From Deferrisomatales bacterium (GTDB lineage Bacteria > Desulfobacterota > Deferrisomatia > Deferrisomatales > JACRMM01): a DNA stretch of 49,712 bases. Position numbers and translations under genes: made by a program. The notes under the pieces were generated by a model that saw only the letters and a list, made by a program, of their open reading frames with translations, was not told where the DNA came from and ran no database searches. The DNA lies in the NCBI GenBank assembly GCA_033551855.1, contig JAWSUI010000029.1, positions 1 through 49,712 of the forward strand. Direction: 5' to 3'. Position 1 is the stretch's first letter; each line of letters opens with the position of its first letter. Positions 1 through 49,712 of this stretch are shown here, in pieces.

Positions 1-27
1 GAGGGGGGGGGCGGGGGGCGGAACAAC

Positions 28-62
28 TGTTCGATGTTCGAGGTTCAATATTCGAGGTCCGG
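28..62. repeat. Degenerate heptamer tandem repeat (TGTTCGA)x5
   Basis: tgttcga tgttcga ggttcaa tattcga ggtccgg at 28-62, upstream of the threonine aldolase gene. Confidence 0.7.
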
Positions 63-90
63 GGTGAAACCACGACGACGGGACGGGGAC

Positions 91-1161
91 ATGAGGCGGA
101 TCGATCTGCGGAGCGACACGGTGACGTGGCCTACGCCGGAGATGCGGCGGGCGATGTTCGAGGCGGAGGTCGGGGACGACGTCTACGGGGAGGACCCCAC
201 GGTGAACCGCCTGGAAGAGGAGGCGGCCGCCCTGCTCGGGAAGGAGGCCGGGCTCTTCGTCCCGACCGGCACCCAGGGCAATCAGGTGGCCGTGCTGACT
301 CACACGGGGCGCGGCGAGGAGGTGATCGCCGAGGCGGAGAGCCACCTCTTCTACTACGAGGTGGGCGCCGTGGCGGCCCTGGCCGGCTGCCAAGTGCGGG
401 TCGTCCCCGGGGTGCGGGGCGCCATGGACCTGGAGCGCGTGGAGGCGGCCATCCGCGCCCGGAACATCCACTTCCCCCGCACCGCCCTGGTGTGCCTGGA
501 GAACACCCACAACCGGGCGGGCGGAGCCGTGCTGCCCCCGGGGAACGCGGAGGCGGTGGCCGAGGTGGCCCGCCGGCACGGCCTCCCGGTTCACCTGGAC
601 GGCGCCCGGATCTTCAACGCCGCGGTGGCCCTGGGCGTGCCCGCCGCCCGGCTGGCGGCCCCGGCGGACTCGGCGATGTTCTGCCTGAGCAAGGGCCTTG
701 CCGCCCCGGTGGGGTCGGTGCTCGTCGGCTCCCGGGCGTTCATCGCGAGGGCCCGCGTGAACCGGAAGCTCCTGGGGGGCGGCATGCGCCAGGCGGGCAT
801 CCTGGCGGCGGCGGGGCTCGTGGCCCTGCGCACCATGGTGGAGCGCCTCGCCGTGGACCACGAGAACGCGGCGAGGCTGGCCGCGGGGCTCGGGGGCCTT
901 CCGGGCCTCGAGGTGGACCCGGAGGGGGTCGAGACCAATATCATCGCCTTCCGGGTGGCCGACCCGCGCTGGGACGCCCCGGGGCTCGCGGCGGCCCTGG
1001 GGGCCGCGGGGGTGCTCTGCAACGCCATGGGCCCCCGGGCGATCCGGATGGTGACCCACAAGGACGTGGCCCGGGCCGACGTGGACGAGGCCCTGGACCG
1101 GGTCGAGGGGGTCCTGCGGGCCGGACCGGGGGCAGGACGGCGGGGCCCGGTCTACGGCTGA
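91..1161 (+). CDS. ltaE: Low-specificity L-threonine aldolase (PLP-dependent)
   Basis: [43 protein letters not shown] (PLP Lys) and GGGMRQAG motifs. Start set at ATG 91 (MRRIDLRSD). Confidence 0.93.
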
Positions 1162-1189
1162 GTGGCCGGGGGGGCGCTCCGGGAAGGGA

Positions 1190-2269
1190 TCAGTCGGCCA
1201 CCAAGGGGCCCGCCCCCTCCACCGCCTCCAGGGCCCGCGACCGCCAGTCCATCACGGTGGTGTGCACGAACATCCGCTCCGCGAGGTCGGGAAAGTCGGC
1301 GCGGATCACCCCGGCGCCGAGCTCGGAGAGGAAGCGCGCCTTGAGCTCGGCCCTGGCCCGGTCCACCCCGATCTCGTCGTAGGGGACGGAAGCGAAGAGG
1401 AGAAAGCCGTCCGACGGGATCCGCCCGCTGAACATGTTGGCCTCGATCACCCCGGCGGCCTTCCGGATGGGGTCGGCGAGGTTGGGGCTGTACGGGCCGA
1501 TGATCAGGGCGAGATTCGGGGTGTGGAGGAAGTCGAAGCCCCGCCCCAGGCAGATCATCCACTCCCGGTGCTGGATGTCCAGCGTCCGCACCGTCTGCCG
1601 CACCTGGGCGATGCGGTCGAGGTTCCCCTGGAGCAGGGGAAGCAGATCGTCGCGCATCTGGGCGGCCATGTCCGGGAAGAGCGCGCCGAGGCAGGGGGTC
1701 AGCCCCTCGGCGTCCCCGGGTCCGAGGGTCGAGAGGTCGAGCCGCTCCCCGTTCTCGCCGTGCAGGATCAGCGCGTCCTCGTCGGTCTCGAAGCCGCACA
1801 CGACGGGGTAGACGCTCTCGTGGCCGGCGCCGAAGATGTGTTCTGCCTGCCGCTTGACGGCGTAGGTGTGGGCCACCGCGGCCGGGGTATCGTACTGGAA
1901 CCCCGCACAGCCTCGCTGGGGGTCGCCTCGGGAGAAGTGGTAGGTGATCAGGATCAGGACCCTTCGACCCTGTGTCACCATGCGGTGCACGTGGCTGGCG
2001 AGCACCTCGCCGAGGTGGGGCCAGCCCAGGTCGAACATGCCCCCCAGGTTTCGGAAGGGCTGCATGATGCCGGGGGGGGTGTGGGTCGCGACCGGGATGT
2101 TGATCCGCCCGTCCATGCACTTGAGCACGACGATCGCGGTCGGGTGCAGGGCCAGGTGGAGCTGCCGGGCCAGATAGGCCTCCGGGCTGGTGAACTCCTC
2201 GGAGTGACGGCGGGCCAGATCCAGCAGCCACTCGATCCGTTCGCGGATGGGCTTGCCGTGGACGTCCAT
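1190..2269 (-). CDS. Beta-class carbonic anhydrase-like protein (CsoSCA-related type)
   Basis: KCMDGR (Cys/Asp/Arg), FRNLGG and YHFSRGDPQRGCAG (His...Cys Zn ligands with extended spacing). GGAGG-type RBS upstream. Confidence 0.7.
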   Translation of the reverse strand: MDVHGKPIRERIEWLLDLARRHSEEFTSPEAYLARQLHLALHPTAIVVLKCMDGRINIPVATHTPPGIMQPFRNLGGMFDLGWPHLGEVLASHVHRMVTQGRRVLILITYHFSRGDPQRGCAGFQYDTPAAVAHTYAVKRQAEHIFGAGHESVYPVVCGFETDEDALILHGENGERLDLSTLGPGDAEGLTPCLGALFPDMAAQMRDDLLPLLQGNLDRIAQVRQTVRTLDIQHREWMICLGRGFDFLHTPNLALIIGPYSPNLADPIRKAAGVIEANMFSGRIPSDGFLLFASVPYDEIGVDRARAELKARFLSELGAGVIRADFPDLAERMFVHTTVMDWRSRALEAVEGAGPLVAD

Positions 2270-2503
2270 GATGGCCCTCCCTCCCCTCGTGCCGCGCCCC
2301 TCCGGCCGGTTGTCGGTGGTCCCCTGCCCTTCCCCGCGCCTGCCCGCCCGGGTGCTCAGAGTCGGTGAATCGGTCTGCTGCGCGACCGGGTTGCTTCGTC
2401 GGGCGCTCGGGCACTCCTGGCCGATCTACCGGATGTGTCTCGTCGGTCCTTCCCGCGCCCGTGCTCCGGCCTGCCCACGACGACTCTTTCGCGACCTCCT
2501 ACA

Positions 2504-3805
2504 TCAGAACAGAGCCGTCGGGAGGAAGGTCACGATCTGGGGGAAGGCGATGAGGGAGAGGGTCCCAAACACGAGGGCGGCAAGGAACGGCAGGACGCCC
2601 CGGAAGATGGTCTGCAAGGGGATCTCGCGGGCGATCCCGTTGACGACGTAGACGTTGATCCCAACCGGCGGGGTGATGACCCCCATCTGCGTGATGAGGA
2701 CGATGACCACCCCGAACCACAGCGGATCGTACCCGAGCCCGAGGACGATGGGGTAGAAGATCGGGATCGTGAGCATGACCAGCGCCAGGGCGTCGATGAA
2801 GCAACCACCCACGAGGTACATCCCCACGATCAGGGTCATCACGCCCCACCTCGGCAGGTCCAGTTCCGCCACCCAGGTCGCCATCTCGAAGGGGATGCGG
2901 GTCACGGCCAGGAACCGCCCGAAGATCACGGCGCCGGCGATGAGCACGAGCACCATGCAGGACGTCCGCACGGTCTCATACAGGCTCTTGACCAGCCCCT
3001 GCCACGTGATCTGCCGGGCCGCCACCGCCACCACGAGCATCAGGAACGCCCCCACCCCTCCGGCCTCGGTTGGGGTGAAGAACCCGGTCAGCAGCCCGGC
3101 CATCACGAGGCCGAAGACCACAAGGGTCTCCCAGAGCTCCGCGAGCGCCCACAGCCGCACCCGCCAGCTGAACCGCTCCGCCGCGGGGCCGGCGTCGGGG
3201 TGGGTGCGGCAGTGGAACCACACGGCCCCGAGGAAGCAGACGGTGATGTAGAGGGCCGGCACGAGGCACGCGACGAAGAGCCGCCCGATGGACTGCTCGG
3301 TGAGGATGCCGTAGACGATCATGACCACGCTCGGGGGCATGAGCATCCCCAGGCTCCCCCCGGCCGCCACCGAGCCCGCTGCCAGGGCATTGCCGTAGCC
3401 GTACCGGCGCATCTCCGGCAGCCCCACCACCGCCATGGTCGCGGCCGTGGCGGGGCTCGACCCGCACACCGTGCCGAAGGCGGTGCACGCAGCCACGGTG
3501 GCCATCGCCAGCCCTCCCCGCATGGCTCCCAGCCACTTGTAGGCACAGTCGTAGAGCCGGCGGCTGATCCCGGCGTTGAAGGCGATCTGCCCCATCAGGA
3601 TGAAGAGCGGGATGACCGTGAGGCCGTAGGAGGAGAAGACCGAGTAGACCTCTCGGGAGAGGAGGTTGAGAGCCGCCGTGAGGTTGATCACGTAGGCGAA
3701 GCCGGCAAAGCCCACCAGGGCCATGGCGTAGGCCACGGGCATGCCCGTGAAGAAGAGGAGGAGCAGGGCGAGGATCCCTACCCCGCCTGCGGCCAGGGGG
3801 GTCAT
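2504..3805 (-). CDS. dctM: TRAP transporter large permease
   Basis: Multi-TM protein with IPLFILMG, GSSPATAAT, GFFTPTEA and ITPPVGINVYV motifs. ATG at 3805 overlaps the dctQ stop. Confidence 0.92.
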   Translation of the reverse strand: MTPLAAGGVGILALLLLFFTGMPVAYAMALVGFAGFAYVINLTAALNLLSREVYSVFSSYGLTVIPLFILMGQIAFNAGISRRLYDCAYKWLGAMRGGLAMATVAACTAFGTVCGSSPATAATMAVVGLPEMRRYGYGNALAAGSVAAGGSLGMLMPPSVVMIVYGILTEQSIGRLFVACLVPALYITVCFLGAVWFHCRTHPDAGPAAERFSWRVRLWALAELWETLVVFGLVMAGLLTGFFTPTEAGGVGAFLMLVVAVAARQITWQGLVKSLYETVRTSCMVLVLIAGAVIFGRFLAVTRIPFEMATWVAELDLPRWGVMTLIVGMYLVGGCFIDALALVMLTIPIFYPIVLGLGYDPLWFGVVIVLITQMGVITPPVGINVYVVNGIAREIPLQTIFRGVLPFLAALVFGTLSLIAFPQIVTFLPTALF

Positions 3806-4296
3806 CGGTGCTCTCCCCGGAGCCCCAGGCTCGCGGCGGCGGACTGCAAGACACCCGAGCCCTGGACCAGGGCAAGCACCGCAAACGAGCCGGCGATGAG
3901 GTAGATCACCAGATACGTCGGGAGTTGCAGCGTCATCGACACCTCGCCGCTCGCCCGCATCTGCGCCGCATACTCCGCGGACTTCCAGGCGATCGCCCCG
4001 AAGAGGAGCATGGCAAGGCACCCGGTGAGGGCCTCGATCGCGGCCTGGGTCCTGGACCCCACGTACTGGAACAGCAGGTCGACGCCCACGTGGCCCCGCA
4101 CTCGCTGGGTGTAGGGCAGGGAGAAGGCCAGCGTGAGGGTCGCCAAGAGACCCGTGACTTCCACCGCCCCCGTGACCGGCCGACCGGCGGCCCGTCCCAC
4201 CACGTCGACGCAGGTGAGAAGCATCATCGCCGCCAGCGTGACGGCCGAAAACCTCTTGAGCAGCGTGGTGAGGTGCTCGATACCCCGGTCCAGCAT
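3802..4296 (-). CDS. dctQ: TRAP transporter small permease
   Basis: Four TM segments with DVVGR...GAVE and GHVGVDLL. Lies between dctP and dctM. Start MLDRGIE at 4296. Confidence 0.88.
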   Translation of the reverse strand: MLDRGIEHLTTLLKRFSAVTLAAMMLLTCVDVVGRAAGRPVTGAVEVTGLLATLTLAFSLPYTQRVRGHVGVDLLFQYVGSRTQAAIEALTGCLAMLLFGAIAWKSAEYAAQMRASGEVSMTLQLPTYLVIYLIAGSFAVLALVQGSGVLQSAAASLGLRGEHR

Positions 4297-4362
4297 TCCC
4301 GAACCTCCCTCGGGGACGGGCCCGGCGACAACGGCCCTCCCTCCGCAAACACCGCCGCCCGG

Positions 4363-4508
4363 AAGAGGCCCTTCCGGAAACTCAATGGGACAATCCGGGG
4401 CAAGAACGATCTCGCGCAGGGCCGCTGAGACGCGGAGGAAGTCTTGGCCTCTCTCGGCGCCCCTGCGCGAGAACACTATGGTTCGTCGCACCCATAGAAA
4501 ACCCGGAA
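4363..4508. repeat. Dispersed repeat family A, copy 1 (~145 bp, contains a CGCAG..CTGCG palindromic core)
   Basis: Near-identical to 6438-6592 (ccttccggaaac...gcaagaacgatctcgcgcag...atggttc...cgcacccatagaaaacccggaa). Confidence 0.85.
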
Positions 4509-4596
4509 GCTCCCCGGAAGAACCTCCGGGCGGACGGACACCCCGGGCCCCGGCGCGCCCCGGGTCCGGGGCGCGCCGGTCGGAACGCGAACCGGG

Positions 4597-5610
4597 TCAG
4601 CGAACCCCGTGGCGCGCCAGGGCGGCCAGGGTCGCGTCGAGGGCAGCCTTGCCGTCGACGCCCTTCTTCTGCGCCTCCGTCACGTACTCGTCGATGATGG
4701 GCTGCACCGCCTGTTTCCAGCGGGCAGCCTCCTCCTCAGAGAGAGAGATGATCTCGTTGCCCTGCTCCAGGAAGTAAGTCCGGCCCTCCTGGTCGCTCTC
4801 GTCCCACGCCGCCGCGGTCTTCGCGATCCACTCGGCGTTCACCTCATCGATCGCCTTCTGGGCCGCCGGGGAGAGCTGCGCCCACTTCTGCTTGTTCATC
4901 ACCACGAAGAAACTCGAGGTGTACGCCATGGAGAAGTTCTCGGTCATGTACTTGGTGACCTCCCCCAGCCGCCACCCTTTGTTGGCCTCCATGGGGTGGA
5001 GGGTGCCATCCACGACACCCCGCTGCAGGGAGGTGTACGTCTCCGGCATGGGCATGGCCACCGGGGTGCCCCCCAGCGCCGTGACGATCTTGGCGGCGAA
5101 CCCGGTGGCCCGGAACTTGATGCCCCGCATGTCGTCCATGGTCCGGATGGGCCGCGCCCGGCTGTGGACGAGGCCCGGCCCGTGGGCGTGGAGGTAGAGC
5201 ACCTTCACGTCCTCGAGCTCCTTGGGCTTGAGCGCCTCGTAGACCTCGTTCACCACCGCCGTGGCCACCGTGCCGTTGGGGTAGCCGAGGGGAAGGTCCA
5301 GGACCTCCAACACGGGGAACCGGCCCCGGGTGTAGGCGAAGAGCGAGAGACCGATGTCGGAGATCCCGCTGACCACGCCGTCGTACACCTGGTCGGCCTT
5401 CGTGAGGGTCTGGCCCGGGAAGTACTGGATCACGACCTCGCCCTTCGTGCGCTTCTCCACCTCCTTGCACCACTCCTCGGCGAGCTTGCTCTGCACGTGG
5501 GTCGGCGGGAAGAAGTTGGAGTAGGTGAGCGTGACCGCAGCCACCGCGGACCCCGCTCCCAGCACGAGGACCAGGACCGCCGCCCCCAATACCCACCACT
5601 GTCTCTTCAT
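4597..5610 (-). CDS. dctP: TRAP transporter substrate-binding protein
   Basis: Signal peptide MKRQWWVLGAAVLVL, YTRGRFP, GIKFR and LGGTPVAMPMPETYTSLQRGVVDG. AGGAGG RBS. Confidence 0.92.
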   Translation of the reverse strand: MKRQWWVLGAAVLVLVLGAGSAVAAVTLTYSNFFPPTHVQSKLAEEWCKEVEKRTKGEVVIQYFPGQTLTKADQVYDGVVSGISDIGLSLFAYTRGRFPVLEVLDLPLGYPNGTVATAVVNEVYEALKPKELEDVKVLYLHAHGPGLVHSRARPIRTMDDMRGIKFRATGFAAKIVTALGGTPVAMPMPETYTSLQRGVVDGTLHPMEANKGWRLGEVTKYMTENFSMAYTSSFFVVMNKQKWAQLSPAAQKAIDEVNAEWIAKTAAAWDESDQEGRTYFLEQGNEIISLSEEEAARWKQAVQPIIDEYVTEAQKKGVDGKAALDATLAALARHGVR

Positions 5611-5678
5611 CGCAACCTCCTTCTCGGCTCGAGGCCCGCGAAGGCGAGCCTCCTGTTTCTCCGTTGGGCGCCCCAAAC

Positions 5679-5886
5679 CTACAGCGAGAGTTGCGTCAGA
5701 GTCGGGCGCGAAGCCTCCCTGGAGAGCGGGCGGGCGGCCCTGGCACGATGCTCTGGGCGCACCGAAGGGCCGCAGGGCCGCCAGAAACCGTCTCGCGAGC
5801 TGCACGGCGCGTCGGGATCCTGCCCACCGGAGGGAAGGTCTCGCGCCGAACACACGCGCAGAACCGATCGCTTGTCGTAGTACTAG
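5679..5886 (+). mobile_element. ~205-bp MITE-like repeat family B, copy 1
   Basis: Reverse complement of 12680-12889 and 34188-34399. Imperfect terminal IRs CTACAGCGAG...CTTGTCGTAG, followed by TACTAG. Confidence 0.75.
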
Positions 5887-6437
5887 CGCCCGCCGCGGCC
5901 GCCATCCGTTGCGGCCTACTTCTTCGATCAACTGGGGTTTGTTTGCAAGCCGACCCTCCCCTTCGACCGCACCCGAAGGCGGCACCTCGTTCGCCATCCC
6001 CATCCCGTGCCGTGCCCCGGGGCGGCGCTACGTCCCCGGCGCCCGAACCGGAGTCCCCACCGGCGTGCCACGGGGTCTCACCGGGAGGCTGGGCAAGACT
6101 CATCTGCGGCTCCGCACCCGCCAAAGACACCCATTCTGCACGTTTTTGCATTCGAGACTCAAAAAACACGGATTTATAGGTTTCACGGCTGAACGGAAGC
6201 GCCCTTTCCTTCCATCGAGGGGCCGCAGGATTCCCTCTCCTGCCACGCGGACCCGCACGCCCGGAACGTTCCCCGGTCCCCGGGCGCGACTCGCAAGCCA
6301 CCGCGTTTCCCGTGGGGTCGGCGGGAGCGACGGTGTCTCCGCCGCAATCCCCGGCACGGCGACCCGCCGGGAGCACCCTCACCCTCCGGGAACGCCCCAC
6401 GCCGTTCGCTCGTCCGGTCGTCAGCCTCCCGGCCCCC

Positions 6438-6592
6438 AAGAGGGTCCTTCCGGAAACCCAGTGGGTCAATCAGGGGCAAGAACGATCTCGCGCAGAGCCG
6501 CGGGGACGCGGAGGAATTCTTGGCCTCTCCCGGCGCCTCTGCGCCTCTGGGCGAAAACACGATGGTTCCTCGCACCCATAGAAAACCCGGAA
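6438..6592. repeat. Dispersed repeat family A, copy 2
   Basis: Direct repeat of 4363-4508 with scattered substitutions and a small indel. Confidence 0.85.
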
Positions 6593-6993
6593 TCTCCCAA
6601 AAAGGGCCAGGTCTCTATAATCGCATCTGCCTTAGATGGCTTGGAAGCTCGGGGTTTCCGGAGCCGAGAAACAGTGCCTCTCCCAATGTCTCGGTCGCTC
6701 CCCGTCCGTAGCGGCCCGCCTCCGCCCGACTCGCGGGTCGGGCCCCCACAACTCGACGCCCCCGGGCCCCAGGCTCCCCGAGACTTCTCTATACATACTC
6801 TTAGCATGTGCCGATGTGGCCCCAGAAATAGCGAGAATAACGTCAACCACCCAAAACGAAGACCCGGCACCAAGGCGTCGCCCCGCCGTCTCGTCGCCGA
6901 ACCTGCCGAGGACGACCCGAGCGGCGTTCCCTCCCGCGACCGGACCAGGAGCCAGGCCGCCCCTCCGGTAGGCTGGATGGAAACCGTCCGGCC

Positions 6994-7473
6994 TCAGCGC
7001 CCCTGTTGCTGGAGCTCGAGGATGTGCCGAACGAGGCCCCAACGGGTCTCCTCGTCGAGGACGTCGCCGAAGGGCGGCATCTCGAGCTCCGGCAGCCCAT
7101 GGGTGATGATCCAGAAGCGCTCCCCGGCGGTGTAGAAATCGGCGTGCATCGGATGCCCGAAATCTACCGGCGGCGCCGGAAGGACATCGGCCAGCGGGCC
7201 GTCTCCCTTCCCCGCCTCACCGTGGCACGCGGCGCAGTGCTCGGCGTACGCCTTCGCGGCGGTCTCCCGCGCCCCTGGGCTCGCGGGGACGGGAGGCTCG
7301 AGTAGCCCCCCGAGCTCCGGGGGGACCCGGTCCTTCACGGCCTGCATGGCGTCGGCGTGGCCCACCCCCGAACCCGGGGTTCCTTGGTGATGTTGGGCTT
7401 CGTGGGCGGCCGCACCCGCAACGTGCAGCGCACACACCACACCGGCCCAGACGACTCCCCGCGCGATCGTCAC
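6994..7473 (-). CDS. Periplasmic monoheme cytochrome c with His-rich N-terminus
   Basis: CAACHG heme motif, distal Met (EMPPF) and signal peptide. GTG start at 7473 after AGGAGG. Confidence 0.85.
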   Translation of the reverse strand: MTIARGVVWAGVVCALHVAGAAAHEAQHHQGTPGSGVGHADAMQAVKDRVPPELGGLLEPPVPASPGARETAAKAYAEHCAACHGEAGKGDGPLADVLPAPPVDFGHPMHADFYTAGERFWIITHGLPELEMPPFGDVLDEETRWGLVRHILELQQQGR

Positions 7474-7831
7474 TCCGTCACCTCCTCTCCTGTCCACGTC
7501 CACTTCCACCCCCCTCCAGCTTCGGGCTGGACGAGACCGCCCATCGGCGGCGGCAGCCGGGGAGCACGCACGCGCGCAACGGCGCCGCGTCTACCGGTGG
7601 GCGGGCCGCTTGCGCGGCGACACCCGCGCCCTCGCCGAGCCGCGCCCGGCACGGGCACATGCCGACCCAGCGGTCGCCTTCCTTCCCCGCCCGCCCCGCC
7701 CACGGAAGGTTTCGGACCACGAGCAGGATACCTGTACAGCGCGGCTTGGCAAATGGGACCCGGAATGCAAGGCGCTGCAGCCCGGGGGCCGTGGTGCGAT
7801 GCCCGGAACGCTCGTGCAGCCCGCCTCGACT

Positions 7832-8740
7832 CTAGGAGGCGGCAGGATCCTCCGGGGGGGGCGCCCTGCCGTCGCGCACGTCCAGGTGCACCGGGTTGCG
7901 GACGTGGAGGTCGCGTTGCGGAAAGGGAATCTCGATGCGCCGTTCCTTGAACTTGTCCCAGAGCGAAAAGTACAAGTTGCTGCGGAACAGGCCCGGCCGG
8001 TGGGCCAACTCGGTGGTCCAGGCCCGCAGCTCGAAGTCCAGGGAGCTGTCGCCGAAGCCCATGAAGCGCACGTTGGGGGCCGGATCCCTCAGCACGTGCT
8101 CGTCGGCTGCGGCCACCTCCACGGCGACCCGCTCCACCTCCCGCGGGTCGCTGCCGTAGCTCACGCCGAACGGCACGCGGATGCGCACCCTCCTGTCGCC
8201 GTGACTGAGATTGACGACCTGCCTGGAAATGAACTGCTCGTTCGGGATAATCATGTCGATGTTGTCGTTGGTCCGGACCGTGGTGCTGCGCCCCCCGATG
8301 CGCACCACGTCTCCCTGGACGCCCGCGACTTCCACCCGGTCGCCGAGTTGGATCGGCCGCTCCGCCAGGATGATCAGACCGCTGATGAAGTTGCTCACGA
8401 TGTTCTGCAGCCCGAACCCGATACCGATGCCCAGGGCGCCGGCGAGAACGGTCAGGGTGGTGAGGTCGATGCCGAGTGTCTGCAGGACGACCGTGAACCC
8501 GAGCACCAGGACCAGATACCCGGCCAGCCGGGCAATGGCGTCCTTTTGGCCCATCCCGAGCGGCACCCGAAGCAGCACGCGTGCCAGCAGCCCGCGTCGA
8601 ACGGCGCGGGCCGCCAGCAGGACGAGGGTGATCAGGACCAGGGTCTGTGCCACGCTGGCCAGCGACACCGGCGTTTCCCCGAGGTGGAACAGGGGGCGGG
8701 TGAAGACCCCCAGAATCTGCGACCAATCCATGCGCGTCAC
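7832..8740 (-). CDS. Small-conductance mechanosensitive channel (MscS family)
   Basis: GALGIGIGFGLQNIVSNFISG, ERPIQLGD, IIPN and IEIPFPQRDLH motifs. Confidence 0.93.
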   Translation of the reverse strand: MTRMDWSQILGVFTRPLFHLGETPVSLASVAQTLVLITLVLLAARAVRRGLLARVLLRVPLGMGQKDAIARLAGYLVLVLGFTVVLQTLGIDLTTLTVLAGALGIGIGFGLQNIVSNFISGLIILAERPIQLGDRVEVAGVQGDVVRIGGRSTTVRTNDNIDMIIPNEQFISRQVVNLSHGDRRVRIRVPFGVSYGSDPREVERVAVEVAAADEHVLRDPAPNVRFMGFGDSSLDFELRAWTTELAHRPGLFRSNLYFSLWDKFKERRIEIPFPQRDLHVRNPVHLDVRDGRAPPPEDPAAS

Positions 8741-8869
8741 TCCCCTCCGGCAGGATGAGGCCCCCTTCCGCGGCTTTTCAATGTGAGCGGGGGCCCGGCA
8801 GGGGTTGGCGTCCGCGAAGGAACCCGCGGGCCCGGCTCACGCACTGCCTCCGCGACGACGCCTTCCTTC

Positions 8870-8898
8870 TTGACAGTCTTCCCGTGGGCTCGCATATT
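8870..8898 (+). promoter_or_regulatory. Putative sigma70 promoter of the IclR gene
   Basis: TTGACA (8870-8875), 17-nt spacer, CATATT (8893-8898). ATG follows at 8936. Confidence 0.55.
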
Positions 8899-8935
8899 TC
8901 GCATGGCGTCTGTTCGTTTCGAAGAGTGGAACATC

Positions 8936-9736
8936 ATGGCCAAAGGTCCCGGCGTCCGCCCCGAAGGGCGGGCCCGCTACACCGTGCGGGCGATCGAGCG
9001 CGCCATCTCCATCCTCAACGCGTTCTCGTTCGACGAGCGGGAGCTGTCCCTGGGCAGCCTGACCGAGAAGACGGCCCTCTCCAAGCCCACGGTGTTCCGG
9101 ATCCTTTCCACCCTCGAGAGCCACGGCTACGTCTCGCAGGACCCCGCTCGCGGATCTTACCGGCTGGGGTCGAAGTTCTTGGAGCTGGGCGGCTTGGCCC
9201 TCTCCTCCGTCGGCCCGCGCAATGCCGCCCGGCCTCACTTGGACCGCCTCCGGGCGGAGTTACGGGTGACGATCCTGTTCGGGGTCCTGATCGACGATCA
9301 GCTGGTCTACGTCGACAAGCGGGAGAGCGAGGGGCCGATTCGGATCGTCTCAGACGTGGGGCTTCGACGCAATCCCAACTACGGCATGCTGGGCATGGCC
9401 CTCATGGCCTTCCTCGAGGACGCGGAGGCCGAGCGGTTGCTGGCGCGTTTTCCCCTCGAGCCATACACCCGCTTCAGCCTGACGGACCCGGAGGCCTTCC
9501 GCCGGCGGCTTCGAGAGGTGCGCCGAGAGGGCTACGCGGTGGAGACCAACGAGGCGATCGAAGGGGTCTGGGGAGTCGCCGCCCCGGTCCGGGATGCCCG
9601 GCGCGAGGTCGTTGCCGCCGTCGGTGCAGCATCGCCGCTGGGCGAGAAGTCGGAGCGACGGGTGGCCGAGGTCACCGAGCGGGTCCGCGCCTGCGCTTGC
9701 GCCATCTCCGAGGCCATGGGTTTCCCTGCCGATTGA
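8936..9736 (+). CDS. IclR-family transcriptional regulator
   Basis: VRAIERAISIL...LSKPTVFRILSTLESHGYV HTH. C-terminal VRREGYAVETNEAIEGVWGVAAPV. Confidence 0.92.
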   Translation: MAKGPGVRPEGRARYTVRAIERAISILNAFSFDERELSLGSLTEKTALSKPTVFRILSTLESHGYVSQDPARGSYRLGSKFLELGGLALSSVGPRNAARPHLDRLRAELRVTILFGVLIDDQLVYVDKRESEGPIRIVSDVGLRRNPNYGMLGMALMAFLEDAEAERLLARFPLEPYTRFSLTDPEAFRRRLREVRREGYAVETNEAIEGVWGVAAPVRDARREVVAAVGAASPLGEKSERRVAEVTERVRACACAISEAMGFPAD

Positions 9737-9869
9737 ATCCCCCGGGGCCGCGACACGGAAGGCGTGGGCCGTGACGGCGCCGACCGCGCAGGCGGGTGAC
9801 GCGTTCCCGACGCGGGCTGCCCCCCCGGCCCCGGCTCACCCCCTCGGCCCCGGCTCACCCCCCCGGATC

Positions 9870-12161
9870 TTACGAGCCGGCCTCCCGCCTCTTGTTCCGG
9901 AGCGCGCCCAGCACCATCTCCGGAGTCACCGGCAACCGGTCGAACTCCACCCCGATGGCGTCGGCAACCGCGTTGACGATCGCCGGCGCGGGCGCGAGCT
10001 GGGTTCCCTCGCCGGCCTCCTTGGCCCCGAAGGGCCCCAGGGGATCGTCGGTGTCGATGTGGATCCCCTCCATCTCGGGCATCTCCATCAGGGTGGGGAA
10101 GCCGTAGTCGAGGAACGAGGGGTTGTGCTGCTGCCCGTCGATGCAGGTGCTGTCCTCGTAGAGGGCCTGGCCCATTCCTCCCACGATGCTCCCCTCGAGC
10201 TGGCCCTCCACCAGCATGGGGTTGATCGGCTGCCCACAGTCGTGGGCCGTCACCATCCGCACCACCTTCACCTTGCCCGTCTCGAGGTCCACTTCCACCT
10301 CGGCCGCCTGGGTCATGAAGGAGTAGTTGGGGCTGAAGTTCCCGTTCTTGGTCAGCAGCGTCGTGGGCTGCTCGGCGGGCGGAATCCAGGAGCCTCGACC
10401 TACGATGGGTAGGGCGTTGTCCGCATACTGATATTCGTGGAGGGCCTCCGCGAGGCTCACCCCCCGCTCTGGGCTCCCCTTGACCCAGATCCGCCGGTTC
10501 GCGGCCGTCAGGTCATCCAAATTCGCCTCGAGCCGGTCGGCCACGAAGGCGAAGAGCTGGTTTCGCACGTCGGTGGCCGCCAGGTAGGCCGCATTGCCGG
10601 CCCGGACCGTGACGCCGGACCCGAAGGTCCCTGCGTCCAGGGGGCAGGTGCCCGTATCGGCCGCGGTGATGTGCACGTCCTCCATGGGCACCCCGATCTG
10701 CTCTGCCACGAGCTGGCAGATCACCGTCTCCGCCCCCTGCCCGATGTCGGCCGCGCCGGAGAGCACGTTCACCCGCCCCTCGCGCAGCAGTTGCACCACG
10801 GCGCCCGAGGCCAGGTGGGCCATGTTTGCCACCCCGGAGGGGAACGACGCCCCCGCCAGGCCCACGCCCCGGCCATAGGGGAGCTTCCCCCGCTTCTCCG
10901 CCCAGCCGATGGCCCGGGCCGCCTCCTTGACGCTGTCTGCGAACCCGCAGGTGTTGATGATGAACCCCGCGGGGTGCGGCTCGCCGGCCACGATGGCGTT
11001 TCGGACCCGCATCTCCGCGGGATCGACCCCGATCCTCCGGGCGATCAAGTCGATCTGGCGCTCGATGGCGAAGCGGGCCTGGGGGATGCCGTGGCCCCGC
11101 ATGGCACCGCCCACAGGCTTGTTGGTATAGACGTGGTAGCCCTCATAGAGGAGGTTCTCGATCCGGTAGGGGATCATGATGAAGAAGCAGGAGAGGGTGA
11201 TCATCAGGGGGGCGGTGGAGTTGTAGGCCCCCCCGTCCGCGTGGGCCGTGATCTGCTGGGCCAGGATCTTCCCCTCCTTGGACACGCCGGTCTTGACGGT
11301 CAGGTACATGGGGTGACGCTGGCGGGTGCACTGGAACGCCTCTTCCCGCTCGTAGAGGAACTTCACGGGCCTCCCCAACTCCCTCGCGAACCAGCAGGCG
11401 CAGAAGTCCTTGGCGAACATGTCGATCTTCTGGCCGAAGCCGCCCCCGACCTTGGGCTTGATCACCCGGACCTTGTTCTCGGGGACGAGCAGCGTGGTGG
11501 CCAGGTTTCGCTTGAGGAAGTAGGGGATCTGGGTGGAGGACCAGATGGTGAGGTCACCGTTCTGGGGGTCGTACTGCGCCAGGGCGGCGTGGGGCTCCAA
11601 CGGCGCGTGGTTCACCGCCTGGGAGTAGAAGGAGTCTTCGAAAACGAATTCGGACGCGGCGAACCCACTGGCGACGTCGCCGAACTCCTTGCGGATCGAG
11701 GCACTGGCGTTGGTGCCGATGGCCTCGTGGATCAGGGGGGCGCCCTCCCGCATCGCCTCCAGGGGGTCGAAGACCGCCGGCAACTCTTCGTACTCCACGC
11801 GTACCAGGCGCGCCGCCTCCTCCGCGGTCTCCGGGTCCACGGCCACGACGGCGGCGACCTCGTCACCGATGTAGCGGACCTTCTCCCGGGCCAGGGCGTG
11901 CTCGTCCTTGGCCTTGGGCACGATGCCGTAGACCCGGTCGGGAATGTCCTTGCCCGTGATCACCCCCTTCACCCCGGGCAGCGCGCGGGCCTGCGCCGTG
12001 TCGATCTGGAGGATGCGGCCGTGGGGGATCGGGGAGCGGACGAGCTTCCCGTAGAGCATGCCCGGCAGCACCAGGTCGTCGGTGAACTGGGCCTGGCCGG
12101 TCACCTTGGCGGCCGCGTCATGCATGGGCAGGCGCTGCCCCACCACGTTCAGGACCTTCAT
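9870..12161 (-). CDS. hcrA: Xanthine oxidase-family molybdopterin subunit, 4-hydroxybenzoyl-CoA reductase alpha-like (copy 1)
   Basis: AKVTG, GGGFG, AMRGHG and GPFGAKEAGE motifs (RGHG and KEAxE as recalled for HcrA). ATG at 12161 overlaps the stop of the [2Fe-2S] gene. Confidence 0.75.
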   Translation of the reverse strand: MKVLNVVGQRLPMHDAAAKVTGQAQFTDDLVLPGMLYGKLVRSPIPHGRILQIDTAQARALPGVKGVITGKDIPDRVYGIVPKAKDEHALAREKVRYIGDEVAAVVAVDPETAEEAARLVRVEYEELPAVFDPLEAMREGAPLIHEAIGTNASASIRKEFGDVASGFAASEFVFEDSFYSQAVNHAPLEPHAALAQYDPQNGDLTIWSSTQIPYFLKRNLATTLLVPENKVRVIKPKVGGGFGQKIDMFAKDFCACWFARELGRPVKFLYEREEAFQCTRQRHPMYLTVKTGVSKEGKILAQQITAHADGGAYNSTAPLMITLSCFFIMIPYRIENLLYEGYHVYTNKPVGGAMRGHGIPQARFAIERQIDLIARRIGVDPAEMRVRNAIVAGEPHPAGFIINTCGFADSVKEAARAIGWAEKRGKLPYGRGVGLAGASFPSGVANMAHLASGAVVQLLREGRVNVLSGAADIGQGAETVICQLVAEQIGVPMEDVHITAADTGTCPLDAGTFGSGVTVRAGNAAYLAATDVRNQLFAFVADRLEANLDDLTAANRRIWVKGSPERGVSLAEALHEYQYADNALPIVGRGSWIPPAEQPTTLLTKNGNFSPNYSFMTQAAEVEVDLETGKVKVVRMVTAHDCGQPINPMLVEGQLEGSIVGGMGQALYEDSTCIDGQQHNPSFLDYGFPTLMEMPEMEGIHIDTDDPLGPFGAKEAGEGTQLAPAPAIVNAVADAIGVEFDRLPVTPEMVLGALRNKRREAGS

Positions 12162-12643
12162 GACGCACCTCCCGACATCCGGGCCGCGGCGATCTCGACC
12201 GCTTCCACGATCTTCACGTACCCCGTGCACCGGCAGAGGTTCCCGGCGAGCTTGCGCCGGATCTCCTCACGCTTGGGCCGGGAGTTCTCGGCCAAGAGCT
12301 CGGTGGCGCTCATGAGGAAGCCGGGAGAGCAGAAACCGCACTGGAGGGCGCCGTGCTCCACGAAGGACTTTTGCAGGGGGGAGAGCTCCCCGTCCTGGGA
12401 GAGGCCCTCGATCGTCCGGACCTCCCGGCCCTCGGCCTCGACCGCCAGCGTGAGGCACGCCAACACGGCCTCCCCGTCCAGGAGCACGGTACAGGCGCCG
12501 CAGGCGCCGAGGTCGCAGCCTCGCTTCGTGCCCGTGAGAAACGCCTTCTCCCGCAGGGTCTCCAGGAGGGTGGCGTTGGGCGCGCAGGCAACCTCGTACA
12601 GGTCGCCGTTGATCGTCAGGGGCAGGATCCGCTTGCCTTCCAT
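12158..12643 (-). CDS. hcrC: 2x[2Fe-2S] subunit, HcrC-like (copy 1)
   Basis: GTKRGCDLGACGACTV, QCGFCSPG and GNLCRCTGY. Confidence 0.85.
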   Translation of the reverse strand: MEGKRILPLTINGDLYEVACAPNATLLETLREKAFLTGTKRGCDLGACGACTVLLDGEAVLACLTLAVEAEGREVRTIEGLSQDGELSPLQKSFVEHGALQCGFCSPGFLMSATELLAENSRPKREEIRRKLAGNLCRCTGYVKIVEAVEIAAARMSGGAS

Positions 12644-12679
12644 CGTCTCTCCCTCCTCCGGGGTTTTCGTGCCTCAGAC

Positions 12680-12889
12680 CACAGGTCCGAGCGATCGGCT
12701 CTCCGCGTGCGTTCGGAGCGAAACCTTCCCTCCGCCGGGCGGGGTCCCGACGCGCCGTGCAGCTCGCGAGGCGGTTTCGGGCGGCCCTACGGCCCCTCGG
12801 TGAGCCCAGAGCAGCGTGCCGAGGCCGCCTGCCCGCTCTCCAGGAAGGCTTCGCTCCCGACTCTGACGCAACTCTCGCTGTAGCACTAG
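12680..12889 (-). mobile_element. ~205-bp MITE-like repeat family B, copy 2, inside the operon between the FAD and Fe-S subunit genes
   Basis: Homologous to 5679-5886. Its end (ctcgctgtagcactag) coincides with the TAG stop of the FAD subunit. Confidence 0.75.
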
Positions 12890-13842
12890 GCCAGGGCCCG
12901 CAAGGCCCGCGCGGCCAAGGTCGCCATCAGCTCTCTCTTGAAGCCCACCGGGTGCATCGTGGTCGGCACCACCTTGGCGGCCTTGGGGGCCAGCGCCGCC
13001 GCCTCGCCGATGGACGCCTCGGTCCACGCCGCCCCCTCGAGCGCCGCCTCCAGCCCCGGGGCCCGCACCGGGGCACGGTCCACGGCAGTGAAGGCGACCC
13101 GGGCGGCGGCGTCTCCCCTCCAAGCCGCCACACCCACGACCGGGAAGTCGATGGCTCCCCGGAGGCTGAACTTCTCGTAGTGAGAGCAGCCGTTTGCCGC
13201 GGCCGCGGGGATCGCCACCTCCGTCACGATCTCGGCCGGTCCCAGGGAGAGAGGCCTGCGGCCTTCCCCCGAGTAGAGCTCGGCCAGCGGCATCCGGCGG
13301 GCGCCGGCAGGTCCCCGGACGGTCACGTCGGCGCCCAGGGCCAGGAGCGCCGGGGCCACGTCCCCCGAGTAGGTGGAGAAGCACACGCCCTTCCGGCCCA
13401 CGACGTGGCAGTCCTCGCCGCCGGCTTTGAAGCAGAGGCTTCGTGCCTGGCGCCACTCCCACGACTGGTTGAAGAAACGGCACCGCGTGTTCTGGCACAG
13501 GTTGCCGGCGAGGGTTCCCATGGTCTGGTGGCGGTACGAGCCCACTGCCGCAGCCGCCTGGACGAGCGCCGGGAACTTCCTGGCGAGGCTCTCGTCCCGC
13601 TGGATCTCCTTGAGCGTGGTGGCGCCGCCGATGACCGTAGCGCCGGCCTCCTCGCGGACGCCCCTGAGCTCCGCCAGGTGCTTCAAGGGGACCAGGGCGG
13701 GCGGCGCCTCGACCCGGTGCTTCAGGTTCACCAGGAGGTCGGTGCCCCCGGCCAGCGCCTTCGCGCCGGGGCTCGCTCCGAGCAGGCGCACGGCCTCCCC
13801 CGGATCGGAAGGCCGGAGATACGAGAATGGCGGCAGACGCAT
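12886..13842 (-). CDS. hcrB: FAD-binding subunit with [4Fe-4S] insertion loop, 4-hydroxybenzoyl-CoA reductase beta-like
   Basis: AGGTDL and TLAGNL followed by the Cys-rich insert CQNTRCRFFNQSWEWRQARSLCFKAGGEDCHVVGRKGVCFSTYSGD typical of HcrB. Confidence 0.85.
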   Translation of the reverse strand: MRLPPFSYLRPSDPGEAVRLLGASPGAKALAGGTDLLVNLKHRVEAPPALVPLKHLAELRGVREEAGATVIGGATTLKEIQRDESLARKFPALVQAAAAVGSYRHQTMGTLAGNLCQNTRCRFFNQSWEWRQARSLCFKAGGEDCHVVGRKGVCFSTYSGDVAPALLALGADVTVRGPAGARRMPLAELYSGEGRRPLSLGPAEIVTEVAIPAAAANGCSHYEKFSLRGAIDFPVVGVAAWRGDAAARVAFTAVDRAPVRAPGLEAALEGAAWTEASIGEAAALAPKAAKVVPTTMHPVGFKRELMATLAARALRALA

Positions 13843-13858
13843 GGGATACCTCCTGAGG

Positions 13859-15496
13859 TTACCTTCGCAGGACCTGTTTCTCGGCCGCCGAAGCGGCGAG
13901 GTCGGCCACGCCCCCGCGGCCGAACCGCTTCACCTTGAGCCCGCCCGAGAGGCGGGGGAACTCCGGCAGCACCAGGAGCTCGTCCGGGAGCTTGAACTCG
14001 GCGATCTTCCCGTGCAGGAAGGACCGAAGTCCCTCCAGGGTGAGGGGGGTCGCGGACCCGTCGACCTTCACGCAGGCGCAGATGGACTCCCCGAGCACCG
14101 GATTGGGCGTGCCCACGACACACGCCTCCACCACACCCGGGTGCTCCGCGACCAGGGCCTCGATCTCTGAGGGAATGATCTTGAAGCCGCCACGGTTGAT
14201 CCAGTCCTTCAGGCGCCCCAGGATCCGGAAGCACCCGTTATCGTCCCTCGCCACCAGGTCTCCGGTGTGGAGCCACCCCGCGCGAAGCTGCCGATCGGTC
14301 TCCTCGGGGTTCCTCCAGTACCCCCGGGTCACGTGCCAGCCCCGGAGAAGGAGCTCTCCCGGCTCGCCCGGGGGCAGGTCCCTCCCGGTAGCGGGGTCCA
14401 CGACCCTCGCGCCGGTCCCTTCCAGGGGGTAGCCGATGTATCGCTCTCGGACCTCGAGCGGCGACGGGTAGGGCAGGATGATCGAGAGGCCCGGCCCCAC
14501 TTCCGAGGATCCGAGAAACGAGGAGATGGGGATCCCCATCTCCTCCTGCACCCGGCGGATGAGGCCGGCGGGCGCGATCTGGCCGGCGATCAGACCCGCC
14601 CGGAGCGAGGAGAGGTCGTAGCGGGGCCGGGCCGGGTGATTGAGCTCCAGCAGGTAGTGGGCGGGGGCGGCGAGCTGCAGCGTGACCCGCTCCTCCTCGA
14701 TGAGGTGGAAGGCCCTTTCCGGGGTGAAGTGGTCCAGGATCGCGACCGTCGCCCCGATCAGGACGGGCTGGATCAGGTGGGCCCCACACCCATACGAGTG
14801 GCTCATGGCCAGGAAGCCGATGAAGACGTCGTCCTCGGTGGCGTTCACGCCCAAGGAGTAGGACCACCCAGCCCGGACGGCCTGGGACTGGCAGATCGTC
14901 GCCCCCTTGGGCCGCCCGGTAGTGCCCGAGGTGTAGATCAGCATGGAAAGGTCTTCAGGCCCCACCCCCGGCTGCCCGCGGTCCCCCTCGGCGGCGAAGA
15001 GCTCGTCGAGAGGCCTGACCCGCGGGTCGCACTGCCGCGGGGCCGGGCGTCCCCGGACCGCCACCACGTACTCCAGATCGGGAAGCCCGTCGAGCCCCAA
15101 CACGGCCTCGACGTAGTCGTACCCCTGCCATTCATCGGAGAGGAACACCGCCCGGGCCCCGGAGCTCTCGAGAATGAAGCGGGCCTCCCTCTCCCGGTAG
15201 GCGGGATTGATCCAGGCGACGACGACTCCCAACCGCTGGAGGGCGTAGAAGAGGACGAAGAGCTCGAGGCAGTTGGGCAGGTAGACGGCTGCCACCGAGC
15301 CGCGGGTGAGCCCCAGGCCCCGGAGCCCCGCCGAGAGCTGCTCGGCCTGCCGGACCATCCCCCCGAAGGTGAGGCGGCGCTCCCCGTCCACCACGGCCAA
15401 CTTCTCTGGCAGGCGCTCCGCCGTCCGCCGGGCCGCCTCCCAGACGGTGCGGCGCGCGAGGTCGGCGTAAACGGCGGCAGGATCGACTCCGGCCAT
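13859..15496 (-). CDS. Class I AMP-dependent (aryl/acyl)-CoA ligase
   Basis: YTSGTTGRPKG, GWLHTGD, GRLKDWINRGG and EFKLP motifs. Start at 15496 (GGAGAAGG RBS) is preferred over 15520. Confidence 0.88.
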   Translation of the reverse strand: MAGVDPAAVYADLARRTVWEAARRTAERLPEKLAVVDGERRLTFGGMVRQAEQLSAGLRGLGLTRGSVAAVYLPNCLELFVLFYALQRLGVVVAWINPAYREREARFILESSGARAVFLSDEWQGYDYVEAVLGLDGLPDLEYVVAVRGRPAPRQCDPRVRPLDELFAAEGDRGQPGVGPEDLSMLIYTSGTTGRPKGATICQSQAVRAGWSYSLGVNATEDDVFIGFLAMSHSYGCGAHLIQPVLIGATVAILDHFTPERAFHLIEEERVTLQLAAPAHYLLELNHPARPRYDLSSLRAGLIAGQIAPAGLIRRVQEEMGIPISSFLGSSEVGPGLSIILPYPSPLEVRERYIGYPLEGTGARVVDPATGRDLPPGEPGELLLRGWHVTRGYWRNPEETDRQLRAGWLHTGDLVARDDNGCFRILGRLKDWINRGGFKIIPSEIEALVAEHPGVVEACVVGTPNPVLGESICACVKVDGSATPLTLEGLRSFLHGKIAEFKLPDELLVLPEFPRLSGGLKVKRFGRGGVADLAASAAEKQVLRR

Positions 15497-15518
15497 GCCT
15501 TCTCCGGGTGGGCGGTTC

Positions 15519-15550
15519 ATTTCATTCTGTGAAATCTCGTTTCAGTTTCA
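15519..15550. promoter_or_regulatory. Overlapping palindromic operator array (IclR/KdgR-type)
   Basis: ATTTCA-N5-TGAAAT (15519-15535) overlaps TGAAA-N5-TTTCA (15530-15544), plus TTTCA at 15546-15550, directly downstream of the -10 box. Confidence 0.6.
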
Positions 15551-15554
15551 AGGG

Positions 15555-15582
15555 AGTATAGCGCGGCTGCGGGGAGAGTCAA
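15555..15582 (-). promoter_or_regulatory. Putative sigma70 promoter of the CoA ligase-hcrBCA operon
   Basis: Minus strand TTGACT (15582-15577), 16-nt spacer, TATACT (15560-15555). Confidence 0.65.
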
Positions 15583-15752
15583 GCGAGAACTCGCTCATTC
15601 GCGAAGGCAGGACGCGGTGTTTCCGGGCGGCTCGCGGCAGTCCGTCGGTTGACGGCGGGGGCAGTCAGGAATGGCGGCAGCTCCGGGGGCCGGGGGTAGC
15701 ACCAACGGTGGTGGGGAAGGTGGGGGGTGAAGGCGGAGAAGACCGCAGCGAC

Positions 15753-16388
15753 TCAGGCGGGGGAGACGTCCAGGTGCCCCAGGGTGCCCAGCTCCCGAGC
15801 CGAGGCGAGGTGCAGGTGGGGGGGCGAGGGCTCGGGGCCCACGAGGACGGTGGTCATGCCGAGGGAGCGGCCGGTGTCGAGGTTCTCCACCAGGTCGTCC
15901 ACCATCCAGCAGGCGGCGGCCTCGGTGTCGAGGGCCTCGAGGAGCCGGCGGTAGCCGCGGGGGTCGGGTTTGGGGACGTAGCCCATGAAGGCGATGTCGA
16001 AGACGGCCTCCACGGCGGCCTCCACCCCCAGGAGGCCGAGCACGGCCCGGGCGTGGGACTCGGAGCCGTTGGTGAAGACGACCTTCCGGCCGGGCAGGCG
16101 GCCCAGGACCTCGGCGAGGACGGGGTCAGGGGCCAGGTATTCCGCGAGGGGCACGTCGTGGACGAAGGAGAGGTAGTGGTCCGGAAACACGCCGTGGTGG
16201 GCCAGGAGCCCTCCCAGGGTGACCCCGTACACCGCCCGGTAGCGGCGGCGAAGCTCGGGGATGGCCTCGACGGCGATCCCCAGAACCTCGCCCATGTACG
16301 CGTCGATGCGCCGGTCCACCTCGGCGAAGAGCCCCGAAGTGCGCGGGTAGAGGGTGTTGTCGAGGTCGAGGATCCAGGTGCGGGTCAT
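15753..16388 (-). CDS. HAD hydrolase, pyrimidine 5'-nucleotidase-like
   Basis: LDLDNTLYP, YGVTLGGL, VFTNG, PKP and MVDDLVENL motifs. Confidence 0.85.
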   Translation of the reverse strand: MTRTWILDLDNTLYPRTSGLFAEVDRRIDAYMGEVLGIAVEAIPELRRRYRAVYGVTLGGLLAHHGVFPDHYLSFVHDVPLAEYLAPDPVLAEVLGRLPGRKVVFTNGSESHARAVLGLLGVEAAVEAVFDIAFMGYVPKPDPRGYRRLLEALDTEAAACWMVDDLVENLDTGRSLGMTTVLVGPEPSPPHLHLASARELGTLGHLDVSPA

Positions 16389-16421
16389 CGGCACACGGTC
16401 ACGGCAGGAAGGATCTCTTGC

Positions 16422-16560
16422 ACCGCAGAGGCGCGGATGTCGCCGAGGAAGGCCAAAGTCTGGATCTCAGGAGGGTGGGCTGCGACAGACTTTCGGGATT
16501 TCCCGCCGCAACCCCGTCCGCACGCATTCGATGTCTCTGCGTCCTCTGCGCCTCTGCGGT
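16422..16560. repeat. REP-like inverted repeat pair ACCGCAGAGGCGC...GCGCCTCTGCGGT
   Basis: Perfect 13-bp IR (16422-16434 / 16548-16560) with additional degenerate CTCTGCG units. Core related to repeat family A. Confidence 0.7.
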
Positions 16561-16578
16561 TCCCCCCCCAGGCCTCCC

Positions 16579-18870
16579 TCACCGCCCCTCCCTCTTGTCC
16601 CGCATGGCCCGCCACACCTTCTCGTAGGACAGGGGCAGGCTGTTCACCCGCACGCCCATGGCGTCGAAGATGGCGTTGGAGAAGCAACCCATGGTCGGGT
16701 TCGTCGCCCCCTCGCCGATCTCCTTCACGCCCCAGGGCCCGGCGGGCTCATGGCAGGCGACGACCTCGGAGTGTACCCGGGGCATGTCCAGTGCCGTGGG
16801 AATGCGGTAGTTGGCGAGGTCTGGGTTCTTGATGGCCCCGTTCTCGTCGAAGACCACCTGCTCCCACACCGTCTCCCCCATCCCCATCGCCAGCGCCCCG
16901 TGGACCTGGCCGTGGAGGAGGCGGGGGTTGATCACGGTCCCGCAGTCGTGGACGTCCCAGACGTCGAGGACGGTGATCTCGCCGGTTTCCTCGTCGATCT
17001 GCACCTCGGCGGCCTGGACCCCGAAGCTGTAGGCGGGGCTCGTGCCCACCGGCGCCCCCTTGAAGGTGCCGCCGAGCTTGGGGGGCTTGTAGGAGCCCTT
17101 TCCCACCAGCGGCCCGTGGAGGACGAAGTGCCGCCGCGCCGCGTCTTCGAAGGCCAGGGCCTTGTCCGCGCGGGTGACCGAGACGATGAGCCCGTCGCGG
17201 CAGTCCAGGTCCTCGGCGGGCACCTCGAGCATCTCGGCGGCCGCGGCGAGCACCTGGCGCTTGACCTCCTCGCCGGCCTCCTTGGCCGCCGCGCCGGTCA
17301 TGAGGGTCTGTCGGCTGGAATACGCCCCCAGGTCCATGGGGCAGGTCTCGGTGTCGGCGGCGACGATCCGCATCTGCTCGTAGCGGTAGCCCATGGCCTC
17401 GGCCGCCATCTGGCAGAGCACGGTGTCCGAGCCCTGCCCGATGTCCGGGGCCCCGGTGTAGAGGGTCGCGGAGGTGCCGTCCTGGTTGACCTTGAGCACC
17501 ACCGCCGAGTGGGGGAGGTCCGTCCGGTAGATCGGGTACCCCGCGCCGGAGACGAAGCTCCCGGTGGCGACCCCGATGCCCCGGCCCCGGGGGAGCTTGC
17601 CCTTCTTCGCGTCCCAGCCCGAGATCTCCCGGGTCCGCTCCAGGCACTGTTTGAGCTCGCAGGTGTTCACCCCGAAGTCGTTGGGGGTCACCGTGTCGGG
17701 CCGGCGGGCGTTGACCAGCCGAATGTCCATGGGGTCCATCCCCAGGTCCGCGGCCACGTTGTCCAGGTGGCTCTCGAAGGCGTACTTGGGCTGCGGGGCG
17801 CCGTGTCCCCGCTGGGCGCCGCAGGCCGGCAGGTTCGTGTAGACCCGGTAGAGGTCGAACTTGTAGTGGTCGAACTCGTAGGTCAGCGGCAGCAGCGCCC
17901 CCGCGTAGTAGGCCGTGGCGATTCCCAGGCTCGTGTAGGCGCCGCCGTCCATGAGGAAGTTGGCGTGGGCACCGAGGATCTTGCCCTCCGCCGTGACACC
18001 CGTCGTGATCTCCATGTACTGGGCGTGGCGCCCCCGGTTGTGGGCGAACATCTCGGCCCGGTCGTAGAACATGCGCACCGGCCGACCGGTGATCCGCGCC
18101 AGGGCCGCGCCGGCGAACTCCAGCCCGGTAGGCTCGAGCTTCCCCCCGAATCCGCCCCCCAGGTAGGGCTTGATGACCCGCACGTCTCCCATGGGAAGGC
18201 CGAACTCCCGGGCGATGTAGTACTGGAAGTAGTGGGGGGACTGGGTGCTGGAGTAGACCGTGAGCTTTCCCCCCTCCCACATCGAGATGGCCGAGTGGGG
18301 CTCGATGGGCGCCTGGTAGGTGCGCTGGCCCAGAAAGGCGTCGGTGCGCACGTGGTGCGCCTCGGCGAAGGCTGCCTCGATGTCGCCGAAGCTCTGGTGG
18401 ATCTCGGTGTTGATGTTCCCCGGGTACTCGTCGTGGACCTGGGGCGCGCCCTCCTCCATGGCCCGGCGGAAGTCGAGCACCGCCGGCAGCGGCTCGTACT
18501 CAACCCGTATGAGCTTGAGCGCCCGGTAGCAGGTCTCCTCGTCCACGCACGCCACCGCGGCGACCTTGTCCCCCACGAACCGAACCTTGTCGATGCAGAA
18601 GATGTTCTCGTCCCACCGGGCCGGGCTGATGCCGTACTTGAGGGACGGAACGTGGCGGTGGGTGATGACCGCCTTCACCCCCGGCAGGCGCTCGGCCTCG
18701 GAGGTGTCGATGCAGAGGATCCGGGCGTGGGCGTGGGGGCTCGTGAGGATCTTGCCGTGGAGCATGTTGGGGAACTTGAGGTCCCCGGTGTACTTGGCAG
18801 CCCCGGTCACTTTCTCGCGGCCGTCGATGCGGGGGACGCTTCGGCCGATCACGCTGTGCTTGGGTCGCAT
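16579..18870 (-). CDS. hcrA: Xanthine oxidase-family molybdopterin subunit, 4-hydroxybenzoyl-CoA reductase alpha-like (copy 2)
   Basis: DGREKVTG, GGGFGGK, AQRGHG, GAYSSRQT and GPWGVKEIGE motifs. Confidence 0.75.
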   Translation of the reverse strand: MRPKHSVIGRSVPRIDGREKVTGAAKYTGDLKFPNMLHGKILTSPHAHARILCIDTSEAERLPGVKAVITHRHVPSLKYGISPARWDENIFCIDKVRFVGDKVAAVACVDEETCYRALKLIRVEYEPLPAVLDFRRAMEEGAPQVHDEYPGNINTEIHQSFGDIEAAFAEAHHVRTDAFLGQRTYQAPIEPHSAISMWEGGKLTVYSSTQSPHYFQYYIAREFGLPMGDVRVIKPYLGGGFGGKLEPTGLEFAGAALARITGRPVRMFYDRAEMFAHNRGRHAQYMEITTGVTAEGKILGAHANFLMDGGAYTSLGIATAYYAGALLPLTYEFDHYKFDLYRVYTNLPACGAQRGHGAPQPKYAFESHLDNVAADLGMDPMDIRLVNARRPDTVTPNDFGVNTCELKQCLERTREISGWDAKKGKLPRGRGIGVATGSFVSGAGYPIYRTDLPHSAVVLKVNQDGTSATLYTGAPDIGQGSDTVLCQMAAEAMGYRYEQMRIVAADTETCPMDLGAYSSRQTLMTGAAAKEAGEEVKRQVLAAAAEMLEVPAEDLDCRDGLIVSVTRADKALAFEDAARRHFVLHGPLVGKGSYKPPKLGGTFKGAPVGTSPAYSFGVQAAEVQIDEETGEITVLDVWDVHDCGTVINPRLLHGQVHGALAMGMGETVWEQVVFDENGAIKNPDLANYRIPTALDMPRVHSEVVACHEPAGPWGVKEIGEGATNPTMGCFSNAIFDAMGVRVNSLPLSYEKVWRAMRDKREGR

Positions 18871-18900
18871 GGTTTCTGATCCGTGGTCGGTTGGGGTTCG

Positions 18901-18936
18901 ATGGGACGTATGGGACCTATGGGACCTATGGGGCCG
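18901..18936. repeat. 9-mer tandem repeat (ATGGGACCT)x4, degenerate
   Basis: atgggacgt atgggacct atgggacct atggggccg in the spacer between the Fe-S and Mo subunit genes. Confidence 0.8.
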
Positions 18937-19473
18937 TCACCCCTTCAGCCACTCCACGCCGGGCTCGTCCTCGGGGGCGGTGCGGCCCTCCGCCACGGCC
19001 TGCACGGCCTCGACGATGTGCACGTAGCCGGTGCACCGGCACAGGTTCCCGCCGATGGCTTCCCGGATCTCGGCCTCGGTCGGCCGGGGGTTGCGGGTCA
19101 GGAGCGCCTTGGCCGAGAGGATCATCCCGGGGGTGCAGTAGCCGCACTGGACCGCCCCGTGGTTGATGAAGCTCTCCTGGAGGGCGTCGAGCTCCCCGTT
19201 GCCGGCGACCCCCTCGATGGTGACGACCTCGCGGCCGTCCGCCTCCACCGCGAGCACCAGGCACGAGTTCACGGGTTGGCCGTCGAGGAGCACGGTGCAC
19301 GACCCGCAGTCCCCCAGCTCGCAGCCCTTCTTCGTGCCGGTGAGCTCGCACTCGTCGCGCAGCACGTTGGTCAGCGTCGCATTGGCCTTGACCACCGCCG
19401 TTCGCTCGTCGCCGTTCACCCGCAGGGTGATCAGGTAGCGCTTGACGCCTTGTCTGTCGCTCAAGGATTGCAT
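18937..19473 (-). CDS. 2x[2Fe-2S] subunit, HcrC/PcmS-like (copy 2)
   Basis: GTKKGCELGDCGSCTV, QCGYCTPG and GNLCRCTGY. ATG at 19473 with GAGGA RBS. Confidence 0.85.
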   Translation of the reverse strand: MQSLSDRQGVKRYLITLRVNGDERTAVVKANATLTNVLRDECELTGTKKGCELGDCGSCTVLLDGQPVNSCLVLAVEADGREVVTIEGVAGNGELDALQESFINHGAVQCGYCTPGMILSAKALLTRNPRPTEAEIREAIGGNLCRCTGYVHIVEAVQAVAEGRTAPEDEPGVEWLKG

Positions 19474-20381
19474 CGCAGATCCTCTTCCCCCGTCACCGGG
19501 CACCGGTCACTCGCCCCGTGCCCTTCGTCGACCGCCTTGCGCAGCGCCCGCTTGGTGAGGACCCGGGCCAGGTTCCTCCGGTACTCGGCCGAGCCGCGGA
19601 TGCTGTCCCGGGGGCGGCTGTCCGCTTCGGCCCGGAGTCCGGCCTCCTCGAGCACCTCCGGGGTCGCGGGCTTACCCCTCAGGTACTCCTCGGCGGCGGG
19701 CGCCCGGATCACGGTGGGCGCGCAGGAGGCGAGGGCCACCCGGGCCTCGTGGATCACGCCGTCTTCCACGCGCACCGCAACCGCCGCGCCGGCCACGGCC
19801 AGAGCACCCGACCGGCGCAGCCCGAACTTGAGGTAGCAGCTGCCGGTGAAGGCGCCGTCGGGGATGACAACCTCGGTGAGGATCTCCCCGGGGGTGATGG
19901 CGGTCTGGGCGGCTCCGCGGAAGAAGCCCTCCAGAGGCAGGGTGCGCTCGCCTCCGGCGTGCACGAGCCGGATCGTTGCCCCCAGGGCGATGAGGATGGG
20001 GGGGAGGTCCGCCGAGGGTACCCCGTTGACGATGTTCCCTCCCACCGTCCCGAGATTTCGGATCTGGAGCGACGCCATGCGGTGGGCCGCCTCGGAGACC
20101 GACCGGTACCGGGCGTGGAGCACCGGGGAATCGACCACGTCGCTCTGGGTCGCGAGGGCCCCGATCACGACCCCCCGGCCCTTCTCGTACCGGATGCCCC
20201 GCAGGGCGTCGAGGCGCTTCAGGGACATCAAGGCCCTGGGGGCGAGCTTTCCCACCTTCATCTTGTGGAGAAGGTCGGTGCCCCCGGCGAGCACCCTGAT
20301 CTCGGAGCCCAGGGAGGCCAGCAGCGCGCAGGCCCCCCCCAGGGTGTCGGGGGCGTGGTAGTCGAAGTCGGGAAGGTGCAT
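19461..20381 (-). CDS. FAD-binding subunit of XO-family molybdoenzyme, lacking the [4Fe-4S] loop
   Basis: AGGTDL, IRNLGTVGGNIVNGVPSADL (no Cys insert) and DSIRGSAEYRR. Start MHLPDF at 20381. Confidence 0.88.
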   Translation of the reverse strand: MHLPDFDYHAPDTLGGACALLASLGSEIRVLAGGTDLLHKMKVGKLAPRALMSLKRLDALRGIRYEKGRGVVIGALATQSDVVDSPVLHARYRSVSEAAHRMASLQIRNLGTVGGNIVNGVPSADLPPILIALGATIRLVHAGGERTLPLEGFFRGAAQTAITPGEILTEVVIPDGAFTGSCYLKFGLRRSGALAVAGAAVAVRVEDGVIHEARVALASCAPTVIRAPAAEEYLRGKPATPEVLEEAGLRAEADSRPRDSIRGSAEYRRNLARVLTKRALRKAVDEGHGASDRCPVTGEEDLRCNP

Positions 20382-20583
20382 GGGTGAGCTCCTGCCGGGG
20401 GCACGGTCGACCCGCCCGGGCTGCGCCGGGGGGCGAAGAAATCGGGAGCGGCAGGAGGGCCTGCCGCTCCCTTGGAAAGGGTAGCAAGAGCGCCCGGGTC
20501 TGTCACGCCGGGGTCCGCGGGGCCGGCGCCGCGCGGCCCCGAAATTGTTCACAAGCCCGAGCCTTCGCGATCGTCAGCCGTCG

Positions 20584-20754
20584 CTACTGCTTCTTTTCCA
20601 TACCCTCGTGCACTTGGAACTCCACACCGCACTTCGGGCAGTGGATCTGCGTATCCTTGGAGACGTGCCCCTCGCCGCCCCTGTGATGCCCGGCGGCACA
20701 CCCCAGAGCCACGAGCATCAGACCGACAGACGCCAGACCCAGCCATTTCCTCAT
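20584..20754 (-). CDS. Small lipoprotein with CxxC (HCPKCG) motif
   Basis: MRKWLGLASVGLMLVALG-C lipobox, His-rich segment and CPKC. AAGGAG RBS. In operon context. Confidence 0.65.
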   Translation of the reverse strand: MRKWLGLASVGLMLVALGCAAGHHRGGEGHVSKDTQIHCPKCGVEFQVHEGMEKKQ

Positions 20755-20867
20755 GGAAAGCTCCTTCTCGTCAGATGGGACGGGCGCGCGGAGTCGGGCC
20801 CGATCCGCCGGCTCCCCGCCGCGCGCCTCCTCGTGAGCATCGCCGCAAGCACGCCCGCCCGCGGTGT

Positions 20868-21848
20868 CTAGAACGCCCACACCACGTTGAGCCAGGTGGC
20901 CTGCCCCTCCGGGAGGTGCCGGGCGCCGAACTCCCAGTGGTGCTTCAGCACCGCGCTGAAGCGCCCCTGGTCCGGCCAGTACTTGACGGTGGGGCCGAGG
21001 GCGTGGACCTCGCCCCTTCCCCCCTTGATCTTGGGGCCCCCGCCGTCGGGCTTGAACTCGTCCTTGGTGGTCTGCCAGTAGGAGTAGCCCGAGATCCCGT
21101 ACCGGAGGCCCTCCTTGCGGGCGTAGCTAATGGCGTAGTCGACGTGGAACTCCTGGCCGGGCTCGAGCTCGCCCTTGCCAACCCCCCCCAGGATGTAGTC
21201 GTCGTTCTTGGTGTTGAAGTCGTACATGAGCTTCGCGGAGAAGTCGAAACCGCTGTGGAGGTAGGTGACGGCCACGACCGGCTCGAAGGTCCAGTGGTTC
21301 TTGCTGAGGATCTGCGTGGCGGGATCCTCGCGGTCGTAATCCCCGGTGGGGACCCAGATGTCCAGGGCCGCCACCATGTGGAAGTTGGGGCCGAAGTGCC
21401 ACCCCAGGATCAGCGGGTTGACGATGATGTCCCCGAGGCCCGACTGCCGATGGTCGATCTCGAGGTCCGGGGCGCGGACGTCCGCCCAGTACATGGGCAA
21501 GAAGATCTGGACGCCGTAGGAGGCCCCGAGGATCGTCTGGGGGGTCACCCAGATGAACCGGGGGACCACGACGGTGACGTCGGCCTCGAAGTCCACCGGG
21601 GCGGTCGAGCTGCCCGAGACCCCGGGCAGGGTCCCCTTCAGCCGGTCCTTCTGGATCAGGCCGAAGTAGTTCTTGAGGTAGACCCCCGGCGGAGGGAGGG
21701 CCCCGACCACGAAGTCCTCCACCCCGTTGGGGTAGTGCTGCCCCGCCGACGGCAGGTTGGCCCAGGACGGGGTGCTCAGGGCCAAGAGGAGAAGGGCCAG
21801 GGGGAGAATCCGGCACCACAGGGGCAATCTTCGAGCAACTCGCGACAT
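20868..21848 (-). CDS. SphA/MetA-pathway-type outer-membrane beta-barrel channel
   Basis: Signal peptide, HYPNGVE...GALPPPG, SGLGDI..P..LGWH, PTGDYD motifs and C-terminal Phe (VVWAF). Confidence 0.82.
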   Translation of the reverse strand: MSRVARRLPLWCRILPLALLLLALSTPSWANLPSAGQHYPNGVEDFVVGALPPPGVYLKNYFGLIQKDRLKGTLPGVSGSSTAPVDFEADVTVVVPRFIWVTPQTILGASYGVQIFLPMYWADVRAPDLEIDHRQSGLGDIIVNPLILGWHFGPNFHMVAALDIWVPTGDYDREDPATQILSKNHWTFEPVVAVTYLHSGFDFSAKLMYDFNTKNDDYILGGVGKGELEPGQEFHVDYAISYARKEGLRYGISGYSYWQTTKDEFKPDGGGPKIKGGRGEVHALGPTVKYWPDQGRFSAVLKHHWEFGARHLPEGQATWLNVVWAF

Positions 21849-21901
21849 GCCGTACTCCTTTCCTCCAAGAGGTGTTGGGTGTGAGCCCGGGGGTCGGGCT
21901 G

Positions 21902-22084
21902 CTAGGGGGCCAGCCGATCCAGCTCCTCGAACTGAACCTGCAGGGCCCGCAGGGTGCCCCGCATCCGCACGGTGTTCCTCTCCACGGCCGGGATGTGACC
22001 GCCCGCCTCCTGCAGGGCGTCCAGGTCCCGGGAGAGCGTCTCCAGGGCCTTCGCGATCCGCGTCGCCGCACCTTCGTCCGCCAC
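21902..22084 (-). CDS. Small hypothetical protein (helical)
   Basis: GTG start 2 nt after the ligase stop, with AGGAGG inside the ligase 3' end. IPAVERN motif. Confidence 0.6.
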   Translation of the reverse strand: MADEGAATRIAKALETLSRDLDALQEAGGHIPAVERNTVRMRGTLRALQVQFEELDRLAP

Positions 22085-22086
22085 CG

Positions 22087-23424
22087 CTAGCCCTCCTTTC
22101 TCCGGTCGTGAAAACGCTTCGCCTTCAGTGCATACCGCGGCAGGGTGCCGTACTCCACCGGCACCAGCTCGAAGTTGAGCTGGGTCTTGATCCGCAGGGC
22201 GCTCCCGAGGCGCACCAGGAGCTCTTCGCGCTGGCCCTGGGAGGTGCCCGGCGGCAGTTCCACCTTGAGCCGGATGTGGTCGAGGTCTCCCCTCTTCTCC
22301 ACCTCGATCTCGAACTCACCGTCCAGCTCCGGGAACGACCGCACCGCCTCCTCGGCCGCGATGGGAGAGAAGAGGACTCCCTTGACCTTGGTGATGTGAT
22401 CGACCCGTCCGTGGACGCCCTGGTCGAGAATGCGCCAGGTGCGGCCGCACCCGCATGCCCGGTCGGCCCACATGGAGACGTCCTTCGAATCGAACCGGAC
22501 GCAGGGTTGGGCCTGGCGGTCGAACGAGCTGATGACGATCCTCCCCGGTACCCCGGGACGGGTGACCGGGGCGTCGGAGTCGAGCTCCAGGAGCTCCACC
22601 AGGAACATCGCCTCGTTCACGTGGAGCCCCCCGGGCTGGTGCCGGCACTCGAAGGACCAGGCCCCCACCTCGGTGGCCCCCACGTGGTCGCACACGGGGC
22701 AACCCCAGGCCTCCTCCATGCGGCGCTTGGTGCTCGGGACGAGAGCTCCGGGCTCCCCGGCGCAGAGAATCTTTCGGATTCCCCACTCCCTCGGGTCGGC
22801 CCCCAGCTCCTTCCGGGCGCACTCGGCCATGCCCAGCACGTAGGTCGGGGTGGCCATGAACGCCGTGGCCTGGAGCTCCTTCATCTTCATCAGCCGCTCC
22901 CGGGTGCCCAGCACCCCCCCCGGGACCACCTCGCACCCGATCTTTTCGGCGGCGTAGTGGCCGGCCCAGTAGGCCACGAAGATGTTGTAGCCGAAGGGGA
23001 GGAAGACCCGGTCCGAGGGCCGGAACCCCTGGGCCCAGAGGATCGTGGCCCAGCACTCGCTCCACCACTCCCAGTCCGCCCAGGTGTCGGGCTGATAGAC
23101 CGGGGTGCCCGTCGTCCCGCTGGTCTGCCGGAACTCGGTCACTTCCTCGAGGGGGACGCACAGGGTGTCCCCATAAGGGAAGGGGTCGATCCCCTGGCAG
23201 CGGTAGTCGTCCTTGGTCAGCAGAGGCACCCGGGCCACGTCCTCCCACGTTCGAATGTCCTCGGGGCGCACGCCTGCCGCGTCGTACTTCCTGCGGTACA
23301 GCCGGCTGCGCTCGTAGACCCACGAGACCAGCCTTCGAAACTTGCGCAACTGGAACTCCCGGGTCGCCTCGGGATCGAGGGTCTCCAGTATCGGGTTCCA
23401 GTGCTCGACCGTGTCCTTGCCCAT
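22087..23424 (-). CDS. Phenylacetate-CoA ligase (PaaK)-family aryl-CoA ligase
   Basis: QTSGTTG, AGEPG, DHVGATE and GRVDHITKVKGV motifs, with the C-terminal KAKRFHD typical of the PaaK family. Confidence 0.85.
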   Translation of the reverse strand: MGKDTVEHWNPILETLDPEATREFQLRKFRRLVSWVYERSRLYRRKYDAAGVRPEDIRTWEDVARVPLLTKDDYRCQGIDPFPYGDTLCVPLEEVTEFRQTSGTTGTPVYQPDTWADWEWWSECWATILWAQGFRPSDRVFLPFGYNIFVAYWAGHYAAEKIGCEVVPGGVLGTRERLMKMKELQATAFMATPTYVLGMAECARKELGADPREWGIRKILCAGEPGALVPSTKRRMEEAWGCPVCDHVGATEVGAWSFECRHQPGGLHVNEAMFLVELLELDSDAPVTRPGVPGRIVISSFDRQAQPCVRFDSKDVSMWADRACGCGRTWRILDQGVHGRVDHITKVKGVLFSPIAAEEAVRSFPELDGEFEIEVEKRGDLDHIRLKVELPPGTSQGQREELLVRLGSALRIKTQLNFELVPVEYGTLPRYALKAKRFHDRRKEG

Positions 23425-23516
23425 CTCCTCTCCTCGAGGTCACCTCAGCGGGGGGGCGGCAACGCAGAAGCGACCGGCACCCGCCCCGACCCAATGGCTC
23501 CGGTCTTCGCGTAACT

Positions 23517-23532
23517 TGCAACCTCCGTACCA
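23517..23532 (-). promoter_or_regulatory. Sigma54 (-24/-12) promoter for the paaK-like ligase/hcr2 operon
   Basis: Minus strand TGGTACGGAGGTTGCA (GG-N10-GC), about 90 nt upstream of ATG 23424. Confidence 0.7.
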
Positions 23533-23848
23533 GCCCCTCCTCCCAACGCGACACGCCTCCGACCCGTGGGCCGGCGCACGGAATCTGCGGATGCAGGCCG
23601 CCCCGCACGCCTCACCCCGGCGAGGCGTGTCGCACCGGGCATCGCCCCGGCCTCGGCCTCCGGTCGCCCGGAACCTGCACGGCTTCCCCTTTGGGGCGGG
23701 CCCTGCGTCACCAGTGCCGCATCGTTTCCCCCGCACATTCGCCAAACAGGCCGGAAAGGCCCCCACGTGCGGCACGGCTGTCGCATTCTCGCACGCTCCA
23801 CCGGCCTTCCGCTAACGCTGTTTTGATAGAATCGCGCCCCCGCGGCAA

Positions 23849-23864
23849 CGGCACGATGGTTGCT
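23849..23864 (+). promoter_or_regulatory. Sigma54 (-24/-12) promoter for the pps operon
   Basis: CGGCACGATGGTTGCT (GG 23850-51, GC 23862-63). Confidence 0.68.
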
Positions 23865-24073
23865 TCAGGCTCCATCGATCGATCGGGTTATCGAGACCTG
23901 CGGCTCCTTGTACCACGTTTTCAACTGTTGTTACACTGTGGATGTGTGCTCGCCCCTTCCGGCAGCCGGCCGTGCCGAAACCCTGGGCCGACCAGAGGTT
24001 GCCGGGGCCCAAACCATCGTCGGCCGTCCCGGGGCCCCGATCCCCCGGCTCGCCCACAACGGAGGATTCGCTC

Positions 24074-24721
24074 ATGTCGCTGCTGTTCACTCAGGACTGG
24101 GACGTCGTTCGCGGCAAGGAAGACGAGTACGCGGAGTTCGTGTCGGACTCGTTCATCCCCGAGTGCAACCGGCTGGGGCTGCAGTCGGTCGGCGGCTTCT
24201 ACGTGGCGGTCGGCGTCGGGCCCAAGGTCATCTCCGTCAAGAGCGCCCCCTCCCTGGCTGCTCTCACGTCCGCCATGGCGGACGAGCGCTTCCACCGCCT
24301 GAAGCAGGCACTCAAAGACTACGTGGTCAACTACAGCAGCAAGATCCTCGAGCCCACGCTCTTTCCCGAGCGAGTCGAGTACGCCATCCAGAAAGGCGTC
24401 TGGAAGTACAACGTGTACTACGACGTCAACCCCGACGGGCGCCCGCAGTACGAGGATTTCCTCCGGTCCGAGTATCTCCCCACCCTGGCCGACCTGGACT
24501 ACGTCGAGGTCACCCAGGGGTGGAACGTGCTCATCGGGGGGTTCAGCGAGGCGATCCTGGAACTCACCTTCAGTGACTCGGTGGACATCGGCCGGCTCCT
24601 CGGCAACCCCTCCTTCCGCAACGTCACCTACACCCTGTGCCGGGACCACGTGCGCAACTACAAGAGCCGGATCCTGCGGACGACGGAGCGGTTCGACGAG
24701 CCCCGCTGGTTCCGGCTGTAA
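24074..24721 (+). CDS. Hypothetical protein with two tandem alpha/beta (NIPSNAP/dimeric-barrel-like) repeats
   Basis: GGAGG RBS. Halves align: WDVVRGKEDEYAEFVSDSFIP...VVNYSSKIL vs YDVNPDGRPQYEDFLRSEYLP...VRNYKSRIL. Confidence 0.75.
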   Translation: MSLLFTQDWDVVRGKEDEYAEFVSDSFIPECNRLGLQSVGGFYVAVGVGPKVISVKSAPSLAALTSAMADERFHRLKQALKDYVVNYSSKILEPTLFPERVEYAIQKGVWKYNVYYDVNPDGRPQYEDFLRSEYLPTLADLDYVEVTQGWNVLIGGFSEAILELTFSDSVDIGRLLGNPSFRNVTYTLCRDHVRNYKSRILRTTERFDEPRWFRL

Positions 24722-24794
24722 GCCGGGGCTCCGGGCGGCGGCGCCCGGTGCCCCCTGCAACGGGAAACCCCAACCTCACGTCAGGAGGCGCACC

Positions 24795-26639
24795 ATGAGC
24801 AACAAGTTCCTGGATCCACACGACGTTCCGACCATCCCCGGGACCGAAGGCTGGGAGCGGATGTACCCCTACCACTATCAGTTCACGAAGGACGACCCCG
24901 CCCGGGCCGAGTTCGAGAGCAATCAGCTGTGGTTCTACGACGGGCTGCACTACCCGGAGCCCCACTACCCCTTCGACCTGATCTGGGACGAGGCATGGTT
25001 TCTCGCCCTGTCCCAGAACAACACCCGCACGTTCCTGGTGCCCCCGGCCCTGGGCATCGACCACCGGATCGTGAACGGCCACGTGTACATCACGCCGGTG
25101 GGCGTGCCGGACCCCGAGGAGGTGGGCCGCCGCGTGCCCATCTTCCTGAAGCGGGCGGGGTACTACTACGAGAACTGGGACAAGCTGTATGAGGACTGGA
25201 AGGTCAAGGTGGTCAAGCTCGTGAGCGAGCTCGAAGAGGTGAACTTCAAGCCTTTGCCGGAGGTCGAGGACGAGAGCATCGTCTTCGAGAACAAGGGGAT
25301 CGGGAGCGGGTACCACCTGCTCACCCAATACGACGACCTCATCCACAAGGGGCTGATGATCTGGCAGTACCACTTCGAATTCCTGAACCTCGGGTACGCC
25401 GCCTACGTCACCTTCATCAACACGGCCAACCAGATCTTCCCCGACATCCCGATCGCGACCCTCACCAAGATGGTCTCCGGGATCGACGTCGTCATGTACA
25501 AGCCGGACTCGGAGCTCATCCGGCTGGCAAAGCTCGCCATCGAGACCGACGTGGACGGCGTGCTCCTGAAGAAGCAGGACGCGGCGGACACCCTGGCCGA
25601 GTTGGCCGGGTCCAACAGCGGCAAGTACTGGGTCGATGAGCTGGAGAAGGCCCGCTACCCGTGGTTCTACATCTCCACGGGCACCGGCTGGTACCACCAC
25701 CACAAGTCGTGGAACGACGACCTGAACGTCCCCTTCGACTCGATCCGGATGCACATCCAGGCAATCCAGGCGGGCAAGACGGTGGGCCGCCCCACGGAGC
25801 GGCTCATCGAGGAGCGCGACCGCCTGATCCAGGAGTACCGCGACCTGATCACCTCGGAGGACGACCGGCAGGCCTTCGATCAGGGGCTGGCCGTGTCCCA
25901 GAGGGTCTTCCCCTACGTGGAGGACCACCTGTTCTACGTGGAGCACTGGTTCCACAGCGTCTTCTGGAACAAGGTGCGCCAGATCGCAGACATCCTGAAG
26001 GACGCGGGCTTCCTGGAGGACCGGGAGGACATCTGGTACCTCAAGCGCGGCGAGATCCGCGACGCCCTCTGGGACCACGTGACGAGCTGGGCGACCGGCA
26101 CCCGCGCCCGGGGCCCCTCCTACTGGCCCAAGGAGATCGAGTGGCGGCGCGGCGTAATGAAGAAATTCCAGGAGTGGTCCCCCCCGCCCGCCCTGGGCAC
26201 CCCGCCCGAGACCGTGACCGAGCCCTTCAGCATCGTCCTCTGGGGCGTGACCACGAGCGTGCTGAAGAACTGGCTGAAGGGCGTGGAGGCGGCCAGCGGC
26301 GTGGAGGGCCAGGAACTGGCGGGGTCCCCGGGCGCGTCGGGGATCGTCGAGGGAAAGGCGCGGGTGATCCGCGACGTGAAGGACCTCAGCCTGCTGCAGG
26401 AGGGCGAGATCCTGGTGGCCACGACGACCTCCCCCAGCTGGGCCCCGGCCTTCACCAAGATCGCCGGGTGCGTCACCGACGTCGGCGGCGCGATGTGCCA
26501 CGCGGCGATCGTCTGCCGCGAGTACGGCCTGCCGACGGTGGTCGGAACCGGGCGCGGCACCTCGGTGATCAAGACCGGGGACGTGATCCGCATCGACGGG
26601 GACCAGGGCTCGGTCACTATCGTGGAGCGCGCGGCGTGA
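24795..26639 (+). CDS. ppsA: Phenylphosphate synthase subunit A (phospho-His carrier)
   Basis: TIPGTEGWERMYPYHYQF, WQYHFEFLNLGYAAY and FYVEHWFHSVFWNK as recalled for Thauera PpsA. C-terminal mobile domain GGAMCHAAIVCREYG. Confidence 0.93.
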   Translation: MSNKFLDPHDVPTIPGTEGWERMYPYHYQFTKDDPARAEFESNQLWFYDGLHYPEPHYPFDLIWDEAWFLALSQNNTRTFLVPPALGIDHRIVNGHVYITPVGVPDPEEVGRRVPIFLKRAGYYYENWDKLYEDWKVKVVKLVSELEEVNFKPLPEVEDESIVFENKGIGSGYHLLTQYDDLIHKGLMIWQYHFEFLNLGYAAYVTFINTANQIFPDIPIATLTKMVSGIDVVMYKPDSELIRLAKLAIETDVDGVLLKKQDAADTLAELAGSNSGKYWVDELEKARYPWFYISTGTGWYHHHKSWNDDLNVPFDSIRMHIQAIQAGKTVGRPTERLIEERDRLIQEYRDLITSEDDRQAFDQGLAVSQRVFPYVEDHLFYVEHWFHSVFWNKVRQIADILKDAGFLEDREDIWYLKRGEIRDALWDHVTSWATGTRARGPSYWPKEIEWRRGVMKKFQEWSPPPALGTPPETVTEPFSIVLWGVTTSVLKNWLKGVEAASGVEGQELAGSPGASGIVEGKARVIRDVKDLSLLQEGEILVATTTSPSWAPAFTKIAGCVTDVGGAMCHAAIVCREYGLPTVVGTGRGTSVIKTGDVIRIDGDQGSVTIVERAA

Positions 26640-26643
26640 ACCG

Positions 26644-26685
26644 GTGCGGCCGGGCGCCCCGAGGGCTCGGGGCGCCCGGCCGCAC
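26644..26685. repeat. Perfect 20-bp GC hairpin between ppsA and ppsB
   Basis: GTGCGGCCGGGCGCCCCGAG-GG-CTCGGGGCGCCCGGCCGCAC, with no U-tract. Confidence 0.8.
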
Positions 26686-26747
26686 GCCTCCTTGACTCCA
26701 GCCCCCGAGAGGAACCCGTGTGTACGCAACCAGACCAAGGGACCGCC

Positions 26748-27818
26748 ATGGCCGACTCTGACAGGGAAACGAGGCTCACCTTCTGGTACGAGGAACTGAC
26801 CGGCGAGGACTTTCCCCTCGTGGGTAAGAAGAACGCGAACCTCGGCGAGATGATGAAGGCCGGGATCCGGGTGAGCCCGGGCTTCAGCCTGACCCTCCAC
26901 GCGAACGACCGGTTCATGGAGGAGACCGGGATCAAGGCGGAGCTCGCCGGGTACCTGAGCGAGCTGGGAGAAGTAACGTACGAGAACTGTGAGGCGGCGA
27001 GCCGCTTCGCGGTGGGCCTGATCGAAGAGGCCCCCATGCCGGGCGCCCTCGCCGAAGCGATCTGCCGCGAGTACGACAAGCTGTGCCGCCTGGCCCGGGT
27101 GGACGACGTGCCGGTGGCCGTGCGCTCCAGCGGCGCCGTGTCGATGCCCGGGCAGATGGAGACCTACCTGAACATCCGGGGGCACGACGACCTCCTGCGC
27201 TACACCAAGAAGACCTGGGCGAGCGCCTACCACGTGGAGGCCATCACCTACCGGATGAACAAGGGCATGCACTTCCTCCTGAACATCGGGGTGGGCGTCC
27301 CCAAGATGGTTAACTCAAGGCTCTCGGGGGTCGTCTTCACCTTGAACCCGCTCAACGGGGACCGCTCCAAGATCTCCCTCGACGTGAGCTACGGTCTGGG
27401 GGAGGCGGTGGTCAGCGGGTTGGTCACCCCGGACAACTACCTGGTGGACAAGATCACCCTGAGCGTGATCAAGCAGACGCGCGGCAGCAAGGAGGTGAAG
27501 TGCGTCTACCGCGAGGGCGGGAGCGACATCGACACCGTCTCGGTGCCCGAGGAGGACCGCAACCGCTTCTGCCTCACGAACGAGGAGCTCGTGGAGCTGT
27601 GCCGCGTCTCGAAGGCCATCGACCGGTACTACGGAATGCCCTACGACATCGAGTTCGGCATCGACGCCGACCTCCCGTTCCCGGAAAACGTGATCATCCT
27701 CCAGGTGAGGCCCGAGTCGGTGTGGTCCAAGAAGCAGGCCGAGGCGAAGACCGAAAAGAAGAAGGACGCGATGGACCGGATCGTCAGCCAGCTCGTCACG
27801 GGCGTCAAGCTGCGGTAA
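26748..27818 (+). CDS. ppsB: Phenylphosphate synthase subunit B (ATP-binding, PEP-synthase N-terminal-like)
   Basis: LVGKKNANLGEM, VAVRSS, PGQMETYLN, YGLGEAVVSG and ILQVRPESVW. Follows ppsA. Alternative GTG start at 26718. Confidence 0.9.
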   Translation: MADSDRETRLTFWYEELTGEDFPLVGKKNANLGEMMKAGIRVSPGFSLTLHANDRFMEETGIKAELAGYLSELGEVTYENCEAASRFAVGLIEEAPMPGALAEAICREYDKLCRLARVDDVPVAVRSSGAVSMPGQMETYLNIRGHDDLLRYTKKTWASAYHVEAITYRMNKGMHFLLNIGVGVPKMVNSRLSGVVFTLNPLNGDRSKISLDVSYGLGEAVVSGLVTPDNYLVDKITLSVIKQTRGSKEVKCVYREGGSDIDTVSVPEEDRNRFCLTNEELVELCRVSKAIDRYYGMPYDIEFGIDADLPFPENVIILQVRPESVWSKKQAEAKTEKKKDAMDRIVSQLVTGVKLR

Positions 27819-27940
27819 GGGGTTCGTCTCGACGATGCGGAGACGCCGGGGGCCGGCCCTCGGGCCCTAGGGGCCGGGGGTCCGGATCGACAGACGCCGA
27901 GCCGTGTTCGCGGCCAAGGCCGCTCCTGCGGAGGAATGCG

Positions 27941-28459
27941 ATGAAGACCGACGACCTTTCCCGGCTGCTCTCGAGCCTGCCCTGCCCCGAGGTGCTGCTC
28001 TGTGTCCAGGCCGGGGACGTGAAGGATGTGGTGGCGGTGACCACCATGTGGGTCTCCTACGACCCCGTGATCGCGGCCGTCTACCTGAAGCCGGGCTCCG
28101 CGGCCCACCGACTCGTCAACGAGGGGCGCAACTTCACCCTGAACGTGGTGGACGAGGCCCACAACCGCCAGGCGCTGCTGGCAGGGTCGTTGGGGGGCGA
28201 CGACCCTGGCAAGCTCGACCGGCTGGATCTAGGCTTCCTGCCCGCGACCACCGTCCCCAGCCCTCGGATCGAAGGGGTCTCGGCGAGCTACGAGTGTCGG
28301 GTCCTCAAGGTGGCGGCCTGCGGCACCCACGACCTCTTCCTGGGGCTGGTCACCGACTTCCGGGTCGCCGAGACCGGCAAGCCGGTGATCCGATACCGGG
28401 GCGAGAGCCGAGGGCTCGGCGGCGCCCTGCCGGGTCCGGACGTGAAGTACCCACACTGA
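27941..28459 (+). CDS. Flavin reductase-like (FMN-binding split barrel) protein
   Basis: WVSYDP, FTLNVV, SPRIEG...ECRV and GTHDLFLGLV motifs. GGAGG RBS. Confidence 0.82.
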   Translation: MKTDDLSRLLSSLPCPEVLLCVQAGDVKDVVAVTTMWVSYDPVIAAVYLKPGSAAHRLVNEGRNFTLNVVDEAHNRQALLAGSLGGDDPGKLDRLDLGFLPATTVPSPRIEGVSASYECRVLKVAACGTHDLFLGLVTDFRVAETGKPVIRYRGESRGLGGALPGPDVKYPH

Positions 28460-28558
28460 GGAGGGGATCGGGACGGGGGATAACGGGATCGACGGGATGG
28501 CGACACGGATGGGGGGGTACGCGACCACAGGGACGGGGGGAGCGGAAGGACCCGGGTC

Positions 28559-29611
28559 GTGACGACCCTTCGGGGCACGGTCCAGACCGGCCGCCGCGAG
28601 GCGGCGGGCTTCCTCACCGTGCCCTGGGTTGCAGAACGACTGCGCGGGAGGTACGGGTTCGTCCCCTACCCCGGAACCCTCAACCTCAGGATCGAGACCC
28701 CGGAGGACCAGGATCGCTGGGAGGCGCTCCGTGACGGCCCGGGGTGGTGGATCCTCCTGCCCGAAGCGGTGGAGTTCTGCGACGCCGCCTGCCTCCCGGT
28801 GTTGGTCCAGGGGAAGGCCCGCGGGGTGATCGTCGTCCCGGACGTTCCCGGCTACCCGCGGGACCTCGTGGAAGTCGTGGCTCCGGAGAACCTCCGAGAG
28901 CGCCTGGGGCTGCGCGACGGAGACCCCTGCCTCTTGGAGGCGCCCCCGGCCCCTTTCTTTTCCTGCGTGCTCTTCGACCTGGAGGGCACCCTCGTCGACT
29001 TCCAGTGGAAGCTGGCAGAGGCCGAGGAGGAGCTCCGGGACGCGGCAGCCGACCTCGGCTACGACCGCAGGGGATTCGCCTCCGACAACTACGCCGGCAT
29101 CCTCCACCGGGCCCTGGACCTCGCGGCTTCGCCAACGGCGCGGGAGGACGTGGCCCGGCGCCTCGGGCCGATCTACGACCGCTATGACCTGGACGCCCTC
29201 TCCCGGTGGAGTCCCAGGCCGGACGCCGCGGAGTTGCTGGCGGACCTCCGGGCCCGCGGGGTGTCGTTGGGCCTGGTCACCAACATCGGGCGCCGGGCGG
29301 CCGAGGGCGCCCTGGACCGTTTCGGCCTCCGACCGCTGCTGGGCGCGCGGATCACGCGCAACGACGTGACGCGCCTCAAGCCCGACGGCGAAGGGATCCG
29401 CAAGGCCCTGCGGGGATTGGGGTGCGGGGGCAGGGCCCTTATGGTGGGGGACAGCCTCTCCGACCTCTACGCCGCACGGGAAGCGGGCCTCCCGGTGGCG
29501 ATCGTATCCGGCGGAGAGTGCTCCGAGCAAACGATCCGGGCCCACGGCCCCGATCACCTCCTCGCTTCCCTCTCGGAGGTGCTGACGGTGGTGTGTCCCG
29601 AGACCGCCTGA
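28559..29611 (+). CDS. Fusion: archaeal-type CTP-dependent riboflavin kinase (N) + HAD phosphatase (C)
   Basis: GTVQTG, GFVPYPGTLNL and EVVAPENLRERLGLRDGD (MJ0056/RibK-type), then FDLEGTLVD, VTN, LKP and GDSLSD HAD motifs in one ORF. Confidence 0.8.
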   Translation: MTTLRGTVQTGRREAAGFLTVPWVAERLRGRYGFVPYPGTLNLRIETPEDQDRWEALRDGPGWWILLPEAVEFCDAACLPVLVQGKARGVIVVPDVPGYPRDLVEVVAPENLRERLGLRDGDPCLLEAPPAPFFSCVLFDLEGTLVDFQWKLAEAEEELRDAAADLGYDRRGFASDNYAGILHRALDLAASPTAREDVARRLGPIYDRYDLDALSRWSPRPDAAELLADLRARGVSLGLVTNIGRRAAEGALDRFGLRPLLGARITRNDVTRLKPDGEGIRKALRGLGCGGRALMVGDSLSDLYAAREAGLPVAIVSGGECSEQTIRAHGPDHLLASLSEVLTVVCPETA

Positions 29612-29739
29612 GGGCCCCCCCGCGAGGGCCGTCGTCGGGATCGGGAGCGCAGGCGGTGCCTGCGGGTCGATGCCGATCCCGATGCCGATGGGGGTCGGGT
29701 TCCGCGGATGGGTTCCCTAGGGGGGCTAGGCGCAGGCTC

Positions 29740-30030
29740 TCACGGGAAGCGGGAGCGAAATCTCTCGACGGCCTCGTGCAACTCCTTCCACGCCTTGTCT
29801 GCGCCGGTTCGGAGCTCCTGCCACGCCCCCTCGGCAGAGCTCCCGATCCTCGACAGTTTGTCCTGCGCTTCCGCGCGCTTGGTGCGGAGCTCCCCGAGCA
29901 GGCGCTCGTACTCCCCGCGCCTCTCGGCCTGGATCTCCCGGACGCGACCCCCCAACCGGTCGATCGCCGCATTCCACTCGTCGAGCTTGGCCTTCAACCG
30001 CTCCACGTAGGCGTCTCGTGTCTCCTTCAT
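29740..30030 (-). CDS. Small coiled-coil protein (Sll1863-like stress protein)
   Basis: RDAYVERLKAKLDEWNA...AWQELRTGADKAWKEL pattern. AAGGAG RBS. Confidence 0.75.
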   Translation of the reverse strand: MKETRDAYVERLKAKLDEWNAAIDRLGGRVREIQAERRGEYERLLGELRTKRAEAQDKLSRIGSSAEGAWQELRTGADKAWKELHEAVERFRSRFP

Positions 30031-30294
30031 CTCATGTCTCCTTCGGCTCGTCGCTCCCACGGGCTCTATAAAGAAGGTTCATCCGGGAAATGACCGGGTA
30101 CTCGTGTCCAGGGACGACCGGGTGGGCCCGGCCACGCAGGCGGACGGCCGCTCGACGGGAGCAGCCGTTTCGGGAGCCGCGATGCCGCGAGGATTCCGAA
30201 TGCGGCGCGGGAGCCCATCTACCATACAGCCCGGCATCGTCTGCCGGAGGGGGCGGGCCCACCCGGTCGTTTACTGGAAGAACCACAAAGAAAC

Positions 30295-30948
30295 TCAGTA
30301 GTCGATCCCCGGCTGCGGCTCGATGTCCTTCCGGTAGGCATGCTTCACCTCCCGGACCTCGCTCACGGTGTCGGCCCTGTCGATCACCTCGGGGTGGGCA
30401 TCCCTCCCGGTGAGGACCAGGTGGAGGAGGGGGGGCTTGCGGTCCAGAAGCTCCAGGACCTGCACCAGGTCGAGCAGCTTGAGGTGCAGGGCGTTGTTGA
30501 TCTCGTCCAAGATGAGGAGGTCGACGGTGCCGGAGCCGATCTTCTCACGAACGATGGCCAGGGCCTCCTGGGCGTTGGCGCGGTGCTCCCTCCAGGGGTA
30601 CGGGTTGCCCTGGATCCCACAGAACCCCTTTCCCGTCGCGATGAGCTCGATGGCGCAGCCCATCCGCTTCACCCCGTCCCACTCCCCGGCGTAGAGATCG
30701 CCCTTCATGAATTGCACGATGCAGACCCGCATCCCATGACCGCAGGCCCTCACGGCCATCCCCAGGGCAGAGGTGGTCTTCCCCTTGCCGTTGCCCGTGA
30801 CGACCACCACCAGGCCCCTGCGCTCCTTGGGCTCGAGACGCTGGATCACCGGGGGCGGCCCCGGAACCCCCTCCGGGACGCCCGGCGCCGGGGCCTCCAG
30901 CTCGCAGGACGCGCCGTCCGCCTCGCGGTCCGGATCCGTCACGTTCAC
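30295..30948 (-). CDS. cobO: Cob(I)yrinic acid a,c-diamide adenosyltransferase (CobA/CobO/BtuR)
   Basis: TGNGKGKTTSALG, QFMKG, LILDEI, LTGRDA and KHAY...GIDY motifs. Confidence 0.92.
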   Translation of the reverse strand: MNVTDPDREADGASCELEAPAPGVPEGVPGPPPVIQRLEPKERRGLVVVVTGNGKGKTTSALGMAVRACGHGMRVCIVQFMKGDLYAGEWDGVKRMGCAIELIATGKGFCGIQGNPYPWREHRANAQEALAIVREKIGSGTVDLLILDEINNALHLKLLDLVQVLELLDRKPPLLHLVLTGRDAHPEVIDRADTVSEVREVKHAYRKDIEPQPGIDY

Positions 30949-31460
30949 GGCGTCAACCGCAAGACCGCGCAGGCGATCCTGCCCCCGGAGGCGCCGGCCG
31001 GGTCGGTCCGGTGGTCGTCGGGCCCTTCGTGGAGGACCATCGAGGCGCCATCGCCATCCAGGATCGGGAAAGGCCCCCCCGTCAGCGCGACCCCCGGAGC
31101 GAACAGCTCCGCGCGGAGCGCCCCATCGGGCCCCACGAAGACGTTCGGCAGGTCCCCCAGGTGGGAACCCTCCGGGTGAAGCAGGCCGTGTTTCCTTCCC
31201 GTTGGATTGTAGTGCCCACCTGCCGAGGCGAAGGGCGGCTCACAGGCGCCCACCTCGTGGATGTGGAAACCGTGGGGCCCGGGGGGAAGCCCGGCGGCGG
31301 TCACGGCGATCAGGACTCCCCCAGGGCCCTCGGCGGCGGTGATTTTCCCCAAGACCCTTCCGTCCGACCCCACCAGCTCCCCCTGGGCGAGGGCGGCCTG
31401 GGAAGAGGCGGCCCAGACCAGGCAGCCTACCCCAAAGGCCGTCGCGGCGAAGCGTCTCAT
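30945..31460 (-). CDS. sodC: Periplasmic Cu/Zn superoxide dismutase
   Basis: Signal peptide, HGFHIHE, AGGHYNP, HLGDLPN, LHEGPDD and RIACAV. ATG overlaps the upstream TGA. Confidence 0.92.
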   Translation of the reverse strand: MRRFAATAFGVGCLVWAASSQAALAQGELVGSDGRVLGKITAAEGPGGVLIAVTAAGLPPGPHGFHIHEVGACEPPFASAGGHYNPTGRKHGLLHPEGSHLGDLPNVFVGPDGALRAELFAPGVALTGGPFPILDGDGASMVLHEGPDDHRTDPAGASGGRIACAVLRLTP

Positions 31461-32077
31461 CCGTGCCTCCTTTCGGCCCACCGGCCGCCGGCGACGAAGC
31501 GGGCCAGATCCTCGTACGGAACGAAACCCGTGAGCAACCGGCCGTCGAACCCATGGGTCGGGACGGCGGAAACCCCCAGCCGGCGGGCCCGGCCCCAGTC
31601 CTCGTCCACGGGTCGGGCCCACCGCCCTGCAGCGAGGACATCCAAAGCCTCGTCGGGGGGAAGACCGGCCACGCGGCAGACCTCCGCGAGCTCCTCGGGG
31701 CGCGCGATGTTGCGCCCATCAGCGAAGTACGCCCGAAACACCCTCTCCCGAAAGGCATCGCCGACGCCCCGCGCCTCGGCCCACTTGGCCAACTCCTGGG
31801 CCCGGCGCGTGTTGAAGGTGCGCCGGCGCTCTCCCAGCGGGACACCGACGTGGGCCGCCACCCGGCGCAGTCGGGCGAGCACGGCGTCCACGTCGACCCC
31901 GCGGCCAGCAAAGAGCTCCTCCAGGTCGAGCCCCTCCTCGGGGGTCTCGGGGTGCAGAGGAAAACCCGTCCAGCGCACGGGGATTCCGGTCTCGACCTGT
32001 AGCCTCGCGACACCGACCGTGTCGAAGTAGCACCAGGGTCAGGCGAAATCGTAGAAGAGCTCGAGTCCCTGTCTCAC
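31457..32077 (-). CDS. DsbA/FrnE-family oxidoreductase, selenoprotein (UxxC)
   Basis: GTG 32077 reads MRQGLELFYDFA-TGA(32041-32039)-PWCYF in frame with WTGFPLHPETP...GVSAVPT. SECIS-like hairpin follows. Confidence 0.85.
32008..32024 (-). promoter_or_regulatory. Putative bacterial SECIS element
   Basis: CGACAC-GGTCG-GTGTCG stem-loop. The loop G lies 21 nt downstream of the in-frame UGA. Confidence 0.7.
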
Positions 32078-32080
32078 CGC

Positions 32081-32269
32081 CTACCCCGCCTCCCCGCGGG
32101 CCGTCAGGAGGTCCTTCGCCTCCCGGAGCCACCGGATCAGGTCGTCGATCTGGTCCGCGTGCACCTGGATGCGCTGGGAGTGCCCCTGGAACGGGAGTCT
32201 CTGGTCCAAGTACAGGACCGGGTCGACCCGGTCGGTGGTGAGCTCGATCTCGAAGACCTTCTTGTGCAT
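32081..32269 (-). CDS. Small hypothetical protein
   Basis: 62 aa, normal codon pattern, ends 3 nt before the selenoprotein start. Confidence 0.6.
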   Translation of the reverse strand: MHKKVFEIELTTDRVDPVLYLDQRLPFQGHSQRIQVHADQIDDLIRWLREAKDLLTARGEAG

Positions 32270-32369
32270 GGCCGCGCTTCGCCCCGTCCCCCGCCCTAGA
32301 TGATCGGTTCCACAGTACCGCGGGGCACCGGGCCGTCAAACCCCGGGCCGGCAGACCTGGACGGAGAGC

Positions 32370-33218
32370 TCAAGCGACCTCGGACAGCCAGGACCGAACC
32401 GTCTCGACCTGCCTCTCCTCGAGCAGCGCCGGGGCGTGGCCGACCCCGGGCAACTCGACCACCCGGGCCCGAGGGCCCCGGCGCGCCATCTCTTCGGCGG
32501 TCTCCCGGGTCAGGAGGTCCGACTCGGCGCCCCGCAGGACGAGGACCGGGCACCGAACGGCGTCCCACACGGTCCACAGGTCCACGTCCTCCAGGGAACT
32601 CGCCCGGAAGGCCGCACCGATGCCGGGGTCGTAGTGCAAGGCCAGGGTCCCGTCCGGGAGCCCGCGGGCGCTGTGCTTCGCCAGGTGCTGCCACTGCTCG
32701 CCTGTTAGGGGCCCGAAGGGAGCATGGACCTCGCGCAGATACCCCTCGAGCCCCCGGAAATCCGCAAATCGCGGGTCTGCCCCCACGTACTCCCCGATGC
32801 GCCGGAGGGACTTCTTCGGGAGGAAGGGGCCCACATCGTTGAGGACGAGGCGCCGAAGGGGCGTGCCCGGTTGGGCGGCCAGCATCATGCCGAGGAGCCC
32901 TCCCAGGGAGGTGCCCACCCAGTCCACGGCCGTCCCGTCCAGTCGCGCCAGGAGGGCGACCATGTCCGACAGGTATACCGGGTAAGCGTAGCCGGCCGGG
33001 TGTGGCAGCCACTCACTCTGCCCGCGGCCCGGCAGGTCCGGGCACGCCACCCGGAAGAGGCCTGCGAGGGCCGAGGCCAGGACGTCGAAGTCCCGACCGT
33101 TTCGCGTGAGCCCGTGGACACACACCACCACCCGGGGATTCGCCGGATCACCCCACTCGTGGTAGGCAACCCGGTGGAAACCGTGGGGCCCCAGCCCCAG
33201 CAACGATCTCGTCACCAT
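32370..33218 (-). CDS. Alpha/beta-fold hydrolase
   Basis: CVHGLTRNGRDFD, GTSLGG nucleophile elbow and GVGHAP. Confidence 0.9.
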   Translation of the reverse strand: MVTRSLLGLGPHGFHRVAYHEWGDPANPRVVVCVHGLTRNGRDFDVLASALAGLFRVACPDLPGRGQSEWLPHPAGYAYPVYLSDMVALLARLDGTAVDWVGTSLGGLLGMMLAAQPGTPLRRLVLNDVGPFLPKKSLRRIGEYVGADPRFADFRGLEGYLREVHAPFGPLTGEQWQHLAKHSARGLPDGTLALHYDPGIGAAFRASSLEDVDLWTVWDAVRCPVLVLRGAESDLLTRETAEEMARRGPRARVVELPGVGHAPALLEERQVETVRSWLSEVA

Positions 33219-33257
33219 GGACCCGCCTCCCTTTCTCGCCTCCCCTCGTGGCTTGCC

Positions 33258-33695
33258 TCACCCGGGCGCTCCGGCGCTGCGGGCGTTCACCACGGTGATC
33301 TGGTCGTTCAGGGTCAGGAAGTCGTACACCCAGCCGAGGCCCAGGAGCCCACCGGTGAGGAGCCAGAGGACGCCGGTGAACCACTTGCCCAGGTACATCC
33401 GGTGCACCCCGAGGACACCCAGGAAGGTGAGGAGGATCCAGCTCACGTTGTAGTCGATCGGGCCCGGCCGGAACCGCAACTCCGCCTCCCGGTCCATGGA
33501 CGGGATCAAGAACAGGTCCACGAGCCACCCGACCCCCAGAAGCCCCAGGGTGAGGAACCAGACCACCCCGGAGACGGGCTTCCCATAGTAGAAGCGGTGG
33601 CTCCCGGTGAAACCGAAGATCCACAGGATGTACCCGATCGTCAGGCTGTGCGTGGCTGTCGGCAAGGCATTTCCCGGGGTCCGGTGCGAGATCAA
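33258..33695 (-). CDS. TM2-domain membrane protein (two TM2 repeats)
   Basis: GFTGSHRFYYGK and GVLGVHRMYLGK repeats. Confidence 0.85.
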   Translation of the reverse strand: MISHRTPGNALPTATHSLTIGYILWIFGFTGSHRFYYGKPVSGVVWFLTLGLLGVGWLVDLFLIPSMDREAELRFRPGPIDYNVSWILLTFLGVLGVHRMYLGKWFTGVLWLLTGGLLGLGWVYDFLTLNDQITVVNARSAGAPG

Positions 33696-34134
33696 AGCAC
33701 CCTCCTTTGCGGTCGCCGCCGCAGGCGGCTGCCCAGCATCCCGTGCGCAACCCCGAGCACCCGCCGGAGCACCGCCGGCAACTCTGCGCCCCCGGCCCAG
33801 TGCCGGCTCAGGGCCCCGGGGGGAGACGCGTCGATGAGGCCTTGAAGGGCGTGGAGGCCAGCGCCACGTCGTCCAGGTATCCGATCGGTCCGAAGAGGGC
33901 CTCGGGGACGAGGTCGATCGGCGAGATGAAGTACGCGAGGGCCAACGCGAGCCTCACCTTCGCCCCGCGGGGCACCTCGGGGTCGGCCGACAGCCGGCAG
34001 AGCACGTGGATGAGATCGGCGGGGAGGAAAACGAGCTCGACCCAAGGCCCAAAGCGCCCTCCTGCGGTCCGGGCCCCATCCCGGATCCGTTGCCGCGCCC
34101 TCTGGTAGCGGTCTGCCTCGCTGTCGCGCCCCAA
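33692..34134 (-). pseudogene. YkvA/DUF1232-family protein with a frameshift near 33856
   Basis: YFISPIDLVPE..FGPIGYLDD in one frame. The natural continuation HALQGLID...RHWAG is in another frame and ends at a TGA overlapping the TM2 TTG start. Confidence 0.7.
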
Positions 34135-34187
34135 GATGCTCGCCTCCCTTGCGCCCGGTCACCGCGGGTTCTACCCTGCCCGTCCCC

Positions 34188-34399
34188 AATACTACGACGA
34201 GCGATCGGGTCTCCGCGTGCGTTCGGCGCGAAACCTTCCCTCCGGCGGGCAGGATCCCGGCACGCGGTGCAGCTCGCGAGACGGTTTCGAGCGGCCCTAC
34301 GGCCCTTCGGTGCGCCCAGAGCATCGTTCCAAGGCCGCCCGCCCACTCTCCAGGAAGGCCCCGCGCCCGACTCTAACGCAACTCCCGCTGCAGTCTAAG
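34188..34399 (-). mobile_element. ~205-bp MITE-like repeat family B, copy 3
   Basis: Same orientation as, and highly similar to, 12680-12889. Confidence 0.75.
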
Positions 34400-34463
34400 C
34401 GGCGACGGGTGCGCCCCGGCGCATCACGACCGCTCGTCCCCCGGGTACTGCCCCCGGGCGTCC

Positions 34464-35246
34464 CTACCCCCCACCCGCGACCCGAGCAGACCGAACCACC
34501 AAGGCGTACACCGCCGCGTCGGCGCCCGCATGGGCCAGCCACGGGGCCGCCAAGCCCCCGGAGAGGCCCCGAAGCACCCCGAGGCCCAACCCGTAGACGG
34601 CGGTCAGGGCCACGCCGGACACCCCGCTGGGGAAGCCCTCCCGGTAGTGCAGGACGCCGAAGAGCAGGGCCTGGAGGCCGAGGGCCGCCGAGGGATGCCG
34701 GAGGCATCGCTCCAGCGCCCCGAGGATGGCCCCCCGGAAGACCGCCTCCTCCATGGCGGCGTTGAGCAGGGCGAAGCCGGCCCCTGCGGGGGCCACGAGC
34801 CACGGGGCGAGGGCAGGCAGGCTGCGGCGGTAGGGTGCGAGGTCGGGGGCGGCGAATGCCACCCACACCCCGGCGCCGAGGGCTCCGGCGGCGGCGAGCC
34901 CTCCCGCAAAGAGGGCCTCGCGGGCCCCGAGCCGGCCGGGCCGAAGCCAGTGCCAGGACCGGCGCAGCCGCGGCACGCACGCGGCGAGACCGAGGTACGC
35001 GAGGAGGGGCAGCAAGACCTTCCAGGGCCAGGGCGGCAAGTCGGCCGGGAACAAGCGGGGCAGAAGCGACAGGGAGAAGAGCAGGAGCGTCAGGTGCAGG
35101 GCGGACGGGTCGTTACTCTCCCCGGCGGCGGCAGCCCGTGCGCACAGGATTCCGAGCCCCGCAACCCCACCCCACCCCAGCAGGCCGTCGGCCAGCGCGG
35201 CCCAGGCGAAGAACCCCGAAGCCCCCAGGGCCAGTCCGGCGCTCAT
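34464..35246 (-). CDS. CPBP/Abi (CAAX-protease-like) intramembrane metalloprotease
   Basis: EEAVFRG, FGVLH and AHAGAD motifs. ATG 35246 overlaps the upstream TGA. Confidence 0.82.
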   Translation of the reverse strand: MSAGLALGASGFFAWAALADGLLGWGGVAGLGILCARAAAAGESNDPSALHLTLLLFSLSLLPRLFPADLPPWPWKVLLPLLAYLGLAACVPRLRRSWHWLRPGRLGAREALFAGGLAAAGALGAGVWVAFAAPDLAPYRRSLPALAPWLVAPAGAGFALLNAAMEEAVFRGAILGALERCLRHPSAALGLQALLFGVLHYREGFPSGVSGVALTAVYGLGLGVLRGLSGGLAAPWLAHAGADAAVYALVVRSARVAGGG

Positions 35247-35650
35247 CCCCGTGACCGGACCCAAAGCCAGGCCGCCTCCGTCTGCGACGACGCGAAGAAG
35301 CGAACCTCCGGCCACCCTCCCGCCGCGCGAGAGCCGGCAGGATCGGGAAGGTCAGTGGGAGCGAACCGCGCCGTGGCCGCGTCCCACCAGCCCTCCCACT
35401 CCCCTCCCCCCACCACCGCGACCCGGCCGAGCCGGGGCAGGTGACGGGCTGCCGGTTCCAGGTCTCTGAGGAGCGCCCCGGTCTCGATGCCCTGGACCCG
35501 GTCCAGGATCACGAGGACCCGGAGGGAAGGAAACCGCTCCAGGGCCCCCTCCAGGAGCAGACGCAGCCCCTGGAGGTCCTGCCGCGTGAGCTTGCCGCCC
35601 AGGCGAAACCCCACGGTGCCGTCGCCGTTCTCGGCCAGGACCTCGTACAC
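35243..35650 (-). CDS. SpoIIAA-like (STAS/SEC14) protein
   Basis: GFRLGGKLT, RVAVVG and VRFF...AAWLW pattern. GGAGG RBS before GTG 35650. Confidence 0.75.
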   Translation of the reverse strand: MYEVLAENGDGTVGFRLGGKLTRQDLQGLRLLLEGALERFPSLRVLVILDRVQGIETGALLRDLEPAARHLPRLGRVAVVGGGEWEGWWDAATARFAPTDLPDPAGSRAAGGWPEVRFFASSQTEAAWLWVRSRG

Positions 35651-35766
35651 GCGACCCTCCGCTTCGGGAGCGAACCTCCTCACTCTCGCGCCATTGTGCC
35701 GGAGCCCCGGCCCGGTGGCCAGGGGCCCGTCGGGCCCGGGGGCCGGGCTCGGACCCCGGCGGCGCC

Positions 35767-36693
35767 TCAGAGCTCTTGTGCCGGTGCGCCCCGCTGCGCG
35801 AAGGCCCTCCGCTCTTCTTCCAGGATGACGAGGAAGGCCCGCGCGGCGGGGGAAAGCTCGTCCGCCTCCCGATAGGCGATGTAGACCGGCAGGGTCATCT
35901 CCTGGTCACGAACCGGGATCACCTGCAGCCGCCCTTCCTCCAACTCCTGGACCACGGCCGAGCGGACGAGGAAACTGACCCCCTCCCCCTTCTCCACCAT
36001 CTCCTTGATGAACTCCAGGTTGCTCGTCTCCAGCAGCACGGTAGGAGCCAGGCCCCTGTCCTCGAAGAGGCGCCGGACCAGGGCCTGGGTGCTCGACCCC
36101 TCCTCCTTGAGGATCACCAACTCCCCTTCCAGAGCGGCGAAGGGGACTCCCTTGGCCCTCCGCGCCAGAGGGTGGGACGGGGCGGCGAAGAGCACCACCT
36201 CCTCCTCTCGGAAGGGCAGGAAGGTCAAGCCCTTGAGTTCCTCCGTGAGCGCCACCACCGCGAGCTCGTTCTTGAGCTCCAGGAGGGTGCGGCAGACATC
36301 GAGGGAGCTCCCCTCGTCCAAGATCACCTTGATCTGGGGGTAGGCCGAGCGGAACCGGCTGATGAGGCCCGGCATCAGGTACCGGGCATAGGTCTTGGTG
36401 GTGCCGATCTTGAGGAGTCCCCGCTTGAGCTCCCGCACCTCGGCCACGAGGCGCTCCATCCGCTTCTCCAGCTCGAAGACCTCCCGGGCCTGCTGGAACA
36501 GGAGCGCCCCGACCTCGGAGAGCACCATCCGCCGGCCCCGCTTCTTGAAGAGCCGGAGCTCCAGAGCCTCTTCCAGGGCGCGGATCTGCCCGGTCACCGC
36601 CGGCTGGGTCACGCACAGATTCCGGGCCGCCTGAGAGAAGCTCTGGCACCGGGCCGCCTCGCAGAACGCCCTGAGCTGGTTGAAGTTGAGCAC
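35767..36693 (-). CDS. LysR-family regulator (CysL/CbbR-like), divergent from ppc
   Basis: LNFNQLRAF...SFSQAARNLCVTQPAVTGQIRALE HTH, EEGSSTQ and LSPAARAF. Confidence 0.92.
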   Translation of the reverse strand: MLNFNQLRAFCEAARCQSFSQAARNLCVTQPAVTGQIRALEEALELRLFKKRGRRMVLSEVGALLFQQAREVFELEKRMERLVAEVRELKRGLLKIGTTKTYARYLMPGLISRFRSAYPQIKVILDEGSSLDVCRTLLELKNELAVVALTEELKGLTFLPFREEEVVLFAAPSHPLARRAKGVPFAALEGELVILKEEGSSTQALVRRLFEDRGLAPTVLLETSNLEFIKEMVEKGEGVSFLVRSAVVQELEEGRLQVIPVRDQEMTLPVYIAYREADELSPAARAFLVILEEERRAFAQRGAPAQEL

Positions 36694-36835
36694 GGCACCT
36701 CCTCTCTCAACCCCGCGGATGGGGCGCAACCGAGGCCGCACCTCCGACGGCCGGGGGTGCGCACGCCGGGGGCTGGCTCGCCTGGAGGCTTTGACCGTCG
36801 GGGTCCGGCCAGCCCATCGCATCTAAAAGATTTGC

Positions 36836-36850
36836 TTATGGCTAACATAA
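36836..36850. promoter_or_regulatory. Putative LysR binding site
   Basis: TTATG-GCTAA-CATAA palindrome containing T-N11-A, in an AT-rich island just upstream of the -35 box. Confidence 0.6.
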
Positions 36851-36861
36851 CCTTATATGAA

Positions 36862-36890
36862 TTGACCACACCAGAATTGGGACCTACACT
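36862..36890 (+). promoter_or_regulatory. Sigma70 promoter of the ppc operon
   Basis: TTGACC, 17-nt spacer, TACACT. AGGAGG RBS and ATG at 36954 follow. Confidence 0.7.
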
Positions 36891-36953
36891 CGAACCACGT
36901 TTTGAAACGGTGGGGCCGCCGGCTGCACGACGCCCCGGACAGGAGGAATCCCC

Positions 36954-38366
36954 ATGGATCTTCGAGAGTTCATCGCACTGTGCGAGAAGGACGGCGACCT
37001 GAAGCGGGTGACCGCGGAGGTCGACTGGGATCTGGAGATGTCGCACATCGCCAAGCTCGTGGAGGAGAAGAGCGGCCCCTCCCTTCTCTTCGAGAGAGTC
37101 AAGGGAAGCACCGGGCGGGTGATGTTCGGCGCCTTCAGCAACACCAAGCGGTTCGCGAAGATCCTCGGGAAACCCAGCCACCTCTCCATGTGCGACCTGA
37201 GCTACGAGTGGATGCGGCTCTCGGTCGGCGAGGTGATCCGCGCGCGGGAGGTCGAATCCGGCCCGGTCTTCGAGAACATCCTCGAAGGCGACGCCGTGGA
37301 CGTGACGAAGCTGCCGGCACCAAAGTTCTACGAGAAGGACGGGGGGCGCTTCATCGGCACGGCGTGCTTCATGGTGGTCGAAGACCCGGAAACGGGGGAG
37401 ATCAATCTGGGGACCTACCGGAGCCAGGTCCTCGACGCCAAGACCGTGGGGGCCCAGATCCTCAAGGGCAAGCGGGGCGACCGCATCCTCCAGAAGTACC
37501 GGAAGGCCGGGAAGAAGATGCCGATCTGCATGGTGGTGGGCTGCGACCCCCTGCTGATGCTCGCGGGGAGCGCCATGGTGGAGGGGGCCAACGAGTACGA
37601 CGTGGTGGGCACTCTCCGGGGCGAACCGGTGGACGTGGTGAAGGCCCCGCTTACGGGCCTGCCGATCCCGGCCACCGCCGAGATCGTCCTCGAGGGGTAC
37701 GTGGACGGGGACAACCTGCGGCCCGAGGGGCCCTTCGGGGAGTACACCGGCTACTACACCGAGGAGATCTACAAGCAAGTCCTCAAGCCCGCCATCGAGG
37801 TGGAGCGGATCTACCACCGGGACGACCCGATCCTGCTGGCTGCGTCCGTTGGGCGCCCGGTGAACGACAACCACATGATGCTCGCCTTCGTGCGCAACGC
37901 CACCTTGTGGACCGAGCTCACGAAAATGAAGATCCCGGGGATCCAGTCCGTGTACATGCCGCCCGAGGCTTGCGGCCGCTTCTGGGCCATCGTCTCCGTC
38001 AAGCAGATGTACCCGGGCCACTCCGATCAGGTGGCCGCCGCGGTCATCGCGTCCAACACGTGCACGTACGGCCTCAAGGGACTGATCGTCGTCGACCACG
38101 ACATCCAGGCGGACGACCTGCCCCGGGTGTGGTGGGCGCTCGCCACCCGGTACGACCCCCAGCGGGGCACCCAACTCATCCATCGCGGCCGGTCCACGCC
38201 TCTGGACCCGGCCCTCTTCCACAACGACAACAAGTTCATCACCTCCCGGATCGTTTTGGACGCGACCCTTCCCTTCGAGTGGAAAGAGAAACCGGTCCAG
38301 GTGGAGATGTCGCAGGAGGTTCTGGAGCGGGTGAAAGCCCGGTGGGGGGAGTTCGGGCTCGAGTGA
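36954..38366 (+). CDS. ppcB: Phenylphosphate carboxylase beta subunit (UbiD family)
   Basis: MDLREFI..EVDWDLEMSH, NLGTYR, EGPFGEYTGYY, ATLWTEL and RGRSTPLDP match recalled Thauera PpcB. Confidence 0.9.
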   Translation: MDLREFIALCEKDGDLKRVTAEVDWDLEMSHIAKLVEEKSGPSLLFERVKGSTGRVMFGAFSNTKRFAKILGKPSHLSMCDLSYEWMRLSVGEVIRAREVESGPVFENILEGDAVDVTKLPAPKFYEKDGGRFIGTACFMVVEDPETGEINLGTYRSQVLDAKTVGAQILKGKRGDRILQKYRKAGKKMPICMVVGCDPLLMLAGSAMVEGANEYDVVGTLRGEPVDVVKAPLTGLPIPATAEIVLEGYVDGDNLRPEGPFGEYTGYYTEEIYKQVLKPAIEVERIYHRDDPILLAASVGRPVNDNHMMLAFVRNATLWTELTKMKIPGIQSVYMPPEACGRFWAIVSVKQMYPGHSDQVAAAVIASNTCTYGLKGLIVVDHDIQADDLPRVWWALATRYDPQRGTQLIHRGRSTPLDPALFHNDNKFITSRIVLDATLPFEWKEKPVQVEMSQEVLERVKARWGEFGLE

Positions 38367-38449
38367 GCTACCCATAACATTCGATGACACCCGAACAGGA
38401 GACGATGGGGCGGGAAGTTCCCGCGCAGCGGGGCTCTCTCGCCGGGTCC

Positions 38450-38471
38450 GGCGGGGCAAGCCCCGTCCTAC
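38450..38471 (-). repeat. GTAG-type REP
   Basis: Minus strand GTAGGACGGGGCTTGCCCCGCC. Confidence 0.6.
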
Positions 38472-38602
38472 GCCTAGGGCGAACCCGGAGAGCCAAACAG
38501 GGGACAGCTGCTTCACAGGACCGGCATCCGGCCGAGCTCGCGGCCGGCAAGGTGCCCCGACCGGCGGCCTCGTCACCCGACAACGCACAGAAGGAGCCCG
38601 AG

Positions 38603-39145
38603 ATGGCCTACGACATGATGGATGCGATCGAGCGAGCCAAGAAGGTCAAGCTGGTGGTGCTGGACGTGCACGGGGTGCTCACCAGCGGCAGGGTCCTGTA
38701 CAGCGAGGACGGGGTGAAGTTCCAGGTCTTCGCCCACGACGACGGATTCGGGGCCAACTGCCTCATGATGCTCGGCGTCGAGGTGGCCCTGATGACCCGC
38801 AAGTCGAAGATCGTCGAGATCCGGGCCGCAGAGGTCGGCATCAAACGCGTGCTCCAGGCCAAGGACAAGACCACCAAGCTCCAGGAGGTGGCCCAGGAGA
38901 TGGGCCTGGCTCTCGACGAGATCTGCTTCGTGGGGGACGAGATCATCGACCTGGGGGCGATGCGCACCGTGGGGTTCGCGGTCTCCCCCGCGAACGGCGT
39001 TCCCGAGGTGAGGGAGGCATCCCACTTCGTGACCCAGCGGGCCGGGGGTGAGGGGGTACTGCGCGAGCTCGGCGAGTTCATCCTGCGGGCCCAGGGCAAG
39101 TGGCAGGGCCTCGTGGACAAGGTGTCAAGCAAGGGGTGGGGGTAA
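38603..39145 (+). CDS. ppcD: Phenylphosphate carboxylase delta subunit (KdsC-like HAD)
   Basis: AKKVKLVVLDVHGVLT, CFVGDEIID and GGEGVLRE..ILRAQGKW. Lies between ppcB and ppcA. Confidence 0.85.
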   Translation: MAYDMMDAIERAKKVKLVVLDVHGVLTSGRVLYSEDGVKFQVFAHDDGFGANCLMMLGVEVALMTRKSKIVEIRAAEVGIKRVLQAKDKTTKLQEVAQEMGLALDEICFVGDEIIDLGAMRTVGFAVSPANGVPEVREASHFVTQRAGGEGVLRELGEFILRAQGKWQGLVDKVSSKGWG

Positions 39146-39198
39146 GGGCCAAAGGGGAAGGCTTGTCGCCTGTAGCCCGTTGCCCGTTGGAGAGACTT

Positions 39199-39272
39199 GG
39201 GTGCAGGTCGGGTTGGCCCGACAGGGCGCAACCTGACCCAACCGCTTTGTTCGCGGGTAAGCCCGCTCCTAC
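39199..39272. repeat. REP-like palindromes in the ppcD-ppcA spacer
   Basis: GCAGGTCGGGTTGGCCCGACAGGGCGCAACCTGAC, plus minus-strand GTAGGAGCGGGCTTACCCGCGA (39272-39251). Confidence 0.6.
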
Positions 39273-39345
39273 GGGGTGGCGCGGGGATATCGGAGAGACG
39301 GACGAAACCGCGGCAAACTACGACCGATCGAGGAAAGGACGCGAG

Positions 39346-40794
39346 ATGGCGCACAAGTACTACAAGGACAACCGCGAGTTCATCAAGGCCCTGGAGGCCT
39401 CGGGGGATCTGGTCACGGTCCGCCAGGAGGTGGACTGGGACATGGAGATGGGCGCCATCGTGCGCCGCGTGTGCGAGAAGCAGGGGCCCTCCCCCTACTT
39501 CAAGAAGATCAAGGATTACCCCGGGTTCGAGGCCTTCGGCGCACCGCTGGCCACCTACCGGAAGCTCGCGATCTCGCTGGGCCTGCCGCCGGAGACGCCG
39601 ATCCCCGAGATCGCCCAGGTCTACCTGGACCGCACCGATCGGGGCGCCCCCCACAAGCCGGTGGTCGTGGACCGCGACCGGGCCCCCTGCAAGGAGAATG
39701 TGATCACCGGCGACGCGGTGAACCTGTTCGACCTTCCCGCCCCCATGGTCCACGCCGGCGACGGCGGCCGCTACCTCTCGACCTGGCACATGATCGTGGC
39801 CGAAGACCCCGACACCCGCGCCATCAACTGGGGCATGTACCGGCAGATGGTGTTCGACGAAAAGACCATGGTCGGCCCCGTCCTGCCGTTCTCGGACATG
39901 GGCAAGATGTTTTGGAACAAGGCCGTGCCGCGCAACCAGCCGATGCCCTTCGCCACCGTGATCGGCATGGACCCCCTCGCGGGAATCGCGGCCTGCGCCC
40001 CCGCCCAGATCCCGGAGGACGAGTTTTGCGGGATGCTCATGGGCGAAGGGGTGGAGATGGTCAAGTGCGAGCTCAGCGACCTCCACGTGCCGGCCCACGC
40101 CGAGATCATCATCGAGGGGGACATCCTCCCGAATGTCGCGCTCGAGGAGGCCCCCTTCGGGGAGTACACGGGATACCGCACCTCGCCGCGGGAGCCCCGC
40201 ACGGTGTACCGGGTTCGGGCCATCACCTACCGGAACAACCCGATCATGCCGATTTCGTGCATGGGCGTGCCCACGGACGAGGGGCAGTTGCTGCGCTCGT
40301 TCTCCCTGGGTCTGGAGATGGACAAGCTGCTCCGCAGCCAGGGCATCCCGATCACGGGGGTCTTCATGTGGCCCGAGTCGACCCACCACTTGGTGGTGGT
40401 CGGCACACGGCACGCCTACGCAGGCATCGCCAGCCAGATCGCCCAGTTGATCTTCGGCAGCAAGCTCGGGCCCTGGTTCCACATGGCCGTGGTGGTGGAC
40501 GAGGACACCGACATCTACGACAAGGACAAGGTCATCCACGCCCTGACGACGAAGTGCCACCCCGTCGACGGCATTCACGTGTACAAGAACTCGGCCGGGA
40601 CGCCTCTCTACCCCTTCGCACCCATGCACGAACGCAAGTTCGGGAAGGGGTCGAAGGTTCTGTTCGACTGTCTCACGCCTCTCGATTGGAAGAAGTCAGA
40701 TATCCCGATCCTTGTATCCTTCGACAAGGTCTACCCGGAAGACGTAAAGGCAAAGGTCCTGGCCAACTGGGCCAATTACGGGTTCAAGGACTGA
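39346..40794 (+). CDS. ppcA: Phenylphosphate carboxylase alpha subunit (UbiD family)
   Basis: DNREFI, NWGMYRQM, EEAPFGEYTGYR, DEGQLLRSFSLGLE and FGSKLGPWFHM match recalled Thauera PpcA. Confidence 0.9.
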   Translation: MAHKYYKDNREFIKALEASGDLVTVRQEVDWDMEMGAIVRRVCEKQGPSPYFKKIKDYPGFEAFGAPLATYRKLAISLGLPPETPIPEIAQVYLDRTDRGAPHKPVVVDRDRAPCKENVITGDAVNLFDLPAPMVHAGDGGRYLSTWHMIVAEDPDTRAINWGMYRQMVFDEKTMVGPVLPFSDMGKMFWNKAVPRNQPMPFATVIGMDPLAGIAACAPAQIPEDEFCGMLMGEGVEMVKCELSDLHVPAHAEIIIEGDILPNVALEEAPFGEYTGYRTSPREPRTVYRVRAITYRNNPIMPISCMGVPTDEGQLLRSFSLGLEMDKLLRSQGIPITGVFMWPESTHHLVVVGTRHAYAGIASQIAQLIFGSKLGPWFHMAVVVDEDTDIYDKDKVIHALTTKCHPVDGIHVYKNSAGTPLYPFAPMHERKFGKGSKVLFDCLTPLDWKKSDIPILVSFDKVYPEDVKAKVLANWANYGFKD

Positions 40795-40812
40795 TGCAAA
40801 GTACCAGTAAAC

Positions 40813-40854
40813 CCATAGGACATATAGGTCCTATAGGACCTATATGTCCTATGG
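40813..40854. repeat. Perfect 42-bp palindrome built of 9-mer units
   Basis: CCATAGGACATATAGGTCCTATAGGACCTATATGTCCTATGG equals its own reverse complement. Confidence 0.9.
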
Positions 40855-40882
40855 ACTCTAACGCAATCACCAGGAGCACACC

Positions 40883-41140
40883 ATGAAAGAGTACGACACC
40901 TTCATCCTGACCGACCTCCAGGAGGCCGTCCTAGACGTGGAGCAGGAGATGACGATCCGGGACCTGACGCCCGGGCGCGCCAAGTACTGCTGCCGTTGCG
41001 TACGAGCCAAGATCTCCGATCAGCCCGACAAGTACCCCGACCGCCTGTGGCCCCTTCTCGGCCGCGGCCAGTGGGTCGGAAAGCCGTGGTCCATCCAGGT
41101 CGTCTCCTTCCTGGACAAGATCCCCGAGGACTGGAGATAG
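40883..41140 (+). CDS. ppcC: Phenylphosphate carboxylase gamma subunit
   Basis: 85 aa. IRDLTPGRAKY...VRA...DKYPDRL..LGRGQ...SI resembles the recalled Thauera gamma subunit. AGGAG RBS. Confidence 0.85.
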   Translation: MKEYDTFILTDLQEAVLDVEQEMTIRDLTPGRAKYCCRCVRAKISDQPDKYPDRLWPLLGRGQWVGKPWSIQVVSFLDKIPEDWR

Positions 41141-41144
41141 GACG

Positions 41145-42512
41145 GTGGCCTTCGCCGACCTGCGGGAGACGGTAGCTGCGCTGCGGGTGAAGGGCCGCCT
41201 CCTGGAGATCGCGGAACCCGTCTCCCCCGTCCACGAGGCAGCCGCGGTGCTGGCCGCGGCGGGCCGACTCGGGAGGGGGGCGGTCCTCCTCTCCCGGGTC
41301 GGAGACCATCGGGTGCCGGTGGTGGGCAACGTGGTCTACGGCCGGGAGGTGTTGGCCTGGGCCATGGACGTCGAGGAATCCGACCTGCCCGGAGAGCTCG
41401 GCCGGCGCTTGACCCAGCCCATCCCCCCGGGGACCGTCGGGCCCGGAGCAGTCGCGCCGGTGCTCGAATGCCGGGGGGCCGACGACGCTTCCCTGGAGAG
41501 GCTCCTGCCCCTCCTCACCCACTGCGCAGAGGACTCCGGGCCCTTCCTCACCACCGGTCTCGTCTCGGCCCGGGACCCGGAGACCGGCGAGGCGGCCCGC
41601 GGGATCCACCGGATGGAGCTCCGCGGCACGCGGGAACTGGGTGTGGCCCTTGTCAACCCGCCCCTGTCCCACCTGTATGCGCGTTTCAAGGCCCGCGGAG
41701 AGCCGATGCCGGCCGCCGTTGCCGTGGGGGTGGACCCGCTCACGTTCGCCTGCTTCGCCCTGCGGGGGGCGCCGGGGGTCGACAAGCTCGCGGTGGCCGG
41801 GGGGCTCCGGGGGAGGGCCGTGGAGGTGGTCGAGGCCCCCCTGGCAGGCGTCCCGGTGCCGGCCCGGGCGGAGTTCCTCCTGGAGGGGGAGGTGGACCCG
41901 TCGGACGAGCGCCCCGACGGGCCACTGGGGGAGGTCGGTGGGTATTCCCTGGTCTTTCCCGCCACACCCACCTTCCGGGTGCGAAGGGTCAGCCACCGGC
42001 GCTCGCCCCTCTACCACGCGCTCCACCCGACGGGGCCCGAAGGAGACCTGCTGCTGGCCCTCGTTTCCGAGGCCAACACGGCTCCTCGGGTGCGGGGCCT
42101 CTTTCCCTTCGCGCGGGATTTCCACTACGTGCCCGGCAGCATCGGGCTCTCTCTCGTCGTGCGGCTGGAACCGGCGCCCCGAGAGCAGATCCGGAGCCTT
42201 CTGCTGCAGCTCCTCACCCTCGGGGTGGTCAAGAAAGTGGTGGCCGTGGCCGAGGACGTGGACCCGGGGGACCCGGGGCGCGTGGAGTGGTCGGTCGCCA
42301 CCCGGTGCCAGCCGGACCGGGACATCCTCGTGGTGAGCGACCTCAAGGCCCTACCCATCGACCCTTCTTGCGCCGAGCCCTTTCGCACCTCGAAACTGGC
42401 GGTCGACGCCACCGGCTACGAGCGCCTGGGCGGCCGAAGGCCGGCCCGGGTCCAGCCCGAAGCGCTCGCGAAGGCCTACACCCTGCTCTCCGGGAGGCAC
42501 CCCCATGGCTAG
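41145..42512 (+). CDS. Additional UbiD-family (de)carboxylase
   Basis: GIHRM, VPARAEFLLEG, DGPLGEVGGY, VAEDVD...WSVATRCQPDRD and IDPS..TSKLAVDAT. Confidence 0.85.
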   Translation: MAFADLRETVAALRVKGRLLEIAEPVSPVHEAAAVLAAAGRLGRGAVLLSRVGDHRVPVVGNVVYGREVLAWAMDVEESDLPGELGRRLTQPIPPGTVGPGAVAPVLECRGADDASLERLLPLLTHCAEDSGPFLTTGLVSARDPETGEAARGIHRMELRGTRELGVALVNPPLSHLYARFKARGEPMPAAVAVGVDPLTFACFALRGAPGVDKLAVAGGLRGRAVEVVEAPLAGVPVPARAEFLLEGEVDPSDERPDGPLGEVGGYSLVFPATPTFRVRRVSHRRSPLYHALHPTGPEGDLLLALVSEANTAPRVRGLFPFARDFHYVPGSIGLSLVVRLEPAPREQIRSLLLQLLTLGVVKKVVAVAEDVDPGDPGRVEWSVATRCQPDRDILVVSDLKALPIDPSCAEPFRTSKLAVDATGYERLGGRRPARVQPEALAKAYTLLSGRHPHG

Positions 42513-43107
42513 GAAGCGCATCGTCGTCGGCATCTCCGGCGCCACGGGTCCCCAATACGGCATCCGCCTGCTCCAGGTCCTCGCGGAGCTCGAGGTGGAG
42601 ACGCACCTGGTGCTCTCCCACGCGAGCCGGAGAAACATTGCCCTGGAGAGCGACTGGGATGCAGAAGACGTGGAGCGCCTCGCCTTCCGCTCCTACGATG
42701 TGGACGACGTGGGAGCGGCCGTCGCCAGCGGGTCGTTTCTGACGGACGGGATGGTCATCGCCCCCTGCTCGGTCAAGACGGTCTCTGCCGTCGCGAACTC
42801 CTACAACGAAAACCTGCTCGTCCGGGCGGCGGACGTGACCCTCAAGGAGCGGCGGGACCTGGTCCTGCTGTTCCGGGAGACGCCCCTGCACAAGGGCCAC
42901 CTGGACCTGCTGCGCCGCTGCGCGGACCTGGGGGCCGTGATCCTGCCCCCCATGGTCGCCTTCTACCACCGGCCCCGAACCGTGGAGGAGATCGTGGACC
43001 AGACGGTGGGAAAGGTTCTGGACGCGCTCCGGATCGAGCACCACCTGTTCCGGCGCTGGAAGGGAGGGGAGCTCGCGGTGGTCGGGGGAGAACGGTCCCG
43101 GGGGTGA
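42505..43107 (+). CDS. ubiX: Flavin prenyltransferase
   Basis: GISGATG, ASGSF, APCS, RAADVTLKERR, RETP and FYHRP. Confidence 0.95.
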   Translation: MARKRIVVGISGATGPQYGIRLLQVLAELEVETHLVLSHASRRNIALESDWDAEDVERLAFRSYDVDDVGAAVASGSFLTDGMVIAPCSVKTVSAVANSYNENLLVRAADVTLKERRDLVLLFRETPLHKGHLDLLRRCADLGAVILPPMVAFYHRPRTVEEIVDQTVGKVLDALRIEHHLFRRWKGGELAVVGGERSRG

Positions 43108-43138
43108 GCCGCCGGGGAAGGCCGCGTCGGGGGGGAGC

Positions 43139-43687
43139 ATGATCTACCTGGGGGGGCGCGCCTCCCGCGAGGGGTGGGTGAGCTTCGAGACCGACCCGCT
43201 CCTGCGGCGGACCAAAGAGGGTCTGCACGAGAACTGCCTCCCCTGCCTCACCGGGCTGCTGGAACAGCTTCGCGCGGGGGCCGAGCGGGTGGATCTCGGC
43301 CCGGCGTGGGAGTGCTGGAAGGTGGTGGCACTCACCCCGACCCGGGAAGACGCCCTGGGGCTTCTCGAGCGGTTCTCCCAGGCCCATCCGGACGAGGAGG
43401 TCCGGGGCAAGGTGGGCGGGGGACGGGACGACCGCCCCACCTGGGCGGTGATCTTCCACACGCGGAGCGAGGCGCGCCGGGACCGACTCCTGGAGCTCGT
43501 GCGGGATCTCTCCCGCCGGCGGCCCCCCGACATCCCGACCTTCTGCTCTCGAGGGTGCGGGATCCCCTACGAGGAGCTCTTGGGCCCGTGGCAGGGCTGG
43601 GAGCCGGTCAGCCCGATCCGGCACCCGGAGAGACGGGCGCGGGTCGTCGCCTCCCTCCGGGAAAGCCTGTACGGCGCGGCGCGGTGA
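43139..43687 (+). CDS. Hypothetical Cys-containing protein
   Basis: GGAG RBS, CLPC and CSRGC motifs. Last gene of the ppc/ubiX run. Confidence 0.7.
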   Translation: MIYLGGRASREGWVSFETDPLLRRTKEGLHENCLPCLTGLLEQLRAGAERVDLGPAWECWKVVALTPTREDALGLLERFSQAHPDEEVRGKVGGGRDDRPTWAVIFHTRSEARRDRLLELVRDLSRRRPPDIPTFCSRGCGIPYEELLGPWQGWEPVSPIRHPERRARVVASLRESLYGAAR

Positions 43688-43722
43688 TCGCGGGATTGGG
43701 GCCGCACGCCGCCCCCTGCCGG

Positions 43723-44922
43723 TCAGCCCCCCTCGCTCTCCCAGGCGGGAAGGCGCAGGACCGCACGAGCCCCGGCGCCCACCCGGTTCTGCAGCAGCAT
43801 CTCCCCTCCCCACGCCCCCAGTATCCGGCGGCACACGGCCAGCCCCAAGCCGCCCCCCTTCTCCTTGGTGGTGAAGAACGCCTCGAAGGCCCGCTCGGGG
43901 TCGAGGGTGCCGAGCCCCGGGCCCTCGTCCTCCACCCAGAGCTCGACCCAGGGCCTGCGGAGGACCGCAGCGCGGGGGCTCAGGAGGGAGTCGCCGCCCA
44001 CGGTGGTCTCCCTCTCGATCCGCCGGCCCGACACCTGCAGGGTCCCGCCTCCCTCCATCGCCTCGACCGCGTTGAGGAGCACGTTGAGCAGGACCTGCTT
44101 GACCTCTCCAGGGTCGGCCTCGACCAGCGGGATGTCCGCCTCCCACGCGAGCTCCCAGCGGACCCCCTGCCGCAGCATACGGTAGCTGAGCAGCTGGATG
44201 GTGTCCCGCGCCAGGTCGCCGAGATTGAGCGGGGTCGGGCGCGGCGACGAGCGGGACGAGCGGGCGTAGTCCAGGAACTGGCCGACGATGGCCCGGCACC
44301 GGTCCGCCTCGTCGTAGATCCTCTGCCGGATCTCCCCCCCGGGGTCCCTGCCCTCCTCCTGGACGAGCAGTCGGGCAAAGCCCAGGATGACCCCGACCGG
44401 GTTGCCGATCTCGTGAACCAGGGAGCTGGCGAGCTCCCCCAGGCTGGCCAGCCGCTCGTGGGCGACCAGCTTTCGCTGGAGGCTCTCCTGCAGAGAGGTC
44501 TCCGAGAAGAGCCCCAAGTAGCCGGCGGGGCGACCCCTCTCGTCGCGCAGCCAACAGGTGCGAACCCTCAGGACCAGGGGACTCCCGTCGGCGCGGGTGC
44601 CTCGGCAGGCGCGCTCCGCCCAGGTGCCGCCGTCGGGGGGGGGGCTCGCCTCGCACCCCCTGTCCTGCGCACACCCCAAGGCCTGAGCGCACGTCACCCC
44701 CATCACCGCCCCGGCGGTCCGGCCGGTGATCACCTCCGCCGAGGCGTTGAAGACCCGGATCTTTCCGGTTCGGTCCGCCAGGTAGGCACCCTCGCGGATC
44801 CCCTCGAGGAGAGCCCCGGCAACGTCCGCGTGCCAGCCCGGCACGGGGGCCGCACAGCCGTTTTGTCCCGCCAACGCCGTCGTGATAAGGTTGTCGGAGC
44901 CTGCCGCCCGAGCTCTTTTCAT
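43723..44922 (-). CDS. Cytoplasmic PAS-domain sensor histidine kinase
   Basis: PAS (FNASAEVITG), H-box LVHEIGNPV, N-box QVLLNVLLNAVEA, DEGPG and FFTTK..GGGLGL. Start uncertain. Confidence 0.88.
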   Translation of the reverse strand: MKRARAAGSDNLITTALAGQNGCAAPVPGWHADVAGALLEGIREGAYLADRTGKIRVFNASAEVITGRTAGAVMGVTCAQALGCAQDRGCEASPPPDGGTWAERACRGTRADGSPLVLRVRTCWLRDERGRPAGYLGLFSETSLQESLQRKLVAHERLASLGELASSLVHEIGNPVGVILGFARLLVQEEGRDPGGEIRQRIYDEADRCRAIVGQFLDYARSSRSSPRPTPLNLGDLARDTIQLLSYRMLRQGVRWELAWEADIPLVEADPGEVKQVLLNVLLNAVEAMEGGGTLQVSGRRIERETTVGGDSLLSPRAAVLRRPWVELWVEDEGPGLGTLDPERAFEAFFTTKEKGGGLGLAVCRRILGAWGGEMLLQNRVGAGARAVLRLPAWESEGG

Positions 44923-45177
44923 GGAGAGTCCATCCCTGTGCCTTCACGGGGTGCCGCTCGCACCCCAAGGCCCCCCAGCCGGAACACGGAGCTCTGCGAC
45001 ACGGCCCGGCAGGGAATGCCCCCGGGAACCCTCGCCCGGCCCGCGCCGCCGGCCCTCGCGCCGGCCGGTGCGGGCCGGGCGAGGCTGATGTGCGACTGTA
45101 GAGCAGCCCGCAGGGAAGGTCCAGGGCAGGCGCTGCCGCCCGGGGGTCTCGACGCCGAGCAGCGAGGAGCGTGACCG

Positions 45178-46338
45178 GTGGCAAGACGAGGACTGGTGCC
45201 GTTCGAGCCGGGCGACCCGGCCCGGTTCGTCTTCCCCGCTTCGTGGGGGGGGAAGGCCCGGTCGGCCGAGCCCTGCGCGGAGGGGACGGTCTGCGAGGTG
45301 GAGGTCCCTGCCCGCCTGCACGCTTCGGTGGCTGACATGAACCGCTTCGGGATCGGCAAGCCCGGCGGCGGGGGACTCGGGTTTGCGGTTGCCCTCCACT
45401 CGCGCGCCCGGGCCGTGATGGGCCGGGGACCGGCCCTGGGGACCTCCGGGTCCCGACCCGCCATCGGCCGCCACCTCTCGGAGCTCTTCCGAGCGCTCAC
45501 CGGCTACGACGGCGGGATCGACCTGGACGTGACCGACCACGGTCACCGGCACATGGGGCTGGGATCCTCTGTGGGCAGCCTCGCCGCCGGGGCGATCGCC
45601 CTGAACGAGGCCCTGGGCCGCCCCGTGGGCCTGCGGGACCTGCGGAAGCTGGTCGCCCACAACTACTGCGAGGAGTCCCCGGGTTCGCCGGACCATCTGG
45701 TGAAAGGGTTCGAAACCAACGTGGGCGCCATGGCGGCGGTTCACGGCGGCATGGTCGTGGCATCCGACGCGTGCGAGCTGATCTACCGCACCGCCCTGCC
45801 CGCCTCCATGAGGGCGCTCCTCCTGGTGCCCAAGCTGGGACCCAAGATCTCCTCCGGGGAGTCCGAGGCGCGGGCCCTGCTGACCCTGGCGCGCGCCGGG
45901 GACCGTCGGGACCGGCAGAAGAAGGCCTACCGGATCTTCATGGACCTGCTCCCGGCCATGATCCGGGGGGACACCGAGGCCGTGGGCGACGTGGTGTGGG
46001 AGCTCGCCGGGCTCGGCTCCAAGCAGGCCGAGTGCCGCCTGCACGGGGACGACGGCCGGGAGATCTACGAAGCCATGGCCCGCCTGCGGCAAGAGGGCGC
46101 CGAGATCGTGGGCATGAGCTCCGTGGGGCCCGCGGTGTTCGCGTTGAGCAGCAGGCCTCGCATCTGGGAGGGTTGGCACTCCGGACAGGAGCAGGGCGTG
46201 TCCGGCTGCGCCCTGGTCGTTCCCGTGGACAACACGGGGGCGAGGGTGCGGCTCGACGGGACCCCGGTGCCCTATCACCTCGAGCCCTGGTGGCACGATC
46301 CCCACGGCACCGCCCGGGGCTTGCCGGCCGGGGACTGA
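45178..46338 (+). CDS. GHMP-kinase superfamily protein, beta-RFAP synthase (MptG)-like
   Basis: PARLH..DMN...GGGLGFA, HMGLGSS and GMSSVGPAVF motifs resemble RFAP synthase. Confidence 0.65.
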   Translation: MARRGLVPFEPGDPARFVFPASWGGKARSAEPCAEGTVCEVEVPARLHASVADMNRFGIGKPGGGGLGFAVALHSRARAVMGRGPALGTSGSRPAIGRHLSELFRALTGYDGGIDLDVTDHGHRHMGLGSSVGSLAAGAIALNEALGRPVGLRDLRKLVAHNYCEESPGSPDHLVKGFETNVGAMAAVHGGMVVASDACELIYRTALPASMRALLLVPKLGPKISSGESEARALLTLARAGDRRDRQKKAYRIFMDLLPAMIRGDTEAVGDVVWELAGLGSKQAECRLHGDDGREIYEAMARLRQEGAEIVGMSSVGPAVFALSSRPRIWEGWHSGQEQGVSGCALVVPVDNTGARVRLDGTPVPYHLEPWWHDPHGTARGLPAGD

Positions 46339-46382
46339 CGGGAAGTGCACGAGCGGGGCTCGCCCCCGCGGGGAAACGGCCC

Positions 46383-47825
46383 ATGACGCACGAGAACCGG
46401 ATTCTGGTGGTGGACGACGAGGCCGGGATGACCGACCTCCTGCGGCGGGTCCTGACGGCACGGGGGCATGCGGTCACCTGCAGTCGCTCGGCCGAGGAGG
46501 CCGCCGACCGCCTCGCCGTCGAGCCCTTCGACCTCGTGGTCACCGACCTGGTGATGGGGGGCAAGGGGGGCGAGCAGCTCGTCCGGAAGGTCCGTGAGGA
46601 ACACCCGGACACGGAGATCATCGTGGTCACCGCCCACGCGTCGGTGGACTCGGCGATCGAGGTGATGAAGCTCGGGGCCTTCGACTACCTGCGAAAACCC
46701 CTGCTGACCGAGGAGCTCCTCCACGCGGTGACCCGGGCCCTGGAGATCAAGGGGCTGCGGGACGAGGTGCGCACCCTGCGCCGGGAGCGGGAGAACGTCC
46801 AACTGAACGGCAAGATTTTGGGCCGCAGCCCGGCGATGCAGCAGCTCTTCGTCAAGGTCCGGCGCGCCGCCCGCACGGACGCCACCGTGCTCCTGGAAGG
46901 GGAGTCGGGCACGGGCAAGGAGCTCTTCGCGCGGGCGCTGCACGCGGAGTCCCCCCGGGCGGGCGGACCGTTCCTGGCCGTCAATTGCGGCGCCATCCCC
47001 GGGGAGCTTCTCGAGAGCGAGCTCTTCGGCCACGCGAAGGGCGCATTCACCGGCGCCCACCGGGAGCGCAAGGGCTACTTCGAGGCGGCCTCCGGGGGGA
47101 CCCTGCTCCTCGACGAGGTGGGGGAGATGGAGCCGCGCCTCCAGGTGCGGCTGCTGCGGGTCCTGCAGGAGGGGCAGATCACCCCCGTGGGCGAGACGCG
47201 CACGCGGCCGGTAGACGTGCGCATCGTCGCGGCCACCAACAAGAACCTGCGGGACGAGGTCCGCCACGGCGCCTTCCGGCGGGACCTCTACTACCGCCTG
47301 CACGTGGTGCACCTGGAGATCCCCCCGCTCCGGGAGCGTCGCGAGGACATTCTGCTCCTCGCCCACGCCTTCCTCCAGCAGTGCGCAAAGCGGTACGGGA
47401 AGGCCTTCCAGGACATCGACCCCGCCGCCGCCCTGATCCTGCAGCGCTATGACTACCCCGGCAATGTGCGGGAGCTCGAGAACATCGTGGAGAGCGCCGT
47501 GGTGATCGGCACGGGGAAAGTGCTGCACCCCGCACATCTGCGGGAGGCCATGGGTGCGGAGCTGTTCGAGGAGCTCGGCCAGGAGCCCGAGGCGCTCGAG
47601 CTGCCCCTGGAGGAAGCCCTCACCCGGGTGGTGGAGCGGTTCGAGCGAGACTACCTGGAGGGGCAGTTGCGGAGGTTCGGCGGCAGGATCCAGCGGGTCG
47701 CCCGCGCGGCGGGCCTGTCGCGACGGACCGTGGAGCGCAGGATGCGCAAGTATGCCCTGGAGCGCGCCGCCTTCCTCCCCACCGGGTCGGCCCGCGGGGC
47801 CGGCGCGGATCCCAGGGGGGATTGA
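46383..47825 (+). CDS. Sigma54-dependent response regulator (NtrC family)
   Basis: REC domain (VVDDE, TDLVM), [31 protein letters not shown] and C-terminal HTH. Confidence 0.93.
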
Positions 47826-47831
47826 GGGCCC

Positions 47832-49115
47832 TCAGGGCTCCTCCAAGGCCAGATCCGCCCAGGTCACCCCTCCCAACCCCTCCTCCAACATGGCCCGCAG
47901 CCGGGCCTGGAACACCGGCGCCGCCCCGTCGGGGCGCGAGAGCTGGGCAACGAGGTCGAGCAGCTCGGCCGCAGGGGTGCGGTCCGGGGACCGGGCCGGG
48001 AGGAGCCCAGGCGGTTCGTCCTGGGTCGCGGCCAGGAGCCCGACCTCGTACAGGCGGTGGATGACGCGGGAGGCCTCCTCCGGGTGCAGGTCGAGATCCG
48101 ACACGAGGTCCTGCTCCTGGTGGGGCGGGGCGCCCGTCTCGAACCTCCTTGCCACGGCGAGCAGGATGGCCAACGCCACGTCCAGGCGCGGCACCCAGAG
48201 CTCGTTGCGCACCCTGAGGTAGCGGCCCCGGCCGGGGAGCTGGTGGACGAAGGCGAGCTCTGCCCCCAACAACACGATACACCAGCTCAGGTAGACCCAG
48301 GCCAGGAGCAGGGGGAGCTGCGCCATGGCGCCGTAAATGGCGTTGTAGCGCGTGATGCCGAACTGAAACCGGACGTACAACACCTCCGCCACCTGCCAGA
48401 CACCCCCGGCCACAGCCCCCGCCAGCAGGGCCGAGACCAGGGGAACCCGCCGGTTCGGCATGATCAGGTACAGAGCGGTAAAGGCGATCCACACCGCCAG
48501 AAAGGGAAGCGACTTCACGAGGGTCGGCACCGCGTCCCCCAGGATGAAGAGACGCTCCCGTACCGCAGCGCTCTCAAGGGTGGTGGTGACACTCAGGCTC
48601 AGGAGCAGGAGCACCGGCCCCACCACCAGGAGGGCGGTGTAGTCCGAGACCTTACGGATCAGGCTCCGACCGCGGCGGATCTGCCAGATGTCGTTGAACG
48701 AGAGCTCGATGTTGCTCAGCACGCTCACCGCGGTCAGGAGGAGCGCCACGAGCCCCACCGCCCCCAGGGCCCCCACCTTGGTGCGGTCGACGTACTCCAG
48801 GACGCGGGACACCACCTCCTCGTTCCCCACGGCCAAGTGCTCCAGGAGCAGCGGTTCCAGGCGCTCCTGGACCCCGAGGCCCTTGAGCACCGAAAACATG
48901 AAGGCCAGGAGGGGCACGAGGCTCAAGAGGGTGGCGTAGGTCAAGGCCGACGCGCGCAGAAACGCCCGGTCCTGCTGGAACTTCCACAGGGTGACGCCCG
49001 CCACCCGAAACGCTTCCGCCGCGAAGCCGTGGTCGTCCCTTCCCCACAGGAGCTCCTCGACCCGCGTCAGGAGGCGCTGCAGCCGACCCGAGCCACCCGT
49101 CGCCGCGGTCCCCAT
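47832..49115 (-). CDS. YihY/BrkB-family membrane protein with C-terminal winged-helix extension
   Basis: RASALTYATLLSLVP, IELSFNDIW and YNAIYGAMAQLP..W.YLSW.IVLLGAE. Confidence 0.9.
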   Translation of the reverse strand: MGTAATGGSGRLQRLLTRVEELLWGRDDHGFAAEAFRVAGVTLWKFQQDRAFLRASALTYATLLSLVPLLAFMFSVLKGLGVQERLEPLLLEHLAVGNEEVVSRVLEYVDRTKVGALGAVGLVALLLTAVSVLSNIELSFNDIWQIRRGRSLIRKVSDYTALLVVGPVLLLLSLSVTTTLESAAVRERLFILGDAVPTLVKSLPFLAVWIAFTALYLIMPNRRVPLVSALLAGAVAGGVWQVAEVLYVRFQFGITRYNAIYGAMAQLPLLLAWVYLSWCIVLLGAELAFVHQLPGRGRYLRVRNELWVPRLDVALAILLAVARRFETGAPPHQEQDLVSDLDLHPEEASRVIHRLYEVGLLAATQDEPPGLLPARSPDRTPAAELLDLVAQLSRPDGAAPVFQARLRAMLEEGLGGVTWADLALEEP

Positions 49116-49712
49116 CTACCCCTCCCCACCGCTACGCGCCGAAAGACGCTCCAGCAGCTCCGCCCGGCGCCCCTTCGCCTCCGCCGAGAACCACCACCGA
49201 CCGAACTCCTCGTCCACCCGGTCATCGGCCTCCTCGAGGGCCCGGCACACGGGCCCTCTCAGCGCCTGTCGGATCGCGCGCAGGGCGTCGCGCGGCTTCT
49301 CGGCCAGCTCCCGGGCCTCCCCCAGGGCCGACGCGAGCAATTCGTCCGGGGGTACGAGGCGGTCCGCGAACCCTGCGGTCAGCGCCTCGCGGGGGGAGTA
49401 CAGGCGGCCGAACAGACCGGCCTCCAACGCCCTGTGGTCCCCCGCCGCCGCCCGGAGCAAGTGATGCACCCCCGCGGGCAGGGGCAGGGCCAAGTCCACC
49501 TCGGTGAGGCCGAACCTCCCGTCCCCGTCGGCGAGGAATCGGCGATCGCAGGCCAGGGCCAGGATCGCCCCCCCCGCGACGGCATGCCCCCCCACTGCCG
49601 CCACCGCCGGCAGCGCCCCCCCGAAGATCCTGCGGTAGAGCGCCGCGAAGGACGCGATGAACGGCCCGAAACGGTCCGGCGGGAGGACATCGAGAGCCTT
49701 GAGGTCGAAGCC
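49116..49712 (-). CDS. Enoyl-CoA hydratase/isomerase family protein (5' end outside window)
   Basis: Open frame to the window edge: GFDL...AAVGGHAVAGGAILALACDRR..GLTEVDL. Confidence 0.85.
   Translation of the reverse strand, partial: GFDLKALDVLPPDRFGPFIASFAALYRRIFGGALPAVAAVGGHAVAGGAILALACDRRFLADGDGRFGLTEVDLALPLPAGVHHLLRAAAGDHRALEAGLFGRLYSPREALTAGFADRLVPPDELLASALGEARELAEKPRDALRAIRQALRGPVCRALEEADDRVDEEFGRWWFSAEAKGRRAELLERLSARSGGEG

Follow-up and report, generated by a model that had tools for sequence, protein, structure and literature searches.

The window, that is, the whole stretch of 49,712 nucleotides analysed here, encodes two enzyme sets related to 4-hydroxybenzoyl-CoA reductase (HBCR), which we refer to as set 1 and set 2. 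Judged by its sequence, set 1 belongs to a widespread, unstudied sister group of the known HBCR, whereas set 2 is an already-known kind of enzyme, likely the ordinary reductase that makes benzoyl-CoA from phenol-derived 4-hydroxybenzoyl-CoA. Tentatively, and with a probability somewhat short of even, we propose that set 1 is a separate, older paralogue, which removes the para-hydroxyl group from ring-substituted 4-hydroxybenzoyl-CoAs, for example protocatechuyl- or vanilloyl-CoA. The relevant features of the window are the following.

8903..9736, plus strand: IclR-family regulator gene, convergent on set 1 (NCBIfam IclR-type matches below cut-offs)
9870..12161, minus strand: set 1 Mo subunit, 763 aa, ATG start (TIGR03194, 1RM6_A match, fold)
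12158..12643, minus strand: set 1 2Fe-2S subunit (161 aa); it overlaps the start of the Mo gene and has complete motifs for both clusters
12688..12890, no strand: dispersed repeat of about 200 bp between the set 1 FAD and 2Fe-2S genes (blastn)
12886..13842, minus strand: set 1 FAD subunit, 318 aa, with HcrB-type four-cysteine [4Fe-4S] loop (1RM6_B match)
13859..15520, minus strand: Lig1, aryl-CoA ligase-like adenylating enzyme, first gene of the set 1 operon
15520..15582, minus strand: sigma70-like promoter TTGACT-16-TATACT, then operator TGAAA-N5-TTTCA-N5-TGAAA
15753..16394, minus strand: HAD-family pyrimidine 5'-nucleotidase-like gene between the sets (TIGR01993 above cut-off)
16579..18870, minus strand: set 2 Mo subunit, 4-hydroxybenzoyl-CoA reductase alpha, 763 aa (TIGR03194 above cut-off)
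18937..19473, minus strand: set 2 2Fe-2S subunit, 178 aa
19461..20381, minus strand: set 2 FAD subunit, 306 aa, loopless, CoxM/CutM type
20868..21848, minus strand: Phenol_MetA_deg family outer-membrane channel-like gene (PF13557)
22087..23424, minus strand: PaaK-like CoA ligase (TIGR02155 below cut-off)
24795..27818, plus strand: putative ppsAB, phenylphosphate synthase-like alpha and beta genes (PEP-synthase-type NCBIfam matches; named from domain type and context)
36954..43107, plus strand: phenylphosphate carboxylase beta, delta-like phosphatase, alpha, third UbiD, UbiX (NCBIfam)

In line with the earlier note on this DNA, both FAD/2Fe-2S/Mo sets are complete and intact on the minus strand, and the motifs it had read are present, namely GTFGSGVT, MRGHG and KEAGE in set 1 and GAYSSRQT, QRGHG and KEIGE in set 2. 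A GTG open reading frame at 12230 is an extension of the set 1 Mo gene, and the dispersed repeat yielded 18 blastn rows of at least 180 bp on 13 contigs with 84-90% identity. The pps and ppc genes form separate blocks; within the carboxylase block, TIGR02724, TIGR02723 and UbiX scored above their cut-offs and TIGR02726 below. The two sets share only 40% identity and the AU test rejects their grouping (p-AU 9e-68), which together rule out a local tandem duplication as their origin.

The Mo subunit of set 2 scored 1164 bits on TIGR03194, passing the curated cut-off of 994.55, and formed a clade (SH-aLRT 100) with P0255, a proxy with 1017 bits to 1RM6_A, through which alone Thauera HcrA is represented in the tree. 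Alignment to 1RM6_A revealed that Tyr322 (HcrA 326), His356, Arg520, Glu720 and the Gln are kept. The FAD subunit is closest to CutM/CoxM and, as the alignment shows that the [4Fe-4S] loop is absent, set 2 was assigned to the loopless HBCR type of strict anaerobes and not to the Thauera type. Moreover, pps/ppc genes are present in the window and adjoin relatives of set 2, linking it to a pathway producing 4-hydroxybenzoate. By cut-off, clade and context, set 2 is likely the enzyme that had been postulated for 4-hydroxybenzoyl-CoA derived from phenol.

The same three-subunit xanthine-oxidase-family build is found in HcrCAB of Thauera aromatica (PDB 1RM6/1SB3) and HbaBCD of Rhodopseudomonas palustris. 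Set 2 resembles HcrCAB in its pocket residues, including Tyr326 and Arg524, and differs from it by the missing loop, which Geobacter PcmR is likewise not known to carry. By description, not by sequence, set 2 can be likened to PcmRST of Geobacter metallireducens and to 02053-02055, the HBCR that phenol induces in Desulfatiglans anilini, which share an alpha subunit above the cut-off, a CoxM-type FAD subunit (293 aa in D. anilini), a PaaK-like ligase and pps/ppc genes nearby, although the latter are split into two blocks here. The PaaK-like ligase of the window belongs to the same family as a D. anilini gene proposed in PMC6114531 as 4-hydroxybenzoate-CoA ligase. For electron input to set 2, the urolithin 9-dehydroxylase UcdCFO/Ucdh of Enterocloster, also a xanthine-oxidase-family para-dehydroxylase, may serve as a model, as its loopless FAD subunit uses NADH. 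Unlike both sets, UcdCFO acts on free urolithins without a CoA ligase and, at a position deduced from a numbering offset, appears to carry Tyr where both sets have His.

Set 1 scored below the curated cut-offs for HBCR, with 730 bits for the Mo subunit on TIGR03194 (cut-off 994.55) and 280 bits for the FAD subunit on TIGR03195 (cut-off 404.55); despite this failure, the clade already bears the JGI label HBCR alpha. For the Mo subunit, 1RM6_A is the best match in both sequence and fold (TM 0.95), the predicted model (pLDDT 90.7) confirming the fold only. In a quick LG+G4 tree of 48 rows, set 1 lies within the HBCR-related group (SH-aLRT 98), and its grouping with the Thauera-type proxy was rejected by the AU test (p-AU 0.001). 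The 595 bits that set 1 scores on the XdhA model NF043082 might suggest an ordinary xanthine, purine or aldehyde dehydrogenase placed here by chance. However, this score is under the cut-off of 780 and below that on the HBCR model, the protein carries RGHG and KEAGE where the outer rows read RGFG/RGYG and KGxGE, and the ligase, IclR gene and operator are conserved with set 1. Cut-offs, motifs and tree rule out an ordinary XDH, and the chance-placement reading as a whole is extremely improbable. The Mo subunits of both sets remained below the curated cut-offs for XdhABC, PucCDE, CoxLMS and PaoABC, and neither grouped with ordinary hydroxylating xanthine/aldehyde dehydrogenases in the phylogeny, the check that the earlier note had proposed. 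Its suggestion that the other set may be an undescribed reductase agrees with these data, which identify set 1 as an uncharacterised HBCR relative.

The set 1 FAD subunit has its best match in 1RM6_B (E 1e-55) and contains a 38-residue insert missing from set 2. The predicted Cys-rich [4Fe-4S] loop was confirmed, since Cys121, 137, 145 and 154 align with the four cysteines of the Thauera 1RM6_B beta chain; all four are kept in 59 of 59 orthologues, and FAD subunits of this type typically measure 317-326 aa. The electron-input design, also put forward as a mark of function, found no support as one: loop-type FAD partners accompany HBCR-clade Mo subunits as well (G080, G018), contradicting the notion that the loop marks the Mo clade. 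The matches to the loop-type FAD subunit include PaoB of the oxidising PaoABC, which carries an extra cluster.

Set 1 and Thauera HcrCAB have in common the [4Fe-4S] loop, the fold (TM 0.95) and the equivalents of Gln214, His360 and Glu726, retained as Gln211, His357 (within RGHG) and Glu718. They differ in that structural identity is 36%, the clade is separate and the loop at 443-452 is shorter. In the pocket, Leu323 takes the place of HcrA Tyr326 and Gly516 that of Arg524, accompanied by the exchanges Tyr319 to Thr, Ile321 to Pro and Tyr521-Ser522 to Phe-Gly; Tyr326 and Arg524 are putative pocket residues, matched through a numbering offset to those listed for the Ucd pocket. Throughout the clade (119 of 119 proteins) RGHG, KExGEG and GTFGSGVT are invariant, the HcrA-326 position is Leu or Val and the HcrA-524 position Gly; Tyr326 occurs in none of them, whereas every HBCR-clade row has the tyrosine.

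The set 1 clade is conserved, with 70-90% identity across 64 GTDB loci, all from MAGs. A pattern scan detected no cultured carrier, all 68 named GTDB loci being MAGs, and nine clade clusters showed only MAG or metagenome names among the members listed (up to 40 per cluster). Our literature search, which covered a minority of the subscription papers, found no description of the clade or of a dedicated protocatechuyl-/vanilloyl-CoA reductase. The HBCR-related radiation comprises many other, uncharacterised clades, with up to 26 matches in one genome (G040). The breadth of this radiation, the occurrence of the loop outside reductases (PaoB match) and the loss of HBCR's Tyr and Arg in set 1 would be consistent with action at another position or in another direction, for instance meta-dehydroxylation of 3-hydroxybenzoyl-CoA or hydroxylation feeding the pca pathway. 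We consider this improbable, as the nearest solved structure and the motifs are those of a para-dehydroxylase, PobA already supplies hydroxylation in the islands and, according to bioRxiv 10.1101/2025.01.17.632430, both characterised dehydroxylases of the family act para to a carbonyl.

The genes adjoining relatives of set 1, namely pobA-pcaHGBC and those for corrinoid methyltransferases, aryl-CoA ligases and TRAP transporters, suggest para-dehydroxylation with hydroxybenzoyl-CoAs as substrates. A pcaH/pcaG pair occurs in 6 of 50 set 1 genomes, in four of them within about 15 kb and together with pcaB, pcaC and a BKACE. In the class sample, pcaH was found in one of 400 other genomes (Fisher 9e-6) and in none of 50 HBCR-clade carriers (Fisher 0.027), kin being not independent in either comparison. 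URO-D-type methyltransferases are present in eight set 1 loci, three of which also contain a corrinoid protein; two loci, L027 and L061, have them behind the IclR and ligase genes in the same orientation. Of the 37 set 1 genomes tested, nine, among them that of the query methyltransferase itself, carry the closest methyltransferase subfamily (at least 68%), as against none of 395 genomes without set 1, and one locus (L034) holds a tannase/feruloyl esterase. A pob/pca-type cluster also exists without set 1 (G244), in G044 and G045 it is an operon of set 2 type that is followed by TRAP genes and a less closely related methyltransferase/corrinoid module, and the window's own genome contains neither pca genes nor a methyltransferase of the close subfamily. 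Among the substrates guessed in the earlier note, these neighbourhoods lend most support to the protocatechuyl type; 4-aminobenzoyl-CoA is without contextual support.

PobA adjoins the pca genes in four of five genomes tested. This weakens the argument that the pca link proves protocatechuate, as the common substrate may be plain 4-hydroxybenzoate. Set 1 would then represent a second family of plain 4-hydroxybenzoyl-CoA reductases with a ferredoxin-type donor, induced by external 4-hydroxybenzoate via IclR, while set 2 serves phenol. This is a serious possibility, if hardly probable, and a close rival to the reading with 3-substituted substrates. Ligase families common to both sets speak for it, as do genomes without the canonical enzyme: five with pps/ppc and set 1 (G051, G057, G077, G066, G049; G057 is a single chromosome) gave no match above 43% to set 2, three more (G058, G064, G089) yielded no HBCR-clade enzyme beside or away from the pob/pca island, and the class sample, with 50 carriers of the HBCR clade, has none among its six set 1 genomes (one subtype, two candidates scored per genome). 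However, the genomes without the canonical enzyme are mostly MAGs for which no completeness is stated. Moreover, of 50 set 1 genomes at least 23 also have an HBCR-clade enzyme (880 bits or more), and probably six more do; the 23 are a floor, since the genome search with TIGR03194 overlooks carriers (G053 was missed, and matches were split). The two enzymes share one island in the window, L034 and L068. This coexistence fits non-redundant substrates. Likewise, the pocket differs across the whole set 1 clade while all HBCR-clade rows keep the tyrosine, and pcaH and the close methyltransferase subfamily track set 1, not the HBCR clade. Canonical HBCR already accepts protocatechuyl-CoA, which would weaken the need for a specialist.

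A role as a reductive deaminase of 4-aminobenzoyl-CoA, as for the aniline-induced sets of D. anilini, draws on the same two-design split of FAD subunits in that organism. As listed in Table S1 of PMC7500099, its aniline/4-aminobenzoate-induced sets have 332-aa FAD subunits annotated HBCR beta, 03202-03204 are ordered FAD, 2Fe-2S, Mo, and the phenol set has a 293-aa CoxM-type FAD subunit. Going by these listed lengths and annotations, set 1 resembles 03202-03204 and 03875-03876 in its HBCR-beta-type FAD subunit, the same order in one cluster and a loopless phenol set alongside. Nevertheless, we regard deamination as very doubtful: set 1-type FAD subunits are typically 317-326 aa long, the neighbours of set 1 indicate hydroxy- and methoxy-acids, and D. 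anilini is absent from the 68 named GTDB loci, a weak point as its Mo genes are fragmented. In addition, one putative 4-aminobenzoyl-CoA reductase of D. anilini clusters with phenylphosphoamidate synthase genes, whereas among 61 set 1 loci a single one has a pps/ppc-like (UbiD-like) gene in its flanks; in D. anilini the hcr cluster also lies apart from such genes.

Lig1 has its best PDB matches among salicylate- and dihydroxybenzoate-AMP ligases. Its orthologue occurs in 17 of 61 set 1 loci, and 38 of the 61 have a CoA ligase within the 8-kb flanks. The idea that each set has its own CoA ligase did not hold: in G044 and G045 the Lig1 orthologue stands behind an operon of set 2 type, and 11 of the 61 set 1 loci have a PaaK-like ligase in their flanks.

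As to regulation, the sigma70/IclR arrangement ascribed to set 1 was substantiated by a promoter at 15582-15555 and an operator at 15520-15544, which is unique in the window and the genome; a promoter scan placed a sigma70-like promoter of the IclR gene itself at 8870-8898. The IclR orthologue (42-48%) travels with the operator, a half-operator being present in 8 of 12 loci with it and 0 of 42 without. The regulator is likely the repressor of set 1. The sigma54 promoter ascribed to set 2 fared less well. One exact sigma54-like site (23517-23532) precedes the PaaK-like ligase; it lies 3.1 kb upstream of set 2, from which a hairpin (20444-20471) separates it. At up to one mismatch, three sites were observed against 1.14 expected, a number reached in 13 of 100 shuffles, and at two mismatches the scan was at chance level (36 versus 36.4). 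In the window and in six relatives, the stretch of 240-550 bp directly before the set 2 FAD gene yielded no site, and no V4R-type (XylR/DmpR) activator was found in the genome.

For set 1 acting on 3-substituted substrates, we envisage that an aromatic acid enters through a TRAP transporter and lifts IclR repression at the operator, which lies past the -10 box and ahead of the ligase start, and that Lig1 forms the CoA thioester. In keeping with the cofactor motifs present, low-potential electrons would flow, in a direction suggested by the likeness to 1RM6, from a ferredoxin-type donor via the extra [4Fe-4S] cluster, FAD and two [2Fe-2S] clusters to Mo. The Mo site, with Gln, His and Glu kept, would release the 4-hydroxyl as water to yield 3-hydroxy- or 3-methoxybenzoyl-CoA. 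The substitutions observed may render the pocket more open and less polar, and plain 4-hydroxybenzoyl-CoA may be accepted too. In this genome the substrate may be taken up from the surroundings or arise from catechol or guaiacol through the adjacent pps/ppc enzymes. Dehydroxylation of protocatechuyl-CoA to 3-hydroxybenzoyl-CoA is a route described for nitrate and sulfate reducers (PMC4585845).

In the widest and rather unlikely version of this proposal, set 1 would found a family of protocatechuyl-/vanilloyl-CoA 4-dehydroxylases which, with its own ligase, IclR regulator and a corrinoid O-demethylase, allows sulfate- and iron-reducing bacteria of sediments to channel guaiacyl acids from lignin into the benzoyl-CoA pathway; some genomes would pair it with a pob/pca route that depends on oxygen and serves these acids as well. 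The IclR operator offers a quick route to the effector of set 1. If 3-substituted substrates are preferred, set 1 would be a candidate for the enzyme with which strict anaerobes break down protocatechuate and vanillate anaerobically; should it be an isoenzyme, the presence of both sets in one genome would provide a natural test of the purpose of the extra [4Fe-4S] cluster.

The tandem of two FAD/2Fe-2S/Mo sets is real. The window comprises one entire contig of a 4.24-Mb host genome with ~69% G+C, and both three-gene sets, described as complete in the earlier note, are intact and carry the Mo-subunit motifs reported there. The features concerned are as follows:

9870-13842, minus strand: set 1, FAD, 2Fe-2S and Mo subunits
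16579-20381, minus strand: set 2, FAD, 2Fe-2S and Mo subunits
8903-9736: IclR-type regulator
36954-43107: ppc (phenylphosphate carboxylase) operon encoding both the alpha and the beta carboxylase subunit plus a third UbiD; LysR gene divergent
27941-29611: end of the pps (phenylphosphate synthase) operon, flavin reductase-like gene and riboflavin kinase-HAD fusion
24074-24721 and 43139-43687: two phenol cluster genes without Pfam or NCBIfam match at the thresholds applied
20584-20753: predicted small lipoprotein bearing a CPKC motif, located between a MetA-type channel gene and set 2
20444-20471: strong hairpin after the lipoprotein gene
34-2269: gene of the low-specificity threonine aldolase type that also fits the GntG subfamily model; another gene matching CsoSCA carbonic anhydrase weakly
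12688-12890, 5679-5872 and 34198-34393: dispersed ~200-bp repeat, MITE- or REP-like (18 blastn rows of near-full length over 13 contigs), one copy of which interrupts the set 1 operon

The Mo subunits of the two sets share 40% identity. As anticipated, the set 1 FAD subunit contains the [4Fe-4S] loop, a 38-residue insert whose four cysteines align with 1RM6_B, the beta chain of Thauera 4-hydroxybenzoyl-CoA reductase (HBCR); the insert is absent from the set 2 FAD subunit, which resembles CutM. One half of the tandem, set 2, is of a known kind; the other, set 1, belongs to an uncharacterised, testable clade related to HBCR. The host genome encodes three further xanthine-oxidase-family Mo subunits, two on contig C15 and one on C14. 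On C15, a further loop-type FAD/2Fe-2S/Mo set (24457-28258) has a Mo subunit with RTHG and, reading KEGGLS, no catalytic Glu. At 4370-11775 of the same contig, a YqeB-like gene over its cut-off, a marker of selenium-type maturation, immediately follows a loopless Mo-hydroxylase set and two PaaK-like ligases.

Judged by sequence, set 2 is an HBCR, and it probably takes the role that the earlier note had left to one of the two enzymes, reduction of the phenol-derived substrate. Its Mo subunit reaches 1164 bits against the TIGR03194 cut-off of 994.55, and profile searches revealed an anaerobic phenol cluster in the window. This cluster has genes for phenylphosphate synthase-like alpha and beta subunits and for carboxylase beta and alpha, the latter two over their cut-offs, and also a delta-like phosphatase, the third UbiD and UbiX. 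In described strict anaerobes the ppc cluster mainly has a beta-type carboxylase. The pps/ppc genes likewise adjoin loopless set 2 relatives in other genomes. The set 2 Mo subunit retains the equivalents of Gln214, Tyr326, His360, Arg524 and Glu726 of HcrA, the Thauera alpha subunit (numbers read off 1RM6 alignments; the roles of these residues are assumed). For the phenol-induced set of D. anilini, PMC7500099 (Table S1) lists a CoxM-type subunit of 293 aa; set 2 is likewise loopless. The D. anilini cluster of this set includes a PaaK-like ligase (excerpt of PMC6114531), as does the window. Since the loopless Ucd enzyme uses NADH (excerpts of PMC11760930 and bioRxiv 10.1101/2025.01.17.632430), a pyridine nucleotide or similar electron donor appears plausible for set 2 by analogy. 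The available parts of PMC1924859, PMC4148979, PMC2700814 and PMC13753352 contain no statement on the loop status of PcmR.

Set 1 misses both the alpha and the beta HBCR cut-offs; HBCR is nonetheless its top match by family, sequence and fold. The phylogeny proposed in the earlier note was realised as a 48-row tree, hand-picked from 150 library representatives and the loci, in which PcmT and UcdO are absent and Thauera HcrA is represented solely by the Thauera-type proxy P0255. Here, set 2 falls with P0255 into a 13-row clade (SH-aLRT 100), and set 1 is placed in a separate clade of its own related to HBCR; AU tests rejected its grouping with set 2 as well as with the proxy. The tyrosine at the HcrA-326 position is retained in all 13 rows of the set 2 clade; among 119 set 1 homologues this position is Leu in 117 and Val in 2, and all 119 have the Gln, RGHG, KExGEG and GTFGSGVT.

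A GTDB scan yielded 68 set 1-type loci (64 at 70-90% identity, three frameshifted copies, and L068, which repeats the order set 2, ligase, set 1). The carriers, MAGs throughout, are assigned by title to Desulfobacterales, Syntrophales, Desulfomonilaceae, unclassified deltaproteobacteria and Actinomycetota. Distribution is patchy: besides the centre, 5/400 genomes of a class sample carry set 1, and 50/401 the HBCR clade. Two loci contain a second, loopless HBCR-related set convergent to set 1 (L039:12530-16185 and L041:13509-17170), of yet another clade with RGFG and KEAGEG. With the set 1 Mo subunit as query, the 2.3-Mb genome G040 gave 26 matches at or below E 1e-100, by sequence an extremely expanded complement of HBCR-related enzymes.

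In the 61 loci that have both FAD and Mo genes, a CoA ligase flanks set 1 in 38, a TRAP gene in 10 and a pps/ppc-like gene in only one. In four genomes set 1 lies within ~15 kb of pcaH and pcaG, along with pcaB, pcaC and BKACE; in G063 the four pca genes score over their cut-offs. URO-D-type methyltransferases, whose sole PDB match is CdmB of Acetobacterium and which we infer to be O-demethylases, occur in eight set 1 loci. In co-occurrence tests that ignore kinship and MAG incompleteness, pcaH/G were found in 6/50 set 1, 1/400 class-sample and 0/50 HBCR-clade genomes, and the closest methyltransferase subfamily in 9 of the 37 set 1 genomes tested (from the 50; the query's genome counted) and 0/395 others; a sister subfamily (59-65%) occurs in 12/395 non-set 1 genomes. 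Seven oxygen-dependent pca (beta-ketoadipate) clusters (G058:C48, G063:C38, G064:C137, G089:C65, G060:C7, G055:C363, G244:C111) have BKACE at the place expected for pcaIJF in a mostly strictly anaerobic host group; the clusters of G063, G089 and G244 adjoin a gene for a Mo-bisPGD oxidoreductase.

Because the 4-hydroxybenzoate skeleton is common to all neighbours, set 1 probably carries out the para-dehydroxylation of a hydroxybenzoyl-CoA. It may, tentatively, act on 3-substituted 4-hydroxybenzoyl-CoAs, since a canonical HBCR-clade enzyme coexists in at least 23 of the 50 set 1 genomes (same island in three), the pocket is changed, and the pca and methyltransferase links are set 1-specific. This coexistence also argues against a plain 4-hydroxybenzoyl-CoA reductase isoenzyme, which we consider only slightly less probable. 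Several observations nevertheless speak against substituted substrates: PobA adjoins the pca genes in 4/5 genomes tested, G244 has a pca cluster without set 1, and both the pca genes and the closest-subfamily methyltransferase are absent from the window's own genome. Moreover, when 15 genomes were searched with set 2, five with pps/ppc clusters, one of them a single chromosome, gave nothing above 43%. The ligases point the same way: in G044 and G045 an orthologue of the ligase heading the set 1 operon, accompanied by TRAP and corrinoid genes, trails an operon of set 2 type, and PaaK-like ligases flank set 1 in 11/61 loci, so that the claim of a dedicated ligase for each set is not supported. 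[quoted passage not shown] A 4-aminobenzoyl-CoA deaminase, also suggested earlier, has an architectural parallel in D. anilini (PMC7500099); the set 1 gene neighbourhoods lend it no support, and we regard it as very unlikely. D. anilini further encodes 00166, a weakly expressed HBCR-like alpha subunit of 756 aa detected on 4-aminobenzoate, aniline and phenol and absent on benzoate.

In line with the predicted sigma70/IclR control of set 1, a sigma70-like promoter precedes the ligase of its operon, and TGAAA-N5-TTTCA-N5-TGAAA, occurring once in the genome and in 0/100 shuffles, lies between this promoter and the ligase start codon. A half-site was found 5' of the FAD gene in 8/12 loci with an IclR orthologue vs 0/42 without, and IclR is therefore the likely repressor of the set 1 operon. 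Sigma54 control of set 2 is weakly supported: one exact site lies 3.1 kb upstream, but the site count is not significant and no V4R-type activator was found in the host genome. For the set 1 clade, the analysis adds an operator and narrows the class of candidate substrates.

Follow-up and report, generated by a model that had tools for sequence, protein, structure and literature searches.

Directly after ppsB in the window (the whole 49,712-nucleotide stretch of Deferrisomatales DNA analysed here) lie a flavin-reductase-like gene and a single ORF that joins an archaeal-type riboflavin kinase domain to a HAD phosphatase, and this fusion probably helps to supply the prenylated-flavin cofactor (prFMN) of the phenol carboxylase. 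The link of the kinase half to prFMN is well supported. Our preferred reading of the two genes, offered tentatively, is FMN supply together with a phenol-pathway phosphatase, as the tail of the phenylphosphate synthase operon. Every domain of the locus belongs to a known family, and it is from sequence that we infer its chemistry. Many of the anaerobic UbiD carboxylases that act on phenol, benzene and naphthalene are hard to reconstitute, and for the supply and maturation of their prFMN the locus offers candidate helpers: an archaeal-type kinase that bacteria keep next to ubiX, a slot in which reductase and maturase are exchangeable, and a clade of phenol-pathway HADs with a non-canonical D-x-E site. 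A literature search found no published description of such a kinase-HAD module beside phenol genes. The preliminary description had proposed a module resembling the plant kinase/FMN hydrolase pair and feeding FMN, FMNH2 and possibly DMAP to UbiX. Its link between kinase and UbiX/UbiD stands, while the DMAPP-to-DMAP step, a constant flavin reductase and a plant-like pairing have lost ground.

The phenylphosphate synthase operon and its tail

The flavin-reductase-like gene (27941-28459) and the fusion ORF (28559-29611) were found on the + strand right after ppsB, as first described, with coordinates, strand and matches to PF01613, PF01982 and HAD families all in agreement. The features of the locus are these:

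24074..24721, +, 215-aa gene before ppsA; homologues precede ppsA in related phenol clusters (L002, L003, L007, L008, L032)
24795..26639, +, ppsA-like phenylphosphate synthase subunit (phospho-His domain); PF00391, NF006152 at 910 bits, over cut-off; the name ppsA is taken from context
26748..27818, +, ppsB-like phenylphosphate synthase subunit (ATP-binding); PF01326, E 3e-89
27941..28459, +, flavin-reductase/flavoredoxin-like split barrel, 172 aa; PF01613
28559..28945, +, archaeal-type riboflavin-kinase domain of the fusion; PF01982, residue alignment, fold match
28955..29611, +, C1-cap HAD domain of the fusion, D140-x-E142; PF00702/PF13419, conserved motifs
36954..38366, +, ppcB, phenylphosphate carboxylase beta (UbiD), prFMN client; TIGR02724, 665 bits vs 469
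38603..39145, +, delta-like KdsC-type HAD carboxylase subunit, a phosphatase separate from the fusion; TIGR01670 over cut-off, TIGR02726 at 136 bits, below the 282 cut-off
39346..40794, +, ppcA, carboxylase alpha (UbiD); TIGR02723, 706 bits vs 565
40883..41140, +, gamma-like small subunit; PF09662
41145..42512, +, third UbiD-family gene; PF01977, PF20695, PF20696
42505..43107, +, ubiX, found once in the genome; Gln166 at the site that discriminates DMAPP from DMAP; NF004685 and TIGR00421 over cut-off
43139..43687, +, 182-aa helical (TPR-like) gene beside ubiX; recurs near ubiX, kinase and IDI-2

The flavin-reductase-like gene follows ppsB after 122 bp and is followed by the fusion ORF after 99 bp. 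A purine-rich RBS-like stretch precedes both genes, and their GC3 of 0.89-0.91 compares with 0.95 for ppsB and 0.92 for ppcB. The tail genes had been placed in the phenol operon, and their place in the pps operon is upheld, but the three UbiD genes and ubiX, 7.3-13.5 kb downstream within the window, belong to another operon (ppc), which follows a divergent LysR gene and is distinct from the ppsB-fusion operon. A scan for promoters and terminators gave no signal beyond chance. In the preferred reading the flavin-reductase-like gene and the fusion would make up the accessory end of the phenylphosphate synthase (pps) operon. The 215-aa gene has no Pfam or NCBIfam match, and no family emerged from Pfam, NCBIfam or the ESM Atlas for the 182-aa gene, homologues of which adjoin ubiX, kinase or IDI-2 genes in L002, L007, L010, L118, L119, L125, L132, L155, L161, L162 and L164.

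The fusion runs to 350 aa in one reading frame, with PF01982 N-terminal and the C1 HAD C-terminal, and the arrangement recurs in 40 further protein clusters. Its AlphaFold2 model (pLDDT 92.5, pTM 0.88) matches both MJ0056 RibK and C1 HADs. A frameshift or chance fusion was rejected, as a single frame was seen in 9 of the 12 candidate loci checked; of the other three, two are split forms and one lies on a contig full of errors. Scanning metagenomes with the fusion alignment yielded mainly HADs that stand alone, and the resolution of the kinase tree is too weak for counting fusion origins.

The archaeal-type kinase domain and its neighbours

PF01982 (CTP-dep_RFKase) covers residues 8-123 of the fusion (E 2e-23, 83 bits against a gathering cut-off of 25), and PF01687, the ATP-type kinase domain, gave no match on the fusion. 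The kinase model aligns by Foldseek with MJ0056 RibK in 2VBU (E 3.4e-9, TM by target 0.79, rmsd 2.9), with a further fold match to 2VBV. It shares family and fold (TM 0.77-0.79) with archaeal RibK (2VBS-2VBV, 2P3M) and with the RbkR kinase domain (3CTA/5TRD). On alignment to MJ0056 the window kinase retains T40, N42, E105, P94 and F18, so that the T-x-N, Glu, Pro and L-R motifs of RibK all have counterparts; we take T-x-N to bind Mg, the Glu to be catalytic and L-R to bind the nucleotide. These catalytic and metal residues are invariant in 41/41 fused and 51/51 wider rows, and L112 and R113 are kept in 38/41 and 39/41 fused rows. Unlike RibK and RbkR, the fusion kinase is bacterial, stands alongside an intact RibF, lacks an N-terminal HTH, is fused to a HAD and is known from sequence and model. 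It also carries the signature of the bacterial PF01982 proteins, an invariant Cys74 and a near-invariant Trp23, next to positions that presumably line the flavin pocket in MJ0056.

Several features speak against a kinase. The NCBIfam archaeal equivalogs NF040694 and NF010762 are missed by far (47 vs 168 and 55 vs 279 bits), the position of MJ0056 Tyr27 is Val, and the nucleotide loop G-x-G-E-G of MJ0056 reads G-R-R-E-A, with Arg at the second Gly. That Gly is kept in 39/51 wider rows but in only 3/41 fused rows, 31 of which have Arg. The domain might on this evidence merely bind or carry flavin or prFMN without phosphorylating it, or the fusion might be an accident of unrelated neighbours, as the split, adjacent forms in L028, L050 and L299, the presence of RibF and the 32 of 53 ppcB genomes of the window's phylum in which PF01982 was undetected would allow. 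The invariance of T40, N42 and E105 and near-invariance of L112/R113 in the fused rows argue against this, as does the occurrence of the loop Arg in 9/51 wider rows that include stand-alone ubiX-adjacent genes, and we regard it as very improbable.

Lack of enrichment near ubiD/ubiX had been set beforehand as the refuting outcome, and the test showed strong enrichment. In the family of G001, 23/27 bacterial PF01982 loci lie within 1.5 kb of a ubiX or UbiD gene, and in the window's phylum 16/30 do so, or 21/30 when pps is counted, against a background of 28 in 7687 windows (0.4%). In the first sample the kinase is present in each of the 23 genomes whose ppcB scores high, a tally that, like the other co-occurrence counts, overstates independence as the genomes are related. 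The only PF01687 match of the window's genome is an ordinary RibF-type kinase on another contig. Because that enzyme is kept, the PF01982 kinase is an extra, pathway-linked copy. We consider it likely, from homology and context, that the domain phosphorylates riboflavin, possibly in its reduced form and probably with CTP, giving free FMN for UbiX and bypassing RibF, which would send FMN on to FAD.

Prenyl donor and the split-barrel slot

The A. niger DMAPP-specific enzyme has Gln203 where the DMAP-specific UbiX of P. aeruginosa has Phe181, a site that does not alone determine DMAPP versus DMAP use (PMC6541611). The window UbiX has Gln166 at this position, and 66 UbiX reads, some of them duplicated, gave Gln in 53, His in 13 and Phe in none. 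Since the only UbiX of the genome has the Gln of DMAPP-using enzymes, a DMAPP-to-DMAP step is probably unneeded, and the phosphatase is probably not making the prenyl building block. It is likely, judging from Gln166, that UbiX couples FMNH2 directly to DMAPP, which an IDI-2 gene would supply in related clusters; such a prediction can guide the choice of prenyl donor.

These observations weaken the role first given to the HAD, hydrolysis of DMAPP to DMAP so that one tail would give UbiX its FMN, FMNH2 and DMAP. In a variant of this reading the HAD would hydrolyse the PPi released by UbiX or CoA ligases. Some gene arrangements do fit such roles: IDI-2 directly precedes the DxE HAD in the L008 phenol cluster (TIGR02151, 328 bits vs 281), IDI-2, kinase and a DxD HAD are consecutive in L152, and a phosphohydrolase (Nudix, HD, HAD or metallophosphoesterase) often lies downstream of ubiX. 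PpaX is among the best family matches of the HAD (far under its cut-off, 70 vs 218 bits), and the invariant R267 could bind a second phosphate. The absence of the Phe of the DMAP-only enzyme from every UbiX read tells against it, as do L297, L163 and L164, where IDI-2 comes after ubiX and has no phosphatase of this kind next to it, and eight clusters in which a Nudix gene and the DxE HAD coexist (L016, L034, L039, L045, L068, L078, L227, L233). Nor did the HAD family turn up in the 268 ppcB-negative genomes from the first sample, bacteria which need UbiX for ubiquinone. We judge the DMAPP/PPi role improbable.

No IDI-2 over cut-off was found in the window's genome. Elsewhere kinase and IDI-2 adjoin (L152, L155, L160, L161, L163, L164) and are even fused in nature (P0187, TIGR02151 over cut-off), and a Nudix gene follows the kinase in 20/27 loci. 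These Nudix genes are a candidate route to the prenyl donor in the manner of E. coli NudB/F/I/J, for which DMAP formation from DMAPP is cited in PMC12359138; the fusion HAD differs from them in fold, and UbiX in the phenol clusters looks DMAPP-capable.

The split barrel matches PF01613 (Flavin_Reduct, E 6e-19, 69 bits against a cut-off of 27) and belongs to a 44-protein family whose best PDB match is the FMN-binding protein PH0856 (E 8e-20). S39-Y-D-P, G128 and H130 are invariant in 27 rows, the window copy having Thr for Asp in its G-D-H-type motif, and the characterised equivalogs HpaC, RutF, StyB and HsaB are missed at 27-34 bits against cut-offs of 200-255. In L272 and L273 a relative sits between ppcB and delta; in L006 and L275 one follows ppsB. 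A flavin reductase nevertheless adjoins only one of the eight single-ORF fusion loci in genome records, and a PNPOx-like barrel of PhdC fold stands beside five of the eight, so the flavin reductase no longer looks like the fixed module member it was first taken for.

In the available text of PMC13040415 and PMC10865409, PhdC/YclD is a prFMN maturase and LpdD a prFMNH2 chaperone, and no kinase is named there. The window genes resemble these systems in that small flavin-handling genes are kept beside ubiX/ubiD. The PhdC-like partner (e.g. L003:7585-8034) superposes on PhdC with Z 12.0-12.8 over 132-136 residues (rmsd 3.0-3.5), C-terminal helix included, and is closer to the uncharacterised protein 2Q9K (Z 18). 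Its own family has a Y-E-W consensus and an invariant late Glu, possible counterparts of PhdC's E-x-W motif and catalytic Glu pair. The window barrel, unlike PhdC, is of the HpaC/flavoredoxin type and gave no profile match to the PhdC-like family. Given the observed interchange of the two barrels, the slot on balance may serve flavin redox state or maturation, by reducing FMN for UbiX or as acceptor or carrier for prFMN maturation.

The DxE HAD and its candidate substrates

The HAD domain (PF00702/PF13419, residues 136-316) has the motif I first reported, DxE rather than DxD, as D140-L-E142-G-T with codons at 28976 and 28982. Because D140 and E142 are invariant in 41/41 fused and 79/79 HAD rows (the window HAD and 78 homologues, drawn from a protein search not seeded with the motif), the Glu that replaces the second Asp throughout is no sequencing slip. 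The core residues D140, S/T241, K274, D298 and D302 are present in 41/41 (T241/N242 in motif II of the window), and an aromatic and acidic cap set (F148, W150, Y178, Y206, D210, D212, R216, W217) is invariant, as is R267. With these motifs and the specific cap kept, inactivation through DxE was rejected as unlikely. We take enolase-phosphatase E1 to be a parallel for DxE, and a literature search on DxE in that enzyme found no paper.

The DxE HADs form a single clade (support 99/89), and the remaining kinase-linked HADs are DxD and fall outside it. They track ppcB: DxE HADs lay in ppcB genomes in 9/9 cases (ppcB in 33/301 genomes) and 24/27 cases (ppcB in 53/301), and ppcB was present in 39/49 genomes whose HAD locus itself showed none; 8/49 genomes, of completeness not given, showed neither ppcB nor ppsA. 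Most DxE HAD loci have no kinase, and within ppcB genomes the two are unassociated (12/12/9/20 and 6/3/18/6), which weakens the plant-like kinase/FMN-hydrolase pairing. The DxE HAD would be an older, dispensable Pps/Ppc-pathway phosphatase, later fused to an operon neighbour. Its predicted substrate, an aryl phosphate, is possible and stands slightly ahead of a flavin phosphate, which is somewhat unlikely; DMAPP or PPi is doubtful, as is any other substrate to the same degree. Phenylphosphate, named earlier as an alternative, is now the leading guess, and the enzyme may act on phenylphosphate analogues that Ppc cannot carboxylate or on the carboxylated phospho-product, in the manner of HpeD.

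Absence of the second Asp suits substrates with a good leaving group, and alkyl phosphates normally require that Asp as general acid. In the Pps-homologous Hpe pathway an aryl phosphate is removed by a HAD (PMC9618137). HpeD and the carboxylase delta subunit both act on aryl phosphates after a Pps-type phenol kinase; the fusion HAD differs in belonging to the C1-cap DxE clade, HpeD being NagD-like and delta KdsC-like. The KdsC-type families TIGR02726 and TIGR01670 are not among the fusion matches listed (25 of 27 families), and the separate gene at 38603-39145 matches both. Against an aryl phosphate, cofactor genes are found close to the DxE HAD more often (44 of 140 non-redundant loci) than pps/ppc structural genes (25), with neither in 81; kinase relatives are often fused to HADs (27 of the 50 longer representatives that were scanned), and a delta-type phosphatase is already present in the window.

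Kinase and phosphatase could instead be paired on flavin phosphates in a prFMN salvage or quality-control cycle, the HAD stripping N5-prenyl-FMN, over-oxidised prFMN or FMN and the kinase re-phosphorylating riboflavin or prenyl-riboflavin. Members of the bacterial kinase clade occur in fusions with five unrelated phosphatase folds (beyond the HADs, one fusion each to HD, Nudix, His-phosphatase and LMW-phosphatase among the 50), with PNPOx/YhbP-like barrels (4/50) and with an MFS transporter. Cys74 and Trp23 adjoin the presumed flavin-pocket positions, stand-alone DxE HADs flank ubiX, PNPOx-like genes and LpdD-like PF21758 genes (of the same fold class as LpdD), and the top structural match of the HAD is AlnB (Z 24.5, further matches close behind at Z 23-24), whose substrate we take to be the ribosyl-phosphate of an aromatic quinone. 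A precedent is the plant riboflavin kinase/FMN hydrolase fusion reportedly described by Sandoval and Roje in 2005, likewise a flavin kinase and HAD phosphatase in one chain. The plant fusion has its HAD first, the window fusion its kinase. The two differ further in that the window kinase is of an unrelated family (PF01982, not PF01687) and its DxE HAD tracks ppcB rather than the kinase. This lack of association, the DxD motif of the other kinase-linked HADs, the missing general acid for alkyl phosphates and several kinase-DxD-HAD fusions far from any ubi gene (L147-L150, L157) make the paired cycle unlikely. More speculative still, and doubtful, is that bacterial W/C-signature PF01982 proteins are prenyl-riboflavin or reduced-flavin kinases which, with interchangeable phosphatases and PhdC-/LpdD-like proteins, might form a hitherto undescribed cycle of prFMN salvage, repair or trafficking by which anaerobic UbiD carboxylases are kept loaded without oxygen. 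The interchangeable phosphatases would be the DxE HAD in the window and DxD HAD, HD, Nudix, His- and LMW-phosphatases elsewhere.

The D. anilini proteome table (supplement of PMC7500099) contained no entry for riboflavin, haloacid, phosphoglycolate phosphatase or isopentenyl. A role for the HAD as obligatory delta stand-in in single-beta clusters was rejected, since it coexists with delta in the window and is missing from the 18 single-beta clusters examined, in genomes without the family; it is no obligatory subunit. In one of these clusters a different, distant HAD occurs, and in three ubiX is followed by a metallophosphoesterase.

The unit downstream of ppsB

The window is an anaerobic phenol island, and the flavin-reductase-like gene and kinase-HAD fusion placed after ppsB by the preliminary description were confirmed there as a PF01613 gene followed by a single PF01982-HAD ORF:

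24795-27818, ppsA- and ppsB-like genes
PF01613 gene of 172 aa, downstream of ppsB after a gap of 122 bp
28559-29611 (+), fusion ORF of 350 aa, 99 bp past the PF01613 gene; PF01982 riboflavin kinase domain at residues 8-123, HAD domain at residues 136-316

The gene downstream of the fusion is on the opposite strand. The ppcB, delta-like HAD, ppcA, gamma, third ubiD and ubiX genes begin 7.3 kb past the end of the pps operon, from which they are split by a LysR gene and ~7 kb of unrelated genes (cobO, Cu/Zn SOD, DsbA-like and others; 29740-35683), unlike loci L005, L007 and L050, where the two operons are contiguous. No CBS-type ppsC gene was seen in the window's phenol cluster. An unknown 215-aa gene (24074-24721) lies upstream of ppsA here and in L002, L003, L007, L008 and L032, and the stretch upstream of the pps operon (9870-20552) holds two tandem molybdenum hydroxylase (hcr-like) gene sets, two CoA ligases and a pyrimidine-nucleotidase-like HAD.

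The structure model of the fusion is confident (pLDDT 92.5, pTM 0.88) and on structure comparison resembles both the archaeal RibK MJ0056 and C1 HADs. A protein search with the fusion gave 216 matches; among the 120 listed, 41 have both domains (the window's own protein cluster included) and the remainder are HAD-only, the named fused relatives coming chiefly from Deferrisomatales and other deltaproteobacterial MAGs. The D-x-E motif is invariant in 41/41 fused and 79/79 HAD rows and present in 27/27 loci from a profile search of genomes; two of the locus scans were seeded with this motif and lend its conservation no independent support. The scan of the genome collection kept 80 of 270 loci, among which the fusion is a single frame in eight (L001-L007, L010), the halves are adjacent genes in two (L028, L050), and a further locus, L032, is full of errors. 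Because seven of the eight single-frame loci hold ppsB and the eighth is only a 2.25-kb contig, we regard the fusion as a phenol-cluster gene. The locus is a real, conserved accessory unit of anaerobic phenol clusters, made of known families and apparently undescribed so far. Full-text searches, which did not extend to most subscription papers (the first description of the Thauera cluster among them), yielded no report that links riboflavin kinase to both UbiX and phenylphosphate or to prFMN, or the CTP-dependent enzyme to UbiD. Title or term counts in the broader literature gave nothing on a kinase-HAD fusion unit, and term searches of the main text of two D. anilini papers (one of them PMC6114531), with one supplement also covered, turned up no riboflavin; absence of the unit from print is not established.

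The kinase half and its probable part in prFMN supply

The window's genome has one PF01982 match, plus an ordinary PF01687 kinase. Aligned with MJ0056, T40, N42, E105, P94 and F18 are invariant in the 41 fused and 51 wider rows; the glycine loop of the window's fusion reads G-R-R-E-A. The Trp23/Cys74 pair is a clade mark: a motif search scored 149 representatives, 13 of which it could not place, and both residues occur in 105.

The proposed tie of the kinase to ubiX/ubiD held in two samples. Among 301 genomes of the family that contains G001 (the Ca. Desulfobacillus genome with locus L080), which we take to be Rhodocyclaceae, PF01982 occurs in 27, in 23 of them within 1.5 kb of ubiX or ubiD; these 23 are exactly the genomes with high-scoring ppcB, and the remaining four carry kinase-DxD-HAD fusions without a nearby ubi gene. 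A Nudix gene follows PF01982 in 20 of the 27 loci. In the window's phylum (301 genomes) PF01982 was found in 30, 16 by ubiX/ubiD, 21 by ubiX/ubiD or pps and 9 by none, against a background for ubi proximity of 28/7687 windows of the own genome. FMN supply by the kinase half is likely, and the 32 of 53 ppcB genomes of the phylum in which PF01982 was not detected count against a universal role.

The kinase profile matched 2157 proteins among representatives clustered at 50% identity. In a domain scan of 50 longer proteins from the best 150, 27 are fused to a HAD (HAD first in nine), four to PNPOx/YhbP-like barrels, and one each to IDI-2, Nudix, HD, His-phosphatase, LMW-phosphatase, MFS and glyoxalase domains; 12 showed no recognised fused domain. 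The isomerase IDI-2 also adjoins the kinase in L152, L155, L160, L161, L163 and L164, and this co-travel of flavin kinase, prenyl-donor isomerase and flavin prenyltransferase points to prFMN supply; part of the link is explained by IDI-2 itself requiring FMN. The kinase-DxD-HAD fusions of L147-L150 lie far from ubi genes, two adjoining an MFS transporter and two hemerythrin; together with the MFS-kinase protein P0183 they may serve riboflavin uptake and salvage. A HAD-then-kinase fusion, the plant-like order, lies at L159:8704-9738 within a six-UbiD cluster with a ParA/MinD ATPase, which resembles hydrocarbon carboxylase clusters. A 182-aa helical TPR-like gene without family (43139-43687), directly after ubiX, recurs next to ubiX, kinase and IDI-2 in 11 further loci and may be another assembly factor for prFMN or Ppc.

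The flavin reductase of the module was upheld in part: it is present after ppsB here, but of the eight fusion loci only L006 has a PF01613 gene, five having a PNPOx-like gene, two neither as far as seen, and none both. The PF01613 product falls in a compact family of 44 proteins, closest to flavoredoxin-like FMN-binding proteins. The gene was found in 4/41 genomes probed, each time within a pps/ppc cluster and in two between ppcB and delta; in one further, named record its locus tag is consecutive with that of a fusion. The PNPOx-like model best matches an uncharacterised protein (Z 18) and next, over its whole length (Z 12.0-12.8), the prFMN maturase PhdC (PMC13040415). Since profile comparison gave no similarity between the two families, the slot is filled by non-orthologues. 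The window's genome also carries a PhdC-like PNPOx gene outside the window, on contig C6 (G000:C6:31565-32008; L277:7563-8009), and this weakens a strict either-or; that copy adjoins a gene resembling, by eye, a nitroreductase.

The DxE HAD and its substrate

The suggestion that the HAD hydrolyses DMAPP to DMAP for UbiX would suit the IDI-2 gene directly upstream of the DxE HAD in L008, and E. coli Nudix enzymes produce DMAP in vitro (PMC12359138). UbiX itself argues against it. Phe181 of the DMAP-specific P. aeruginosa enzyme obstructs the beta-phosphate, A. niger UbiX (Gln203) requires DMAPP and E. coli O157 UbiX (His164) uses both, this site not being the sole determinant of donor choice (PMC6541611). 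The window's UbiX, the only copy found in its genome, has Gln166 here, and 66 readable matches across all stored loci (duplicates included; two more did not cover the site) have Gln in 53, His in 13 and Phe in none. These UbiX enzymes therefore probably have no need of a phosphatase that turns DMAPP into DMAP, and the HAD is unlikely to be a source of DMAP.

Two candidates whose motif could not be read were left out of the HAD tree. In it the 21 DxE rows make up a single clade (support 99/89, with the bootstrap not yet fully converged), separate from 35 other kinase-linked HADs, which are DxD wherever readable. In the first sample the DxE family is present in 9/301 genomes, each of which also has ppcB (33/301 overall); in the second it is present in 27/301, of which 24 have ppcB (53/301 overall). 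Of 49 genomes without ppcB at the HAD locus, 39 have it elsewhere (37 over the cut-off), two more have ppsA, and neither was seen in eight. Inside ppcB genomes the DxE HAD showed no association with the kinase. Among 140 non-redundant HAD loci, a cofactor gene lies within 1.1 kb in 44, a pps/ppc structural gene in 25, both in 10 and neither in 81. All of these HAD counts draw on genomes that are related to one another, so they do not amount to independent tests.

We narrowly favour an aryl phosphate as the predicted substrate, because genomes retain the DxE HAD together with ppcB even where the two genes lie apart and because a D-x-E site suits a good leaving group. HpeD, moreover, does such a job, removing an aryl phosphate in a Pps-homologous pathway (PMC9618137). 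Flavin phosphate follows closely, in view of the neighbour counts (cofactor over pps/ppc genes) and the repeated fusion of the kinase to phosphatases. We read the HAD as a Pps/Ppc-pathway phosphatase that became fused to a neighbouring gene. It is dispensable, since 18 single-beta clusters of genomes without the family do without it; three of these have a metallophosphoesterase after ubiX.

A PF00149 metallophosphoesterase comes after ubiX or after the end of the phenol cluster in L281, L283, L284, L227, L073, L080, L091 and L093. DUF2390 is frequently between ubiX and the HAD. Several anaerobic phenol clusters have PF21758 (proteasome-assembly-chaperone-like), the fold class of the prFMNH2 chaperone LpdD, next to ubiX or to the DxE HAD (L182, L185, L186, L165, L183, L184, L193, L195, L288, L296, L298). 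Two tandem delta-like HAD genes occur in the ppc clusters of L161, L164, L251, L297 and L298. UPF0261 (PF06792/PF23189) is a regular downstream neighbour of ppcB in clusters that have a single beta but no alpha, gamma or delta (L053:837-2123, L011, L013, L034 and others), where it is a possible missing carboxylase partner; a D. anilini proteome table lists a UPF0261 protein as more abundant on phenol (PMC7500099).
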